DNA from: an uncultured Bacteroidia bacterium
Lineage (GTDB): Bacteria; Bacteroidota; Bacteroidia; Bacteroidales; Prolixibacteraceae
Length of the DNA stretch: 64,000 nt
Assembly: GCA_903854235.1 (NCBI GenBank)
Contig: CAINVV010000227.1
Span: forward strand, 4,065 to 68,064
Direction of reading: 5' to 3'
Every line of letters starts with the position of its first letter. The stretch's first letter is position 1. The notes under the pieces are model-generated. The model ran no database searches. It was not told the origin of the DNA and saw only the letters and a program-made list of their open reading frames with translations. Shown here one piece after another: positions 1 to 64,000 of the stretch. A program made the position numbers and the translations under genes.

Positions 1-314
1 GATCCATCAGTGCAAGAAAATGCTTGATGATCATAGACAACCTGGAAAAGATACAGGGGATTGAACTCTTTTGTGCCGCACAAGGCTTTGATTTCAGGAA
101 ACCATTAAAATCAAGTATGATCCTGGAAGCTTGTCACGATCTGGTTCGCGAACAAATCCCATTTGCCGAATCGGATCATGTGATGTCGGAGGAGATGAGC
201 AAAGCGATCGGGATGGTTAAAAATAAATCACTGGTGAAATGTTCGGGGAGAGTTGCTTCCGCAATGGGCGTTAACCTTAAAAATGAACAGGATGAATTTT
301 TCGGAATTTATTGA
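1..314 (+). CDS. hutH: histidine ammonia-lyase, C-terminal fragment (5' end lies outside the window)
   Basis: The frame is open from the window edge. The tail '...[23 protein letters not shown]...' resembles a HAL C-terminus. It sits immediately upstream of, and overlaps, hutU. Confidence 0.8.
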
Positions 315-1968
315 AGTCTATGCCTCCCACCCCAACTATCGTGCTCCACGGGGCAATCAGTTGCATGCAAAATCCTGGCAGACAGAGGCACCACTGCGGA
401 TGCTGCTCAACAACCTGGACAGTGAGGTCGCAGAGAATCCCGAGGAGTTGGTCGTTTACGGTGGAACCGGTCAGGCAGCGCGAAACAAGGAAGCATTGCA
501 ACAAATAATCAAGGAGTTGCTTCTTTTAGATGAAAATCATTCCCTGCTGATACAATCCGGAAAGGCAGTGGGAATCGTTCGGACCCATCCCGAAGCCCCC
601 CGTGTGCTGATTGCCAACAGCAACCTGGTACCTGCCTGGGCCAACTGGGAACACTTTGAGAAACTGAAACAAGACGGACTGATGATGTATGGCCAAATGA
701 CGGCTGGAAGCTGGATATACATTGGCAGTCAGGGAATTCTGCAGGGAACCTACGAGACTTTTATGGCTTGTGGGAAGAAATATTTCAACAATGATCTGAA
801 ACATAAATTGCTGGTTTCCGGCGGAATGGGCGGCATGGGTGGAGCTCAGCCCCTGGCGGCTACCATGGCCGGAGCCACTTTTTTGGGAGTGGATATAGAT
901 CCGGAAAGAATCAGGAAAAGACTACATTCAGGTTACATCGATCAAATAGTCTTTACCTACCGGGAAGCTGCTGATCTAGCTTTGCAGGCACAGGAAAAAG
1001 GGGAAGCCATTTCAATTGGGCTGGTCGCAGATATAGGAGACACCTTGCAAAATTTGCTGAATGACGGAATCGTCCCCGATATTTTAACGGACCAGACCTC
1101 CGCACACGACCCGCTTCACGGTTATGTTCCAAACGGTATTTCGCTGGAGGAGGCTTTCTCCTTGAGGAAAGCGGATCCAAATAAATACAGGGAGTTATCC
1201 ATGAAAAGCATGGCCCGCCATGTAGGACTCATGCTTGAGTTGCAAAAATTGGGAAGCATCACCTTTGATTATGGCAACAACCTCCGCGAGATGGCGAAAC
1301 AGGGAGGCGAGACCAATGCGTATGATTACGACGGATTTACCCCCAAATTTATACGACCGCTATTTTGCGAAGGAAAAGGGCCCTTCCGCTGGGCGGCACT
1401 TTCGGGAGATCCAAATGACATTTATGCAACGGATCAAGCCCTGATAGAGGCTTTCCCGGAGAACAAGGAGATGATCAACTGGCTGAAAAAAGCTAGGGAA
1501 CGAGTCTCTTTTCAGGGACTTCCGGCTCGTATTTGCTGGCTGGGAATGGGTGAACGAGAAAAGGCCGGGTTGCTTTTCAACGATCTGGTTAAATCCGGCA
1601 AAGTGAAGGCTCCATTGGTGATCGGTCGTGACCACCTGGACTGCGGTTCTGTGGCATCGCCCAACCGCGAAACGGAAAAGATGAAAGACGGGAGTGACGC
1701 CGTCTCCGATTGGCCATTGCTCAATCTGATGTCGAATACGGCTGGTGGAGCAACCTGGGTCTCTTTTCACCACGGGGGTGGAGTAGGAATGGGCTATTCC
1801 CAGCATGCAGGAATGGTAGTCCTGGCCGATGGAACCGACCGGGCTGCCGAATGCATCCGCAGGGTGCTCTACAACGATCCGGCCATGGGGATCTTCAGGC
1901 ACCACGATGCAGGATATGAAATAGCAACCGATACCTTGAATCATTTCGGGATGGGCTTATCAATCTAA
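283..1968 (+). CDS. hutU: urocanate hydratase
   Basis: Contains '[27 protein letters not shown]' and '[13 protein letters not shown]' at full urocanase length. ATG 283 or 292 is preferred over the TTG at 253. Confidence 0.93.
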
Positions 1969-1985
1969 ATTAAGTGCAAAGGATA

Positions 1986-2462
1986 ATGAAAATAGCTCCC
2001 GCAAAAATATTGTTAAAAATCCCGGTGCCCTGGGTTTTTGTATTGGCTTACCTATTGGCGCTTCCGTTTCAGTTGCTTTTTCCGTTTAATCTTTTCTCCA
2101 GCGACAACCTACTTTATGCCAAAATAGCCGGTGTCCTCTTTTTTGCTATTGGTGCTTTCTTTGCATCATGGAGTCTGCTGATCTTTCACAGAGCCAGTAT
2201 AACGACCACACCTGGCGAGCAATCAAAGTTGCTGGTTGAACAGGGTCCTTACCGCTATTCCCGTAATCCAATGTATGTGAGTCTGGTCCTTGCCTATCTT
2301 GGTGAAGCTGGATTCCTGACGCAAGCCTGGCCGCTTTTCGCCTTGCCGCTGGTGATTCTCTATCTCAACCGGATCGTCATTCCATTGGAAGAGGAGATCC
2401 TGAGGCGTGACTTTGGGAACACATACGGAGCCTATTGCTCTCAGGTTAGACGATGGATTTAA
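1986..2462 (+). CDS. isoprenylcysteine carboxyl methyltransferase / phospholipid methyltransferase-like membrane protein
   Basis: Several hydrophobic segments and the C-terminal 'YRYSRNPMYVSLVLAYLGEAG' motif typical of the ICMT/PEMT family. ATG at 1986 (GTG at 1974 is possible). Confidence 0.65.
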   Translation: MKIAPAKILLKIPVPWVFVLAYLLALPFQLLFPFNLFSSDNLLYAKIAGVLFFAIGAFFASWSLLIFHRASITTTPGEQSKLLVEQGPYRYSRNPMYVSLVLAYLGEAGFLTQAWPLFALPLVILYLNRIVIPLEEEILRRDFGNTYGAYCSQVRRWI

Positions 2463-2498
2463 TTTTGCAGTTTTGTACAAGGATCAAATCATAAAAGT

Positions 2499-3761
2499 AT
2501 GACCCAATCGCATCTCCCGTTTACTATAACCGGCCCTTTCAGGCAACTGCTAACCATGGACCATCTACCAAGGAAGGGTGGTCTCAAGGATGCCCAACTG
2601 GAGGTTGTACAAGAGGCCGGAATTTTGCACAGGGATGGAAAAGTTCTCGAGGTCGGTATCTTTAAAGAGCTTTGCGTGAAATACAATGCTGCCGGTCCTG
2701 AGATTCAATTCCTCGAATCGGATACCGTTGCACTTCCAGGCCTGATTGATCCTCACACCCATCTTTGCTGGGCGGGCAGCAGGGAAAATGATTATTCCCT
2801 CCGGCTTGAAGGGAAAAGCTATCCCGAAATTGCACAAACTGGAGGTGGAATATGGGATACCGTCACCAAAACCAGAAGTGCATCCATAGAGGATCTCAAA
2901 AATCTGCTGATTCACAGGGCGCTCCGACAACTGAAAAATGGCATTACCACCTGTGAAGTTAAAAGCGGGTATGCGCTCGATCCTGCCGGTGAGATCAGGC
3001 TACTCGAAATTATCCAATCGGCAGGAAAGGAAATTGATTCGGATCTGATCCCAACCTGCCTGGCTGCCCACATCAAACCAAAGGATTTCAACGGTGATGC
3101 GATTCAATATCTTCAGATTCTGGTAAATGAACTGCTTCCAGTTGTCAGTGAAAAAAGGTATTCCAATCGGGTAGATATTTTTGTCGAAGAGGGTGCTTTT
3201 GGAGTCACAGAGGCTGAATATTATATGAAAGCCGCCAGAGGAATGGGCTTTGATCTGGTGGTTCACGGTGAGCAATTTACGTCGGGTGGCGTATCGCTTG
3301 CAGTTAAAATGGCCGCCAAAAGTGTGGACCACCTGGAGATGATTGAATCCGATGCCATCAAAAAACTTGCGGAATCTGAAGTGGTAGCCGTGGTATTACC
3401 CGGAGCATCCATCGGCCTCGGTTGTCCATTCGCTCCAGCCAGAAAACTGCTGGATGCCGGATGTTGTCTGGCTATCGGTTCCGACTGGAATCCGGGATCT
3501 GCCCCCATGGGCGATCTCCTGGTGCAGACTGCCATCCTGGGAACTTTCGAAAGAATGACCATGGCCGAACAACTGGCCGCCGTGACCATCCGAGCTGCAA
3601 ACGCATTAAATCTTTGCGACAGGGGAGTCCTTAGGTCAGGGTCCCTTGCTGATTTCATCGGCTTTCCCGGCAGGAATTACAAGGAAATATTGTACCAACA
3701 GGGCATGTTGAAACCGACTTTCATCTGGAAAAGAGGCAGACCGGTTTCCTTCAAAGATTGA
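2499..3761 (+). CDS. hutI: imidazolonepropionase
   Basis: Amidohydrolase metal motif 'GLIDPHTHLCWAGSR', plus 'VVHGEQF' and 'AIGSDWNPGS'. Lies within the hut operon. Confidence 0.9.
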   Translation: MTQSHLPFTITGPFRQLLTMDHLPRKGGLKDAQLEVVQEAGILHRDGKVLEVGIFKELCVKYNAAGPEIQFLESDTVALPGLIDPHTHLCWAGSRENDYSLRLEGKSYPEIAQTGGGIWDTVTKTRSASIEDLKNLLIHRALRQLKNGITTCEVKSGYALDPAGEIRLLEIIQSAGKEIDSDLIPTCLAAHIKPKDFNGDAIQYLQILVNELLPVVSEKRYSNRVDIFVEEGAFGVTEAEYYMKAARGMGFDLVVHGEQFTSGGVSLAVKMAAKSVDHLEMIESDAIKKLAESEVVAVVLPGASIGLGCPFAPARKLLDAGCCLAIGSDWNPGSAPMGDLLVQTAILGTFERMTMAEQLAAVTIRAANALNLCDRGVLRSGSLADFIGFPGRNYKEILYQQGMLKPTFIWKRGRPVSFKD

Positions 3762-3777
3762 TTGATTCCGCTTTCGC

Positions 3778-5244
3778 ATGAACAAGCTTTCACATGAGAC
3801 CATGTCAAGATCTATATTTTTCATTTTCGCATTCGTATTAATTTGTCAGAATTCTATCGCACAAATTGCGATTCCAGAATTGGCATTGCAGAAATTTTCT
3901 GCGGACACTGTCCTAAAAGCGATCAATGATGTGTCCAGAGAGCTAAGTATCAAGCATCCTGGATTTTACAGATACCACTCAAAAGAAGAATTCAACCAAT
4001 ACCTCGATTCTGTTAAAGCAACAGTGAAGGATTCGTTGTCTGAATTGGAAGCCTACTTGAAATTGAAGCCAATCATTTCTTACATTGATTGTATTCATAC
4101 CGGTCTTTCCCTTCCACAGGAATACAAAGATTACCAGAACCAAAAACCAAATCTTTTTCCCTTTCAGCTTGATTGTGTAGGATCCAGGGCCTTCGTGTTC
4201 AAAAATCATTCAACCTGTAATTCCATTTTAGCAGGCGATGAAATAGTCAGCATCAACGGACAGGGTATGGATCAGATTATCCTGAAACTGCTTCGGCTTA
4301 TTCCTTCAGATGGCTATAACCTTACCAGGAAATATAGGGCCTTGTATTTTCAGTTTCCCGGCTGGTACAGAAATATTGATCTGAAGGAATCATTTCTGGT
4401 AGTTGTCAACCAGCATGGCAAGGAACAATCTTATCATGTCGAAGGAAAGAAATTTAAAGACATTGCCGAAGAGGGATTTTTAATAGAACCAAAGAGGGCG
4501 AATCAGCTGGAGTTTAAAATTGAAAACAAGATTGGTTATCTAACCATTCATTCATTTGCAAAGACAGAAATAGTTAAATGCAACCAAAACTTTAAAAATT
4601 TTATTGATCAGGCATTTACCCGGTTAAAAACTGCGAATGTTAAAAATCTTGTCGTAGATTTGAGAGACAATACCGGTGGTTCAGACCCATTCGCGGCCTA
4701 TTTTACTAGTTATTTCTTTGACAAAACTTTTCGATATTGGGATAGAATCGAGGTAACTCAAGCTGTTGCGAATGAAATAAAGGGAGCCGCGTTGAGATTG
4801 TTTTACAGAAAACCTGTTCAGGAGGATAGCGTTTGGCTTTGGCAAAAGGCAAGACACAGTGATGAATTCAATTTTTTTGAGGAACAGAAACCTGCCAGAA
4901 ATAACTTCAAGGGAAGGGTTTACATCCTGATGAACGGGTTTTGTATGTCATCCTGTGCGGATGTCATAGCAGTTTTGTCTTACAACAAAAAAGCAACTTT
5001 AATTGGACAAGAGACTGGTGGAGGATATTCGGGCAATAATAGTGGAATGATTCCCGATATCCAGATAAAACCTTTTGATTTTACCCTGTCAGTTCCGCTG
5101 CAGAAGTACGTCAACTATGTTGACAGATCAAAGAATATAGGGAGGGGAACAATGCCTGATTATGTCATCAACAGGACCATTGAAGACCTGCTCGAAGGGA
5201 AAGATCTTGAACTTAATTTGGCCATTGATTTGATAGGCAGATAA
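3778..5244 (+). CDS. S41-family (tail-specific-protease-like) exported peptidase
   Basis: Signal-like N-terminus (the MSRSIFFIFAFVLICQNSIAQ start at 3802 is possible) and the S41 hallmark 'LVVDLRDNTGGS'. Confidence 0.65.
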   Translation: MNKLSHETMSRSIFFIFAFVLICQNSIAQIAIPELALQKFSADTVLKAINDVSRELSIKHPGFYRYHSKEEFNQYLDSVKATVKDSLSELEAYLKLKPIISYIDCIHTGLSLPQEYKDYQNQKPNLFPFQLDCVGSRAFVFKNHSTCNSILAGDEIVSINGQGMDQIILKLLRLIPSDGYNLTRKYRALYFQFPGWYRNIDLKESFLVVVNQHGKEQSYHVEGKKFKDIAEEGFLIEPKRANQLEFKIENKIGYLTIHSFAKTEIVKCNQNFKNFIDQAFTRLKTANVKNLVVDLRDNTGGSDPFAAYFTSYFFDKTFRYWDRIEVTQAVANEIKGAALRLFYRKPVQEDSVWLWQKARHSDEFNFFEEQKPARNNFKGRVYILMNGFCMSSCADVIAVLSYNKKATLIGQETGGGYSGNNSGMIPDIQIKPFDFTLSVPLQKYVNYVDRSKNIGRGTMPDYVINRTIEDLLEGKDLELNLAIDLIGR

Positions 5245-5297
5245 ATAATGAGAATATACAGTGAGCTTGTTGGCTCTAAAAAGATAAAAATTAGAAA

Positions 5298-6989
5298 ATG
5301 AAACGAATCATCGAGTGTGTGCCCAACTTTTCGGAGGGAAGGGAGATGGAGGTTATCCGTCTGATTACAGAGGTCATCGAAAAATCGGCCGGAATAAAAT
5401 TGCTCAATGTCGATCCGGGCTTTGCCACCAACCGGACCGTGGTCACCTTTGCCGGCGAACCGGAAGCAGTTGTTGAGGCGGCTTTTCAAGCCATAAAAAA
5501 GGCAGCAGAACTGATCGATATGCGCCACCATGCGGGTGAACATCCACGGTTTGGTGCAACAGACGTTTGCCCTTTGGTGCCGGTTTCCGGCATTTCTATG
5601 GAGGAGACGGTCGAATATGCCCGGGCCCTGGCGAAGCGAGTAGGGGAAGAACTTCAGATTCCGGTTTATTGCTATGAATTTGCTGCTTTCGAGACTAAAC
5701 GACAGAGTCTGGCCAATTGCCGCTCCGGGGAATACGAGGGACTTCCTTCAAAAATTGTCTCTAATGAATGGAAACCGGATTTTGGTCCGGCGACCTTCAA
5801 TGCAAAGTCGGGTGCCGTAGCTATCGGTGCCAGAAATTTTCTGGTTGCCTACAACATCAACCTCAATACCACTTCCGTACGCCGTGCCAACTCCATCGCA
5901 TTCGATGTAAGGGAGGCGGGACGGATTTTGCGGGAGGGTGATCCCTTCACAGGCAAGATCGTCAATGACGACAAAGGGGAACCTGTCCGGATTCCGGGCA
6001 CCCTGAAAAAGGTTAGGGCCATTGGTTGGTACATCAAAGAGTACAGAATGGCCCAGATCTCTATGAATCTAACAGATATTACCGTAACTCCCATCCATGT
6101 TGCCTTTGATGAGGTATCCGACAGGGCAGCGGATCGTGGAATCCGGGTTACGGGATCTGAACTGATAGGAGTTGTCCCACTTCAGTGCCTGTTGGATGCC
6201 GGCAAGTATTTCCTGCATAAGCAAAGACGTTCTTCAGGAATTCCCGACGAAGAGATCATTGAAATGGCGGTCCGGTCGCTGGGGCTGAATGAACTTGCCC
6301 CCTTCGATCCCAAAAAGAGGATCATCGAATATCTGCTGAAGGAAGATCCCAAAGATTTACTGGCAGATCTTACTCTGAGGAAACTTACCCATGAAACGGC
6401 CTCCGACTCACCGGCTCCCGGAGGAGGATCTATTTCTGCCACAGTGGGCGCTTTGGGCGCAGCCTTGGGTTCGATGGTGGCCAACCTTTCTGCCCACAAA
6501 AGAGGATGGGATGAAAGATGGGAAGAGTTTTCAGTCTGGGCCGAAAGGGGGAAGGCAGCCTACGAAGAGATGTTGGTTTTGGTTGATGAGGATACCCGTG
6601 CATTCAATCAGGTCATGGATGCCTTTGGTCTTCCAAAGGAGCGTCCGGAACAGAAGGAGTATAGAAAAATGGCCATTCAGCAGGCGACCCTGAACGCCAT
6701 TGAAGTGCCTTTCCGTGTCATGAAAGTAGCTGCGGCCTCTCTGGAGTTATTGGAAAAGATGGCAGAGATCGGAAATCCAAACTCCGCGAGCGATGTGGCT
6801 GTTGGAGCCCTCTGTGCGCTGACTGCCGTTTCCGGCGCATACCTGAACATTAAGATCAATGCCGGTGAAATTCAGGATACTTCCCTGATCGAAAATTTAC
6901 TTCAACAGGCGGATCTTTTGGAAAAGGAGACCATCTTGCGCTGCAATCAGATCCAGAAGATCGTTTTATCGAAAATTAAATTTAGGTAA
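5298..6989 (+). CDS. ftcD: bifunctional glutamate formimidoyltransferase / formimidoyl-THF cyclodeaminase
   Basis: N-terminal 'MKRIIECVPNFSEGR' (formiminotransferase). C-terminal 'SPAPGGGSISATVGALGAALGSMVANLS' (cyclodeaminase domain). 563 aa in one frame. Confidence 0.88.
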   Translation: MKRIIECVPNFSEGREMEVIRLITEVIEKSAGIKLLNVDPGFATNRTVVTFAGEPEAVVEAAFQAIKKAAELIDMRHHAGEHPRFGATDVCPLVPVSGISMEETVEYARALAKRVGEELQIPVYCYEFAAFETKRQSLANCRSGEYEGLPSKIVSNEWKPDFGPATFNAKSGAVAIGARNFLVAYNINLNTTSVRRANSIAFDVREAGRILREGDPFTGKIVNDDKGEPVRIPGTLKKVRAIGWYIKEYRMAQISMNLTDITVTPIHVAFDEVSDRAADRGIRVTGSELIGVVPLQCLLDAGKYFLHKQRRSSGIPDEEIIEMAVRSLGLNELAPFDPKKRIIEYLLKEDPKDLLADLTLRKLTHETASDSPAPGGGSISATVGALGAALGSMVANLSAHKRGWDERWEEFSVWAERGKAAYEEMLVLVDEDTRAFNQVMDAFGLPKERPEQKEYRKMAIQQATLNAIEVPFRVMKVAAASLELLEKMAEIGNPNSASDVAVGALCALTAVSGAYLNIKINAGEIQDTSLIENLLQQADLLEKETILRCNQIQKIVLSKIKFR

Positions 6990-7085
6990 GTCTTACTTGA
7001 ATTTCAGGAAGAATTTCATCCCTCTTGCTTCCGATACTGTATGGATCCCACAGGCAATTCTGTGTAATTTTGAAAAATTGATTGC

Positions 7086-7093
7086 TATATTTG
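7086..7093 (+). promoter_or_regulatory. Bacteroidota-type -7 box (TATATTTG)
   Basis: Matches the TAnnTTTG consensus and lies 10 nt upstream of ATG 7103 of the PBP1A gene. A TTTG lies at 7069-7072. Confidence 0.35.
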
Positions 7094-7102
7094 CAACCAT
7101 CT

Positions 7103-9451
7103 ATGACACCGAACAACCCGTTTAAAAAATACCTGATCCTACTTTGGTCGCTGTTTGCCGCCGGAGTTCTGGCAGTGGTGCTCCTTTTTGCCCTGATAGG
7201 CAATGGTAAGCTTGGTTATATGCCCACCCTGACAGAGCTGGAGAGTGTCGAATCTTCGCTCGCTTCGGAAGTCCTCACATCCGATAGCCTCGTGATGCGC
7301 AGGTATTATTACAAGGAAAACAGGTCATTTATTGGTTATGAAGCCATCAGCCCAAATGTGATCCATGCACTGATAGCCACGGAAGATGTTAGATTCTACA
7401 AACATTCGGGGGTTGACCTGAGGGGACTGTTCCGTGTTTTCAAAGGTGTATCCACCGGCGATCAGAGTGCTGGAGGCGGAAGTACCCTTTCCCAGCAACT
7501 GGCCAAAATGCTCTTTCCACGGGAGGATATTGGAAACAAATTTCAATTGGCCATCCGAAAATTGAGGGAGTGGGTCATTGCCGTGAAACTTGAGCGAAGT
7601 TTCACCAAAGAGGAGATCATTTCGATGTACCTCAACAAATACGACTTTCTGAATCTGGCAGTCGGCATTAAATCCGCCGCAGAGATCTATTTCGGTACTA
7701 CGCCGGATCAGCTGAAATTGGAACAAGCCGCCATGTTGGTGGGAATGGCGAAAAATTCATCCCTTTACAATCCCATCCGAAGGCCTCAACTGGTATTGGC
7801 AAGGCGCAATGTAGTCCTTGCACAGATGAAGAAGAATGGTTACCTATCTGATGCCGAATACAATGCCTGCAAGTCACTTCCGCTTCACCTCAACTTTCAC
7901 AAGGAAGATTATAAATCAACTCCCGGAACCTACTTTACGGAATACCTGCGTACCCTGCTGACCGCTCCAAAACCCGACAGGGAGCACTACAAGGCTTGGC
8001 AGATGTTGCAGTTTCACGAAGATTCCATTGAATGGGAGTCAAATCCACTCTATGGCTGGGTGACTAAAAATCCCAAACCGGATGGCAAACTCTACGACAT
8101 TTACACGGATGGTTTAAAGATCTATTCAACCATAGACATGCGGATGCAGACCTATGCCGAAAAGGCTGTCATTACGCATTTGAGCAAAAACGTGCAGCCT
8201 TTGTTCAATGAACGGATCAAAGGTCAGCGGAACAGGCCTTTCTCTAATGATCTGACCAATGAGCAGGCCCAACAGGTCTATGACAACATGATGAAAGGGA
8301 GTGACCGATACAGGTCTTTGCGTTCTCAGGGGATGAATGCCAATGAGATCAAGCGATCCTTCCTGACTCCGACCGATATGACCGTCTTCTCCTGGCGTGG
8401 CGAAATTGACACCACCATGTCGCCTCTGGATTCGATAAAATACCACCTTGGATTCTTGCGCTCCGCGATGATGACCATGGAGGTTAAAACGGGAAAAATC
8501 AAGGCATGGGTAGGTGGACCAAACTACAAGCATTTCATGTACGACATGGTGAAAAGTGGCAGACGACAGGTGGGTTCCACCGTCAAACCATTCCTTTACA
8601 CCCTGGCCATGCAGAACGGATTCTCACCCTGCACACTGGTTCCAAATACCGAGCACTCCTTCACCCTGTTTGACGGTTCCACCTGGACGGCTAAAAACTC
8701 GGGGGAAACAAAAATGGATGGCAAGATGGTCACCCTAAAATGGGGCCTTGCCAACTCTGTCAACCAAATATCGGCCTGGGTAATGAAGCAATTTAACCCG
8801 CAAGCCATGGCAGATATGATGCATAAACTGGGGATCACCAGCCCCATCGACGCAGTCCCCTCCATGTTTCTGGGGACATCGGACGTCTCCTTGTACGAAA
8901 TGGTTGGAGCTTATGGGACCTATGGCAACCACGGAGTCTATACCAAACCCTATTGTGTATCCAGGATTGAAGACCGTAACGGAAATGTCCTTGCCCGATT
9001 CTCCCCTGAATCGCACGATGCCATCGATGCAAAAACCGCCTATCTGATGATCAACCTGATGGAGGCTGTTGTCAATGAAGGCACAAGTGCCCGGTTGAGG
9101 AGAGATGTGCCCTACGGAAATATCAAGGCCGATGTTGCCGGGAAAACCGGGACGACCCAAAACCAATCGGATGGATGGTTCATGGGCATTACACCCGAAC
9201 TGGTCACCGGGGTATGGACTGGAGGAGACCTCCGCAGCATTCACTTTGAAGGACTTTCTGCCGGCCAGGGAGCCAGCATGGCACTTCCCGTTTACGGTTA
9301 TTACATGAATAGTCTCTACCGTGATCCCACGCTGGGGTACACACAGTCCTCCGTCTTTGAAGTACCACCGGGTTTTAATGTGGATATGGACTGCAGCAAA
9401 GTGATGAAGGAGGAGAAGGAGGATGAATCGGCAGAGAAGATTTTCTTCTGA
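7103..9451 (+). CDS. mrcA: class A penicillin-binding protein 1A (transglycosylase/transpeptidase)
   Basis: GT51 motifs 'ATEDVRFYKHSGVD' and 'GGSTLSQQLAK'. Transpeptidase motifs 'GSTVKP' (SxxK), 'NSVN' (SxN) and 'GKTGTT' (KTG). N-terminal TM segment. ATG 7103 is preferred because the TTG 7082 start would include the promoter box. Confidence 0.93.
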   Translation: MTPNNPFKKYLILLWSLFAAGVLAVVLLFALIGNGKLGYMPTLTELESVESSLASEVLTSDSLVMRRYYYKENRSFIGYEAISPNVIHALIATEDVRFYKHSGVDLRGLFRVFKGVSTGDQSAGGGSTLSQQLAKMLFPREDIGNKFQLAIRKLREWVIAVKLERSFTKEEIISMYLNKYDFLNLAVGIKSAAEIYFGTTPDQLKLEQAAMLVGMAKNSSLYNPIRRPQLVLARRNVVLAQMKKNGYLSDAEYNACKSLPLHLNFHKEDYKSTPGTYFTEYLRTLLTAPKPDREHYKAWQMLQFHEDSIEWESNPLYGWVTKNPKPDGKLYDIYTDGLKIYSTIDMRMQTYAEKAVITHLSKNVQPLFNERIKGQRNRPFSNDLTNEQAQQVYDNMMKGSDRYRSLRSQGMNANEIKRSFLTPTDMTVFSWRGEIDTTMSPLDSIKYHLGFLRSAMMTMEVKTGKIKAWVGGPNYKHFMYDMVKSGRRQVGSTVKPFLYTLAMQNGFSPCTLVPNTEHSFTLFDGSTWTAKNSGETKMDGKMVTLKWGLANSVNQISAWVMKQFNPQAMADMMHKLGITSPIDAVPSMFLGTSDVSLYEMVGAYGTYGNHGVYTKPYCVSRIEDRNGNVLARFSPESHDAIDAKTAYLMINLMEAVVNEGTSARLRRDVPYGNIKADVAGKTGTTQNQSDGWFMGITPELVTGVWTGGDLRSIHFEGLSAGQGASMALPVYGYYMNSLYRDPTLGYTQSSVFEVPPGFNVDMDCSKVMKEEKEDESAEKIFF

Positions 9452-9559
9452 AAATTCCTTTGCGTCAGTTTGAGGTAGCTACAAATAGAATGGATTAAAA
9501 AAACAGTAACCACTTTTTACAATCCATCGGTTGCTAAACACGGAGTTGGTATTTATTCA

Positions 9560-11056
9560 TTAATCCTTTATCGCGGATTCCCTGATTGCCTTGCTTAAAT
9601 CCTCATCCGGTTTGATGACGTTGTAATTTCCCCAGAAGGTCTTGTCGTAGGGTCCTATCTTTTCCGAAAAAATATCTTTTTCGTGGAAGATCCCATCTGG
9701 TCCAAACCTTGCCTTTTTGGGAAAAGGAAATTGTTGGGTGACCAATACGTCAGTCACGTTGCGGTATTCAGTCTTGAATTTTCGCTTTTGCTTCACCCTA
9801 AATACAATGTCGCTATGGGCGGCATAGAATTGCCACTTCTCGTTGAGCAGCCGGTAGTGGACCGCGTATTCAACCGTCTCTGGTCTGGTGTCAAATCCAA
9901 AGGGTTCTTTTTGAATGAAGCTCTGCCCATTTATTTTCAGGCTTTTTTTATCGTACGAATATTCCGCACCCACCAGGGCATAACTGTCGGCATCAATCCA
10001 GATTCTTCCGTTGAAACAGGGAAAGTCGGTTTCAGCCAAACGATCAAATCGAATGATCCAGGTGATTCTCCCGTTGATTATTTCTGGCTGCTCAAAACGA
10101 TACTTGTATAAATATTGGTATTCGGGATCAAGGAAGGTCTCCGGATTTTTTACGACATCCAGCGAATTGATTCCCAGGGGTCCCCCCTGGACCTTCAGGA
10201 AAATTTCTTTCGGCTTTCGGTTAAGATCTGCTTTCCTCCCTTTGATGAAACGAACGCGTTCTGCATAGTTTTCGTTGTAAGGAGGTTTAAGAATTTCCAT
10301 AACAGCCTCCCAGACGCCAACATAATTTCCGTCCTGTCGGGCTGTTTCTCTGTAAAAAGTAACCATCAATTGGGGATCGATGGTATAGTTTTTCTCGATG
10401 TTCTCCCGGTATTCCCTCAAAATAGCCAATGGGTCAGCAGGTTTAACTAGAATTTCACGCAGGCTGAATGACTCACTCTCCAGCCTGATCAGCAGATTAT
10501 TTTCTATTTCTTTCTGGGAAATTATTTTCTGCTTGTATCCCAATGAGCCGACTACTATATTCCCATGACGAAAATTGGCTGGAATGGTAAGATCAAAATA
10601 GCCTTCCCGGTTGGACATAGTGCCAATATAGGTCTCCTCTATCGTTACAGAAGCGTAGGGGACAGGTGTTTTTCCGTCTTTTTCGACAACCCTGCCAGAA
10701 AATTTAAATGGTTTAGGTTCTACTCTGGTAATAATCAGTTGACGATCAATGAGGCTTACCTTGTAGAGTGAATCAGGAAGAAGGTCGGCAAGAACCTTAC
10801 CCAAGGAAAGATCTATTACGGAGAAATTTCTTTTCCCGGGAGGCAATAAATCGGGATTATAAGAGAAAAAGAGTTCGTTATCGGCAACCAATTTTTCGAG
10901 AAAAGATTCAACGGTGGTGGAATCCATCTGTATGGAAATATGCCTTTTCAAAGGCTCCGGATTATCCTGGGCCAACGATCGTGCCAGAGGAGTGATCAGC
11001 AGGATCAAGAACAAAATCTTTGATCTTAGTCGCATGAATCTCTTTATTTGAGACAA
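9560..11056 (-). CDS. exported STN + carboxypeptidase-regulatory-like domain protein with an unknown ~300 aa C-terminal domain (no TonB plug or barrel)
   Basis: Signal peptide, then an STN-like segment 'ISIQMDSTTVESFLEKLVADNELFFSYNPDLL...LIITRV', then 'FSGRVVEKDGKTPVPYASVTIEETYIGTMSNREGYFDL' (CarboxypepD_reg). At 498 aa it is too short for a TonB-dependent barrel. Confidence 0.7.
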   Translation of the reverse strand: MSQIKRFMRLRSKILFLILLITPLARSLAQDNPEPLKRHISIQMDSTTVESFLEKLVADNELFFSYNPDLLPPGKRNFSVIDLSLGKVLADLLPDSLYKVSLIDRQLIITRVEPKPFKFSGRVVEKDGKTPVPYASVTIEETYIGTMSNREGYFDLTIPANFRHGNIVVGSLGYKQKIISQKEIENNLLIRLESESFSLREILVKPADPLAILREYRENIEKNYTIDPQLMVTFYRETARQDGNYVGVWEAVMEILKPPYNENYAERVRFIKGRKADLNRKPKEIFLKVQGGPLGINSLDVVKNPETFLDPEYQYLYKYRFEQPEIINGRITWIIRFDRLAETDFPCFNGRIWIDADSYALVGAEYSYDKKSLKINGQSFIQKEPFGFDTRPETVEYAVHYRLLNEKWQFYAAHSDIVFRVKQKRKFKTEYRNVTDVLVTQQFPFPKKARFGPDGIFHEKDIFSEKIGPYDKTFWGNYNVIKPDEDLSKAIRESAIKD

Positions 11057-11075
11057 TGGTTGTCACGTTTGACTG

Positions 11076-12071
11076 CTATTTTACCACAAAGACATAACCA
11101 TCGGCATTTTTAACAACGGATAGATGGTGGGTTCTGGCAATTACGTTGACAATATCACCCAGTTGAAACTTGTCAAAGTTGGCAGTATAAGGGATATTCG
11201 CGATTTTTGGATCAGCGTAGGCTACTTTTACGTGGTAAATGTTTTCGAGTTGTTCAAATACACTGGAGAGCGGTGTATGATGAAAAGAGAGCTCTTTTGT
11301 GATCCAGGAAAGATAATTGATGCTGAGTTTGTTGGCGACTTCAATTGTCCCACTTTTCCTCACATATTTTCCACTTGAACCTGCATAAAGGACAGCTGCT
11401 TCATTTTTAGTGGTATTGGTCAACCTGACGCTACCTGAAGCTACATTTACCTCCACCTTTTCATGGCCGGGATATGCAGAAATATTGAAGGAAGTGCCCA
11501 AATCCTCGATCTGTACATTATTTAAATCCACGATGAAAGGATGGGCAGATTCGTGCCTGACTTCAAAGAATGCTTCCCCAACCAACTTTACTCTCCTGTC
11601 AGAGGCTACAAATTTTTCGGGGTATTGAAGGGTCGAATTGGCATTTAACTTCACGGTAGTCCCATCAGGAAGTACAACAATGGAAGGTTCCGTCGGATTT
11701 GGTCCGGTCTGAATGACTTTCATTTTTGGCAGAGAAACAGTCTCTTGCAATGAGTGGTTATCCTGGCGTGTTGTGAGCAGGTAAGTTAAGGAGGCCAAGG
11801 CCACTAGCGCGATAAAAATGGCAGCATAACGCAAGAAAGCAAATTTTCTTGCAGGTACTGCCCTGGCTGCGGGTCCCATCTTTGCACTTAGTTTTGCCCA
11901 AGCCTTGTCCGGATCACTGTTGCGGTAACTGTAGGCAGTTCCGGCAAGTTCCCAGGGTTGATCCAGCTCCCTGAAATTTTTTTTATCGGGAATGATCTGC
12001 CCAGCTTCCGTCGCCGTTTCTCCCGTCAAATAGGAGACAATTTTTTCTTCTATGTCTTCTTCCTTCTTCAT
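11076..12071 (-). CDS. FecR-family anti-sigma factor (transmembrane sensor)
   Basis: Single TM 'FAFLRYAAIFIALVALASLTYLL', a periplasmic FecR-like beta-rich domain, and a C-terminal 'HLSVVKNADGYVFVVK' segment of the kind that contacts STN domains. Follows the ECF sigma gene. Confidence 0.85.
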   Translation of the reverse strand: MKKEEDIEEKIVSYLTGETATEAGQIIPDKKNFRELDQPWELAGTAYSYRNSDPDKAWAKLSAKMGPAARAVPARKFAFLRYAAIFIALVALASLTYLLTTRQDNHSLQETVSLPKMKVIQTGPNPTEPSIVVLPDGTTVKLNANSTLQYPEKFVASDRRVKLVGEAFFEVRHESAHPFIVDLNNVQIEDLGTSFNISAYPGHEKVEVNVASGSVRLTNTTKNEAAVLYAGSSGKYVRKSGTIEVANKLSINYLSWITKELSFHHTPLSSVFEQLENIYHVKVAYADPKIANIPYTANFDKFQLGDIVNVIARTHHLSVVKNADGYVFVVK

Positions 12072-12126
12072 CTATGGTGATTCAATCTTTAATCAATTTT
12101 CAGATAATCAGTAAAATAGCAGCAGT

Positions 12127-12789
12127 TTAACAACAAAAGGTACTTTTCCAGATTTTTTTGTCCTCCTTGAGATCCATACCCTCCCCATCACATTGACACC
12201 TATCCCCGGAAATACCCTTATCTGTGTGCAGGAAAAAAAGTAACAAATGATGGTATTCTTTCAGTGCTTCCCTGAGTTGTTTCAAGGCAAGCGTCATCTG
12301 TGTCTCAACGGTTTTTACTGAAAGATGGAGTTGGTCAGCAATTTCGCGGTATTTTAACCCTTCTTCGCGGGCTAGCCTGAAGATCTCCTGTCTCTTCGCA
12401 GGCAGTGCATTGATGGCCGCCTCTATTTTCTCCAGCAATCCAATCTCGGGATAAAAAGCACTGTAATCTTCCTCATTGTGCTCTTGTTCGAGTTTCATCC
12501 GCAGATATCCGGAGCGTACCTTGGCCTTATCAAGATGGTTCAGGCTGTGATTTTTTACTGATCTGAACAGATAATGTACCAGGGAGGTAGTGATTACCAA
12601 ATTATGACGGTTCAGCCATAATTTTAAAAATACATCCTGAACGATGTTCTCTGCTGTTGGCAAATCCGAAACAAAGCGAAAAGCGTAGGCGGTCAGGGGA
12701 AGATATGACTCCCTGAACACCTGCTCAAATGCCTCTCTATCATCCAGTCGGATGGCCTCAAATATATTTGGCTCCGCTGACAGGCTCAT
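12127..12789 (-). CDS. ECF (sigma-70 family) RNA polymerase sigma factor
   Basis: Region 2 'AYAFRFVSDLPTAENIVQDVFLKLW' and region 4 HTH 'LPAKRQEIFRLAREEGLKYREIADQLHLSVKTVETQM'. It carries an unusual ~40 aa Cys-containing tail. Confidence 0.88.
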   Translation of the reverse strand: MSLSAEPNIFEAIRLDDREAFEQVFRESYLPLTAYAFRFVSDLPTAENIVQDVFLKLWLNRHNLVITTSLVHYLFRSVKNHSLNHLDKAKVRSGYLRMKLEQEHNEEDYSAFYPEIGLLEKIEAAINALPAKRQEIFRLAREEGLKYREIADQLHLSVKTVETQMTLALKQLREALKEYHHLLLFFLHTDKGISGDRCQCDGEGMDLKEDKKIWKSTFCC

Positions 12790-12988
12790 ATTTTGATCTC
12801 CAAACTTTTGCTTTGCAAATTCACCATTGTCAATTCAGTCAGGTTCAATTTTTCAATTTTTTCCCATCACATCCATTGGATGGTCTCCGGAATCGTTTCA
12901 ATCCGGAAATATTTTCTGAATTTACGACAAACAATTTATTTAGGGGGTTGTTTTTTTTAAAATTATTTTCGGGTTTAGATTTTTGGCT

Positions 12989-12996
12989 TATCTTTG
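12989..12996 (+). promoter_or_regulatory. Bacteroidota-type -7 box (TATCTTTG) upstream of tRNA-Leu
   Basis: Matches TAnnTTTG and lies 27 nt upstream of the tRNA 5' end. Confidence 0.4.
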
Positions 12997-13022
12997 CACC
13001 GCACTGAGAAAAGCGAATCAAT

Positions 13023-13106
13023 GCCCGGGTGGCGGAATTGGTAGACGCGCTGGACTCAAAATCCAGTGATAGCAATATCGTGCGGGTTCGATTCCCGCCC
13101 CGGGTA
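13023..13106 (+). tRNA. tRNA-Leu (anticodon CAA)
   Basis: Hand-folded cloverleaf. Acceptor GCCCGGG/CCCGGGT with discriminator A. Anticodon stem CTGGA/TCCAG with loop CTCAAAA. Long variable arm. T-arm GCGGG-TTCGATT-CCCGC. Confidence 0.93.
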
Positions 13107-13124
13107 CAGGTTGCAGACCTAAAA

Positions 13125-13161
13125 TCCCTTGTAATCAATTGATTGCAGGGAATTTTTTTTT
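13125..13161. terminator. bidirectional rho-independent terminator (tRNA-Leu and the convergent TlpA-like gene)
   Basis: Hairpin TCCCTTGTAATC-AATT-GATTGCAGGGA, followed by a T9 run on the + strand and preceded by AAAA. Confidence 0.7.
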
Positions 13162-13176
13162 GTGATAACTGGGTTT

Positions 13177-14700
13177 TTACCGGAATTTGTCCATCCAGGA
13201 TTGTAATTCGGCTGCATCGGCAGGTTTCGCAAGAATTTTTCTTTCCTTGTCCAGAAGGAAAAGGCTGGGTGTAGCATAAATGTTGTACAATTTTGGCGTA
13301 ACACCCTGCCAGCCTTTGAGTTCAGAAGTATTGAGCCAATTCATCAACTGGTTATCTTTTACAAATGTTTTCCAACGGGAAGTATCTGAGTCAACTGAAA
13401 TGGCTACAGTAGTTAGCTTTTCCCTGACCGAATCCGTTAAATTTCTTACCTCAGGCAGCAGTTGGGCGCAATGAGGACACCAGGATGCCCAAAAGACAAG
13501 GAGGATGTAATCACTCTTTATCGAAGAAAGCTTAAGTCCTCCTTTTTCAAGCTCAAAATCAGGTGCGACTGCTCCGATCAGGGTTCCTTTCAGGAGACTG
13601 GCATATTCTCTGGCCCAGGAAAATCGGTCAGCACTCACTGCACCACATTCTCCATCATCGGGTTGGAGATTCGAATCATAAAGCGAAAGGAAAGACTTCT
13701 CCTTGTGTCCCTTTTTGAACTCTTTTAGAAAATAGTTCAGGCAAAAGGAATAGGGACCCTTCTGGCCAAAACCTTTTTGGTCTGTGCTGGATTTTATCTT
13801 GCCAAGAAAGTCTGTTGCCGCCTGTGATAGCAGCAGTTCATCCTGAATGGGCTGTCCCAATGGACCCTTCTTGTTGGTTCTCAAGGCAAGATAAAGTTCC
13901 ATTTTCTCAGGAAGGATGTTGGAATGCAGATAGAAAGTATCTGATGGATCAAAAAAATCAAAGTAATGCCTGGCCAAAATACTGTCTCTTCCTGGATCCG
14001 GCAGTTTCCAATCCGGCAGAACAGGCTGAAAATAGGCCTTTGCGATTTTTGTGCTCATCGTTTCCGGATATGTGGAAATCTGTTGATTGACAAATTCTTG
14101 CATCATTTGAAAGCGCTTGGCATACTCGTTTTCTATCGTTTTGTGAAATGGATCTTCCATCGGGTAAAGGCGCATCATCTGAAGCAAAAAATAGTTGGCA
14201 ATGTTCAGCTCCTGTTGAAGATGTTGGAAGTGTTGCAATTGTCGGTTGATAACAAAATCGTTGAATCCGTTTGCTCTTTCTGCTTGATTTTCTGAATTTT
14301 TCACCACCAAACTGTCAGTGGTGATGTTGGAAAATGGAGTTTCAGAGAAAATGGTGTGAAACTGAACCAATCCATATTGATGTAGAAATAAAAAACTTTG
14401 ATTTCCGCGAAGTTGTATTTTGAAAAGGCCCTTCGGTTTGCTCATTAAAAGCGAGGAAGCAGATATTTGGAATGCAAACTTCCCCTTTTCATCCGTTTTC
14501 ACAGAATCCACAAACAGCAGCGAGTCTGCCTGACATTTGAAAAGCGTCAACGGTCGATTCTCGTAATGTTCGATCGTTCCCTGCACAAATACATTTGGCA
14601 CGGCAGATGGATCCTTCTTTTTAACTTCTGCTCCCAGCAACGAAGAGAGGCAGGTCAGTGCAAGGGGAAAGACCAAAAGAAAATTCTTAGCTCCTTTCAT
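13177..14700 (-). CDS. exported thioredoxin-fold thiol:disulfide oxidoreductase (TlpA/AhpC-TSA-like) with a long N-terminal extension
   Basis: Signal peptide and C-terminal 'LLVFWASWCPHCAQLLPE' (CxxC). The N-terminal ~370 aa are uncharacterised. Confidence 0.75.
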   Translation of the reverse strand: MKGAKNFLLVFPLALTCLSSLLGAEVKKKDPSAVPNVFVQGTIEHYENRPLTLFKCQADSLLFVDSVKTDEKGKFAFQISASSLLMSKPKGLFKIQLRGNQSFLFLHQYGLVQFHTIFSETPFSNITTDSLVVKNSENQAERANGFNDFVINRQLQHFQHLQQELNIANYFLLQMMRLYPMEDPFHKTIENEYAKRFQMMQEFVNQQISTYPETMSTKIAKAYFQPVLPDWKLPDPGRDSILARHYFDFFDPSDTFYLHSNILPEKMELYLALRTNKKGPLGQPIQDELLLSQAATDFLGKIKSSTDQKGFGQKGPYSFCLNYFLKEFKKGHKEKSFLSLYDSNLQPDDGECGAVSADRFSWAREYASLLKGTLIGAVAPDFELEKGGLKLSSIKSDYILLVFWASWCPHCAQLLPEVRNLTDSVREKLTTVAISVDSDTSRWKTFVKDNQLMNWLNTSELKGWQGVTPKLYNIYATPSLFLLDKERKILAKPADAAELQSWMDKFR

Positions 14701-15027
14701 TCGGTCACAATTAGGTTAGGTCATCAGTAAGAAAAGACAGGTCAGTTGTTTCGCTATCTCAAAAGTTGAAAATCCAGCATCCAGCTATACGCTGCAACGA
14801 CCAGTTTCATCCGTTAAGAGTCAAATTTATGAAAAAGAATCCAAGATACAACTGATGGGTTACGCTTTTTCAGTAGGTCAATCACGGGAATCCGGCAAGG
14901 CCTCTTTTCGAAGGATTTTAGATTAAAATAGGTTAGGATATTTCGTGCAAAGCCATTATTTGTTCTTTTTATTGTAAACGGTTAATGCTATATTTACCAA
15001 TGTAAAATCCTCAAAGCTTGAAATAAA

Positions 15028-15606
15028 ATGAAAAAACTTGTCATCTTTTTGATTATTTCTGCAATGATTGCTGCCTGTGGGTCAAAACAACCAAAAACGA
15101 TTTCGACCGGACAGGCAAAGTCTGATTCGGCAAGTACCTCTTTACCCAATGAGCCTGTTATGTGGAAAGTATCCAGTTACGCAAGCAACCTTGGGAACAA
15201 CAGGAATTCAGCCTATGTGACCAATTCCTTTTCGATTTGGGGAACCTTTACCAACAAGGCTAATGACAAGGCTGAGTTGAAGGTGAAATTTGTCGTTGAC
15301 AAAGAGACATTCTGTATCAAACTTTTGGAATTCGGTACGAAAGCAGTCAAGAAAGGGGATGAGAATCAATACAAAATCAGCATCAAATCCAATCATTCTG
15401 AACCAATTGAATTTTCGGCAAAGAATGTATCTGACAGGCTGTTCATTAAGAGTATCGATTCGCAAAAGATCATCGATTGTTTTGCCAAAGGAGGCTTGAT
15501 CTCCTTTTACCTGGTAACGGATTCTAAAACGGATCCTGCCATCTATGCTTTCACCATTGATCATCCTGATGGATTCGACAAGGCGATCAAAAAGCTTTAC
15601 GAGTAA
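15028..15606 (+). CDS. hypothetical lipoprotein
   Basis: Lipobox 'LIISAMIAACGS'. I recognise no family motif. Confidence 0.55.
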   Translation: MKKLVIFLIISAMIAACGSKQPKTISTGQAKSDSASTSLPNEPVMWKVSSYASNLGNNRNSAYVTNSFSIWGTFTNKANDKAELKVKFVVDKETFCIKLLEFGTKAVKKGDENQYKISIKSNHSEPIEFSAKNVSDRLFIKSIDSQKIIDCFAKGGLISFYLVTDSKTDPAIYAFTIDHPDGFDKAIKKLYE

Positions 15607-15908
15607 TCCGTACCAATAGACGACTCTCAACCATTCATTTCATTAACAGATCCTGAGAATAGAAATCTTGGATATTGAAGTCTGTAAATACGGGGAAACA
15701 TCATTTGGCGTAAATAATTCTAACTCACCGGAAAGAAAGTATGGTACTTCACCTAACGAGGTAGGCATAAGAATGTCAAAAAACGATGTCTTAATGAGAT
15801 CGTGCGAGCCTGAAAAAGAGATAAATAACTGTATTCAAGTAGATTAGGCAGTAGTGAGCGTACTTCATTTTTGCTTATTTTGTACAGTGTTCAAAAAATA
15901 GTTGGAAT

Positions 15909-16637
15909 ATGAATATGGATGATATTTTTCAGAAAATTGGAACGTCTCAAACGCTCAGTCAGAAGATTGAGCGGAACATAGAACGGGCAATCCGCGAAAA
16001 AAAATTGCCCATTGGCGCAAAGTTACCTCCAGAACGTGAGCTTTGCGAGATGTTTGCTGTTAGCCGGACTGCTTTGCGAGAAGCGCTCAGGCGACTCAGC
16101 GCCAGGGGTTTGATCGAGATCAAGAAGGGTAGTGGCATGGTGGTCACAAAAATTGACATTAAAGACGCTATTAGTTCTCTAAACCTTTACTACGACTTAA
16201 AATTTGATGATCAGCTAATCAGACAGATCATCGAACTTCGTTTGGCTTTTGAACCGGAAATTGCCAAGATGGCGGCCATCAACAGAACGGACGAAGATCT
16301 TAAAAATCTGGAGGCAAACCTGATTGAATTCGGGAAATGCAATCCAGACAATACCCAGCTGGAATCAGACATCGACAACAAGTTTCACCTTTGCCTGGCA
16401 CGGGCTACCACCAATCCCTTTGTAATTGTCACGATGGAGCCGGTGTATAATTTATTGCCAAGAATGAGGAATTTCATATACGCAAACATTGAAGGGGAGA
16501 AGGAGATTACCCTTGGTTATCACAAGGAAATCGTGAACGCCATCAGGGAAAAGGATGCAGACAGGTCTTACGAGAAAATGCAGGCGCATCTGGATCGCAA
16601 CATGCAGGTTTACAACAAATTCCTTAAACAGTTTTGA
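15909..16637 (+). CDS. GntR-family transcriptional regulator (FadR/FCD subfamily)
   Basis: Winged HTH 'LPPERELCEMFAVSRTALREALRRLSARGLIEIKKGSG' followed by an all-helical FCD-like C-terminal domain. Confidence 0.85.
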   Translation: MNMDDIFQKIGTSQTLSQKIERNIERAIREKKLPIGAKLPPERELCEMFAVSRTALREALRRLSARGLIEIKKGSGMVVTKIDIKDAISSLNLYYDLKFDDQLIRQIIELRLAFEPEIAKMAAINRTDEDLKNLEANLIEFGKCNPDNTQLESDIDNKFHLCLARATTNPFVIVTMEPVYNLLPRMRNFIYANIEGEKEITLGYHKEIVNAIREKDADRSYEKMQAHLDRNMQVYNKFLKQF

Positions 16638-16656
16638 ATTTAGTCCTTGGAAGGGT

Positions 16657-17094
16657 TTAATCCCAGACAAAGCGCCAGTTGCCTTTGGCTTGTTTCTTCC
16701 ATACCGTATGAAAATAGCCCTGTGAGGAGATTGCCTTCCCTGTTGAATCTTTGGAAGTGAAGGTATACTTTCCGTAGGTGTAACCCAGGTCCGCAGAGGC
16801 GGAAACATCCACAAAATCAGGTTCCCATTTTAGGGTTACCCCTTTGTATCTTGGAGAGAGGTAAACGAGCCGTATGGAATCCTTCCCGTGCACCAAATTA
16901 CTCCCACGGTTAATCGTTGCGGCAGAGTCTGCATAGTAACTGAATGCCTCCGATAGTCCTTTCTCTTGAGCCAAGGTTTCAAAAGCCTTTTCGGTCTGAA
17001 CAATTTCCTGTTTGGCGAATTCAACCTGCGATTTGTCTGATGGGGTAGCGCAGGCAGTCAGTGAAAAAAATATCCAGATAAGTTGTTTTGTCAT
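16657..17094 (-). CDS. DUF4440/SnoaL-like (NTF2-fold) lipoprotein
   Basis: ATG 17094 gives 'MTKQLIWIFFSLTACATPS' (lipobox). The C-terminus 'GYFHTVWKKQAKGNWRFVWD' is typical of DUF4440. The upstream extension to 17172 is probably not translated. Confidence 0.65.
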   Translation of the reverse strand: MTKQLIWIFFSLTACATPSDKSQVEFAKQEIVQTEKAFETLAQEKGLSEAFSYYADSAATINRGSNLVHGKDSIRLVYLSPRYKGVTLKWEPDFVDVSASADLGYTYGKYTFTSKDSTGKAISSQGYFHTVWKKQAKGNWRFVWD

Positions 17095-17195
17095 GAGTCC
17101 TCCCTGATATCCAATGTGGAATCCCGATTTGACCGATGCAGGAAGAATTTTACCCGCAGGAATCAGGATCATTCACAAGGACACTTCCTTTTAAT

Positions 17196-17831
17196 TTAGC
17201 ATGTACAGTAGAAATAGATTACAATGTAATGGCAAAAAGCGCCCAACAATACAAAAATATGGAAGATGGCGTGGTTGTACTTTAGTTTTTTTATTTGATA
17301 GAGTAGGGCGCCAAAAGTATAGGCCAATCCGCCTGCAAGCAACCAAAGCAAACCCGGGAATGCCATGCAGCCGACTAATGGTTTGATGGCAATTACGATG
17401 ACCCAACCCATCAGCACATACATCACGGTAGATAATTTGGGGAAACTGCCGATGAAGAAGAATTTTAAGATGATTCCAGTTGCCGCAATCAACCATACCG
17501 CAAGGAGGACTGAAATTCCCCAGAAAGGAGGAAGGTTCAGCAAGCTGATGGGAGTGTAGCTTCCTGCGATGGTCAGATAAATGGCACTATGATCAAATAT
17601 ATTCAGCCTGCCCCTTTTCACCGGATCTTTCGCCGAGTGATAAAGGGTGGAAGCCAGAAACATCGTGGTAAGTCCTATCCCATAAATGAGGAAGGAGATA
17701 AATGCCTTGGTTGAGTGCAATTGATAGGACTTGTAAAACAATGCCACTACGCCAGCAACCGCAAAAACCAAACCAATGCCATGGGTTGCGATATTCCATC
17801 TTTCTTCTGCGACAGTATATTTTTTTTCCAA
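17196..17831 (-). CDS. hemolysin-III/PAQR-family integral membrane protein
   Basis: Seven hydrophobic segments, plus the 'LYHSAKD' and 'HAIFHIFVLLGAFCHY' motifs. Confidence 0.8.
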   Translation of the reverse strand: MEKKYTVAEERWNIATHGIGLVFAVAGVVALFYKSYQLHSTKAFISFLIYGIGLTTMFLASTLYHSAKDPVKRGRLNIFDHSAIYLTIAGSYTPISLLNLPPFWGISVLLAVWLIAATGIILKFFFIGSFPKLSTVMYVLMGWVIVIAIKPLVGCMAFPGLLWLLAGGLAYTFGALLYQIKKLKYNHAIFHIFVLLGAFCHYIVIYFYCTC

Positions 17832-17892
17832 AGTAAGTATTTTTAGTAGACTTGACCTTCAGGTATATTATACGTTACGGACAGGTGCATAG

Positions 17893-18780
17893 TTACTGTC
17901 CGGTATGCAAAGGGTCTGCAGATTCCTTGTAAAACCTGTTTTGCAACTCTTCAATCTTGTTGGAGTGCTTCAGTATTTTAATCAGCTGAACCAATTGTGA
18001 TGCGTCAGATTCGACGATCAGTCTTCCAAGTTCAGGGCTACTTTTTGTGGCGTCACCTGCATAGTGGTTGGGATAATTGGCGTACCACCAAATGCCGGTA
18101 TATTGAAAAGGAATTTCTGCCAGTCGCTCCTGATTTTTTCCTGACTGGGTCCCTGCCCGTTCTGTCTTGACCAAATCTGGCCTGATGAAGCGCATCATCG
18201 ATGTTTCCATCTCATCTGCGTGACCGCCTGTATCTGTCTGGCGAAGCGAGCTAATTTTTTTTGAGGTTTCAGGGCTTTCAGATGGCTGGAAAAATACCAG
18301 TACATAATCTTTTGGGCTGTGAAGTTGTGACATACAGAAAAATTTCAGGAAATCGTTGTTGCCACCATGACCATTTACGATGATAATCTTCTTCATCCCA
18401 TTGCGGGAAAGCTCGTCACAAGTCTCCTGAAGGACTTTCCAGATCAGTTCAGAACTATAAGCGATCGTTCCGGGCTGATGTCTTGCCTCATTGATCTGAC
18501 CCGTGTAATAGGTTGGGAAGACCACACAATACTCTTGCTCGGCAGCTGTTGTGGCAATTTTTCGGCATTCATAGATGTCTGTCCCAAGAGGTAAATGGGG
18601 TCCATGTTTTTCGAGGATGCCAATTGGAAGGAGGCAGACTCCGGAAGATTTTTCGACAGCCTTGATAAAGTCTGGTGCCGTAAGTTCTTCATAGCTGCAA
18701 TTTATTTTGATTTCTCTCAGTGTTTGTCCCATCACACCCCAGGAGCACAACAATAGAAAAACAGCCAACAGATTTTTCAT
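17893..18780 (-). CDS. creatininase-family amidohydrolase with signal peptide
   Basis: 'LPIGILEKHGPHLPLGTD' and 'IIVNGHGGN' motifs. N-terminal 'MKNLLAVFLLLCSWGVMGQ'. Confidence 0.75.
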   Translation of the reverse strand: MKNLLAVFLLLCSWGVMGQTLREIKINCSYEELTAPDFIKAVEKSSGVCLLPIGILEKHGPHLPLGTDIYECRKIATTAAEQEYCVVFPTYYTGQINEARHQPGTIAYSSELIWKVLQETCDELSRNGMKKIIIVNGHGGNNDFLKFFCMSQLHSPKDYVLVFFQPSESPETSKKISSLRQTDTGGHADEMETSMMRFIRPDLVKTERAGTQSGKNQERLAEIPFQYTGIWWYANYPNHYAGDATKSSPELGRLIVESDASQLVQLIKILKHSNKIEELQNRFYKESADPLHTGQ

Positions 18781-18791
18781 GGGGATAAATT

Positions 18792-19463
18792 TTAATAGTA
18801 GGATATACCGTTTATTCTCTCAATTATTTCGCTGAAACGGGAGATTCGCCAGTTGGCTTCGGATTGATCCTGATGCTCAGAACCCGGACCATTGAAAGCG
18901 ATGCAATAGATTCCTGCTGCCATAGCGGCCTTGATCCCATTGGTGGAATCTTCGATAATGATGCAATTTTCTCTGGGAATACCGAGCTTTCTCTGGGCCA
19001 GTAAGAAGATGGCGGGATCGGGTTTGCCTGCACCTGCTTCCAGGCTTTCCGCGATCACTTCAAAGAAGTCGCCTAGACCGGTTTTATCCAGAATGACGCG
19101 GATGACGTCGATCGTGGAGGAGGAGGCCAGTGCAAGTCTAATTCCCTTTTGCTTGAGAAAAAAAAGAAGATCGACAACCCCCGGCATCGGTTCAATTTGT
19201 GGAAGGGAGCTAAAATAGTTGATGACGGTTCTTTCTGTCATTTCAACCAACTCGTGAAGGGGTTGACTTAATCCGTGTTTTTTTCTGATTTGGCTCCACA
19301 TGACGGGGTTGGAGCTTCCCTGGTAAGAGACATGTTCCTCGGGAGTCATTACCACGCCAACCTCACTGAATAACCCGTTTTCAATGACTTTGTAAAGATT
19401 TTCACTGTCAATGAGTACTCCGTCCATATCAAAGATAAATGCCTTGCAATCCTCCAAAAGCAT
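18792..19463 (-). CDS. HAD-superfamily hydrolase (beta-phosphoglucomutase-like subfamily IA)
   Basis: Motif I 'FIFDMDGVLIDSE', plus later 'ASSS' and 'GKPDP' / 'EDSTNG' motifs. Confidence 0.85.
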   Translation of the reverse strand: MLLEDCKAFIFDMDGVLIDSENLYKVIENGLFSEVGVVMTPEEHVSYQGSSNPVMWSQIRKKHGLSQPLHELVEMTERTVINYFSSLPQIEPMPGVVDLLFFLKQKGIRLALASSSTIDVIRVILDKTGLGDFFEVIAESLEAGAGKPDPAIFLLAQRKLGIPRENCIIIEDSTNGIKAAMAAGIYCIAFNGPGSEHQDQSEANWRISRFSEIIERINGISYY

Positions 19464-19604
19464 AAGAATAGATTTAATTTTAAAATTACTGAAATAAGAT
19501 GTAAAAAGAAGGATCTGTGGATTTATTAATCAAAGAATCAAATTGGCAAAAGTGGATTGGATTTATCGCAATACACTCCGGCAAAAGAATGGCCGGAAGA
19601 ATTT

Positions 19605-21476
19605 TTAGAAGGATAGCGCGACTATCTCTCCATCCAGCACACTCACTAAAATACTTCTTGGCCCTATCGGCAGCACTGCATTGATCATTGCATTGCTGAT
19701 TTTGTGTTTCCAGGCGACCAGATGTGTTTTTCTGTTTATGGCAACTACCAATCCTGCAGAGGTTGGGACATAGAGGTAATCACCTGATTCGACAATGGGT
19801 GACGGGGCGATTTCATATCCCAGATCGGCTTTGCACTCCCAAGCCAACTGTTGATTGTCGGAAGCGGTATAGAAAGCATCGATGTTTCCCTCTGTCATAT
19901 TTTTTATGTAAACAAGTTGCTTATCTTTCGAAATTCCGATGGATTCGCGGCAGGAATACTTTTGAGAATCCCAGATTTCCTTTCCCGAATTTTCATTTAG
20001 GGCAGTCAAATGCCGATCGGGGGCTGCAATAAAAATTTTGCCGGATCCGGCCACCGGCCATACCGCTGCAGGCGAGAGCATCCGGTTGCTGTATTTTTCT
20101 CTTTTCCAGAGAAGTCGGCCTGTTTGCTTATCGAGCGAATAGAATGCATTCCCCCAGGAACCGAAACAAACGCTTTCTTTCAGAATCAGGGGTTTGCATT
20201 CCACGAAGTTACGGACACTGTCAAAACTCCATATTAATTTTCCGTTTGAAAGGTTTATGCATCGAAATGAACCGTCTGAAGAACCAATGAAAATTTTATC
20301 TCCCTCAATGGCAGGGGAGGCAACAATTGGTTTTACGGTCGGATGCATCCAGATCAGTTTGCCGGAATTGCGGTCAAGGCAATAAATATTGTGGTCGGTA
20401 GAGGCGCCGACGACCCTGTTGCCCTGAATGGCCGGAGTGGTGTAAATTTTCCCGTGGGTTTTGAAAATCCAGTTTTTCTTGCCTGAATTGATGTTGATGG
20501 AGACCATTTCACCTTCGGTGTTGGCAAAGATGGCCTGATTTTTCTTTCTGGTTATCCCTGTACCCACATCGCATTTCTCCCGAATAATCCAATTTGTTTT
20601 GACCCCGGCATATTTTTGGTTGATGGAATAGTCGGGGCGTTTGTATGCGATCCTGGAAACAGAAGACGAATCGCCAGCAGTCATATGAGCGTAAAATTGA
20701 TGGTCTCTTCTTATCGGGACTTTGCACCAGCATGGTAAGGTAATCCCGGACGACCGTCGTTCCCTGTAATAGATGGTATCTTTTTCGATGGTGACCAGGT
20801 TGTAACCTGCCCCAGACTGGCTTGTCCGGAGATTTGAGCGCCCCATGATTCCGGGTATCCCTTCAAAATCAAATAGTTTGTTTACGTGCCCATGGCCCAG
20901 AAGAGTAGACTGAATATTGACACTTTTCAGTTTTTCAATGATATCATACCAGTTGGAAAGTGATTCATCAAGGGGATAGTGGTTGACAAAAATGACTGGT
21001 TCCCTGCTAGTTTTTCTGCTTTCGAGTACTGAATCAATAAAGGATAATTGCTCTCGGGGGACCAGCCCAGGAGCCATTCGCATGTTTGGACCGGAAGCAG
21101 TACCCAGGAAAAGAAAGCCCTTCGTTTCAAACGCGAATTTTTCTGCACCGAGAATAGTGACGAAGCTGTTGTTACCACTTTCAGACCATTTAGAATCATG
21201 GTTACCTGGAAGTACATACCAGGGTTTATTCAACTGGTCAAGAATCTTTCTGGTCTGGATCAACTCCACATCAGACCCAAATTCGGTAAGGTCGCCAGTA
21301 AGCAGAATAAATTGGATATCCTCTTGAAGGTTAAGGTCATTTACAGTTTCCTGCAGATCCGCTGCTCCGGTCTGGCTCCCAACATGGCTATCGGTAATAT
21401 GCGCAAAATGAATCTGCTGGGCATTTAACCCGGTCCAGATTAACCAAATAGCAACGAACAGAAAAGCCTTTTTCAT
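19605..21476 (-). CDS. exported metallophosphoesterase fused to a PQQ-like beta-propeller
   Basis: Signal peptide. Metallophosphoesterase motifs 'ITDSHVG', 'LTGDLTEFG', 'LPGNHD' and 'LLGHGHV'. The C-terminal ~330 aa carry repeated 'G..IW' propeller-blade patterns. Confidence 0.75.
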   Translation of the reverse strand: MKKAFLFVAIWLIWTGLNAQQIHFAHITDSHVGSQTGAADLQETVNDLNLQEDIQFILLTGDLTEFGSDVELIQTRKILDQLNKPWYVLPGNHDSKWSESGNNSFVTILGAEKFAFETKGFLFLGTASGPNMRMAPGLVPREQLSFIDSVLESRKTSREPVIFVNHYPLDESLSNWYDIIEKLKSVNIQSTLLGHGHVNKLFDFEGIPGIMGRSNLRTSQSGAGYNLVTIEKDTIYYRERRSSGITLPCWCKVPIRRDHQFYAHMTAGDSSSVSRIAYKRPDYSINQKYAGVKTNWIIREKCDVGTGITRKKNQAIFANTEGEMVSININSGKKNWIFKTHGKIYTTPAIQGNRVVGASTDHNIYCLDRNSGKLIWMHPTVKPIVASPAIEGDKIFIGSSDGSFRCINLSNGKLIWSFDSVRNFVECKPLILKESVCFGSWGNAFYSLDKQTGRLLWKREKYSNRMLSPAAVWPVAGSGKIFIAAPDRHLTALNENSGKEIWDSQKYSCRESIGISKDKQLVYIKNMTEGNIDAFYTASDNQQLAWECKADLGYEIAPSPIVESGDYLYVPTSAGLVVAINRKTHLVAWKHKISNAMINAVLPIGPRSILVSVLDGEIVALSF

Positions 21477-21584
21477 GAGTCAATCTTTTAGGGAAAAATA
21501 ATTGAAAATGGAGGCGAAAAAATGTCCTCACGGAGACGGGAAATTTGTCTTACAACTGAGAAAACCACCAGAAAATAGCTTGTT

Positions 21585-21612
21585 CAGGAGAAACTAATAC
21601 TCCTGTTAGTTT
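21585..21612 (+). other. two mutually exclusive hairpins in the intergenic region upstream of the susC-like gene (about 55 nt upstream of the TATTTTTG box at 21666-21673)
   Basis: CAGGAG(21585-90)/CTCCTG(21600-05) competes with AAACTAA(21591-97)/TTAGTTT(21606-12). A TGATTT follows. Confidence 0.3.
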
Positions 21613-21665
21613 TGATTTCGGTTATAAAGTTAGATTTTAATTGGTAAGACAGGAAAATAGCGGCA

Positions 21666-21673
21666 TATTTTTG
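21666..21673 (+). promoter_or_regulatory. Bacteroidota-type -7 box (TATTTTTG) upstream of susC-like gene
   Basis: Matches TAnnTTTG about 155 nt upstream of ATG 21828. Confidence 0.3.
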
Positions 21674-21774
21674 CAAAATGAAAAAGAATTTGGAGAATTT
21701 CGAAAAGATGTAATACAACATACAAATTAAATGTTTAATTTTATTAAAATTTTGTAATGTTTAGTTAATTGAAA

Positions 21775-21806
21775 AATCTATTCCAAAATTTAATCTATTC
21801 CAAAAT
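21775..21806 (+). repeat. perfect 15-bp direct repeat AATCTATTCCAAAAT x2 (17-bp period) just upstream of susC start
   Basis: Copies at 21775-21789 and 21792-21806, read directly from the sequence. Confidence 0.8.
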
Positions 21807-21827
21807 GTCATTTTTAACCTGTTTGTT

Positions 21828-24800
21828 ATGAAAAAAACGGTAGCATTAATCTTCATCTTGTGCATGGTTTTTCAACTGACTATGGCACAAAAGCGGTTGA
21901 TTTCCGGGGTTATCCGGGATAAATCAACCAATGAGACACTTCCGGGAGTTTCAGTTCTTGAGAAAGGAAGCAAGAACGGAATTACGACCAATATGGATGG
22001 CAAGTATGAACTTTCGGTTTCCGCGGGTGCAACCTTGGTAGTCAGTTATATTGGGATGAAACCTATGGAGGTGAAAGTAGGTAACTTATCCACTGTAAAC
22101 ATTTCACTTGAATCCTCAAATGAGGTGATTGATGAAGTGGTAGTTGTTGGTTACGGGCAGCAAAAGAGGGCCAATTTAACAGGAGCTGTTGCGTCTGTTG
22201 ATACTAAAGTACTGGAGGCAAGACCTATCGCCGATGTGGGTCGTGGTCTTCAAGGAACTACCCCTGGACTAAGTGTCGTCATTCCAAGTGGAGAAGTCGG
22301 TTCTGATCCGGTCATGAAGATTCGTGGTCAGCTCGGATCCCTTCAGGGCGGTTCTGCACCTTTGATCTTAATGGATAACGTGGAGATTCCATCCATACAG
22401 ATGCTAAATCCTGATGACATTGAATCCATTTCAGTCTTGAAAGACGCCGCATCAGCTTCCATCTACGGAGCAAAGGCAGCTTTTGGTGTCATCTTGATTA
22501 CTACCAAAAAAGGGGCAAAAACGGAGAGTGTCAATGTAAGTTATTCAGGCAACTATTCGGTTCAGAACATTTCCAAAAAAATGGAAATGGCCAGACTGGA
22601 TGCCCTGGAATATTCTACTCTGGCAATGGAACGGGTAGGAGCCGTTGCAACTGGTGCATTTTGGATGGTGACAAGAGAAGGTTTTGAAAAAGCCAAAGTG
22701 TGGCAGACGAAATACGGTAATTCAGTCAAACCGAATGATCCTATGTTGTATGGTCGCGACTGGTATGTAGATGCCAATGGTCGTAAAATCGGACTTAGGA
22801 CTTATGACCCTTATGATTACATGGTCAAAGAATGGGCACCAACACAGACCCACAATCTATCTGTGAATGGCAAAAGTGGTAAGACAGATTTCAACATTGG
22901 TTTGGGTTATTTAGGTCAGTCAGGGATGGTAAAACCAGCGAAGACGGATGATTTCAAGAGATACAATGGTTCCCTCAGGTTAAGTACGGATGTAGCCGAC
23001 TGGATGAAGATCTATGCAGGTACCATGTATTCAAAGAGGATCAAACGTTATGGATACGCGACCAGCTCAACAACGGCAGATCCATGGTTGTATTTGTATC
23101 GTTGGGGACCAACCTACCCAATGACTACCGAAGATGGTGATCCGATTAGGAGCCCTGCATCTGAACTGGCCCAGGCAAATACTGCTGTCCAGGAGACTAA
23201 TTATACCAGTTTGAACGGCGGATTCATCATCACACCGCTAAAAGATTGGAAGATCAACTTTGATTATACCCATGCCAATCAGGAATATATGAATGACAGG
23301 CCTGGAACTCGCTTTACTGCACGTGACAGCTGGTCAGCTGCGGTTGCAAAAAATGATGCTACGGGGAACAGAATTTACATGGATGATGCGGGCCAAGTAG
23401 TTGCCTCAACTGCAACCAATGCTATGCCTGCCTATCAATTGGTGAATTCAACTTATACAGGCGTTGGTGCAAATCCTGATCATATTTACCGGATTACGCA
23501 GAATGACCAATGGAATACAATCAACCTGAACACAACCTATGAGATGAGTCTCAATGATATTCATAAATTCAGGTTTATGCTTGGAATGAACAGTGTGGCT
23601 TACAATTATGAAAACAATTGGTCTCAGATCACACAATTGGTGGATTATTCAAATCCACAATTCAATTTGGCTACCGGTGTCCAAACGACAGGTGGAAACA
23701 AATACTGGGAATCTCAGCTGGGTTACTTCGGTCGTGTGAATTACAATTTCAAAGACAAGTATCTGTTGGAAGCCAACTTAAGGTATGATGGAACCTCTAA
23801 ATTTCCAACGAGTCTGCAATGGAGATATTTCCCTTCCTTCTCAGGAGGTTGGCGTGTAAACGAAGAATCCTGGATGGACTGGACGAAACCAATACTCAGT
23901 GCTTTGAAAGTCCGTGGATCCTGGGGTACCATTGGAGACCAAACTGTCAGCAACTCGCTGTATGTTCCAACCATGACTGGTTCATTCAACAATTTTATTC
24001 TGGGTGGTGCCAAACTCTATCAATTTGGGACACCGGGAGCCGTTTCCGCGACAGTTACCTGGCAGGATATTACAACGTTGGATTTGGGACTGGATGCCCG
24101 TTTCCTGAAAAGCGAATTGGGTGTTTCATTTGACTGGTTCAGGCGCAGTACGGAGAATATGATTGTTCCGCAAGAAGGTATTCCGGTTACTTACGGTTCA
24201 GGAGCTCCTCAGGGTAACTTCGGTTCTTTGAAAACGGATGGAGTAGAACTTCAGCTGGACTACAACCACCGTTTTAAAAATGGGGTGGGCATCAACATGG
24301 TAGCCACTTTCGCAGATGCAAAAACCATCATCACGAAATATGGGTCAACACAAAGTATAGACTCGTGGTATGTGGGTAAAACGTATGGTGAAATCTGGGG
24401 CTATGAAACAGACAGGTTGTATCAGAAGGAGGACTTTGTTTATGATGCTGCAGGAAAACTGATTACCACTACCTCAAAAGATGGATTTACGGTAAATAAA
24501 TTGAATGATGCTACAGTGGCGACTCAAGGTAAGCTTCAATCAGGGAACTTTGTGTTCGGACCTGGTGATGTTAAATTCAAGGACTTGAATGGCGACGGAG
24601 TGATAAATGCCGGAAACAGACTGCTTAAAAATGCAAGTGGTGCACCAGATTACGGTGACTTGAAAAAGATTGGAAACTCAACGCCACGTTACCAGTACAG
24701 TTTCCGTGTTGGGGCTGATTACAAAGGATTTGATGCCTCTGTATTCATTCAGGGCGTTGGTCAACGCAGTGTATGGGGCGAAGGTTCTACGGTAATTCCA

Positions 24801-25220
24801 GGTTATCAGGCATCCGACGGTGGTATGCCAGAAGCCATTGCCGGAAATTTCTGGAGAGCCGACAGAACGAATGCTTTCTATCCTGCTCCCTACAACCAGG
24901 CGGGAAGTGGTACGACACTGAACATGCAGATTCAATCCAGGTATTTGTTGAACATGGCCTACATGAGAATCAAAAACATTACTGTTGGTTATTCTTTGCC
25001 TGCCAGTGTTTTAAGAAAAATTCAAATCAGCAAGCTTCGTGTATATGTTGCGCTGGAGAATTTCTTCACCTTTGATCATCTTGGAACGCTTCCTGTTGAT
25101 CCTGAGGAAATTGAGGGCTATTCCATGTGGAATACCACCAACTACGATGCAGGACGAACTGGTGTAGGTGTACCAACGTACAAAAGTGCTTCAGTTGGTA
25201 TTCAGTTGAACTTTAAATAA
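21828..25220 (+). CDS. SusC/RagA-family TonB-linked outer-membrane transporter (no STN domain)
   Basis: Signal peptide, CarboxypepD_reg 'ISGVIRDKSTNETLPGVSVLEKGSKNGITTNMDGKYEL', a plug beginning 'VVVVGYGQQKRANLTGAV', 1130 aa in total, and followed by a SusD-like gene. Confidence 0.93.
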   Translation: MKKTVALIFILCMVFQLTMAQKRLISGVIRDKSTNETLPGVSVLEKGSKNGITTNMDGKYELSVSAGATLVVSYIGMKPMEVKVGNLSTVNISLESSNEVIDEVVVVGYGQQKRANLTGAVASVDTKVLEARPIADVGRGLQGTTPGLSVVIPSGEVGSDPVMKIRGQLGSLQGGSAPLILMDNVEIPSIQMLNPDDIESISVLKDAASASIYGAKAAFGVILITTKKGAKTESVNVSYSGNYSVQNISKKMEMARLDALEYSTLAMERVGAVATGAFWMVTREGFEKAKVWQTKYGNSVKPNDPMLYGRDWYVDANGRKIGLRTYDPYDYMVKEWAPTQTHNLSVNGKSGKTDFNIGLGYLGQSGMVKPAKTDDFKRYNGSLRLSTDVADWMKIYAGTMYSKRIKRYGYATSSTTADPWLYLYRWGPTYPMTTEDGDPIRSPASELAQANTAVQETNYTSLNGGFIITPLKDWKINFDYTHANQEYMNDRPGTRFTARDSWSAAVAKNDATGNRIYMDDAGQVVASTATNAMPAYQLVNSTYTGVGANPDHIYRITQNDQWNTINLNTTYEMSLNDIHKFRFMLGMNSVAYNYENNWSQITQLVDYSNPQFNLATGVQTTGGNKYWESQLGYFGRVNYNFKDKYLLEANLRYDGTSKFPTSLQWRYFPSFSGGWRVNEESWMDWTKPILSALKVRGSWGTIGDQTVSNSLYVPTMTGSFNNFILGGAKLYQFGTPGAVSATVTWQDITTLDLGLDARFLKSELGVSFDWFRRSTENMIVPQEGIPVTYGSGAPQGNFGSLKTDGVELQLDYNHRFKNGVGINMVATFADAKTIITKYGSTQSIDSWYVGKTYGEIWGYETDRLYQKEDFVYDAAGKLITTTSKDGFTVNKLNDATVATQGKLQSGNFVFGPGDVKFKDLNGDGVINAGNRLLKNASGAPDYGDLKKIGNSTPRYQYSFRVGADYKGFDASVFIQGVGQRSVWGEGSTVIPGYQASDGGMPEAIAGNFWRADRTNAFYPAPYNQAGSGTTLNMQIQSRYLLNMAYMRIKNITVGYSLPASVLRKIQISKLRVYVALENFFTFDHLGTLPVDPEEIEGYSMWNTTNYDAGRTGVGVPTYKSASVGIQLNFK

Positions 25221-25228
25221 CTAGAACA

Positions 25229-27055
25229 ATGAAAAAATATATATTGAGTTTATCGTTGGTAGTTACGCTTGTTTTGACCAGCTGCAGCGGCTTTCTTGAC
25301 AGGCCTTCCCTGACCACCATGAATGATGGAAACTACTGGACTTCTGAAAATAACATCCGGCTTTTTGCCAACGGATTTTATACGAACTATTTTGTAGGTT
25401 ATAATTCATCCTTTACCTATGATTATGCACCGTTAAACGGATACAATTTTTCCGATGATTTGACTTCAGCTGGAAAACAGGCGAATTTTGAATCTCAGGC
25501 TCCAGACTCCAGGTATTCTACCAGTGAGGCGGCAGCCTGGATGTCTACCTATGCGGGACCGACGTGGGATTTCGCCTGGGTGAGAAAATCCAATTTGTTC
25601 CTGGCAAGGGTAGAGGCTATGAAGGGCAATGCGATCACCACATCCGTTTATCAGCATTGGAGTGCCGTAGCCCGTTTCTTCAGAGGTTATGAGTATTGCC
25701 GTTTGGTAAGTGTCTTTGGAAACGTTCCTTATTTTGACAAAGTCGTAGGGGATTCGGAAATGGATTTGTTATACAAAGACAGAGATGACAGGACAGTCGT
25801 AATGGACAAAGTTTATGATGATTTTGTTTATGTTCTTGACAATATGCGGTTGGTAGATGGCGACGTTCAGTATCTAAACAGGTACATCGCAGCTGGATTT
25901 ATCTCTCGCTTTATGTTGTTTGAAGGTACCTGGCAGAAATATCAACTGAACAACACGGTCAAGGCGCAGAAATATCTTGACCTGGCTGTGAAGGCTGCCA
26001 ATATTGTCATGTCTTCCGGGAGATACTCCTTTACCAGCGATTTTCGTTCCTTGTTTGGATCTGACAACTTATCCTCCAACAAGGAGATGATTATGTACAG
26101 GGTATATGATGCAGCCATTGGTGTGACCCACGCTGTTGCTTCGTATTCCAATTTATACGAAAGTCAGTCGGCTTCTCCCAACTTGAAACTGGCCAAAGCC
26201 TTTATCTGCAGCGACGGGAAACCGTATAAACTGTCTACTGTAGCCAATGCAACACAATTGGATATCAAGAGTATGGTTACCACACGCGACCCTAGATTTG
26301 AAGCCACTTTCTGGGGGGCACCGAAGATCGAGGCAGGAACGCTGTTGTATGCAGATAAATTCATCGACCGTGTTGGTGTAACCTATTATCCCGGCCCTTA
26401 TCCTGCCATGTACGGCTCCAATACCAACACCAACGATGCACCTGTCATGCGATTGGCAGAGGTTGTCCTCAACTGGATTGAGGCCAAGGCAGAATTGGCC
26501 TCCATGGGCGGAACGGCAGTCACGCAGTCAGACATCGATGCCTCTATCAATGCCATCCGTCTGCGTCCTTTGGATGCTACAGCAACCGCGAAAGGGATTA
26601 AGAAGACCGCACCCTTGTCTCTGGCAACACTTCCCAACGATCCTGACCGTGATGCCGATGTTCCTGCCCTTATCTGGGAAATCAGGCGTGAGCGCAGAAT
26701 GGAATTTGTTTTTGAACATACCCGTCTGCTGGATTTGAAACGTTGGAAGAAGATCAGTTACATGAACAATTCGGATCCTGATAACCTGCTTGGGTTGTGG
26801 ATCAATTTCCAGACGGAATATCCGGCTTGGTTGGTGGCTGCCAAAGTCAACAAACTTAGGGTAAAGAAAGAGGATGGCACCATTGTTACCTACACTGGAT
26901 CCAATGCTTCTGACATGGTGGGCTATTACATTCCTGAGAATGTTTCCAACAGGGATCCATTCACTGAAAGAGTCAATCTTGCACCAATTGGCAATACCCA
27001 GATCAGTGAATACCTGGGCAAGGGATACAAATTGACCCAAACTACCGGCTGGTAA
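25229..27055 (+). CDS. SusD/RagB-family outer-membrane lipoprotein
   Basis: Lipobox 'VLTSCSGFLD', helical TPR-like composition, and a position directly after the SusC-like gene. Confidence 0.9.
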   Translation: MKKYILSLSLVVTLVLTSCSGFLDRPSLTTMNDGNYWTSENNIRLFANGFYTNYFVGYNSSFTYDYAPLNGYNFSDDLTSAGKQANFESQAPDSRYSTSEAAAWMSTYAGPTWDFAWVRKSNLFLARVEAMKGNAITTSVYQHWSAVARFFRGYEYCRLVSVFGNVPYFDKVVGDSEMDLLYKDRDDRTVVMDKVYDDFVYVLDNMRLVDGDVQYLNRYIAAGFISRFMLFEGTWQKYQLNNTVKAQKYLDLAVKAANIVMSSGRYSFTSDFRSLFGSDNLSSNKEMIMYRVYDAAIGVTHAVASYSNLYESQSASPNLKLAKAFICSDGKPYKLSTVANATQLDIKSMVTTRDPRFEATFWGAPKIEAGTLLYADKFIDRVGVTYYPGPYPAMYGSNTNTNDAPVMRLAEVVLNWIEAKAELASMGGTAVTQSDIDASINAIRLRPLDATATAKGIKKTAPLSLATLPNDPDRDADVPALIWEIRRERRMEFVFEHTRLLDLKRWKKISYMNNSDPDNLLGLWINFQTEYPAWLVAAKVNKLRVKKEDGTIVTYTGSNASDMVGYYIPENVSNRDPFTERVNLAPIGNTQISEYLGKGYKLTQTTGW

Positions 27056-27074
27056 AAAATGGGTTCTGATCAAC

Positions 27075-27116
27075 AAAAGGGGCTGTACCAACTTGGTGCA
27101 GCCCCTTTTCTGTTTG
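27075..27116. terminator. bidirectional rho-independent terminator between SusD-like and epimerase genes
   Basis: AAAA-GGGGCTGTACC-AACTT-GGTGCAGCCCC-TTTTCTGTTT, with a G-U wobble in the stem. Confidence 0.8.
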
Positions 27117-27131
27117 TAAATATTTGTGGAT

Positions 27132-28268
27132 TTATCCTTTTGGCCGAATTCCGATACCTGCCAATTCAGGGAGTAAAATTTTACCCTCGACTACTTTCAT
27201 TCCCTCGAAGACATCGTTGGAAATAAGAAGATTGCCATCCAGATCGGCCCAATCAACAATTGGGGAAAGCTGTGATGCAGCGCTAACAGCACAGGAGGTC
27301 TCCGTCATGCAGCCGATCATGGTCTTCATCTTTAAGCTTCTGGCCATTTCGATGATCTTGTGTGCTTCGCGCATCCCGGTGCATTTCATCAGTTTGCAGT
27401 TGATTCCTGAGTAGACGCCGTGAATTCGGTCCAGATCACCAATTCGTTGCAACGCTTCATCGGCCATGATGGGAAGCGGGCTGTGCTGCGTCAACCAGGC
27501 TGTGTCGTCGAAATTGTGCTTTTCAAAGGGTTGTTCGATAAATACGACGCCCTGTTCCTTGAGCCAGTGGATCTTGTCGAGGGCCTCCTGTCGATCTTTC
27601 CAGCCCTGATTGACATCGACACAAAGTGGAACATTGGTTACAGATCGTACTCCTTTGATCATCTCCTCATCATTGCCCCCACCAATCTTGACTTTTAGTA
27701 TTTTGAAGGCAGAAGCTTCCTTTGTTTTGGTCACTACCTCGTCACTTTTGGCCATCCCAATCGTAAAAGTGGTCAGGGGCGTCTTTTCGGCTGAGTAACC
27801 CCAAATCCGGTACCAGGGTTGATTGAGCAGTTTCCCAACCAGATCGTGAAGAGCGATGTCAACGGAAGCCTTGGCCGCACAATTTCCGGGCATTGCAGCA
27901 TCCACATAGTCCAAAATCTCCTCCATCCTAAACGGATCTTTGAATTGTGACAAATTGAGGGTGGAAAGAAACTTGGTGGCTGTCTGATGTGACTCTCCCA
28001 AATAAGGGGGCATCGAGGCTTCTCCATACCCTGTTACACCTTCCCATTCAAGCTGCGTAAGCATGACTGCAGTCGATGTTCTGGAATTGGAGGCAATGGT
28101 AAAAGTATGTTTAAGCTGCAATTCATAAGGTTTGAAGGAAAACTTCAATCCACTTCCGGTAGGCTGATACCGGGGAAGGACCTTTCCTGCCTTAGTAAAG
28201 GAAGATAGAAAACCTGCGCCGGCGGCCAGAGAGGTTGCTTCCAAAAATGTTCTGCGGTTTGCTTTCAT
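27132..28268 (-). CDS. dipeptide (L-Ala-D/L-Glu-type) epimerase, enolase superfamily, with twin-arginine signal
   Basis: Enolase-superfamily residues 'ILKVKIGG' (KxK), 'LCVDVNQGW', 'VFIEQPF', 'IMADEAL' and 'INCKLMKCTG'. N-terminal 'MKANRRTFLEATSLAAGAGFL' looks like a Tat signal. Confidence 0.85.
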   Translation of the reverse strand: MKANRRTFLEATSLAAGAGFLSSFTKAGKVLPRYQPTGSGLKFSFKPYELQLKHTFTIASNSRTSTAVMLTQLEWEGVTGYGEASMPPYLGESHQTATKFLSTLNLSQFKDPFRMEEILDYVDAAMPGNCAAKASVDIALHDLVGKLLNQPWYRIWGYSAEKTPLTTFTIGMAKSDEVVTKTKEASAFKILKVKIGGGNDEEMIKGVRSVTNVPLCVDVNQGWKDRQEALDKIHWLKEQGVVFIEQPFEKHNFDDTAWLTQHSPLPIMADEALQRIGDLDRIHGVYSGINCKLMKCTGMREAHKIIEMARSLKMKTMIGCMTETSCAVSAASQLSPIVDWADLDGNLLISNDVFEGMKVVEGKILLPELAGIGIRPKG

Positions 28269-28351
28269 CGTAGGATCAAATATTACAAATTAATAGATCG
28301 TCAACTGTATGACCGTTTCGCAAGTGTCAACGTAAATCGTATTCCCCTAAG

Positions 28352-29527
28352 TTAATACCAGGGGTGGTTCTTGAGAGGAACAATACCTTTTTCCTTTGTG
28401 GTCCCAAGGATGGTTCTGCCTCCGAGCCAGTTATCAGTCCTGAATTGCGAGAAATTCATCTGGGTCGGGTCAAAACTGTCGATCCTGACGAAACCAGAGG
28501 AGTTGATATAGGCCCCATTCCCAAGGTAAAGGCCAACGTGAGTCGCCTTGGCAGGGAGATCTCCCTCGGCTTTCTTGCCAAAGAAGACCAGGTCGCCAGG
28601 TTTTAGCTTACCATATCCGCTTTGCGGATCCGTAAAAATTCCGTGTCGAAATTGTAATGAAGCATCGCGGGCCAAAATGTAACCATTCAGGAAAAAGACG
28701 GTCTTCACAAATCCACTGCAATCCACCCCTTTCGTGGAGGTTCCTCCCCACAAATAGGGACGACCCAGGAGCGTTCGGGCGCATTTGCTTAAATCCTCTG
28801 CGGTTGGGAGCCCTTTTTCTTTCCACATGGAAAAGTCCATGGCTTCTTCCAAAGGGATGGACAACCTTCTTCCATCCGGCATTTCAACCACTACACTCTG
28901 CCTGGAGAATTCATCCAATTTGAGAATACTTCCGGCCACCAGATCTGTGACGGCCTCTTTTGTCTCAGGATTAAAACCTGAGCCAAGGTTGCCAAGATAG
29001 ATCACTCGCTTGTCTTTTCTCCAAGCATCCAATCCCAGAGCATCGGTCTGATAGATGGCATCATCATCGACCCAGCCCAGGTAGTGGTCGGGAGTCTGAA
29101 TATAAATCCAGCGCCCGGATTTCTTTAGCAGATGAACCGGAGTCCCAAGAATGGCCTGCGAGATCATTTCGGCACTGTGACCAGGCAAGGCGCGGATGTT
29201 GCAAACACTAACATTGACCAGTCCCCAGGTTTTTTCCCCCATTGATTCACCCGGTAGAACAAGTATGCTGTCAATCGCGACCAGATTCGCTTTTGCCAAA
29301 GCAGTGAGCAATGCCTGTTTACATTCCGGGGAACTGGTCTCTCCGGAGGCTGTAAGTTGGGACCCGGTTTCCCTGAAATGGATTTGAAACAAATCTTCCC
29401 GGCTATCTGGTGCACATTGTTGGGCCACAGACTTATAAATTTGCTCAGCCTCCCTAACCGGGGAAGTGTTCGGTTGGCAGCCCACGCAAAATGCGGTAAA
29501 AACCAAAAGGTGAAGGAGACGCAACAT
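28352..29527 (-). CDS. exported NlpC/P60 (C40) peptidase with N-terminal SH3b-like domains (YkfC-like gamma-D-Glu-diamino-acid endopeptidase)
   Basis: Signal peptide, catalytic 'GGTSTKGVDCSGFV' and 'THVGLYLGNGAYINSS', and an SH3-like N-terminal half. Confidence 0.85.
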   Translation of the reverse strand: MLRLLHLLVFTAFCVGCQPNTSPVREAEQIYKSVAQQCAPDSREDLFQIHFRETGSQLTASGETSSPECKQALLTALAKANLVAIDSILVLPGESMGEKTWGLVNVSVCNIRALPGHSAEMISQAILGTPVHLLKKSGRWIYIQTPDHYLGWVDDDAIYQTDALGLDAWRKDKRVIYLGNLGSGFNPETKEAVTDLVAGSILKLDEFSRQSVVVEMPDGRRLSIPLEEAMDFSMWKEKGLPTAEDLSKCARTLLGRPYLWGGTSTKGVDCSGFVKTVFFLNGYILARDASLQFRHGIFTDPQSGYGKLKPGDLVFFGKKAEGDLPAKATHVGLYLGNGAYINSSGFVRIDSFDPTQMNFSQFRTDNWLGGRTILGTTKEKGIVPLKNHPWY

Positions 29528-29539
29528 ATGTTTAACGTT

Positions 29540-29722
29540 TTATTGATACGATTTGAAGGACGATTGATTCGCTAAACAACCACATTCATTGTGACTGTTG
29601 AAGGAAGAAAGGATCAGTTGGGTAAATCTACTAATTTTTAATATCTGTATTTTTCCGCTATAGCCTTGTAGGATCATTTTTAAAAACAACAAATAACCGG
29701 AAAGTTGGGCCGTAGTTTTCAT
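29540..29722 (-). CDS. possible small protein (60 aa) filling the only large gap in the array
   Basis: The ORF starts 9 nt after the GH3-fusion stop codon and its stop codon (29540-29542) ends 12 nt before the NlpC/P60 ATG. It is on the same strand in AT-rich DNA. No recognisable motif. Confidence 0.2.
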   Translation of the reverse strand: MKTTAQLSGYLLFLKMILQGYSGKIQILKISRFTQLILSSFNSHNECGCLANQSSFKSYQ

Positions 29723-29731
29723 TTTCTGGTC

Positions 29732-32728
29732 TTAATTGATGCCACAGTTTTTATAAATGATGCGTTGAATTTCTGTCCTCACATTCAGTTCACTGATCCT
29801 GTTGTTTTCCCGTGTCGGGAAGACACGATTCGACAAGAAGATGTAGACCAGTCCATATTTGGGATCGACCCATACGAAAGTGCCGGTATAGCCCGAATGG
29901 CCAAAGCTCTCGGGGGAGGCGGCTTTGATGGGATAGGCTTCTTTTTCGCTCAATCCTGAATTGTTCAGCAAGGGTTTGTCGAATCCCATTCCACGTCTGT
30001 TGTTGTTTTGTGGAAATTGCACCCGGGAGAACTCCTTCAGCGTCGATGCCTTCAGGTATTGCTCCCCACCGTAATTTCCCATTTGCAGGTACATCTGCAG
30101 TAGTTTGGCCAGGTCATTTGCGGAGGCAAAGAGACCGGCATTGCCGGAAATGCCTCCCAATACAGCCGAAGATTCATCGTGTACGGTGCCTAGCAGTTGT
30201 TGTTCTCGATAGTAATTATCCAGTTCCGTTGGGATAATCTCATTCTCGCTAAATTTAACCAACGGGTTGTAAGTAATCCGGTAGGCTCCAAGCGGTTTGT
30301 AGAAATTGGAATCCAGCTGCGCCAGATATGGTTTGCCTGAAATTGTGCCAGTGATTTTTGGGGTCAATACAAATGGAAGGTCGCTGTAGACATAACTGCC
30401 TCGGGATTTTAGGCGTGATTTTCGAATGATTTTGAAAACTCTATCTGGAAATTTATTCTCCAGATAGAGTCCCTTGGCTACCTGAAGCGGATGTTTTCTA
30501 TCGGCTTCAAAGGCATACCATGCTGCAGTAATTTTCCCCTTTTTCAACGTCTCTTTCCAAAATGGAAGAAATGGAATGAGACCTGATTGGTGCGCCAAAA
30601 GCTCCCTGACCGTAATATCCGATTTATTGCTTCTATGGAATATCCTGTTTCTCCATTCCGGATAGTAGGCCGAGACTTTCTCATCCGGATTGACTTTCCC
30701 TTCGTCGTATAGTTTCATCCAGGCAGGCAGGCCCGCTGTCATCTTGGTAACGGATGCCAGATCATATAAATCATTCTCACGCTCTGGAATGATCCGGTCG
30801 TAACCGTGGAAACCATAAGCCTTGTGGAAAATTACCTTCCCGTCTTTGGCCACCAGAACATTGCAACCAGGGAATGCTCTTTGCTCCAGGGCTCCAGAAA
30901 CAATGGAGTCGATCTGTCTGTTGATTCTATCAGAAGCTACTCCAACCTCCTCTGGCAAGGTATATTTTAGCCTGATAGATTTTGAAATCGAAATGCCTTC
31001 TCCCATCTTGAACTTCCCGGTTACGGAAACGGGAAGCTTACCTTTGGCCCCAATCCCTCCAAAAATAAGTTGGGCGGAAAGTTCCTGGGCGAGTGAGTCA
31101 TTTTGATAGGCCAACAAAATCCCATCCATCTTTAATGGTGCTTTTACCTCTCCCAAACCATAAGGACTGCAAAAAAAGGCAACAATTGTTTGTTGTTTGC
31201 CGGAAAGAAAAGTTAAAAGAGAATCTAACCCGCCTGTAACGCCATAAGGCCTTGATGGAAGTGCTTTTTGGTCGCTTCCTACCTGCATCGAATGACGAAG
31301 TTTGCTTTCGTACATGGAATGTACGCCGGTAATAACGAGGTCATACTCCCCCAGTTTCTTCTGAAGTTCCACCCTTTCGGACTCAGAAAAATCTTGTTTT
31401 AGTTGAAAATGATCCACCTTTGTGTAGTTGGCCAACATCCTCTGGAAGGGCGTAATTCGTTCGCTTCCTACAGCAACCGACGCGATGCGTGTACGCTCCA
31501 GGTGAGCTACAGGTATGACACCATTTCTGTTGTTTAAGAGGGTGAGGGAGGATTCAATTATCTTACGTTTGACGAGTTCGGTTGCAGGTGTATTCAGCTC
31601 TTTGACCAATAATCCGGTCTCGATTTTTATTTTGCGATTTAGTCCGCACCACAACTTGGCTGCCAGCACTTTTCTGCATTTTAGTTCAAGTTCCTCTCTG
31701 GATAATTCATTTTTTTTCAGGGCTTCCACGACGGATTTTACCACCAATTCGGGATCTGCCGGAAACTCCAGAACATCGTTTCCTGCTTTTAATGCCAGAA
31801 CCGCAGCCCTGCCAGGTTCAACGTAGCCATCTACCCCTTTCATGTTCATGGCATCTGTGAGGACCAGTCCTTTGAAATGCCATTCGTGGTGAAGGATCCG
31901 ATCTATTATCTGCGGGGATAGGCTGGAGGGCAGATTTTTGGTTGAATCCAATGCCGGAACTCGCAGGTGTGCAGTCATGATACATCCAATACCGGCCCTG
32001 GATAAAGCCTGGAAAGGATACATTTCAAGCGAATCGAGCCGTTGTTTGAAATAGGGGAGAACCGGAAGCAGCAGGTGGGAATCCGTCTGGGTATCTCCGT
32101 GACCAGGAAAGTGTTTGGCTGTTGCCAGGATTCCATTTTCCTGCAAGGCACGCATGCATGCCAGGCTAAAATCTGTCACTTGGTTGCGAGATTCTCCGAA
32201 AGAGCGCATGCCGATAATCGGATTCATCGGTTCTGTGTTGATGTCGCAGGAAGGACCGAGGGTGATGTTGATTCCGATTCGCCTCATTTGTTGTGCCATC
32301 TCTCTGGCTCCCTCCCGGGCGAGTGTGGTATCCCCGGTTGCACCTAGTGCCATGTTGTATGGAAAGGGGTTGATCCCCTGTAACCGCATGCCGATGCCCC
32401 ATTCTGCATCCATTGCAATCAAAAGGGGTGTGGTAGAAATGGATTGGTAGAAATTGGTCAGATTGGCCTGTGTCACGGGATCCCCTTCAAAAAAAATAAT
32501 TCCGCCAAACCCGTATTTTTTTATTAGATCGGCATTCTGCAACTGTTGGGATGGCTTATTCCTGGCTGTAACAGATATCCACACCAGTTGGCCGACCCTC
32601 TGTTCATTAGAAAGAGAGAGGTACACCGAATCCACCCAGGGATGATGCATCAATTTTTCAAGATCTACCTGGGAATACGCAACCTTATAAACAAAAAAGA
32701 TCAAGGCCAGAACAAAATATTTTTTCAT
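29732..32728 (-). CDS. exported NagZ-type GH3 beta-N-acetylhexosaminidase fused to a beta-lactamase-fold (AmiE/PBP4*-like) serine hydrolase domain
   Basis: Signal peptide. NagZ signature 'KHFPGHGDTQTDSH' (32075-32116). Nucleophile region 'GLVLTDAMNM'. C-terminal 'ASVTK' SxxK motif (30743-30754). 998 aa. Confidence 0.88.
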   Translation of the reverse strand: MKKYFVLALIFFVYKVAYSQVDLEKLMHHPWVDSVYLSLSNEQRVGQLVWISVTARNKPSQQLQNADLIKKYGFGGIIFFEGDPVTQANLTNFYQSISTTPLLIAMDAEWGIGMRLQGINPFPYNMALGATGDTTLAREGAREMAQQMRRIGINITLGPSCDINTEPMNPIIGMRSFGESRNQVTDFSLACMRALQENGILATAKHFPGHGDTQTDSHLLLPVLPYFKQRLDSLEMYPFQALSRAGIGCIMTAHLRVPALDSTKNLPSSLSPQIIDRILHHEWHFKGLVLTDAMNMKGVDGYVEPGRAAVLALKAGNDVLEFPADPELVVKSVVEALKKNELSREELELKCRKVLAAKLWCGLNRKIKIETGLLVKELNTPATELVKRKIIESSLTLLNNRNGVIPVAHLERTRIASVAVGSERITPFQRMLANYTKVDHFQLKQDFSESERVELQKKLGEYDLVITGVHSMYESKLRHSMQVGSDQKALPSRPYGVTGGLDSLLTFLSGKQQTIVAFFCSPYGLGEVKAPLKMDGILLAYQNDSLAQELSAQLIFGGIGAKGKLPVSVTGKFKMGEGISISKSIRLKYTLPEEVGVASDRINRQIDSIVSGALEQRAFPGCNVLVAKDGKVIFHKAYGFHGYDRIIPERENDLYDLASVTKMTAGLPAWMKLYDEGKVNPDEKVSAYYPEWRNRIFHRSNKSDITVRELLAHQSGLIPFLPFWKETLKKGKITAAWYAFEADRKHPLQVAKGLYLENKFPDRVFKIIRKSRLKSRGSYVYSDLPFVLTPKITGTISGKPYLAQLDSNFYKPLGAYRITYNPLVKFSENEIIPTELDNYYREQQLLGTVHDESSAVLGGISGNAGLFASANDLAKLLQMYLQMGNYGGEQYLKASTLKEFSRVQFPQNNNRRGMGFDKPLLNNSGLSEKEAYPIKAASPESFGHSGYTGTFVWVDPKYGLVYIFLSNRVFPTRENNRISELNVRTEIQRIIYKNCGIN

Positions 32729-32750
32729 ATCACGGCTTCTTCTGTTTGCA

Positions 32751-34619
32751 TTAATCGAACTTTTCTAACGGATTCTTTTTCCCAAAATCCGGTTTTACAT
32801 TCAGAAAGAGTACCGGGATAACACCCGGAACCATGCACAACATCACCCACACAAAGAAATGCTTGTATCCGATAATCTCCTGCAACCATCCAGAGAACAT
32901 CCCTGGAAGCATCATACTCAGGGCCATAAATCCAGTGGCAATGGCAAAATGGGCGGTTTTATTTTCTCCTTCTGCAATGTAGATCATGTAAAGCATGTAG
33001 GCGGTAAAACCAAAACCATAGCTAAACTGTTCGATGGCAGCACACAGACTGATGATTAAATAGTTGGATGGCTGGGCATAGGCCATATAAACATAGGCTA
33101 CATGAGGGATGTTGATGGCAAGAACCATCCACCACAGCCAATACTTGAATCCCTTTCTGGAAGCAGCGAGGCCACCCAGAATACCTCCGGCTGTGAGCGC
33201 CAGAATACCAAAAGTGCCATAAATGAGGCCAACTTCACCGGTTGTCAGACCCAATCCACCTACCTGTCGCGGATCCAGCATAAACGGAGAGGCCATTTTT
33301 ATCAACTGTGCCTCTCCAAAACGATAGAACAACAAGAAGGAGAGTATGACCCAGATTTCCTTGCGCCTGAAGAATGAACCAAAGGTCCGGAAGAAGGCTC
33401 GAAACAGGTTTTCTTGTTCCTGGATGACCCTCTTGTCTGAAGGAGGATAGGGTAACATCAATCGGTGGTAAAAGGAGAATAGAACAAACAAAATGGCTAA
33501 TATAAGGAAAGTGAGACTCCAGGCGAGGTGAATGTTTCCGGAAGTTCCTTTAAAACTGGCTTCCGTTGGAGCATTGAGTTTGGAATCCGCCTGAAACAAA
33601 AGATAGGCAGGTTGCTCCCAGTTTTGTAGGTTAAAGGCCAGTCGCTCTCCTTCCAACAATCTAAGATCATTGTCTCCATCCTTCATTTTGAAATTTAGAA
33701 TCATCTCTTTACCTGCTTCCGGTTTGCCGTTCAGTTTGATGGCCACAATCGCCAGATTGCCAGTCATTTTTTCACCAGAGGTGATCCCTTCTGTTTTAGG
33801 AAAGTGTTTTTGAAGGAAGCTTTTCAGGGGAGAAGAGACATAATCGGACCAAAAGGAGGAACTGTCGTCTTTTCTACTGGCCGCCAATGGGTTGCCATTC
33901 CCTACAAACCCAAATTCGAGGTTGTGACTGGTGACGATTTTGCGCACTGAATCCATCTGCCTGGCAGTGATGTTTTGCGTCGTGAGACTGGCCACCTCGG
34001 GGAAAGCAGAAAAACTGGCAGTGCCGGATTGTGCCTTTGCATCCTGAAAAAGCTGGGGAATTGTGATCGTTCGTGCATAGGAAGGATTGGCTTTCACCTG
34101 GATATCAATCGGAGGCAATCCGGTTGTGGTCTCAAAATATCCAGCAAGAATGATTAACAACCCCTGACCAGTAATCATCGCAATGCGGTAAAAAGTACTT
34201 CTTATCCCAACAAAATAAGCTTGTTGGTGTTCATTAAGTCCTAGCATATAAAACCCATCGGCCGAAATATCATGCGTAGCTGAACTGAAAGCAAGCAACC
34301 AGAGGAAGATCAGGGTTATTTTGAAATAGCCAGGCAATGGAATGGCCAGAGCTACCCCCCCCAACGCAGCACCAATCACCAGTTGCATGAAAATAATCCA
34401 CCATCGCTTGGTTTTAAAGAGATCCACCACCGGACTCCATAATGGTTTAATGACCCAGGGTAAATAGAGCCAACTGGTATACAGGGCAATATCCGTATTT
34501 GAAATGCCAAGTCTTTTAAACATAATTACAGCAACGGTCATGGCCACTACATAGGGAACGCCCTCTGCAAAATAGAGGGTTGGGATCCAGGTCCAGGGGT
34601 TGCGGAAAGCTTTTTTCAT
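32751..34619 (-). CDS. ampG: AmpG-family MFS muropeptide permease with ~200 aa loop insertion
   Basis: N-terminus 'NPWTWIPTLYFAEGVPYVVAMTVAVIMFKRLGISNTDIALYTSWLYLPWVIKPLWSPVVD' is AmpG-like. Multiple TM segments. A hydrophilic block spans about residues 165-363. Confidence 0.8.
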   Translation of the reverse strand: MKKAFRNPWTWIPTLYFAEGVPYVVAMTVAVIMFKRLGISNTDIALYTSWLYLPWVIKPLWSPVVDLFKTKRWWIIFMQLVIGAALGGVALAIPLPGYFKITLIFLWLLAFSSATHDISADGFYMLGLNEHQQAYFVGIRSTFYRIAMITGQGLLIILAGYFETTTGLPPIDIQVKANPSYARTITIPQLFQDAKAQSGTASFSAFPEVASLTTQNITARQMDSVRKIVTSHNLEFGFVGNGNPLAASRKDDSSSFWSDYVSSPLKSFLQKHFPKTEGITSGEKMTGNLAIVAIKLNGKPEAGKEMILNFKMKDGDNDLRLLEGERLAFNLQNWEQPAYLLFQADSKLNAPTEASFKGTSGNIHLAWSLTFLILAILFVLFSFYHRLMLPYPPSDKRVIQEQENLFRAFFRTFGSFFRRKEIWVILSFLLFYRFGEAQLIKMASPFMLDPRQVGGLGLTTGEVGLIYGTFGILALTAGGILGGLAASRKGFKYWLWWMVLAINIPHVAYVYMAYAQPSNYLIISLCAAIEQFSYGFGFTAYMLYMIYIAEGENKTAHFAIATGFMALSMMLPGMFSGWLQEIIGYKHFFVWVMLCMVPGVIPVLFLNVKPDFGKKNPLEKFD

Positions 34620-34658
34620 ATTAGGCAGATTAATTCAGTAATTGTCGGAAAAGATCTC

Positions 34659-35996
34659 TTATCTCTCATATCTTTTTTCAAGTTCTGCTCCCACAAAATA
34701 GTGTTTCAATATTTCTTCGTGAGCATACCCTTTTTCTCCCATCATGGCAGCACCGATCTGGCAAAGTCCGACACCATGGCCCCAACCGGCACCTGTTAAG
34801 ATGATTTTACCGGGGATGTTGTCACTCCACTCTTCGTAATCGACGACAAAAGCCGAGCTGTACAAATGTGAGTTGGACAGTATTTTCCTTATTTCCAATT
34901 CTTTGCCGACTGTTAATGTCTTCTTCGTACCGATTATCTTCATTTTTACTAGTCTGCCAGAATTTCCCCTTTCAACAGGTTGGATTCCAATAATTAGTCC
35001 GAAATCAAATCCGGTTTTTCTTAGAAGGAGTTCAGAAAGCTCAGATTGCCCAAAGGTTACCTTCCACCTGTAAAAATCCATGGTTTCCTGATCGTAGTCG
35101 TTAAGCACCTGTGAAAGGACCTTGTGATCGGTGGTGTTGCAAAAAGCATCGGGAGAAGAGCGAATCCATTTATCTGCCTCGCGTTCATTTGTCAGCACCG
35201 GAACGTCCCTGATATGACCTTCAGGTGTGTCATAGAAAGTCTGCAAGTAAGGATGAACCTCCGGTTCCCATACTTTTTCAAAGGTTTCCGTCGCACCACC
35301 GCAACTCTTGGAGAAACGTGCATCACACACTTGTCCCTCAAACATCAAGACCATACCGAAGGTATCGGTTACTGCTCTTTCAACGAGATTGCTGCTTTGA
35401 CGTGTAATGCCCTGATAGCGTTGACAGTGGTCATCGGCGCAAACATCAAATAGTTGATGATCTTCCCGGTCATACCATCGAATGTATTCTTCCTTTGTTT
35501 GATGGATGGTTTGGTAGTTGACTTTGGATGCTCTTAAGTCACTCCCTTTTACGACCTGAGCTATTAGCCAGGAGCGGGAGATGACTGCATGTGCCTTCAA
35601 CAGTTCCAGGCTGCTGGTGGCGCTCATCTCAGAGGAGATTACACTAATCAGATAATCTTCCAACGGTAAAATATTAATGGCCTGAAGTTTATTCCCTTCC
35701 GGAAGAAATTGGAGGGCGCCTTTAAATAGTTGATCTTCCTTTCGCTCCCAGTGGAATTGCACCCCAATGGTAACATCGGACAGTTCGAAGGAACAGTTGT
35801 TTGCATTCAGTGGAATAAAAGTAAGATCGGGTTGGTCAAAGGGCAGACCATTGAGCGAAATTTTCCCATCTTCCAAACGGATGACCTGTTTCCCAGAACA
35901 GATGGTCCCATTTTCAAACTGCGTATATTCACCGTTGAGGCAAAAACGAATTTCCGTTTCTGCCATGATCCCTATCTTCAATTGTGGCTGATTCAT
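34659..35996 (-). CDS. SpoIID/LytB-domain protein without a detectable signal peptide
   Basis: 'AHAVISRSWL', 'CQRYQGI', 'FSKSCGGATE' and 'GWGHGVGLCQIGAAMMGEKG'. ATG 35996 gives a TAAcATG junction with the upstream gene; ATG 36059 is an alternative. Confidence 0.8.
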   Translation of the reverse strand: MNQPQLKIGIMAETEIRFCLNGEYTQFENGTICSGKQVIRLEDGKISLNGLPFDQPDLTFIPLNANNCSFELSDVTIGVQFHWERKEDQLFKGALQFLPEGNKLQAINILPLEDYLISVISSEMSATSSLELLKAHAVISRSWLIAQVVKGSDLRASKVNYQTIHQTKEEYIRWYDREDHQLFDVCADDHCQRYQGITRQSSNLVERAVTDTFGMVLMFEGQVCDARFSKSCGGATETFEKVWEPEVHPYLQTFYDTPEGHIRDVPVLTNEREADKWIRSSPDAFCNTTDHKVLSQVLNDYDQETMDFYRWKVTFGQSELSELLLRKTGFDFGLIIGIQPVERGNSGRLVKMKIIGTKKTLTVGKELEIRKILSNSHLYSSAFVVDYEEWSDNIPGKIILTGAGWGHGVGLCQIGAAMMGEKGYAHEEILKHYFVGAELEKRYER

Positions 35997-35997
35997 G

Positions 35998-36978
35998 TTA
36001 AATGACCTCCCTTTGAAATTTGGAAATGGATTGGCGAAGTCTTTGAAAACCTTCGTCATCCAAAGTTACCTGGTTAAAAATATCCAAAATAACCGATTCT
36101 GTTATTTTTTCGTAATCCTCATGGCGCGGGGTGATGAAGACCCCGCCAAAATCAACGGCAGCAGGACTAATGAGCAGTTGCCTGTCACCCTCCTCAAAAA
36201 ACTGGGAAGGGCGATGCAGTTTGCGCGGGAAGAGATGAATGATCCATTTCCCCTCCTTAAAATAGCTGAGCAGGTTCATCATCGGCTCCACCTTGCCCGG
36301 TTGAAGTTCTCCCAAGCTACTGGTGACGTACTCCAAAGCGGATACCCCAGCTTCCGCACGCTCAAATTCAAAGGAAATCATCTTTCTGACATAGTTTCCA
36401 AAAGCCCATATTTTTAATCCTTCCGATTGATGGAGTAGATATTCGGTTTGGATTTTTAAGGTTTCAAAATCTTCTTCGACAGGCATAAAACCATTTTCTC
36501 CGGCTTGAAAATGGAGATGGTCGGGTGCAGAAGCTCCACATTCCGGACCATTGTAAAACACGGTGTAGCCTGTCATTTGAAGGGCAAATTCCAACAGGGC
36601 GGGAAAATTTCCACTGATTAGCTGGTCTGTATGGTGAAGAAATGGAAGTGTGAAATGGATCCGAAAGATCGGAAAGGGATTGACCAGAAGCAGAAAATCG
36701 TGCCCCATCAGGAGATGTCGCTGCTCCTCAGGACGATTTTCGGTACATAAAAAGCATTTTCGTGCGGTGATGGAACCCCTGTCCACTTTGGCAGCAGAAG
36801 ATCGTATTCTTTCGGGATTGAATTGAATCCTGAACTTCCATCCATTAAGGGTTAGATCCCGCTCTACTACCTGGTCCAGGTTGCGGTAATTGTCGTACGA
36901 GAGCTTCCAGTCATGGTTTTGGTCTATCAGAAAATTTCTGTACCTGTCGTTTTTTTGTACCATTTTTTTATGCACCAT
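35998..36978 (-). CDS. DUF4922-like protein, HIT superfamily GalT/Ap4A-phosphorylase/GDP-L-galactose-phosphorylase branch
   Basis: 'FYNGPECGASAPDHLHFQAG' (HxHxQ at 36505-36519), 'IQFNPERIRS' and 'LLLVNPFPIFRIHFTL'. No signal peptide. Confidence 0.7.
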   Translation of the reverse strand: MVHKKMVQKNDRYRNFLIDQNHDWKLSYDNYRNLDQVVERDLTLNGWKFRIQFNPERIRSSAAKVDRGSITARKCFLCTENRPEEQRHLLMGHDFLLLVNPFPIFRIHFTLPFLHHTDQLISGNFPALLEFALQMTGYTVFYNGPECGASAPDHLHFQAGENGFMPVEEDFETLKIQTEYLLHQSEGLKIWAFGNYVRKMISFEFERAEAGVSALEYVTSSLGELQPGKVEPMMNLLSYFKEGKWIIHLFPRKLHRPSQFFEEGDRQLLISPAAVDFGGVFITPRHEDYEKITESVILDIFNQVTLDDEGFQRLRQSISKFQREVI

Positions 36979-38437
36979 TTTTATCCTTGTTCATCGCCTT
37001 CCTGGCAAGGAATTCGATGGTCCTGATTCTGTCTTTGTAAAGATTGTGTCCATTCATCACCTCCACGCTTAAGGAGGCATCTGAATTGTCGTCCCATCTT
37101 CGGCAAAGATAAATTGGGTCATAGATTCTGCCAATCTGGTAATGTCTCGAAATAGCCAGTCCGAGGGCATAATCTTCGCCATAATTCACATTGGGCACTT
37201 TTATACAGCGAAGGACCGGTGTATAAAAGGCTCTTGGCGCGCCTAATCCATTAATTCGCAATGCATTATTTCGGCCATTATCGGGCGTCCATTCCTTATG
37301 GTCAATGATTCCAGGCGGAATTTCCTCGAGCGCAAAGTTGACCATCTTGTAGGAACCCACCACCATGGCACATTGCTCCCTGTAAAAAGCATCCACCACT
37401 TGCTGAAGGGTCGTCTCATCGAGATAAAGATCGTCGCTGTCCAGTTGAACCGCAAATTTTCCACACAGAGGGTGCGCCGCCGCTGCATTCCAGCAACCAC
37501 CTATACCCAAATCCTTGCGGTCAGGAATGAGATGAATCAGCCTGGCATCTTTTTCGGCATATTTCTCGATAAGTTCAGTAGTCCCATCTGTCGAGTAGTT
37601 ATCGGCGATGATCAGGTTAAAAGAAAAATTGGCTTTCTGGGAGAGGACGGAGACAATGGCATCTTCGATGGTACGCACCCGGTTTCTGACCGGTATAATC
37701 ACGGATGCTTCCACGGGAAAAGACTCCGCGTTAAAGTCGACTGGGTGAAAAGTAGGCTCGAGATAGGCCCCCGAAGTTTTAAGAAAGCTGGTACAGACTT
37801 TTTCCATCTCGACCTGTACGGCCCGATTTTTGGGATCCACATAATCGAAGATTTTCTCACCAGAGAGACGAAGGTCGGATTCCTCTTCGGTATAGAGATA
37901 CTCTGGAATCCTGAAAATCGGAGCAATCAACGATAGTTGGAGGCGGAGCGCATAAAGGCCAGCACGGGAAAGTCCCTTGTCGACCTGTGCGGCTGCCATT
38001 TTGAAATACTCACTCTTGTAAAACAGGAGTGAACCAAAATTGAAATCATCCCGCAAGCCACCTTCCTGATAGTCTATCACAGGATTTACCTCGGGAATAC
38101 CTGATTTCACCGCCAGATAATTCGAATAGAGCATTCCGCTACCGGTATCTTCGGCTATTTGTACAAAGCGTTCCAGGGCAAACTGGCTCAATTTCAGCGG
38201 ACTGTGCCTAGTATAGAGCAGCATATATTCCGAACGACCTTGGGCGGCGATGGTCTGAATGGCGGATCCACTGGTCATGCTATCCGTGTAAAGCCATTCA
38301 GCACCTTCCACGTCAAAAAGGGCCTTCTCAGATCCAATCAGAAATATTTTGGCAATCAAGGCAGAACTTCTCAGTTCCCTGACTGTTGCCTTTGTCTCAT
38401 TTTCACTCCCAAAAGGGATAAAACAGGTAATCTTCAT
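36968..38437 (-). CDS. family-2 glycosyltransferase with ~240 aa N-terminal extra domain
   Basis: C-terminal half has 'ASVIIPVRNRVRTIEDAIVSVLSQ', 'IIADNYSTDGT' and 'VQLDSDDLY' (DxD). The N-terminal half starts 'KITCFIPFGSENE', which is GT-A-like but degenerate. Confidence 0.8.
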   Translation of the reverse strand: MKITCFIPFGSENETKATVRELRSSALIAKIFLIGSEKALFDVEGAEWLYTDSMTSGSAIQTIAAQGRSEYMLLYTRHSPLKLSQFALERFVQIAEDTGSGMLYSNYLAVKSGIPEVNPVIDYQEGGLRDDFNFGSLLFYKSEYFKMAAAQVDKGLSRAGLYALRLQLSLIAPIFRIPEYLYTEEESDLRLSGEKIFDYVDPKNRAVQVEMEKVCTSFLKTSGAYLEPTFHPVDFNAESFPVEASVIIPVRNRVRTIEDAIVSVLSQKANFSFNLIIADNYSTDGTTELIEKYAEKDARLIHLIPDRKDLGIGGCWNAAAAHPLCGKFAVQLDSDDLYLDETTLQQVVDAFYREQCAMVVGSYKMVNFALEEIPPGIIDHKEWTPDNGRNNALRINGLGAPRAFYTPVLRCIKVPNVNYGEDYALGLAISRHYQIGRIYDPIYLCRRWDDNSDASLSVEVMNGHNLYKDRIRTIEFLARKAMNKDKNGA

Positions 38438-38464
38438 TTGTTATAATTTTTCATGTTTTGCCTG

Positions 38465-41400
38465 CTATTTTTTATCCAGAACCCGAATCACTTGGCCAAT
38501 CAGAGCATCCCGTTCCTCCGTTGTGGATATCGTTTCGATCGGAATACCAAGAACGACGGCTGCATATTTGCCCTTGAAACAGACTCCGGCACTTTTGTTG
38601 TCCCCAAAATAGCGAAAAAGAACGGATGCCCCATTCCCGGCAGGTTCAATGGCGTCGGGCGATTCTACTTTGTAAATGGTTGGATGCCAATTGTTCACAT
38701 AGTGATAGGCTTCGATATTTTTTTCTTTCCAACCATTGACTGTGTAAATAAGACCAGATTTTGAGCCGTGGCTGGTTCGTAGCGTGTAGTGAAGGGTTTC
38801 GGCTGCGAATTTTTTTGACAGCGAATCTCCACACAACGATAGGTCTGATCCTAGATAGGCGCCAGACAACAACAACTTGGCCCCATCATAATTGGCTATT
38901 CTGGTTAAGGCAGCTCTCATCCCCGGGGTAAAAATGGTGAAGTCCCTACCGGGAAAGCCAATGGACCTGCTGGTAGTCTTCTCTTCCCCAAAAATCAGAT
39001 CTACTATCGAGAAAGAGGGGGTATTTATTTGTTGCTTTTCAAAAGCTTCGTCGCTCATTGAGATAAATCCGAATCCATTGTTTCGGAATGATTTTCCGTG
39101 AACATAGGGATAGTCGAAACTATTTCCAGGAACAATCCGGGTCTCCTGGTCTGCGTGACTGGATCCAAAACCGGAAGCATCATCATCCAGCCAAGGGGAT
39201 TTGCGGTCAAAATCATACTGCTCTCCAATGTAGGATACGTTTTTAAGGTAGGAAACTCCTTCATCTTCCGACATCAGGAAGCCTGCCTTTTTACCGTTGT
39301 CGTAGGCTGCCGGAGCACATATTCTATCGAAGCCATTGACGATAAGTACTGGTTTCTTCCCGTCGATGGGAAGGGAGCAGGCGAGAATCTCGGATGGAAA
39401 GCTCTCACCGCCTTCATTGAAGGCGGTCACTTTGAAGCTGACAATCGTCCCTGGCTTCAGATTTGTAATTGACAAGGTAGTATCCCTGACTACAATCCCT
39501 TCATCAAATCCATCATCTTCAATCCGTTTGTATACCCTGTACCCAGATGGTTTTGCGGTGGGTTCAAGCAGATCAGTTACAGGAGTCCAGGAGAGTATCA
39601 AACGATTTTCCTCCAGGTTCATGGCCATATGGTCTACTGGCAATGGCTGAACGACGTAGGGAAACCCGTTCTGATAGGAAAGAAATTTTAATATTCCTTT
39701 GTAGAAGGCACGGCAAACATCGAACTTGAACCGGGGGTCCTGGGCGAGATACATGTCCGCGAAATTCTGGTGGGAGAGCAATTCAGACAAGATGGCCGGC
39801 ACTTTGGGTCTTGCCGCCTCAAAATATTTTTTATTCCAGAGTCCTCGCCTGGTCCAGTCGGCTTTGTGCAATTTTTGCAAATCACCCACCACCTGGGATT
39901 GAACGATATCTGCAAGATCGCGGCTGGCCCATTTGGACTGTCCGTTGGGAAAAGTCTCCTTATCAAAGGAGGTATCGAAAATCATCAGGGAACCGATGAT
40001 GGAGCTGTCGGGAGTGGTTCCTGCGTCGGTATGAAAGGCCATCGACAAATCCATCGGAATGCCCATCCCTTTCACATGAGGAGCCTTGGTAGGTCCATTG
40101 GGATCACCCATCAGGTAATTGACAAATTCACCCCGGCTCATGTAGTCGTCCTTGTAGTCCTCCTTGCCGCTTTCGCGCTGGGCAAAATTGGCAGCATCAG
40201 ATCCACGGTTGGAATAATCGACCTTGGTACGGTTCAGGTTGTACACAATCGAATCGGGAAATCCTGCGTACTGGAGGTAGTACCTGGCCGCCTCCTGGTA
40301 TCGGGGGCGTTGACTGGTGAAGGGAATCCAAGCCGTTGAATCCATCTTCCAACCCTTCTTTTCGCGTAGTTCATACAATTTTTTCAGTTGAGGCTCATTC
40401 CCGCGCACGATGTTTCCAGTCCCCCCACCGAAACGCACCGCATCTGCGGAGATCATTTTCCCGGGTTCACCGGAAGAATTGGCCAGCAAAACCATTCCCC
40501 GCTCTGGATGTTTGCCTTTTTCAAATTTGAAGGTCCCAAGGTAGATCCAAGTCCCTCCACCGATCGACTGGTTTACCCTGAAGGTCGTTTGTCCACCGGC
40601 ATGGGAGATGGTGTAGCTTGCATCCGTTGCATTTTTTTCGCTTTGGAGATAGGAGATGTAAACGGCATAATAGTCTGTTTCAGGAATTTCCGGAACGTAT
40701 TTGGCAAACGCATCAGCTGTTGATTTGGCTGCGACGGTTCGGGTGTGACCAAACTGGAATGGATTTTCCCCGTCGAACAAAAAAGGATATTTGAATGCAA
40801 ATCCTGGCTGAACTGAGTTTTGCCAGTTTTCACCCTCCTCCTTGTATTCAGACCCGGGGGAAGATCCTTCTGCATCCACTACGACTTCTCTGTAGCCGAA
40901 ATCCCTTTCGCGGGGTAACCACACCGTGGCTCCGGCATTCTCGAGCATCGGAGTCAGGTAGGGAACCACAAAACCAAGCGTCCAGATATCCTCAACGGTC
41001 AGGAAATCCCTTGCCCGCTGCCATTCCCAACGATCCAGCGTGTTTTCGTAATACCATCCGTGGCTGTGCCATAGGGAGATGTTCCGGTTGTCCAGCCCTT
41101 TGGGGAACTTTACATCCCGAGTTAGGTTGCGGGCCACCTGAGCGGGTCTTGGTCTGTTCACCGTCAGACGAGCGGAGTCGATCCGGTCTGATTTGCTTCG
41201 ATAAAAATTAGGGACCAATTCTCCGATTTCTTTCCCCATGGTGGTGATGGTGAGGTTGCTTTTTTTGAATTTTCTACCGAGCAACAGCCTGTAGTCGGTG
41301 TAATATTTTTTTATATCCTCCGGTCGGAAGGGGATTTCACAGAAGGAAGGGTTCATAACCAGTTGGAGGATATCCCCCTTTGGGTTCATTTTGACGGTAT

Positions 41401-41605
41401 CCATCCTGAATTTATAGTTTGTACCCGCAGAAACTTGTATGGCAAACTCTTTGGAAGCCTCTTTGGCCTTTTTGTAAAGCCGCTGTTTCTTATCAGCCAT
41501 GGATACCTGCGTCAGCATTAGCAGGGCAAAGATCAGTAGCATTAATCTTGACAGAGGCAAAGCATATCCTTGCGTTCGATGGCAACTCAGGCGATATTTT
41601 TTCAT
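38465..41605 (-). CDS. 1046-aa exported multidomain protein: split Amidase_3-like (MurNAc-L-Ala amidase-fold) region with a large beta-rich insert, an Fn3 domain, and an unknown ~300 aa C-terminal domain
   Basis: ATG 41605 lies 8 nt after the upstream stop and gives the signal 'LMLLIFALLMLTQVSMA'. Amidase-like motifs 'LWHSHGWYY', 'TVEDIWTLGFVVPYLTPMLENAGATV', 'MAFHTDAG' and 'ILSELLSHQNFAD'. The insert contains 'GGGTWIYLGTFKF...ISADAVRF'. Fn3-like segment at about residues 655-745. Confidence 0.65.
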   Translation of the reverse strand: MKKYRLSCHRTQGYALPLSRLMLLIFALLMLTQVSMADKKQRLYKKAKEASKEFAIQVSAGTNYKFRMDTVKMNPKGDILQLVMNPSFCEIPFRPEDIKKYYTDYRLLLGRKFKKSNLTITTMGKEIGELVPNFYRSKSDRIDSARLTVNRPRPAQVARNLTRDVKFPKGLDNRNISLWHSHGWYYENTLDRWEWQRARDFLTVEDIWTLGFVVPYLTPMLENAGATVWLPRERDFGYREVVVDAEGSSPGSEYKEEGENWQNSVQPGFAFKYPFLFDGENPFQFGHTRTVAAKSTADAFAKYVPEIPETDYYAVYISYLQSEKNATDASYTISHAGGQTTFRVNQSIGGGTWIYLGTFKFEKGKHPERGMVLLANSSGEPGKMISADAVRFGGGTGNIVRGNEPQLKKLYELREKKGWKMDSTAWIPFTSQRPRYQEAARYYLQYAGFPDSIVYNLNRTKVDYSNRGSDAANFAQRESGKEDYKDDYMSRGEFVNYLMGDPNGPTKAPHVKGMGIPMDLSMAFHTDAGTTPDSSIIGSLMIFDTSFDKETFPNGQSKWASRDLADIVQSQVVGDLQKLHKADWTRRGLWNKKYFEAARPKVPAILSELLSHQNFADMYLAQDPRFKFDVCRAFYKGILKFLSYQNGFPYVVQPLPVDHMAMNLEENRLILSWTPVTDLLEPTAKPSGYRVYKRIEDDGFDEGIVVRDTTLSITNLKPGTIVSFKVTAFNEGGESFPSEILACSLPIDGKKPVLIVNGFDRICAPAAYDNGKKAGFLMSEDEGVSYLKNVSYIGEQYDFDRKSPWLDDDASGFGSSHADQETRIVPGNSFDYPYVHGKSFRNNGFGFISMSDEAFEKQQINTPSFSIVDLIFGEEKTTSRSIGFPGRDFTIFTPGMRAALTRIANYDGAKLLLSGAYLGSDLSLCGDSLSKKFAAETLHYTLRTSHGSKSGLIYTVNGWKEKNIEAYHYVNNWHPTIYKVESPDAIEPAGNGASVLFRYFGDNKSAGVCFKGKYAAVVLGIPIETISTTEERDALIGQVIRVLDKK

Positions 41606-41613
41606 AAGTGCAA

Positions 41614-42735
41614 TTAAACTTTGATAAATATTTTCTTTTTGAACAAAAAATACCCCAACAACCAGAAGAGAAAAACGTGGGATATGGCAAAGAGCAACGA
41701 TCCATTCAACTCTCCTGCCAGAGGCAGAAACACATTGTTGTACAACCAGGCTGAGCCGCTTATCATTTTCCCATTGGTCGAGGGAATCTGGATCAACCTG
41801 CCGAGAATCCTGGCCCATAATCCGGAGAAGGCAAAGATAAAAAGGGGGTTTACCCCGAACACGATAAAGAAGGAACACCAGTAGGAATATCCTTTCAAAT
41901 CGATAAGCCAGATCAACAAGGCGAGCATTAAGGAGGCCCAACCAGCAGAATATAAAACATAGGAGCTGGACCAAATTGGTTTCGAAATGGGAAAATAGAG
42001 ACCCCATAACCAGCCTGTAATCACTGCAAGAATGCCAGCCACAGCCAGCGTGAGGGGAACTTTCCCTTTGGGGGTCTCTTTGATGACGGATCCTGCCAGG
42101 TACCCAATCACCACCGTGACGATGGAGGGCAGGGTGCTGAAAATCCCCTCGGGATCGAACGGAATCCCAAAACCTCTGTAAAGATGATCTACGCCCAGCC
42201 AGGCTGTATCAAAAGGAATGGCAGGATTGCCCTGAAGGGAATATGGGTCTGTTCCTCCTCCCCAAGCAACCAATCCCCAATATAGGAGGAGGATCAATCC
42301 GCTTGCAAAAGGCAAATATTTCTTGTTCATGGATAAAACGAGCAAAGCTGCCAGTCCGTAGGCCAACGCAATCCGCTGCAAAACTCCCATGATTCTCAAA
42401 TGGGCATAGTCAGCACTCCATTGGGGAAAAGAATTCAAGAAGAGGCCTATCGCAAAGATCAAAAGGGTGCGTTTCCCTATTTTCAGCAGGGATTCCTTGT
42501 TCAATCGGTTGCCATATTTGGAGAATGAAAAAAACATGGAAGCCCCGACCACAAAAAGAAAGAAGGGAAATACCAGATCAGTTGGAGTACACCCCTGCCA
42601 GGCAGCATGTTCCAGGGGAGCATATATATGTGCCCAGCTACCGGGATTGTTGACGAGAATCATCAATGCCACGGTCATCCCCCGAAGTACATCCAGGGCA
42701 AGATACCTTTGGTTGTTTGGTGATATGTTTTCCAT
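41614..42735 (-). CDS. DUF5009/DUF1624 membrane acyltransferase (heparan-alpha-glucosaminide N-acetyltransferase-like, NagX-like)
   Basis: 'RYLALDVLRGMTVALMILVNNPGSWAHIYAPLEHAAWQGCTPTDLVFPFFLFVVG' plus about 10 further hydrophobic segments. Confidence 0.78.
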   Translation of the reverse strand: MENISPNNQRYLALDVLRGMTVALMILVNNPGSWAHIYAPLEHAAWQGCTPTDLVFPFFLFVVGASMFFSFSKYGNRLNKESLLKIGKRTLLIFAIGLFLNSFPQWSADYAHLRIMGVLQRIALAYGLAALLVLSMNKKYLPFASGLILLLYWGLVAWGGGTDPYSLQGNPAIPFDTAWLGVDHLYRGFGIPFDPEGIFSTLPSIVTVVIGYLAGSVIKETPKGKVPLTLAVAGILAVITGWLWGLYFPISKPIWSSSYVLYSAGWASLMLALLIWLIDLKGYSYWCSFFIVFGVNPLFIFAFSGLWARILGRLIQIPSTNGKMISGSAWLYNNVFLPLAGELNGSLLFAISHVFLFWLLGYFLFKKKIFIKV

Positions 42736-42739
42736 CTTG

Positions 42740-44281
42740 TCAGTGTTTAACGAATTTAACCGGTTTGCTTTCCAAATGCGTTGGACTCAGCGCCGTTACA
42801 ACATATCGGAAACGGGATGGCCTGTATCCTTTTGCTCCATTTAGCAGCAATTTTTGGTAGGAAGTGATGGCAATGATCTTGTTGGGGTGATCGGTATTTT
42901 TACGCTGCAATATTTTATAACGATAAACCACATACAGGCTGTTGTTCTCTTGCCTCTGCCACGACAAAACGATGTTTTTTCCTTCGCGTTGAAGGGTGGC
43001 ATTCCCCGGTTCTGCAGGTATCACAGGATCAATTCTCGGGTTGACAGGAGTTAAGGAAGGAAATTTATAATGCTCATTTAGGAGCTTTTCCCTGATGCCA
43101 AGGGGATTGCTTTTCAGGAACTTGGCACTGAAATACATGCTGCCTTTAATTTCAGTGATGGTTCGGTTTAAACTAAGCTGCCGGTTGATTTCGTCGGAAC
43201 TTCTCCAAGCCGGGTCTTTCGATGCTGGATCGAGCAGATACAAGGCTTGTCCCGTATAAATGTTGCAACCATAACTGTGATCGGCCCACCATTTTACCAG
43301 AATTTTGTAGTCAGCAACCTCTTTCCCAATGTACCAGTAAAGTTGCGGGGTAACGTAGTCGATCCATTTTTCCTGTTGCCATTTGAGGATGTCCGCATAC
43401 AAATCATCGTAATTGGAGACGCCGGCTCTCGTATCAGATCCGTTTGGGTCATTTTTTTTGTTGCGCCATACTCCAAAGGGAGATATGCCGAACTCGACCG
43501 TAGGTCGGATGGCCTTGATGCTGTCGTGCAATTGCTTGATGATAAGATCCACGTTGTTTCGCCGCCAATCCTCCTTTTGCTGGGGACCAAAATTTCCAGC
43601 AAATTTTTTGAAGGACTTATCATCGGGAAAATCAGCTCCGGAGATTTTGTAGGGGTAAAAATAGTCATCGAAATGAATGGCATTGATGTCATAGCGCCTC
43701 ACAAGATCACTGACGACATTGGCAACATGGTTGCGAACAGCAGGAATACCCGGATCAAAATACTTCTTGTTTCCATAGGTAACCATCCACTCGGGATGGG
43801 TATTGACCACATGATTGGGAGCAGCCTTTGTTTTTTCCGTGTTTTGGATGGCCCGGTAAGGGTTGAGCCACACGTGGATATCCAAGCCTCTCTTCCGGCA
43901 CTCTTCAATGGTGAATTGCAGCGGATCGTACCAGGGATCCGGTGCGACACCCTGTTTGCCTGTCAGCCACTCTGACCAGGGTTCAATGGTTGAATAATAA
44001 AGGGCATCTGCATCGGGCCGGATCTGAAAAACAACCGTGTTCAGGTTATAGGCCTTCACCGAATCCAGCAAGGTTATCATTTCGGCTTGCTGTTCGGCTG
44101 TGGTTAAATGGGAACTGGATGGCCAGTCAATGTTCTCGACGGTTGCAATCCATACGGCCCTCATCTCCCGTTTGGGGTATTCCTTGTTTTTGGCTGAAAC
44201 TGTCAATCCAACCATCCATAGAACAATAAATAAGTATTTCAGCTTCTTCACGAGATAGATCTTTAATATATTGTGGTACAA
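42740..44281 (-). CDS. exported GHL10 / UPF0748 glycosyl-hydrolase-like protein (YddW/DigH, YngK family)
   Basis: Signal peptide, then 'EMRAVWIATVENIDWPS' and a TIM-barrel-like pattern ('IHVWLNPYR', 'IHFDDYFYP'). Confidence 0.75.
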   Translation of the reverse strand: MYHNILKIYLVKKLKYLFIVLWMVGLTVSAKNKEYPKREMRAVWIATVENIDWPSSSHLTTAEQQAEMITLLDSVKAYNLNTVVFQIRPDADALYYSTIEPWSEWLTGKQGVAPDPWYDPLQFTIEECRKRGLDIHVWLNPYRAIQNTEKTKAAPNHVVNTHPEWMVTYGNKKYFDPGIPAVRNHVANVVSDLVRRYDINAIHFDDYFYPYKISGADFPDDKSFKKFAGNFGPQQKEDWRRNNVDLIIKQLHDSIKAIRPTVEFGISPFGVWRNKKNDPNGSDTRAGVSNYDDLYADILKWQQEKWIDYVTPQLYWYIGKEVADYKILVKWWADHSYGCNIYTGQALYLLDPASKDPAWRSSDEINRQLSLNRTITEIKGSMYFSAKFLKSNPLGIREKLLNEHYKFPSLTPVNPRIDPVIPAEPGNATLQREGKNIVLSWQRQENNSLYVVYRYKILQRKNTDHPNKIIAITSYQKLLLNGAKGYRPSRFRYVVTALSPTHLESKPVKFVKH

Positions 44282-44383
44282 AAAAATAAGAGCAAAAAAT
44301 GTACAAATTTCTCAGAACCTTAAACTGTCCCAGCATTCTTCTTGTCAGGCTCCAAGTCCTACAGCCCAATAGTTTCTCCGTCT

Positions 44384-45826
44384 CTATTGATAGCTCACCT
44401 CCATGTGCCAGCTCCACTTATCAAAATAGAGGTTTCCCCCTTTCCACTCCACCTCTCCGCGCTGGAAATCATAAGGCTCACTTCGGAAGAATTTCTTGAC
44501 CGGAGTGAAGGGTTGGCTGATATCATCGTTGACAATCAATCGGTAGGCATCGATACTGGTGATGTAAAAATCACGGATCAATGGGTCTGGACTGTCTTGC
44601 AATCCAAACGATTGATCCAGAGGGATCCAGCCGTAACCCTCAAACCATACTTCGCACCAGTCGTGCAGGTTGACGGCTCCCGGATGGAGCATCCATCCGC
44701 TTTGCCATTTGACGGGAATTCCGGCATACCTGGCGAGGGTCATGAAGAGCAGGGTCTGCATCCCACAGTCACCGTGGTGATTTTCAATCACAAATCCGGG
44801 AATGTCAGACATGATGCTGTACTCCAGCGCACTGGCCCAGGTGACTGAATCGTTGATCCAGCGATATATTTTTCTGACCTTAAGCAGTGGATTAGTCTCG
44901 TCTTGTAAAATCCTCTTGGCGAGAGATTTGATCTTGTGATTGAAAATTATTTGAGGAGGTCTTTCTGCAACATAAACTTGATAGAGGAGATCATAGGTCT
45001 GATAGGGCTTCATCATTTCAGGTGTAAGTCGGAAGGACTGAGCAAAAGTAGTAACCTGAATTTCAGAATGGAAAACGGTAGGAAGATGAGCAGAGGTTGT
45101 CTTCTCGAGGTAAAGAGATCTTTGAAAATCTGACACCGGTGAAATCAGACTTTGAGCAGGTTCGGTTAGAATAAGTTTTACCTCTTGCTGCCTCGGGTGG
45201 TTTTCCCTCGGGAAGGGCATCCAGCAACGAATGGTCTCTCCTGCCGGAACGGCATCGGGTGCCACTGTGATGGTATAAGAGAGTTTCATCCTGACCGAAT
45301 TGACGGGTTGACCGGATTGTTTGGTGTTTTGCACAATTTTCGCCAAATCAGCCACCCGGAATTGGGAGATCAAATCCGGCTCATTGCCCTCTTTTTGAAC
45401 TTTCAGCCTTCGGTACAAACTATCCAGTCTGAAAATATTGCCTATACAGTTTTTGAAATAGTATTTTTTACCCTCAATTGTCAGGAAATCGATTTTATGC
45501 TCCTTTTCAAGCCTTAACATTTCTTTGGTATCAAATCCGGCATTGTACTTCTCCATTTTCTGGATGACATCGCTGTCGGTGAGGGTGAAATCCTTTCTGA
45601 TGCGCGACATTGTTTCAAGCAGGGAATCGAGGCGTATATGGTCGGTCACCGGAATCTTATTGGTGCTCCTGAGCTGGGATGCCTCAAAAGCTGCCTCTGT
45701 GAAATTGCCTGCTTTAACCAGGTTTTCAAGGTGAGAAACACCCTTGTCACCGGAACGAATAGTACATCCGGTCAGACAAACATGAAGAAAAAGTGCCAGC
45801 GTCAAAATTCCAAATATACGGGCCAT
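44384..45826 (-). CDS. transglutaminase-like cysteine-protease-fold lipoprotein
   Basis: Lipobox 'LHVCLTGCT'. Intact Cys-His-Asp core 'HHGDCGMQTLLFMTLARYAGIPVKW', 'NLHDWCEVW' and 'WIPLDQS'. Confidence 0.8.
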   Translation of the reverse strand: MARIFGILTLALFLHVCLTGCTIRSGDKGVSHLENLVKAGNFTEAAFEASQLRSTNKIPVTDHIRLDSLLETMSRIRKDFTLTDSDVIQKMEKYNAGFDTKEMLRLEKEHKIDFLTIEGKKYYFKNCIGNIFRLDSLYRRLKVQKEGNEPDLISQFRVADLAKIVQNTKQSGQPVNSVRMKLSYTITVAPDAVPAGETIRCWMPFPRENHPRQQEVKLILTEPAQSLISPVSDFQRSLYLEKTTSAHLPTVFHSEIQVTTFAQSFRLTPEMMKPYQTYDLLYQVYVAERPPQIIFNHKIKSLAKRILQDETNPLLKVRKIYRWINDSVTWASALEYSIMSDIPGFVIENHHGDCGMQTLLFMTLARYAGIPVKWQSGWMLHPGAVNLHDWCEVWFEGYGWIPLDQSFGLQDSPDPLIRDFYITSIDAYRLIVNDDISQPFTPVKKFFRSEPYDFQRGEVEWKGGNLYFDKWSWHMEVSYQ

Positions 45827-45844
45827 TGTTAAAAATATTAAAAA

Positions 45845-48391
45845 TCAGTTAGAATGAAGTTGTCCTTTGCTCTTGTCTGCTGTTGACAGCTCTGTTATCT
45901 TGCAAAAGTGGTAACCTTTTCCGGTGAAAAATTCAAGTAATTCATCGAGATGGTTGTACAATTTATCGGTACGAAGTGGTGAAGTACCAAGATGAATGAG
46001 AAGAAGGGTGCCATTTAATCCATTTTTATCCGAGGATTCAAATTTCTTCAATTTTGTCATTATCTTTTCCGAGCTATTGTAGTTGAGCTGTTCAGGCGTG
46101 GTATAATCCGAGTTGGAACCGATACCGGGTGTGTAGTTGAGGATGGTCAATCCCAATTTGCTTGCCCTGTCAACGATTTCACGGTTGCACCACTCATAGG
46201 GAGGAAGAAAGTAGTTGGCCTCTTTCGTTTGGATCCCAAAAGTCTTCATGGTTTTGTAATTGGCTATCAGGTCATTTGTAAAATCAGCGGAATTCACCAG
46301 GGTTGAATCTCTTTTGATCCAATCGGCATACAGCAGATGCTTGTCTGAATGTGCACCCAGATAGTGACCGTCTGCAATCAGCCTCCTGATCAAATCTGAA
46401 TTTTTGCCATTTCGGTAGAATTCGCCCGTGAAGAAAAAGGAGGCTTTGGCTCCATATTTTTTAAGTGTTTTTTCAATGGTTATACCACCTTCTCCAAATT
46501 CGTGTGCAGAGAAAATCAAGTAAATTTTTTTCTCCTGGCTGTCGAATCTGACGACCGCCCCCTGGCTGTCGAATGATCGTGAGGAGTGACCGGAAATGGT
46601 GTCGGACGCTTCCAGGGAGGAGAGCAGGTAACTCAAACTGGCGGTACCATCCATGGTCGGTTCGTTGGTGGAGTAATCCCCGTTATCGTCGTGATAGACG
46701 GCCCTCCCTCCCTGTAATTCTGCATGGGCATCCGACTTATGAAGCTTGATGCCAAGCAGCGAACCGTAGATCTGTCTGTAAACGGGACCATCTACCAATC
46801 CGCCGTAGGTTGGCTGTTTCATCCAATAGGTGATGGCTGAATGAGGGTCTTTCGGATACTCACCATAAGAAGGCATTCCACAGATCATCGAGGTGCCCCA
46901 AGGATTGCATCCAAATAGCCAGTCAGTAAGAGCGGCTTCCAATTCCTCAAACTGACGGTCTCCTGTAATCAGCCTGTAAAGTCTGGCCTGTGTAGCTGCA
47001 GCGACAACCAGATTGTTGGAGCACCAAATGAAAGGAATACCGATGGGGAAGGGGTCGTTGACCGAAAATTTCTGAAGGGAAGTTAAGCCCTGTCTTAAAT
47101 AGTCCCTGAATTTTTTTGAAAGTAGCGTATCGCCGGACTGAGCCAGTAAGGTATGCCCCAGGTTGACAAAAGGATAATATTGGTAGTGACGGGCGCGATG
47201 AAGTTCCATCCAGGGAGTGACCGGTTCCAGATCTCCCCATTTGGCAGCAGCCAATTGATCCTCGCTGGAATGTGAGATTTGTGCCAGGTTAGCAGCAGCC
47301 AGTTCAAGGTCATCTGCGTAATTCTCCTCTTCATAAAAATAGGGAGAGACTACACAAGCCGTTTGGCAGACTCCTGGATCGGACAAGGCAAATTCCCACG
47401 CTTCGCGGGATTTTCTCTCCAGTTTAACGGAAAGATCCGGGTCGATGTTTTTAAATACTTTTGCGCCCAAAGCAAAGGAGGAGCTGAACTTGGCAGCTAC
47501 TGAGGCGACCCCTGTGGTGCGGTTTCGGTGTTTTCCTGTTCCCTGGGGCTTTCCTGTTACGAAATAGACGGGTCTGAATTTTTTACCCAACCCATAGGAT
47601 ACGGTATCTTGATTGGGAAGCCGGTAGCCCCTGTGATCTCTGTCATCGGCTATCTGGTAATACATTTCATTCCTGGAAGGATTCATTTTCAAAAGCCAAT
47701 CCAGACCCCAGCGGGCTTCATCCAGAATGTCGGGTATTCCGTTCGGACCTGATAGTCCGTTTGCCTGATAATTGTCCTTATAGACAGATGGGTTGCGGAG
47801 ATAGGCGAACAACATTTGGTAGACTGCATTGGCTGAAGTGAGGGTATATTGAAGATAGTCGGAAGCATCGTGCCACCCCCCTGTGACATCTATCCATTTG
47901 CCGCTCTTGGTGGGGTGATCAACAATAATTCCGTCTGCGGTATGACAGGAATCTTTTAGAAACGGATTGAATCCACAACGCTGCTGCCGAAGATAGTTGA
48001 GAACATAGTCTGCCGAACCTCTGTATATGCCGAAGGAGATGGGGAATGGGGGTGAAACTGCGTTACCGGCTTCCAGGTGATATCCTCCCGGTTGTACGAC
48101 AGAAGAAAAATTTAGCCTGAAGGCACTTCTTTGCCCCCATAAAGTGCCATCAGCGGCTTCCGGGACTCCTTTAAAGATGGTTTTGCCCGAAAGATTGTCA
48201 ACCAAAACAAAATTCTTCAACAAAATTCTTTCGTCACTGAGGAAAACCGCTGTTTTTAGCCCTTCCGGGAGATATCCCATTTGATTTACCCTTATTGCAT
48301 CCGCCCCGAAGGCAGGCGAACAAAGGCAAAGAACAGCTATGATGACACCATATATTTTATACATGGAAAGGAGTATTTGTAAGAAAAACAT
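45845..48391 (-). CDS. exported GH9 glycoside hydrolase fused to a C-terminal polysaccharide-deacetylase-like domain
   Basis: GH9 motifs 'VTGGWHDASDYLQY', 'DDRDHRGYR' and 'YHDDNGDYSTNEPTMDGTA'. The C-terminal ~235 aa (about 45848-46558) carry 'GAKASFFFTGEFY', 'GHYLGAHSDKH' and 'YFLPPYEW', which resemble NodB/CE4. An alternative start at 48364 gives 'MYKIYGVIIAVLCLCSPAFGA'. Confidence 0.8.
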   Translation of the reverse strand: MFFLQILLSMYKIYGVIIAVLCLCSPAFGADAIRVNQMGYLPEGLKTAVFLSDERILLKNFVLVDNLSGKTIFKGVPEAADGTLWGQRSAFRLNFSSVVQPGGYHLEAGNAVSPPFPISFGIYRGSADYVLNYLRQQRCGFNPFLKDSCHTADGIIVDHPTKSGKWIDVTGGWHDASDYLQYTLTSANAVYQMLFAYLRNPSVYKDNYQANGLSGPNGIPDILDEARWGLDWLLKMNPSRNEMYYQIADDRDHRGYRLPNQDTVSYGLGKKFRPVYFVTGKPQGTGKHRNRTTGVASVAAKFSSSFALGAKVFKNIDPDLSVKLERKSREAWEFALSDPGVCQTACVVSPYFYEEENYADDLELAAANLAQISHSSEDQLAAAKWGDLEPVTPWMELHRARHYQYYPFVNLGHTLLAQSGDTLLSKKFRDYLRQGLTSLQKFSVNDPFPIGIPFIWCSNNLVVAAATQARLYRLITGDRQFEELEAALTDWLFGCNPWGTSMICGMPSYGEYPKDPHSAITYWMKQPTYGGLVDGPVYRQIYGSLLGIKLHKSDAHAELQGGRAVYHDDNGDYSTNEPTMDGTASLSYLLSSLEASDTISGHSSRSFDSQGAVVRFDSQEKKIYLIFSAHEFGEGGITIEKTLKKYGAKASFFFTGEFYRNGKNSDLIRRLIADGHYLGAHSDKHLLYADWIKRDSTLVNSADFTNDLIANYKTMKTFGIQTKEANYFLPPYEWCNREIVDRASKLGLTILNYTPGIGSNSDYTTPEQLNYNSSEKIMTKLKKFESSDKNGLNGTLLLIHLGTSPLRTDKLYNHLDELLEFFTGKGYHFCKITELSTADKSKGQLHSN

Positions 48392-48408
48392 TCAGCCAAT
48401 CCCATCTT

Positions 48409-48416
48409 CAAAAATA
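48409..48416 (-). promoter_or_regulatory. Bacteroidota-type -7 box (TATTTTTG on the minus strand) in front of the 12-gene array
   Basis: Plus-strand CAAAAATA, 17 nt upstream of ATG 48391. Confidence 0.3.
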
Positions 48417-48442
48417 GCCTAAAAAATGAAAATTACAATATT

Positions 48443-48465
48443 GGTAATACATATTATATGTTACC
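48443..48465. promoter_or_regulatory. near-perfect palindrome GGTA-at-ACATAT-T-ATATGT-TACC (candidate operator)
   Basis: Perfect core 6-1-6 inverted repeat at 48449-48461, flanked by GGTA/TACC. It lies in the divergent GH9-array / murK intergenic region. Confidence 0.4.
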
Positions 48466-48493
48466 TAAAATGTATTAATAAAATATTTATCTT

Positions 48494-48501
48494 TACGTTT
48501 G
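48494..48501 (+). promoter_or_regulatory. Bacteroidota-type -7 box (TACGTTTG) upstream of murK-like gene
   Basis: Matches TAnnTTTG about 168 nt upstream of GTG 48669. Confidence 0.25.
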
Positions 48502-48668
48502 AAAATTATGTTGAGCGGATGCAATCTTGTTAATTATGCAGTTTTCGGGCAAGAAGAGGTTCAATATTTCCTGACCTTGAATTGTATATATTGAGTTAAA
48601 TTGAATCAGCCCGTTTTGTGACATAGTTGATTGCATTGGAAGTATAAAGATAACTTAAAATTGCCGGT

Positions 48669-49514
48669 GTGATATTAATTGCAGATTCTGGATCCACAAA
48701 ATGCGCCTGGAAATTGGTCTTTCCTTCTGGCCGGTTGGTTTCAATTTACACCTCAGGAGTTAATCCGTTTTTCAGATCGACGGAGTCGATTTACGAAGAG
48801 TTAGCGATTGAACTCCTTCCAAAAATTACAGCTACCGTAGGGGATATCTATTTCTATGGTTCCGGAATCCTCAATGAGGAGAAGGCGGATGTAGTCCGAC
48901 TTGCCCTGCAAAAATTATTTCCTGGTGCCAGGATCGAACTCTTCAGTGACGTTGTCGCTGCTTCCAGATCCCTTTTTGGCAACAGCGCAGGAATTGCCTG
49001 TATTCTTGGAACAGGATCCAATGCTTGTTTGTATGATGGTCAGAAGGTGGTTGGCGGAATATCACCACTTGGATTCATCCTCGGGGATGAGGGCAGTGGT
49101 GCCGTTTTAGGGAAGAAATTGCTGGGAGATTTTTTTAAAGAGGTCATGCCGGAGCCACTTCGTAAAAAATTTGCACAAAAATACCAACTTACCAGAGCTG
49201 AAGTTCTTCAAAGGGTATACAAATCAGAGAAGCCGAACTTCTATCTGGCATCTTTTGCCCCTTTTCTCTCAGAAGAATTTTCCTCAGACTATGTCCAACA
49301 ACTGGTAAAAAGCAGTTTGATCGAATTCTTTGAGCGCAATGTCACCAAAATTTCCGGATACGAATCCCACTCCATCGGCTTTGTGGGATCCATCGCTTTC
49401 CATTTCAAGTCGATTGTAGAAGAAATTTGTGAGCGTTATCGCCTTCCTTGTAAAGCGATTCTTCAGGAACCGATGGAAAATTTAGTGAAATACCACCAGA
49501 ACATTATTAATTAA
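48669..49514 (+). CDS. murK: BadF/BadG/BcrA/BcrD-type ATPase, N-acetylmuramic acid/N-acetylglucosamine kinase-like
   Basis: 'ILIADSGSTKCAW', 'ACILGTGSNA' and 'GFILGDEGSGAVLG'. It lies 9 nt upstream of murQ, as in the Tannerella murTKQ arrangement. GTG start. Confidence 0.7.
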   Translation: MILIADSGSTKCAWKLVFPSGRLVSIYTSGVNPFFRSTESIYEELAIELLPKITATVGDIYFYGSGILNEEKADVVRLALQKLFPGARIELFSDVVAASRSLFGNSAGIACILGTGSNACLYDGQKVVGGISPLGFILGDEGSGAVLGKKLLGDFFKEVMPEPLRKKFAQKYQLTRAEVLQRVYKSEKPNFYLASFAPFLSEEFSSDYVQQLVKSSLIEFFERNVTKISGYESHSIGFVGSIAFHFKSIVEEICERYRLPCKAILQEPMENLVKYHQNIIN

Positions 49515-49523
49515 GCCTGAAAT

Positions 49524-50342
49524 ATGAATACCGAAAGTATTACCGAAAAAGATTCGCTATATCACGATTTGGAAAAGATGTCGGTAAAGGAGTTGCTTCA
49601 TCACATCCACGAAGAGGATAAGAAAATACTGCCAGCTGTAGGGGCAGTGATTCCGAAGATTGAAGAGCTGGTAGAGCAGGTATTTCTGAGGATGAAGAAA
49701 GGTGGGCGACTGTTCTACATGGGAGCCGGTACAAGTGGACGTTTGGGTATTTTGGATGCATCTGAGATTCCTCCAACATTTGGCGTGGGCCACGGACTAG
49801 TTATCGGTCTGATCGCGGGGGGTGATAAGGCCATTCGGAAAGCCGTTGAGGCCGCCGAAGATGACGAGGAGGTTGGATGGAAAGAGCTTGAAAAACAGGA
49901 TATTAACGAACTGGATACGGTGGTTGGTATTGCCGCTTCCGGCAGAACTCCCTACGTAGTTGGTGCCGTTAAAAAAGCGAGGGAAAACAAGATCTTGACG
50001 GCCTGCATTGTAAATAATCCCGGCAGTGTCCTTGCTAGAAATGTGGACATTGCCATTGAAGCGATTGTTGGCCCGGAGTTTGTAACAGGAAGTACGCGCA
50101 TGAAATCAGGCACTTCACAGAAAATTATCCTGAATATGATCACTACTTCGGTCATGATCAAGCTGGGCAGAGTGAAGGGGAATAAAATGGTCAATATGCA
50201 ACTTACCAACCAAAAACTCGTGCACAGGGGAACCCGGATGATTGTGAGTGAACTGGGTTACAGTGAAGACAAGGCCAAGAGACTCCTTTTGTTGCACGGA
50301 TCCGTAAATGAGGTTCTTGAGGCAGCTAGAAATGAAAAATAG
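49524..50342 (+). CDS. murQ: N-acetylmuramic acid 6-phosphate etherase
   Basis: SIS-domain motifs 'YMGAGTSGRLGILDASEIPPTFG', 'GIAASGRTPYVVGA' and 'TGSTRMKSGTSQK'. Confidence 0.92.
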   Translation: MNTESITEKDSLYHDLEKMSVKELLHHIHEEDKKILPAVGAVIPKIEELVEQVFLRMKKGGRLFYMGAGTSGRLGILDASEIPPTFGVGHGLVIGLIAGGDKAIRKAVEAAEDDEEVGWKELEKQDINELDTVVGIAASGRTPYVVGAVKKARENKILTACIVNNPGSVLARNVDIAIEAIVGPEFVTGSTRMKSGTSQKIILNMITTSVMIKLGRVKGNKMVNMQLTNQKLVHRGTRMIVSELGYSEDKAKRLLLLHGSVNEVLEAARNEK

Positions 50343-50346
50343 GAAA

Positions 50347-50378
50347 TAAAAAAAGGGAGATCGAATCTCCCTTTTTTT
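50347..50378. terminator. bidirectional rho-independent terminator (murQ / sucD)
   Basis: A8-GGGAGAT-CGA-ATCTCCC-T7. It overlaps the sucD stop codon. Confidence 0.85.
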
Positions 50379-51246
50379 ATTTCATTACCTCTTTAAGTAA
50401 ATCAGGTATTTCACTTGGAATCCTGGCTACCTTGACTCCTACCCGTTCGAAAGCCTTTATTTTTTCTTCGGCAGTACCACTTCCGCTGGAAATAATTGCC
50501 CCGGCATGACCCATGCGTTTCCCGGGAGGTGCAGACTGTCCGGCAATAAACGCAACGACAGGCTTGGTCACGTGATCCTGAATAAACTGGGCAGCGCGTT
50601 CCTCTGCATCGCCACCAATTTCACCTATTAAGACGATCGCTTCTGTTTCAGGATCATCCTGAAACATCTGCAACAATTCCAGATAATAGAGTCCGGCGAC
50701 CGGATCCCCGCCGATGCCCACACAGGTACTCTGACCAATGTTGTTACTCGTAAGTTGGTATACCATTTCATAAGTCAGGGTACCACTACGGCTCATTAAA
50801 CCAACATTCCCTTTCAGAAAGATATTCCCGGGCAAGATGCCCACAAGTGCTGCGTCCGGAGAGATTAATCCCGGGCAGTTTGGACCAATGAGTTTGGTTC
50901 CTTTTTTAACCAGGTAGGGCATTACTTTGACCATATCGAGGGTTGGTACACCTTCCGAGATGGCGATAACCAGTTCAATTCCGGCTTCAGAGGCTTCCAG
51001 AATGGCATCAGCCGCCAGATGAGCCGGCACAAAGATGATAGAGGTGTTGGCCCCTGTTGCTAGGACGGCAGCTTCAACCGTATTGAAGACTGGAATGCCA
51101 TCCACTGTCTGACCGCCTTTCCCAGGGGAGACGCCGGCTACCACATTTGTTCCATAGGCTTTCATTTTGCCTGCGTGAAAACTTCCATCTCTGCCAGTAA
51201 TTCCCTGTACCAATAATTTTGTATTCTGATTGACTAAAATGCTCAT
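50377..51246 (-). CDS. sucD: succinate--CoA ligase subunit alpha
   Basis: '[12 protein letters not shown]', 'SRSGTLTYE' and 'MGHAGAII'. Confidence 0.95.
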
Positions 51247-51267
51247 ATCTTTTAAATAAGGTGGTTC

Positions 51268-52404
51268 TTAATTTTTCGCACACAATTCAATGGCTCTCTG
51301 AGCAGCCTGACTCATGGTCTCCACAATGGGAAGATTCGCCTGTTTCAGAATTTCCAGACCTTCTTTGGAGTTGGTTCCTGAAAGACGTACCACTATTGGG
51401 ACCTCAACCTTTATTTTTTCCAGGGCAATGATCAATCCACGCGCAACATCGTCGCACCTGGTGATCCCACCAAAAATGTTGATCATAACAACCTTCACAT
51501 TTTTATCTGAGAGGATCAGGTTCATCGCATCAATGACCTTCTGAGGATTGGAGCTTCCCCCGATATCGAGAAAATTGGCAGGTTCCCCACCAAAATATTT
51601 GATCAGATCGAGCGTTGCCATTGCCAATCCGGCACCATTGACCATACAGCCAATCGAGCCGTCCAGCCGGATGTAGGTAAGGCCTTTTTCCTTGGCATCC
51701 AATTCTTTCAACTCATCTTCTGTTGGTTCATTCAATGCTTCAATTTCAGGTTGACGAAACAGGGCGTTGTCGTCGAAATTCATTTTCCCATCCAGTGCGA
51801 GAAGTTGTCCCTCAGAGGTTATAACCAGCGGGTTGATCTCTACCAGAGAAGAGTCGGTATCCATAAATATTTTGTAGAGCTTCTGAAAAAGATCGGCCCC
51901 CTGTTTCACAAGGCTGAAATCAGTAAAGAGCGCAAAAGCAATTTTTCTGGCAAGAAAAGGAGTCAGCCCAAGGTCCGGATCGATGATGAATTTGTGAATG
52001 GCATCGGGATTCTCCTTAGCCACCTCTTCAATTTCTACCCCACCCTCACTGCTGGCCATAAAAATGACCGACTTGGAGTTGCGGTCAATGGTCAATCCAA
52101 CATAAAATTCAGAGGAGAATTTCACCCCCTGGGCGATCAGGATTTTCTCAACGGTGTATCCCTTGATGTCCATCCCAAGTATTTTTCCGGCAAATTCCGG
52201 AACCTCTTCCTTGGTCCTTGCCAATTTGACACCGCCTGCCTTGCCCCTGCCGCCTGCGAGTACCTGTGCCTTGACAACAACAGGAAGTCCCAGCTTTTCA
52301 GCAGCTGTCACCGCCTCTTCTACCGTGTAACATACCACTTCATTGGTTACGGGAATCCGGTAGCGGGAAAAAATCTCCTTTGCTTGATATTCGTGAATCT
52401 TCAT
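51268..52404 (-). CDS. sucC: succinate--CoA ligase (ADP-forming) subunit beta
   Basis: 'MKIHEYQAKEIF', 'VLAGGRGKAGGVK' and 'NIFGGITRCD'. Confidence 0.95.
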   Translation of the reverse strand: MKIHEYQAKEIFSRYRIPVTNEVVCYTVEEAVTAAEKLGLPVVVKAQVLAGGRGKAGGVKLARTKEEVPEFAGKILGMDIKGYTVEKILIAQGVKFSSEFYVGLTIDRNSKSVIFMASSEGGVEIEEVAKENPDAIHKFIIDPDLGLTPFLARKIAFALFTDFSLVKQGADLFQKLYKIFMDTDSSLVEINPLVITSEGQLLALDGKMNFDDNALFRQPEIEALNEPTEDELKELDAKEKGLTYIRLDGSIGCMVNGAGLAMATLDLIKYFGGEPANFLDIGGSSNPQKVIDAMNLILSDKNVKVVMINIFGGITRCDDVARGLIIALEKIKVEVPIVVRLSGTNSKEGLEILKQANLPIVETMSQAAQRAIELCAKN

Positions 52405-52557
52405 ATCTATATAATTTGATTAAAATAAGCTCAGTAAGGAAAAATTTGATTTTTAGCCAATTTGAATTTTTTACTTGAAAAGTTTAGTTTGTTAATTCGT
52501 CGTGAAATTAAATAAATTTTATAAAAAGATTTAATTTAGCACTTCTAAATATTCCCC

Positions 52558-53415
52558 ATGAGCAAGAAATTATTCTCCAAAATTCAAATATATACTTTCA
52601 TGGTCATCGGATTGGCCATGTATGCTTTAGGGGTGACGGCTTTTCTAATTCCCTTGAAAATTACGGCAGGTGGTGTGACAGGAATTTCGATGCTGATTTT
52701 TTATTCAACGGGAATTCCAACCGGGTATCCCTATTTTATCATCAACAGTTTTCTGGTCGTACTGGCTATTCGGATTCTGGGGACCAGCTTTGGGCTTAAA
52801 ACGCTTTTTAGTATGGTCGTTATCTCTATATTGCTTAATGTGATGCAGGTTTTTATTAAAGAACCACTTGTTAAAGACATCTTCCTGTCCTCGGTGTTGG
52901 GTGGTATTCTGGGGGGTGTCGGTCTGGGTATTACTTTCAACCAGGGAGGGAGTACCGGTGGTACGGATATCATTGCCATGATCATCAACAAATACCGCAA
53001 CATCAGTCCGGGAAGGATCATTATGTATTGCGACGTCATTATCATTACCTCTTCCTATTTCCTGACACACTCCGTCGAAAAACTGGTTTACGGATATGTC
53101 ACCATGTGGATTGTCGCCTATTCGATAGATGCATTTCTCACTGGGGCTCAACAATCCGTGCAATTGTTTATTTTTTCAGAAAAATATGAACAGATTGCAG
53201 ATTTTATCAATACCGAGTCGAGACGAGGTTTGACCATCATTGAGGGTACAGGCTGGTACACCAAGAAACAGGTGAAAATGATCATGACAGTTGTTAAAAA
53301 GCGAGAGTCACCGATGATTTTTCAAAAAATTAAGGAGATTGACCCTGAAGCCTTTATCTCACAAGGATCCGTAATGGGTGTCTATGGAAAGGGGTTTGAT
53401 GAAATTAAACTTTAA
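52558..53415 (+). CDS. YitT-family membrane protein (DUF2179 C-terminal domain)
   Basis: Five to six TM segments and a C-terminal 'GLTIIEGTGWYTKK...VMGVYGKGF'. Confidence 0.8.
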   Translation: MSKKLFSKIQIYTFMVIGLAMYALGVTAFLIPLKITAGGVTGISMLIFYSTGIPTGYPYFIINSFLVVLAIRILGTSFGLKTLFSMVVISILLNVMQVFIKEPLVKDIFLSSVLGGILGGVGLGITFNQGGSTGGTDIIAMIINKYRNISPGRIIMYCDVIIITSSYFLTHSVEKLVYGYVTMWIVAYSIDAFLTGAQQSVQLFIFSEKYEQIADFINTESRRGLTIIEGTGWYTKKQVKMIMTVVKKRESPMIFQKIKEIDPEAFISQGSVMGVYGKGFDEIKL

Positions 53416-54739
53416 ATCATTTGGTTTTCGACGGATCAATCAAGCAGGAAAACGATCCGTTCAAAGAAAGTATCTTCCGGAATGGATGCTTGGAGTTGCA
53501 CTTTTCTTGCTGTTGCTCTTCACTTTTTCGCGTATCATGTGGTACAACTATATGATTCCTTCTGTGGATCAGAAGGATGACATCTTGTTTGTTGAGCCTA
53601 AACTTCTGTTTGGGTTACCCGTTGAATCATTCCACGTCGAGGAAAACAATGTGAGACCCAATGAAAGTTTATCCGATATCTTGAAAGACAGGGGAGTTTC
53701 TGGGCAGATCATTGACAAAATTGCCCATTTACCGGCTTCTGTTTTTGACTTGAGAAAAATGAAAGTTGGAAACGATTACGCAGTCTTCTATTCTCGCGAT
53801 TCCCTGAGAATTCCACTTTACTTTGTCTATTCCGAAAATCCGGTCAATTATTTCCAATACAAGCTTTCTCTCGATTCGTGCCAGGTCATCCCCGGAAAGA
53901 ATGAAGTGAAATGCGAGCGGAAGCTGGCTACCGGAACCATCAACTCCTCCCTCTGGAATGCCATGAAGGAGAACAATCTGGATCCGATGCTGGCCATACA
54001 GTTGTCAGATCTATTTGCCTGGACCATCGACTTCTTTGCCATTCAGAAAGGAGACAATTTCACTGTTTTGTACGATCAGAATTTTGTCAAGGGAGAAAAA
54101 ATCGGAATAGGGACGATTCATGCCGCTATTTTTAATTCTTCTGGTCAGGATTTCATTGCCATTCACTTCGAACAGGAGGATGGCCAAACTTACTTTGACG
54201 AACAGGGAAGAAGTATCAGAAAAGAGTTTTTAAAAGCACCGCTAAAATTTTCCAGAATCAGTTCCCGGTTTTCTGCCGCCAGAATGCATCCTGTTTTGCG
54301 CATAGTCAGGCCTCACTTTGGAGTTGACTATGCTGCTCCCAGTGGTACGCCGGTCTTTTCGATTGGAGATGGAGTAGTTCTTGCCAGGGCCTATCAGCCG
54401 GCAGGTGGAGGTAATTTTTTGAAAATCAGACACAACTCCGTATATACCACTACTTACATGCACCTTTCCAAATTTGGAGAGGGAATTCAAGCGGGGACCA
54501 GGGTCAAACAAGGTCAGTTGATTGGTTATGTGGGTGCAACGGGTCTGGCCTCCGGACCTCATCTGGATTTTCGCGTATTTATGAATGGATCCGCCGTCGA
54601 TCCGTTGAAGCTGAAATCGCCCCCGGCGAACCCTGTCAGCCAGTCGAATATGGCTAATTTCCAGCAGACCAGGGATAAATTGCTTAGAGAAATAAAAAAT
54701 GCCAGATCTGCAGGGTTGAAAAAGAGGTCGTCGATCTGA
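53399..54739 (+). CDS. M23-family metallopeptidase (membrane anchored)
   Basis: TM 'WMLGVALFLLLLFTF'. M23 motifs 'HFGVDYAAPSGTPVFSIGDG' and 'GATGLASGPHLDF'. The start is uncertain (53378, 53384 or 53399). Confidence 0.85.
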   Translation: MKLNFKSFGFRRINQAGKRSVQRKYLPEWMLGVALFLLLLFTFSRIMWYNYMIPSVDQKDDILFVEPKLLFGLPVESFHVEENNVRPNESLSDILKDRGVSGQIIDKIAHLPASVFDLRKMKVGNDYAVFYSRDSLRIPLYFVYSENPVNYFQYKLSLDSCQVIPGKNEVKCERKLATGTINSSLWNAMKENNLDPMLAIQLSDLFAWTIDFFAIQKGDNFTVLYDQNFVKGEKIGIGTIHAAIFNSSGQDFIAIHFEQEDGQTYFDEQGRSIRKEFLKAPLKFSRISSRFSAARMHPVLRIVRPHFGVDYAAPSGTPVFSIGDGVVLARAYQPAGGGNFLKIRHNSVYTTTYMHLSKFGEGIQAGTRVKQGQLIGYVGATGLASGPHLDFRVFMNGSAVDPLKLKSPPANPVSQSNMANFQQTRDKLLREIKNARSAGLKKRSSI

Positions 54740-54743
54740 TGAT

Positions 54744-55835
54744 TTAAGATTTCTTCTCCTCCGCAAGGGTCACATCGGCAACGAATTGCCGGATTTGCTG
54801 CTCATCATCTTTTTTGCATATGAGCAAGATCTTTTGGGATTCTACCACAATGTAGTCCTCCAGTCCCTGGATGACGGCAATTTTATCTGCTGGCAGATTG
54901 ACTATGCACCCTTCGGTATCATAGAGGAAAATCTTGGAACCGGAGACGGCATTGCCTTTCAGGTCGAGCGGATGGTTTTCATAAAGGGAACCCCAGGTTC
55001 CCAAATCGGACCATCCAAAATCGGCTGTAAGAACATAGACATTGTCGGCTTTCTCCATTATTCCGTAATCGATGGAGATATTGGGGCATTCAGAATAGGT
55101 CTTGTTGATAAAAAAACATTCATCGGCGGTATTGAGGAGCTTTCTGCCACTTTCAAACAAGGCATTTACATCCGGAAGGTATTTTTCAAACGCATGCTGA
55201 ATGGCTGGAGCAGACCATACAAAGATGCCGGAGTTCCAGTAAAATTCACCAGTGTCCAAGAATACCTGTGCCATCGCACGGTCTGGTTTTTCAGTAAAAG
55301 TCTTTACCTTGTAGAGGTTGTCGAATTGGTTGAATTCCATTTTTTCATTTACCTGAATGTAGCCATAACCGGTTTCGGGCCGGGATGGTTGTATTCCCAG
55401 GGTAACGAGAACCTCTTTTTCTTCGGCGAACTGCAGACCCTTGTCAATCTCGTTGAGAAACAGATCCTCTTTCAGAATCAGATGGTCGGAAGGTGAAACT
55501 ACAATCTTTGCCGTCGGACAGATGCTCAATATTTTATAGGTGGCATAGGCAATGCAGGGAGCGGTATTTCTTCGCAATGGTTCCAGCAAAACCTGTGATT
55601 CGGTCAGCTGTGGCAGTTGACTTATCACCAAATCCTTGTATTTTTCGCTGGTTACAACGAAGATATTCTCCGCGGGCATAATGCGGTTGAATCGTTCGAA
55701 GGTAAGCTGTAGCAGGGTTTTCCCAATACCCAGGATGTCAATAAACTGCTTTGGACGGTCGGCTGTACTCAATGGCCAGAACCGACTTCCAATTCCGCCG
55801 GCCATAATGACGCAATAGTTTCTACAATTTCCCAT
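54744..55835 (-). CDS. manC: mannose-1-phosphate guanylyltransferase
   Basis: 'CVIMAGGIGSRFWPLS'. ATG 55835 is preferred over the 25-codon upstream extension. Confidence 0.85.
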   Translation of the reverse strand: MGNCRNYCVIMAGGIGSRFWPLSTADRPKQFIDILGIGKTLLQLTFERFNRIMPAENIFVVTSEKYKDLVISQLPQLTESQVLLEPLRRNTAPCIAYATYKILSICPTAKIVVSPSDHLILKEDLFLNEIDKGLQFAEEKEVLVTLGIQPSRPETGYGYIQVNEKMEFNQFDNLYKVKTFTEKPDRAMAQVFLDTGEFYWNSGIFVWSAPAIQHAFEKYLPDVNALFESGRKLLNTADECFFINKTYSECPNISIDYGIMEKADNVYVLTADFGWSDLGTWGSLYENHPLDLKGNAVSGSKIFLYDTEGCIVNLPADKIAVIQGLEDYIVVESQKILLICKKDDEQQIRQFVADVTLAEEKKS

Positions 55836-55959
55836 ATTCTGGCTATTTTTACCAAAATTAACTTTATTTTTCTGAATTTGCTTATTCTCCAAACTAAAAG
55901 ACAGCTTCAAATCGCTTCGCCCCTTTATTTAAATATTTGTACTTTTACAAAAAAAATCC

Positions 55960-56700
55960 ATGAGGATTTTCAACGAAATCGGAAGCTATTTTTTGTTGAT
56001 GTACCGGGTTTTCAGCAGGCCTGAGAAGAGCCGGATCTATTGGCGCCAGTTACTGCTGGAGATAGAAAAGCTAGGAATAAATTCTTTGGCAATTGTTGCG
56101 ATTATTTCTGTTTTTATGGGTGGCATCATTACGCTTCAGTTAACCTACAACATGTCCAATCCCCTTATGCCCTCCTACCTGATAGGGCTTGGCAACCGGG
56201 ATACACTGATTCTTGAGTTCTCCTGTACCGTACTTAGTCTGATGATGGCGGGAAAGGTAGGGTCGAACATAGCCTCTGAAATTGGTAGCATGCGTGTTAC
56301 CGAACAGATTGACTCACTGGAGTTGATGGGCGTAAATTCCGCCTCTTTCCTGATACTTCCCAAAATAGTTGCAGTGGTATTGATGAGTCCCATCCTTTTT
56401 ATTTTGAGTGTTTTCTGTGGCATCATTGGTGGGTTGATCGCAGGTCCGCTTTCCGGTGTAGTGACGGTGGCACAATACATGGGAGGGATAAGGACCATGT
56501 TTGTTCCTTTTTATGTAACTTTTTCGATCCTCAAGACTCTGGTGTTCGGATTTTTGATTGCTACAGTACCTGCATTTCAGGGATTTAATGTTCAGGGTGG
56601 GGCGTTGGAGGTTGGAAAAGCCAGCACACGGTCGGTGGTCAATACCAGCATCCTGATTCTCTTCTTTGACTTGATTCTTACTCAATTGCTGTTCAAATGA
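55960..56700 (+). CDS. mlaE: MlaE-family ABC transporter permease
   Basis: About 250 aa multi-TM protein with MlaE-like loops. Overlaps the ATPase gene by ATGA. Confidence 0.85.
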   Translation: MRIFNEIGSYFLLMYRVFSRPEKSRIYWRQLLLEIEKLGINSLAIVAIISVFMGGIITLQLTYNMSNPLMPSYLIGLGNRDTLILEFSCTVLSLMMAGKVGSNIASEIGSMRVTEQIDSLELMGVNSASFLILPKIVAVVLMSPILFILSVFCGIIGGLIAGPLSGVVTVAQYMGGIRTMFVPFYVTFSILKTLVFGFLIATVPAFQGFNVQGGALEVGKASTRSVVNTSILILFFDLILTQLLFK

Positions 56701-57467
56701 TCGAAATAAGGAATATAAAGAAATCATTTGAGGGCAGACCAATTCTAAAGGATGTCAGCACCCTCTTTGAAAAAGGGAAAACGAATTTGATTATTGGGCA
56801 GAGTGGTTCGGGAAAGACGGTACTTCTTAAATCGATTGTCCGGCTTTTGGAGGTTGATGAAGGGGAGATCCTATTTGATGGCAGGGACATCAGAAAATTG
56901 AATTTCAGCGATCTCAAGCAATTGAGGCAAGAGATGGGGATGGTATTTCAGGGAGGAGCCCTCTTCGATTCACTGGATGTAGCCGATAATGTGAGATTCC
57001 CGATGGACATGTTTACAAATATGACCACTGGAGAGAAAAACAAGCATGTTGATTTCTGCCTGGATCGCGTGAACATCAAAGGGGCACATCATCTTTTCCC
57101 TTCGGAAATCTCCGGGGGCATGCGCAAAAGAGTAGCCATTGCAAGAGCCATTGCCCTCAATCCAAAGTACCTCTTTTGTGATGAGCCCAATTCCGGATTG
57201 GATCCTGTTACTTCTATCCTGATAGATAATCTGATCAAGGAGATCACGGTCGAATTTGACATCACCACCCTGATCAACACCCACGATATGAACTCCGTGA
57301 TGGAGATTGGAGACAACATTTTATTTATCTCCAACGGGGAAAAAGGGTGGGAAGGGAACAATACCCAGGTATTGTTTACCAGAAATAAAAAGCTGAACGA
57401 ATTTGTTTTTGCATCTCCCCTGTCGAAACGAATTCGTGACCTGAAACAAAGGGAGGACGACGAATGA
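56697..57467 (+). CDS. mlaF: MlaF-like ABC transporter ATP-binding protein
   Basis: Walker A 'GQSGSGKT', signature 'ISGGMRKR' and Walker B 'LFCDEP'. Confidence 0.9.
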   Translation: MIEIRNIKKSFEGRPILKDVSTLFEKGKTNLIIGQSGSGKTVLLKSIVRLLEVDEGEILFDGRDIRKLNFSDLKQLRQEMGMVFQGGALFDSLDVADNVRFPMDMFTNMTTGEKNKHVDFCLDRVNIKGAHHLFPSEISGGMRKRVAIARAIALNPKYLFCDEPNSGLDPVTSILIDNLIKEITVEFDITTLINTHDMNSVMEIGDNILFISNGEKGWEGNNTQVLFTRNKKLNEFVFASPLSKRIRDLKQREDDE

Positions 57468-57904
57468 AAAAATATTTCTATCCAGCGATGATCCTGATGA
57501 TGTTTTTGCTGGCTTGTGAGAGCAGCCATTTGCCCGATGGGGTGCTAACCAGAAAGAAGATGGTTCCCATTCTGGTCGATATACATCTTTCGGAGGCCAT
57601 ATTCAACCAACGGTTCAGCATCGCCATGCTCAAGGACAGCTTACCAGAAGACCTTTACCTATCGGTTTGCAGAAAGTACAAGATGGATCGGACTGTTCTT
57701 GAGAAATCGCTGCATTATTACGGCAAACATACTGCCGAATTTATTCCCATCTATGATCAGGTTCTGAATGTGCTCAGCGAGATGGAGGTCGATGCCAAGA
57801 GGGATTCTGTAAAACCGATACACGTTGGCGGATTTGACAAAGACACCTCCAAAATCAGAAAGGCTTCGGCTGCTGCCGATAAAACCCATCTTGAGGTTAA
57901 ATGA
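57464..57904 (+). CDS. DUF4296-like lipoprotein
   Basis: Lipobox 'MFLLACES' and 'KKMVPILVDIHLSEA'. ATGA overlap with mlaF. Confidence 0.6.
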   Translation: MKKYFYPAMILMMFLLACESSHLPDGVLTRKKMVPILVDIHLSEAIFNQRFSIAMLKDSLPEDLYLSVCRKYKMDRTVLEKSLHYYGKHTAEFIPIYDQVLNVLSEMEVDAKRDSVKPIHVGGFDKDTSKIRKASAAADKTHLEVK

Positions 57905-57925
57905 GGCCTTTTTTAACAAGAACAA

Positions 57926-59119
57926 ATGCGTAAGATAGCTGCACACCTGATTTTGGATGGCCGTGGAAATTGCTTTTCCAAAGGCATTGTGACCATTGAT
58001 ACCAATGGGATGATTCTGGATGTTCAGGATACTGGCGGAAATTTACAAGAAGAAGCAGGCATAGAATTTTACAGTGGTATATTGGTTCCCGGGTTTATCA
58101 ATGCCCACTGTCATCTTGAGGTGTCGCATCTGGCTAATGCTTTTCCAGAGGGTGCTGGTTTCATTCCTTTTTTGAAAATGGTCGTAGATCAAAGGGCTGA
58201 TGAGTTGGGTGTAATTACCTCAGCAGCTGAAACTGCTGATTTGCTGATGCAAAGAAATGGCATCGTAGCCGTTGGCGATATTTCCAATGGGACTAGTTCG
58301 TTCGAAGTCAAGGCGAAGTCCAAAATTGGCTATTTCACCTTTCTGGAGACGCTTGGATTCAACCCTGAGAGGGCAGAAAAGGCGATTGAATGGGCGCAGT
58401 CTTGTTCAGGAAGCGCCAGTGAACTGGGATTAAAATGCTCCATTGTTCCACATGCCCCCTATTCCGTTTCGGAACCCCTCTTTCGCGCGGTGGCGTCTGA
58501 GGCAGTGCGATCTGGTCTGCCCATCTCCATACACAGCCAGGAGAGCCGTGAGGAGGATGAGCTTTTCGAATACGGTAAGGGAGGAATGGCGGCTCATTTA
58601 CGAGACAATCTTGGGATAGATACTTCCTCCTTTCTTCCCACGGGCAGAAATGCCCTGCGGAGCACCTTGGAATTTTTGCCGGCTCAGAATCCTTTGCTAC
58701 TGGTCCATAATGTATATACGGAGCAAGAAGACCTGGACTACATTCAGGGCGTCCGTCGTCTTGAAAACACCTGGTTTGTCCTTTGTCCTTGCTCCAATCT
58801 GTTCATTCAAAAGAGGCTGCCGGATGTGGAACTTTTCAGGAGAAATGACCTTCAACTTTGTTTGGGAACAGATAGTCTGGCCTCCAATCATCAGCTCTCC
58901 ATTTTGGAGGAGATGAAAATTATCCAGCAGGCTTTTCCATCGGTATCGCTCGGAGAGATGATCCAATGGGCAACCCTTAATGGAGCAAGTGCACTGGGAA
59001 TTTCAGCAGGTGTTGGCTCTCTGGAAGTAGGCAAAAGGCCGGGAATCAACCTGTTGACAGGGACTGATCTCTCCAGCCAAAAACTCCTGCCTGGTAGCGG
59101 GATAAAAAAATTGTGCTAA
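57926..59119 (+). CDS. amidohydrolase-superfamily protein (chlorohydrolase/deaminase-like)
   Basis: 'PGFINAHCHLEVSHL' metal-binding motif, plus later 'HSQES' and 'GTDSLASN'. Confidence 0.75.
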   Translation: MRKIAAHLILDGRGNCFSKGIVTIDTNGMILDVQDTGGNLQEEAGIEFYSGILVPGFINAHCHLEVSHLANAFPEGAGFIPFLKMVVDQRADELGVITSAAETADLLMQRNGIVAVGDISNGTSSFEVKAKSKIGYFTFLETLGFNPERAEKAIEWAQSCSGSASELGLKCSIVPHAPYSVSEPLFRAVASEAVRSGLPISIHSQESREEDELFEYGKGGMAAHLRDNLGIDTSSFLPTGRNALRSTLEFLPAQNPLLLVHNVYTEQEDLDYIQGVRRLENTWFVLCPCSNLFIQKRLPDVELFRRNDLQLCLGTDSLASNHQLSILEEMKIIQQAFPSVSLGEMIQWATLNGASALGISAGVGSLEVGKRPGINLLTGTDLSSQKLLPGSGIKKLC

Positions 59120-59146
59120 ACGAATCTTATTCAACGATACGAATAT

Positions 59147-59929
59147 ATGGCTACCTTCCTTTTTGACCAGACTATTTTTGGACCGGTAATCAGCAGAAGA
59201 CTTGGGGTATCCCTGGGAATCAATTTACTTCCCAATGATACCAAACTATGTTCCTTTGACTGCATCTACTGCGAATGCGGCTGGAATCCAGACCGGAAGG
59301 AACATCCGGTACATCTGCCCAAGCGAATGGAAGTAAAATCCCTGCTTCGGCAAAAACTGTTTGAAATGAAGGAAGGAAGCGTGTTGCCGGATGTAATCAC
59401 CTTTGCCGGGAATGGAGAACCAACCATGCATCCTGATTTTTCCGACATCATAGCCGATACCATCCTGCTAAGGGATGAGTTTGCCCCATTGTCAAAAATT
59501 GCCGTGTTATCGAATTCCACCATGTTGCACAAGGATCGGGTGGTCGAAGCATTGAAATCCGTCGACGACAACATCCTCAAGCTTGACTCAGGTATTTTGG
59601 AGACGATTCAACTGCTGAACAAACCGGTTGGAAAGTTCGACTTGCCCTCTCTCGTGGATAATTTGAAGAAATTTGAAGGAGCACTCATCATTCAAACCAT
59701 GTTTCTGAAGGGGACTTATGAAGGGAGGTTCTTCGACAATACCACCGAACTGGAAATTGAAAGATGGATAGGGCTTTTGAAAGAGATTCGACCCAAAAGC
59801 GTAATGATCTATTCGGTAGCCCGCGAAACGCCGGCTGAAAATCTGGTCGGAATTAAATTATCCAAACTCAGGGAAATAGGGAAAAGAGTAGAGAGAGAAA
59901 CCACCCTGACGGTTCAGGTAAGTGGGTAA
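59147..59929 (+). CDS. radical SAM protein
   Basis: 'CSFDCIYCECGW' CxxxCxxC cluster motif near the N-terminus. Confidence 0.8.
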   Translation: MATFLFDQTIFGPVISRRLGVSLGINLLPNDTKLCSFDCIYCECGWNPDRKEHPVHLPKRMEVKSLLRQKLFEMKEGSVLPDVITFAGNGEPTMHPDFSDIIADTILLRDEFAPLSKIAVLSNSTMLHKDRVVEALKSVDDNILKLDSGILETIQLLNKPVGKFDLPSLVDNLKKFEGALIIQTMFLKGTYEGRFFDNTTELEIERWIGLLKEIRPKSVMIYSVARETPAENLVGIKLSKLREIGKRVERETTLTVQVSG

Positions 59930-60030
59930 GAGTTTGATCCGTACATTCCTTTTGCCTTCGGAGGCCAATCCGTTTAGTTGGATTATCCAGTAAATCACTT
60001 TATTAATCAGTAGTAAAACCGAGAAGATTG

Positions 60031-60723
60031 ATGGAGATAAATATTTTGCAATTGACAGAAGGGGCTAAGAAAGCCAGGGGAACCACTGTTGTTATTGATG
60101 TTTTCCGGGCTTTTTCTACGGCTTGTTATCTCTTTGCTGCAGGGGCTGAACGAATTATTCCCGTGGAACGAGTGGAGGAGGCACTTCGGTTGAAAGTTCT
60201 GATCCCGGATGCCATCCTGTTGGGGGAGAGACACGAAAAAAAAGTAGAAGGGTTTGATTTTGGCAATTCACCTACCCATCTGTCGGGTCATTATTTCACT
60301 GGGAAAACGATTATAATGACCACCAGTTCAGGTACGAAAGGATTGATGAACGCGACCGGAGCAGATGAAATTCTTACCGGGAGTTTCGTCAATGCGGGTG
60401 CCATCCTTCGTTATTTGGCAAAGAGGAGTCCTTCGACAGTCAGCCTGGTTTGCATGGGTTACGAAGGCAAAAGACCGACCCAGGAAGACACCTTTCTTGC
60501 AGAATATTTGAGATCGAAATTGCTGAGTCAGGTTACAGATTTTCAGCTGATGAAGGAGATCTTACGCACCGGAGACGGGGCTCGCCTGCTTGATCCCGCC
60601 AACATCACCTGGTCGCCGGCAGGAGACTTTGAACGGTGTCTTGATCTGGATAAGTTTGATTTTGTTCTAAAACTGACATCGGAGGCAAATTTTAAAGTAC
60701 TAAAAGCAATCTCAGTTCCCTAG
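60031..60723 (+). CDS. comB: 2-phosphosulfolactate phosphatase family protein
   Basis: 'TTVVIDVFRAFSTA' and 'LGERHEKKVEGFDFGNSP'. Confidence 0.8.
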   Translation: MEINILQLTEGAKKARGTTVVIDVFRAFSTACYLFAAGAERIIPVERVEEALRLKVLIPDAILLGERHEKKVEGFDFGNSPTHLSGHYFTGKTIIMTTSSGTKGLMNATGADEILTGSFVNAGAILRYLAKRSPSTVSLVCMGYEGKRPTQEDTFLAEYLRSKLLSQVTDFQLMKEILRTGDGARLLDPANITWSPAGDFERCLDLDKFDFVLKLTSEANFKVLKAISVP

Positions 60724-60771
60724 TTTAAAACCAAGTTGGCAATTGATTTTTGGAGTCCTATGAATCTTTAA

Positions 60772-60809
60772 GTACTTTAGATCACTCTAGTCACTTTAGC
60801 TCACTTTCC
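60772..60809 (+). repeat. four tandem ~10-bp units (GTACTTTAG / ATCACTCTAG / TCACTTTAG / CTCACTTTCC) abutting the patB-like start
   Basis: Read directly. The ACT(T/C)T cores start at 60774, 60784, 60793 and 60803. Confidence 0.75.
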
Positions 60810-60811
60810 CT

Positions 60812-61984
60812 ATGAAAAAGTACGATTTTGATGAAATAATACCCCGTAAAGGGACCAATTGCGAGAAGTATGATCATCTCGAGAGCCATTTCGGGAACGG
60901 GAATGCCATTCCCTTGTGGGTGGCTGACAGTGATTTCAGGGTGCCGGATTTCATCACGGCAGCCATCCGATACCGGGCTGACCATGAGATTTATGCATAC
61001 TCTTTCCGGCCCGCTGGTTATTATCAGTCGATCATTCAATGGCAGTTGGCCAGACACCAGTGGAGCGTTGAAAAGGAGATGATTTTGCCAACTCAGGGAG
61101 TTGTCTCCTCCCTTGCTTCGCTGATTATGGCTTTTACCGGGGCCGGCGACGGGGTGGTCATTCAGCCACCTGTGTATACTCCTTTCTTTTCTTGTGTGCG
61201 TGATTGTGAAAGGAGGGTAATTGAAAATCCACTGAAATTTGAAAACGGGAGTTATACCTTCGATTTCGAGGATCTGGAGCGTAAGATTGATGGCCAGACC
61301 CGATTGCTGATCTTGTGTAATCCCCACAATCCGGTTGGAAGAGTCTGGACTAAAGAGGAACTTGAAATGATTGGTGATATTTGTTTGAAAAACAATGTTA
61401 TGATTATATCCGATGAAATTCATTCTGATCTGATATTTGGGGGGTACCGTCACCTTCCACTCCCAAAAATATCGGAACAGCTGGCGGATAACTGCATCGT
61501 TTGTATGGCTCCCAGCAAGACCTTCAATATTGCCGGACTTTCAACTTCCTATGTCATTATTCCGAACAAGGCAATCCGGCATAAGTTTGACCGTTTTTTG
61601 CATACCCTGCATCTTTCAAATGGAAATTTATTTGGGAATGTGGCCCTGGAAGCAGCCTATCAATATGGAATGGACTGGGTCAATCAGCAGAATGATTACC
61701 TGGAAGGGAACAGGGATTTTATGCTGGAATTTTTCGGATCGAAGATGCCACGGATCAGGATGGTTGTTACGGAGGCTACTTATTTGGCTTGGCTGGATCT
61801 TCGTGAGTATGGTCTGGGCGAAGCCGAGATGAACCGGTTACTGATCGATAAAGCTGGTGTGGTCTTGAACAAGGGATCCATTTACGGCAAAGAGGGAGAA
61901 GGCTTTTTCAGGTTGAATTTTGCCTGCCCACGGCAGGTACTGGAGGAGGCCCTAATTCAGATGAAGCAAGTTTTGGGTAGTTGA
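60812..61984 (+). CDS. MalY/PatB-type PLP-dependent C-S lyase (class I/II aminotransferase fold)
   Basis: 'MKKYDFDEIIPRKGTNCEKYD' N-terminus typical of PatB/MalY, plus 'APSKTFNIAGL' (PLP lysine). Confidence 0.85.
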   Translation: MKKYDFDEIIPRKGTNCEKYDHLESHFGNGNAIPLWVADSDFRVPDFITAAIRYRADHEIYAYSFRPAGYYQSIIQWQLARHQWSVEKEMILPTQGVVSSLASLIMAFTGAGDGVVIQPPVYTPFFSCVRDCERRVIENPLKFENGSYTFDFEDLERKIDGQTRLLILCNPHNPVGRVWTKEELEMIGDICLKNNVMIISDEIHSDLIFGGYRHLPLPKISEQLADNCIVCMAPSKTFNIAGLSTSYVIIPNKAIRHKFDRFLHTLHLSNGNLFGNVALEAAYQYGMDWVNQQNDYLEGNRDFMLEFFGSKMPRIRMVVTEATYLAWLDLREYGLGEAEMNRLLIDKAGVVLNKGSIYGKEGEGFFRLNFACPRQVLEEALIQMKQVLGS

Positions 61985-61990
61985 TGCGAT

Positions 61991-62974
61991 TTATTTTATC
62001 CTGTAAAGCACCTGAGCGGCGAAATTTCGCAACTCTGTTTTTTCTGAATCTGCCACTTCAAGCTGTTGAAGGGTATTCATTGCCTTGTTGTAGTACTCTT
62101 CCATCAGTTTTCTGGTTGCCTCGGCGGCTCCAGAGTTGGTAAATATCTTCCTGACCGATTCGATTTTTTCATTTTTATCAAACTCGGCTTTATCGATCCA
62201 ATTTTTCAGATATGCCCTGTCCTTCTCTCCGCTCATTTCGAGGGCCTTGATCAGGATATGGGTTTTTTTATTCTCGCATATGTCACCACCAATCATTTTC
62301 CCGAAGGAGCTCTCTTCCCCATAAACATCCAGCCAATCATCCTGAAGTTGAAAGGCAATGCCAATCAGGATGCCGAATTGATAGAGCAATTGGCAACTTT
62401 GCTTATCGGCACCGCCAATCAAAGCACCAGTTTTTAGGCTACAAGCGATAAGAACAGCAGTTTTTAATCTTGTCATCTCCAGATATTCAGATTCAGTTAC
62501 CTGATCTCTTACTTCAAATTCCATATCATATTGCTGCCCTTCGCACACTTCGAGCGCGGTGGTTGAAAAGAGTGTGAGCAGGGAGGATATTTTGGACGCT
62601 TCACATCTGGAGAGGAATTGAAATGCGATGATTGACATGGCGTCTCCACTGAGGATTGCCTTATTTTCCCCGTACTTGAGGTGAACGGTAGGCATTCCTC
62701 TTCGAATGGAGGCATGGTCCATGATGTCGTCGTGTAGTAGGGTGAAGTTGTGAAAGAATTCGATGGCTGCTGCGGCCGGGAAGGCAGTCTGAGGTTGTTC
62801 GGAAAAAAGGGATGCTGTGTGCAGTACAAGGACCGGCCGGATTCTCTTGCCGCCACCAACCAGGGAATAGGCTACAGGGTCGTAGAGTTGTTGCGGGGCA
62901 GTTGCCTGGATGATTTGAATCTCTTTTTGAAACTCTTTTTCAAAATAGTCCAGGAGAAGTTGAAAACTGAGCAT
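61991..62974 (-). CDS. polyprenyl diphosphate synthase (trans-IPPS)
   Basis: FARM 'LLHDDIMD' and SARM 'QLQDDWLD'. Confidence 0.9.
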   Translation of the reverse strand: MLSFQLLLDYFEKEFQKEIQIIQATAPQQLYDPVAYSLVGGGKRIRPVLVLHTASLFSEQPQTAFPAAAAIEFFHNFTLLHDDIMDHASIRRGMPTVHLKYGENKAILSGDAMSIIAFQFLSRCEASKISSLLTLFSTTALEVCEGQQYDMEFEVRDQVTESEYLEMTRLKTAVLIACSLKTGALIGGADKQSCQLLYQFGILIGIAFQLQDDWLDVYGEESSFGKMIGGDICENKKTHILIKALEMSGEKDRAYLKNWIDKAEFDKNEKIESVRKIFTNSGAAEATRKLMEEYYNKAMNTLQQLEVADSEKTELRNFAAQVLYRIK

Positions 62975-63127
62975 GGCATCTGTGTTTCGGAGAGAAGAAC
63001 AACAAAGTTAAAGCCTTAAAATTGGCTTTGGGCAGAAGTCAGATTGGATGGAATAAAAAAAGCTGGCAGTACCCGTTGGAACCTACAAATAACCGTTCCC
63101 AATCGCAGACAAGTAGGACTGCAACTT

Positions 63128-63508
63128 TTATTTTTCCTCTTCTTCCGTTTCAGGGACAAATTTCTCGTCGCTGATCATTTTACAGTGACCAATAAAGCGG
63201 GCACCTGGTTCCACGGAAAGCTTTCCCATGGTTAGATTTCCGGTGATGGAGGCGCTGCCTTTGAGGGAAAGCAGATCCTTGACGACAATTTCGCCATTCA
63301 CGTAACCCATTATTTCGGCACTGGAACAGCGGATGGTGCCGTTGATCTTCGAATCCGGACCAACAACCACTCTCCCTTTGCAATCGAGGTCTCCCACCAA
63401 TATACCATCGATACGAATATCTCCGTCAGATTCGATATTTCCCTTAATCTTGGTATCCTGAGCTATGGTATTCAGGGCCTTAACTTCGCTAATGACTGGT
63501 TTTGACAT
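63128..63508 (-). CDS. bactofilin-family cytoskeletal protein
   Basis: Repetitive beta-helix pattern 'DTKIKGNIESDGDIRIDGILVGDLDCKGRVVVG...INGTIRC' and an acidic tail. Confidence 0.8.
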   Translation of the reverse strand: MSKPVISEVKALNTIAQDTKIKGNIESDGDIRIDGILVGDLDCKGRVVVGPDSKINGTIRCSSAEIMGYVNGEIVVKDLLSLKGSASITGNLTMGKLSVEPGARFIGHCKMISDEKFVPETEEEEK

Positions 63509-63581
63509 GATTGTATGTATTGATCAGTTTAAAACGCCGATGAAGATAATAATTCGTTCCGATTTTTCGGTGATTAGCAAC

Positions 63582-63606
63582 AAAAAAATCCCTTGCGGGA
63601 TTTTTT
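63582..63606 (-). terminator. rho-independent terminator downstream of rpmF
   Basis: A7-ATCCC-TTGC-GGGAT-T6. It reads as a hairpin plus T-run on the minus strand as well. Confidence 0.8.
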
Positions 63607-63654
63607 AGACGATTTGTCCGAGGTATACAAATGACGATTTGTGAGGTCGGACAA

Positions 63655-63840
63655 TTAAACTGTTGCGCTCTTTTCGATCGCCAATTTACCCCTGTAGTAT
63701 CCGCATTCAGCGCAAACGGTATGATATTTTACCGCTGCACCGCAGTTGGAGCAGGATGAAATTTGTGCCGGGATCGCTTTGTCGTGAGTCCTGCGCTTAT
63801 CTCTTCTTGTACTGGAGTGTTTGTGCTTTGGATGTGCCAT
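63655..63840 (-). CDS. rpmF: 50S ribosomal protein L32
   Basis: 'MAHPKHKHSSTRRDKRRTHDK' and the zinc ribbon 'CSNCGA...CAECG'. Confidence 0.95.
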   Translation of the reverse strand: MAHPKHKHSSTRRDKRRTHDKAIPAQISSCSNCGAAVKYHTVCAECGYYRGKLAIEKSATV

Positions 63841-63857
63841 TTTAAATAGTCTTTACT

Positions 63858-64000
63858 TTAATTACCAATAATTTTTCTTAACTCATTCCATCTTGGGTCA
63901 TCCGGTTCATCCAGGTTATTGCCATGGTACCTGAGCTCCTCCAGTTTTTTGATCATCACCGGATCACAAAGGCTTTTCCCATTTTCTCCATCTGGATGGA
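63858..64000 (-). CDS. YceD/DUF177-family protein, C-terminal fragment (5' end outside the window)
   Basis: The minus-strand frame ends '...DPRWNELRKIIGN*', the canonical DUF177 tail. It sits in the conserved position upstream of rpmF. Confidence 0.75.
   Translation of the reverse strand, partial: HPDGENGKSLCDPVMIKKLEELRYHGNNLDEPDDPRWNELRKIIGN

Follow-up and report, generated by a model that had tools for sequence, protein, structure and literature searches.

A candidate transmembrane glucosamine N-acetyltransferase in a peptidoglycan salvage locus of an uncultured Prolixibacteraceae bacterium

A membrane protein of 373 amino acids, P0001, is encoded in a 64,000-nucleotide stretch of DNA (the window) from an uncultured bacterium of the Prolixibacteraceae. 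We propose, with a probability of roughly 0.55, that it is an acetyl-CoA-dependent, periplasm-facing N-acetyltransferase for cell wall fragments that bear glucosamine (GlcN). By sequence and by predicted structure it is a clear homologue of the catalytic membrane domain of human HGSNAT; its catalytic activity and the identity of its acceptor are what we infer. The surrounding locus is the Bacteroidales MurNAc/muropeptide salvage operon known from Tannerella forsythia, which a preliminary description of the same DNA had missed.

Results

Open reading frame and family assignment

The reading frame described previously is intact:

41614..42735, minus strand: P0001, ten-transmembrane-helix protein of the HGSNAT/MurT/NagX superfamily (373 aa; ATG start, TAA stop)

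The short distances reported to both neighbours were also recovered. The TGA of the GHL10 gene (42742-42740) is separated by 4 nt from the P0001 ATG at 42735, and the P0001 TAA (41616-41614) by 8 nt from the ATG of a giant gene at 41605.

Assignment as an HGSNAT/NagX-like membrane protein, proposed earlier from the letters, was borne out by profile, PDB and fold comparisons. The NCBIfam model NagX (NF046061) matched residues 22-373 (E 1.6e-40, 139.4 bits). A phmmer search against the PDB matched human HGSNAT (8vkj) at E 1.9e-21 in two aligned stretches spanning residues 10-302, with H43 paired to the HGSNAT catalytic H297; the C-terminal “KKKIFxK” tail fell in a non-significant phmmer stretch against 8vkj. 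The AF2 model of P0001 (pLDDT 91.4, pTM 0.90) gave human HGSNAT as its top Foldseek match (TMq 0.77, E 7e-16) and the acyltransferase GWT1 as its second (0.63), while transporter folds all scored TM 0.2 or lower. Hydropathy analysis showed ten hydrophobic segments, as in the ten-helix TmAT fold.

The HGSNAT catalytic family and TmAT superfamily are identified by PF07786 and TCDB 9.B.169. Neither PF07786 nor PF16401 matched P0001 in a local Pfam hmmscan, even at E ≤ 10. A relative that is 86% identical has a precomputed PF07786 match, and paralogues and orthologues match this model at 1e-8 to 1e-11. We attribute the silence on P0001 to the model or to filtering and do not take it as a sign of non-homology. 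Due to this blank, the family assignment rests on NCBIfam, PDB and fold matches.

Functional residues and topology

Roles in catalysis, acetyl-CoA binding, pore gating and GlcN binding have been assigned to 11 residues of HGSNAT (PMC11199644), and all 11 are retained in P0001. H43, D53 and N29 correspond to the H297-D307 dyad and the oxyanion Asn N286, R10, R18 and R89 to the acetyl-CoA contacts R267, R275 and R345, M25, F56 and F59 to the pore gate M282, F310 and F313, and R114 and E196 to the GlcN contacts R372 and E499. The histidine that the preliminary description called conserved is thus H43, and it is accompanied by the other known HGSNAT residues.

All 11 positions are invariant in 18 of 18 rows of the window and MurT clades, where 48 of 373 columns are invariant (hypergeometric probability of the 11-residue overlap, 5e-11). 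T. forsythia MurT retains all of them. They are also retained in 78-80 of 80 named Bacteroidales loci, where invariance is partly by construction because 4 of the 11 positions sit inside the peptide patterns used to fetch those loci; a separate set of 35 sequences from genome searches is free of that bias. Retained residues might also serve ligand binding in a transporter.

A positive-inside count predicts that H43, D53, R114 and E196 lie in periplasmic loops, which agrees with the periplasm-facing site suggested previously.

The peptidoglycan salvage locus

The “murein-degrading array” named in the preliminary description is real and comprises 12 co-directional genes running from 48391 to 27132. 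In addition to P0001, the array and its flanks encode:

45845..48391, minus strand: fusion of GH9, CelD_N and CE4 polysaccharide deacetylase, with signal peptide; first gene of the array
44384..45826, minus strand: transglutaminase-core lipoprotein (LTGC lipobox)
42740..44281, minus strand: GHL10 (PF02638) glycoside-hydrolase-like protein with signal peptide (E 1.3e-79)
38465..41605, minus strand: exported protein of 1046 aa with Golvesin_C and fn3 domains and weak Amidase_3; Tanf_08345 homologue
36968..38437, minus strand: GT2 glycosyltransferase without signal peptide; Tanf_08350 homologue
35998..36978, minus strand: DUF4922 protein; Tanf_08355 homologue
34659..36059, minus strand: SpoIID/LytB-domain protein; Tanf_08360 homologue
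32751..34619, minus strand: AmpG-family muropeptide MFS permease (TIGR00901, E 7e-51); Tanf_08365 homologue
29732..32728, minus strand: exported fusion of GH3 (NagZ-like) and a beta-lactamase fold, with signal peptide
27132..29527, minus strand: NlpC/P60 + SH3 peptidase and enolase-superfamily (MR_MLE), dipeptide-epimerase-like enzyme; tail of the array
48669..49514, plus strand: MurK-type MurNAc kinase, divergent from the array; matches T. forsythia MurK (8oqw/8ow9)
49524..50342, plus strand: MurQ, MurNAc-6-phosphate etherase (NF003915, 360 bits against a cut-off of 168)
21828..27055, plus strand: SusC/SusD-like outer-membrane pair, convergent on the array

The kinase is closer to T. forsythia MurK (E 1.6e-69) than to the K1058 paralogue (3e-59). 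Homologues of the GH9-CE4 fusion occur in window-type loci (L039, L146, L148 and L149) and near the T. forsythia locus. The GHL10 gene, whose true start probably lies downstream of the listed TTG, is also found just upstream in L041, L148, L149 and L152. For the neighbour previously called “giant amidase-like”, Golvesin_C and fn3 are the solid domains, whereas the Amidase_3 match is weak (E 7e-4, below the cut-off); this protein is 43% identical to Tanf_08345 (“xanthan lyase”), with which the T. forsythia operon begins. The genome carries murA, so the organism is not a MurNAc auxotroph.

Scans of the array for sigma-70 promoters (30 versus 27.5 in shuffles) and for intrinsic terminators (27 versus 23.4) did no better than shuffled sequence. 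We infer co-transcription of the array from gene spacing alone.

This gene content bears on whether P0001 might instead acylate the cell's own envelope, for example by O-acetylating its peptidoglycan or a polysaccharide in the manner of AT3/OatA proteins. TmAT proteins often modify surface glycans (PMC12423673), and the array does include a GT2 gene. However, the neighbours are all catabolic or salvage genes, no SGNH domain is fused or adjacent, and similarity to Acyl_transf_3 is only distant. P0001 also retains GlcN-binding residues of the HGSNAT type and a dyad directed at an amine. We give this possibility very little credence.

Relatives and paralogues

The T. forsythia locus, absent from the set of 80 named Bacteroidales loci, was fetched separately. 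It was located by an exact match of a published cloning primer and confirmed by its MurK, which matches PDB 8oqw at 283 of 283 residues (639.8 bits). IQ-TREE united the window and MurT clades with a third one (97/95) in an unresolved trichotomy. FastTree (114 rows) placed T. forsythia MurT (TfMurT) inside a clade of 86 rows without P0001, which fell in a separate clade of 13 rows (Prolixibacteraceae, Mariniphaga and Carboxylicivirga). On the basis of both trees we reject nesting of P0001 within the MurT clade. The window clade stays in peptidoglycan loci in at least eight genomes, and P0001 is the only MurT-like copy in its own genome.

Two paralogues in the same genome score 187 and 211 bits against NagX and fall in a separate clade; one adjoins a GH20 chitobiase gene. 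They help to weigh another reading, in which P0001 would be a generic enzyme of the NagX type that serves the use of chitin or free glucosamine and sits in the array by accident. NagX is its top NCBIfam match, and the array starts with a GH9-CE4 fusion; GH9 includes exo-glucosaminidases. Its score is nevertheless far under the 480-bit equivalog cut-off, both paralogues score higher, and its clade keeps to peptidoglycan loci, all of which make this reading very unlikely. Score, tree and gene context likewise rule out P0001 as a NagX orthologue: its neighbours are all peptidoglycan-related and form neither a nagP/nagK/nagA nor a chitin operon. Note that the name NagX was also given in 2026 to an S. 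maltophilia protein of another family, a periplasmic beta-N-acetylglucosaminidase; only the name is shared.

A sodium:solute symporter (SSF) gene lies directly upstream of the HGSNAT-like gene in L039, L041, L146, L148, L055 and L090, and in the present genome an SSF gene adjoins NamZ on contig C13. SSF is present in just 9 of 114 loci. We regard the SSF symporter as a separate candidate importer.

Proposed mechanism and MurNAc import as an alternative

In the reading that we favor, P0001 would reside in the inner membrane with the HGSNAT (TmAT) fold, ten transmembrane helices and both termini on the cytoplasmic side. From the cytoplasm, acetyl-CoA would enter a central pore, lined and gated by M25, F56 and F59, where R10, R18 and R89 would hold the CoA phosphates. 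At the periplasmic mouth the acetyl group would pass to the free amine of glucosamine, with H43-D53 acting as the catalytic dyad, N29 as the oxyanion holder, and R114 and E196 binding the 6-OH and 3-OH of the sugar. The likeliest acceptor would be GlcN that arises as foreign or turned-over peptidoglycan is broken down in the periplasm. It could be part of GlcN-MurNAc disaccharides, stand at the end of denuded glycans or muropeptides, or be free GlcN released from such fragments. The re-acetylated GlcNAc forms could then be used by the exported GH3 NagZ-like enzyme, AmpG and the MurK-MurQ route.

A need for such a step is suggested by biochemistry from T. forsythia. TfNamZ1, encoded beside murT, frees GlcN-MurNAc from partly N-deacetylated peptidoglycan, and this product is cleaved by neither NagZ nor NamZ (bioRxiv 10.1101/2021.12.02.470905). 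The exported GH3 enzyme of the array and the GH9-CE4 fusion encoded by its first gene point the same way. The preliminary description had put forward periplasmic re-acetylation as a way to make de-N-acetylated wall digestible by NagZ-type enzymes. Superfamily, residues, predicted topology and the exported peptidoglycan hydrolases nearby favor the first part, and the published resistance of GlcN-MurNAc fits the second. The salvage operon and the rival role published for MurT had been overlooked, and predation, implied by the word “prey”, finds no support in the locus.

The main rival is that P0001 only imports MurNAc (or anhydro-MurNAc), the sugar passing through the pore and being trapped on the cytoplasmic side by MurK phosphorylation, with no acetyl transfer. 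TfMurT (Tanf_08375) is published as a PTS-independent MurNAc transporter, and two articles that summarise Ruscitto 2016 report that TfMurT together with MurK restores growth of an E. coli murP mutant on MurNAc (PMC5388701, PMC7670621). A periplasm-only enzyme leaves this complementation unexplained. Import also accords with the 42% full-length identity of P0001 to TfMurT, with the same operon set (murK-murQ lie about 6 kb away) and with the lack of a second MurT-like copy in the genome. A homologue lies within 800 nt upstream of murK in 46 of the 80 named loci, the murT stop overlaps the murK start in T. forsythia, and the exported NagZ-like GH3 should yield free periplasmic MurNAc that needs import. 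Many murT-murK-murQ loci have no other obvious MurNAc importer, which counts against the acetyltransferase reading.

Several observations weigh against import alone. The fold is that of acyl-CoA-dependent acyltransferases, unlike known transporters; characterised relatives that share it are all acyltransferases of this kind (PMC12423673). Retention of the His-Asp dyad, the oxyanion Asn and the three arginines for the CoA phosphates in more than 100 sequences would serve no purpose in a protein that only transports. The Glu equivalent to E499 binds a free 3-OH in HGSNAT (PMC11199644), and MurNAc would present a lactyl ether there. HGSNAT itself moves no substrate across the membrane (PMC11199644), and the SSF symporter coupled to this gene or to NamZ offers an alternative importer. 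We judge a purely importing P0001 to be unlikely.

Both published views could be partly right if P0001 acetylated periplasmic GlcN-type acceptors and also passed MurNAc. Such a bifunctional protein would reconcile the invariant catalytic residues with the reported complementation in E. coli and would fit the tight coupling to murK in Bacteroidales. It would, however, be without precedent in the TmAT superfamily (PMC12423673), and in HGSNAT structures the pore is filled by acetyl-CoA, with no sugar passage (PMC11199644). We consider it quite unlikely.

Discussion

In guts, mouths and sediments, Bacteroidota rank among the main recyclers of bacterial cell wall, and the textbook explanation for their MurNAc uptake is the murT-murK-murQ module. 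If the “transporter” of this module proves to be an enzyme of the HGSNAT type, the pathway would have to be redrawn and the true MurNAc importer would still have to be found. We tentatively extend the proposal, at somewhat less than even odds, to the whole MurT family including TfMurT, the MurNAc transporter of review articles: its members may be transmembrane acetyl-CoA:glucosamine N-acetyltransferases in an extracytoplasmic re-acetylate-then-cleave salvage route of Bacteroidota, with MurNAc imported by SSF symporters and AmpG. Re-acetylation would then neutralise the N-deacetylation by which other bacteria resist lysozyme, much as lysosomal HGSNAT does for heparan sulfate, and bacteria could digest lysozyme-resistant, N-deacetylated peptidoglycan. 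An enzyme of this kind would also provide an easily expressed bacterial model of the human Sanfilippo C enzyme. Should P0001 be an importer only, both gene and operon would be known ones, and it would be no more than a common orthologue.

Comparison with known systems

TfMurT is the nearest characterised relative of P0001 (E 1e-92 over the full length), and the two belong to a common family with the ten-transmembrane-helix HGSNAT fold. Their operons share the giant “xanthan lyase” protein, GT2, DUF4922, SpoIID/LytB, AmpG, MurK and MurQ. The genes immediately upstream differ: P0001 is preceded by GHL10 (GHL10-SSF in close relatives), whereas TfMurT is preceded by NamZ. In the window, murK lies 5.9 kb from P0001 on the opposite strand, without the translational coupling seen in T. 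forsythia.

To our knowledge, acetyl transfer is yet to be demonstrated for any bacterial protein of this family. NagX (Shewanella SO_3504 type; NF046061) was proposed by Price et al. 2022 to be a transmembrane glucosamine N-acetyltransferase, and fitness data from five bacteria are consistent with its acetylating periplasmic GlcN (PMC9007349); its activity is itself deduced from genetics (PMC9007349). It shares with P0001 the superfamily, a full-length match and the same conserved His, and the logic proposed for the two proteins is alike, namely acetylation of periplasmic GlcN to feed GlcNAc routes.

Human HGSNAT (PDB 8vkj, 8vlg, 8jkv and 8tu9) has the catalytic transmembrane core in common with P0001 at about 24% identity; its N-terminal luminal domain and extra TM1 have no counterpart in P0001. 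The HGSNAT active site is luminal and that of P0001 is likewise predicted to be non-cytoplasmic, facing a neutral periplasm rather than an acidic lysosome. HGSNAT acetylates the terminal alpha-GlcN of heparan sulfate, whereas the acceptor proposed for P0001 is beta-linked or free GlcN derived from peptidoglycan.

Gene structure and family assignment

The gene for P0001, the HGSNAT-like protein of the window, is an intact open reading frame (41614..42735, minus strand, 373 aa). The upstream GHL10 gene ends with TGA at 42742-42740, four nucleotides before the P0001 ATG at 42735, and the P0001 TAA at 41616-41614 is followed after eight nucleotides by the ATG (41605) of a gene for a 1046-aa protein, here called Giant. 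Judged by these stop and start codons, the distances of 4 and 8 nt given in the preliminary description are exact. The gene is real, and the family call of that description is correct.

A local Pfam scan of P0001 returned no match even at E≤10. Current Pfam HGSNAT_cat/DUF5009 models skip the protein in hmmscan, yet detect relatives at 36-86% identity; annotation pipelines using only Pfam would label it hypothetical. The NCBIfam NagX model (NF046061) matches residues 22-373 (E 1.6e-40, 139 bits), well short of its equivalog cut-off of 480, and phmmer finds human HGSNAT as the PDB match (E 1.9e-21). For an AlphaFold2 model built with 61 homologues as input (pLDDT 91.4, pTM 0.90), the top structural match is human HGSNAT (TMq 0.77, E 7e-16) and the second is the acyltransferase GWT1; the structural search returned no transporter fold above TM 0.2. 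Close homologues (67-86% identity), most of them from Prolixibacteraceae and Marinilabiliales MAGs, carry DUF5009 or HGSNAT-domain annotations.

Predicted catalytic residues and topology

In the 2024 structures of HGSNAT (PMC11199644), H297 and D307 form the catalytic dyad, N286 stabilizes the acetyl carbonyl, R275 and R345 lie on the CoA diphosphate, R267 lines the pore, M282, F310 and F313 form the pore gate, and R372 and E499 hold the 6-OH and 3-OH of glucosamine. By phmmer alignment these residues fall on R10, R18, M25, N29, H43, D53, F56, F59, R89, R114 and E196 of P0001, all identical. Conservation in the window and MurT clades was assessed on 18 rows that came from a genome search and were not selected by motif; 48 of 373 columns are invariant, and all 11 functional positions are among them (hypergeometric 5e-11). 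Across 80 named loci, ten functional positions never vary, and 78 loci keep the E499 equivalent. Note that four of the positions fall within the peptide patterns used to fetch these loci, so that only the other seven constitute independent evidence there.

Hydropathy analysis gives ten hydrophobic segments; on one side the short loops and the termini contain 14 K/R, against 6 in the longer loops opposite. From this positive-inside count, both termini are predicted to be cytoplasmic and H43, D53, R114 and E196 to lie in periplasmic loops.

Gene array and proposed function

The P0001 gene lies inside a co-directional array running from 48391 down to 27132, with a MurK-type kinase gene and murQ divergent from it and a SusC/SusD pair convergent on its end.

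Genes of the array, in order, and the divergent pair
1st, GH9+CE4 deacetylase fusion
2nd, transglutaminase-core lipoprotein
3rd, GHL10
4th, 41614..42735, minus strand, P0001
5th, Giant, the 1046-aa Golvesin_C/fn3 protein (Amidase_3 match weak)
6th, GT2
7th, 35998-36978, minus strand, DUF4922
8th, 34659-36059, minus strand, SpoIID/LytB
9th, AmpG-family permease
10th, exported GH3 (NagZ-like) + beta-lactamase-fold fusion
11th, NlpC/P60
12th, enolase-superfamily enzyme
48669..49514, divergent, MurK-type kinase (nearest structures T. forsythia MurK 8oqw/8ow9, E 1.6e-69)
49524..50342, divergent, MurQ (NF003915, 360 bits)

By N-terminal sequence, signal peptides are present on the array hydrolases and absent from GT2 and DUF4922. 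The listed SpoIID reading frame and the DUF4922 gene share 62 nt, and no signal peptide is apparent at either candidate SpoIID N-terminus, which is odd given the expected peptidoglycan target outside the membrane. Succinyl-CoA ligase genes (50377-52404) lie between murQ and, 3 kb past it, a gene for a ShyC/MepM-like M23 peptidoglycan DD-endopeptidase (53378-54739, plus strand, E 2.5e-73). Because murA is present in the genome, salvage in this organism is nutritional, not obligatory.

We favor, with a probability of about 0.55, the reading that P0001 is a periplasm-facing, acetyl-CoA-dependent N-acetyltransferase acting on glucosamine from peptidoglycan breakdown; the mechanism overall is plausible but unproven. 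In T. forsythia, TfNamZ1 frees GlcN-MurNAc from partly N-deacetylated peptidoglycan, and this product is cut by neither NagZ nor NamZ (bioRxiv 10.1101/2021.12.02.470905), hence the need for a re-acetylation step. Candidate acceptors are the disaccharide, the ends of denuded glycans and free GlcN, and the exported GH3 enzyme could take the re-acetylated product. More speculatively, the CE4-GH9 fusion of the array may also yield GlcN. The "prey" cell wall of the preliminary description is unsupported, there being no sign of predation in these data.

The T. forsythia operon and MurT

The published T. forsythia operon (Tanf_08345-08385) comprises "xanthan lyase", two "gtf" genes, lytB, ampG, ybbC/namZ1, murT, murK and murQ (PMC5388701, PMC7670621, bioRxiv 10.1101/2021.12.02.470905). 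It was traced with the 27 gene-specific bases of the K1058 cloning primer (PMC10465942); of 183 genomes in the family containing Parabacteroides goldsteinii, 2 contain them without mismatch. One of these hits lies on contig 82 in a genome of 3.3 Mb, and the published operon is on contig_82. The order there is K1058 (divergent), Giant homologue, GT2, DUF4922, SpoIID, AmpG, NamZ, HGSNAT-like, MurK and MurQ. The MurK encoded there aligns with PDB 8oqw along its entire length of 283 residues (639.8 bits), which identifies the genome as T. forsythia and the HGSNAT-like gene as murT. Contig 82 also carries a full-length homologue of the window GH9+CE4 fusion (L156:4534-7026, minus strand, 49% identity); the K1058 kinase gene bordering the salvage operon is about 11 kb away.

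TfMurT (390 aa) is 42% identical to P0001 over the full length (E 1e-92), matches human HGSNAT (E 1.6e-15) and keeps all 11 functional residues. Its stop codon overlaps the murK start. The main rival reading, in which the protein is solely an importer as published for TfMurT, draws on this tight murT-murK coupling in Bacteroidales and on heterologous complementation, which a purely periplasmic enzyme would not explain; we nevertheless consider it unlikely. That one protein performs both acetyl transfer and transport seems less probable still.

Phylogeny and distribution

A sample of 301 genomes of the same order contains 67 with a P0001 homologue and 66 with MurQ; by coordinates, the two lie ≤25 kb apart in 16. 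In an IQ-TREE phylogeny of 35 homologues, the window clade, the clade adjoining murK-murQ and a small third clade group together (97/95) as an unresolved trichotomy. The two paralogues in the window genome belong to a different, more NagX-like clade (NagX scores 187 and 211 bits). The higher-scoring one, 38% identical to P0001, forms a divergent pair with a GH20 chitobiase gene (L060:6512-9109, minus strand, and 9376-10470, plus strand). Different HGSNAT-like copies thus appear to serve amino sugars of the chitin type and of the wall type in this genome.

A FastTree phylogeny to which the 80 named loci and TfMurT were added places TfMurT within an 86-row MurT clade and groups P0001 with Prolixibacteraceae, Mariniphaga and Carboxylicivirga sequences in a clade of 13 rows (support 0.90); membership of P0001 in the MurT clade proper was accordingly rejected. 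P0001 is the local counterpart of MurT, since it occupies the same locus, belongs to the nearest clade and is the sole such copy in its genome. In the 80 loci, murK lies ≤800 nt downstream in 46, murK and murQ are both present in 44, and AmpG is upstream in 43. The window-type order (GH9_CE4, transglutaminase-like, GHL10, [SSF], HGSNAT-like, Giant and onward) recurs in L039, L146, L148 and L149, and in Carboxylicivirga linearis the HGSNAT-like gene directly follows AmpG.

Thirteen rows forming a subclade within the MurT clade (L045, L094, L102, L105, L110 from Parabacteroides goldsteinii, L111, L120, L140-L144 and L147) have no murK, murQ or AmpG ≤8 kb away, being MurT-type paralogues in other contexts. 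Separately, 41 of 114 loci, Bacteroides reticulotermitis among them, carry between namZ and murT a gene for a GlcD/YdiJ-like FAD-linked oxidase + Fe-S/CCG protein of ~940 aa (for example L087:5133-7973, plus strand), which may oxidize the D-lactate that MurQ releases. The gene is absent from the T. forsythia locus (L157) and the window, and is undescribed in the T. forsythia operon papers drawn on here.

A separate candidate importer

In four window-clade loci (L039, L041, L146, L148), which come from the two closest sampled genomes and two named relatives, the gene immediately preceding the HGSNAT-like gene encodes a sodium:solute symporter (SSF, PF00474). Two MurT-clade loci (L055, L090) show the same arrangement.

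SSF genes and the NamZ-SSF pair
L039:10504-11979, minus strand, SSF, overlapping the HGSNAT-like gene by 32 nt
L041:7981-9429, plus strand, SSF, overlapping by 8 nt
L146 and L148, about 6450-7990, SSF
L055:3501-4943, SSF
L090:6373-7851, SSF
Contig C13, 4003-5211, NamZ exo-muramidase
Contig C13, 5282-6787, SSF symporter

The window has no SSF gene at that position; a homologue (56% identity) directly follows the NamZ gene on contig C13 of the same genome. This contig (L153:1770-11990) is a second cell-wall locus, with a GH3_C+beta-lactamase-fold gene divergent from NamZ, a 474-aa protein without family match, an Exo_endo_phos_3 protein and a TonB-dependent receptor. Since the NamZ-SSF pair offers a plausible candidate path for MurNAc uptake, there is less reason to require that the HGSNAT-like protein act as importer.

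Comparison with described systems

According to the TmAT paper (PMC12423673), which does not mention MurT, experiments have yet to confirm a function for any DUF5009 protein. The MurT papers drawn on here do not mention HGSNAT, and no paper linking the two was found among the eight best-ranked of 24 full-text matches for both terms. Price et al. (PMC9007349) describe NagX as distantly related to TfMurT. Note that the name "NagX" has also been given in S. maltophilia (Smlt4027, 2026) to a periplasmic beta-N-acetylglucosaminidase, which is not an HGSNAT-type membrane protein (PMC13436218). The locus of P0001 has the gene set of the T. forsythia operon, and the predicted periplasmic site of the protein agrees with the luminal position of the HGSNAT active site. 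Two published functional assignments conflict here in a way that is readily testable, and P0001 bears on that conflict.
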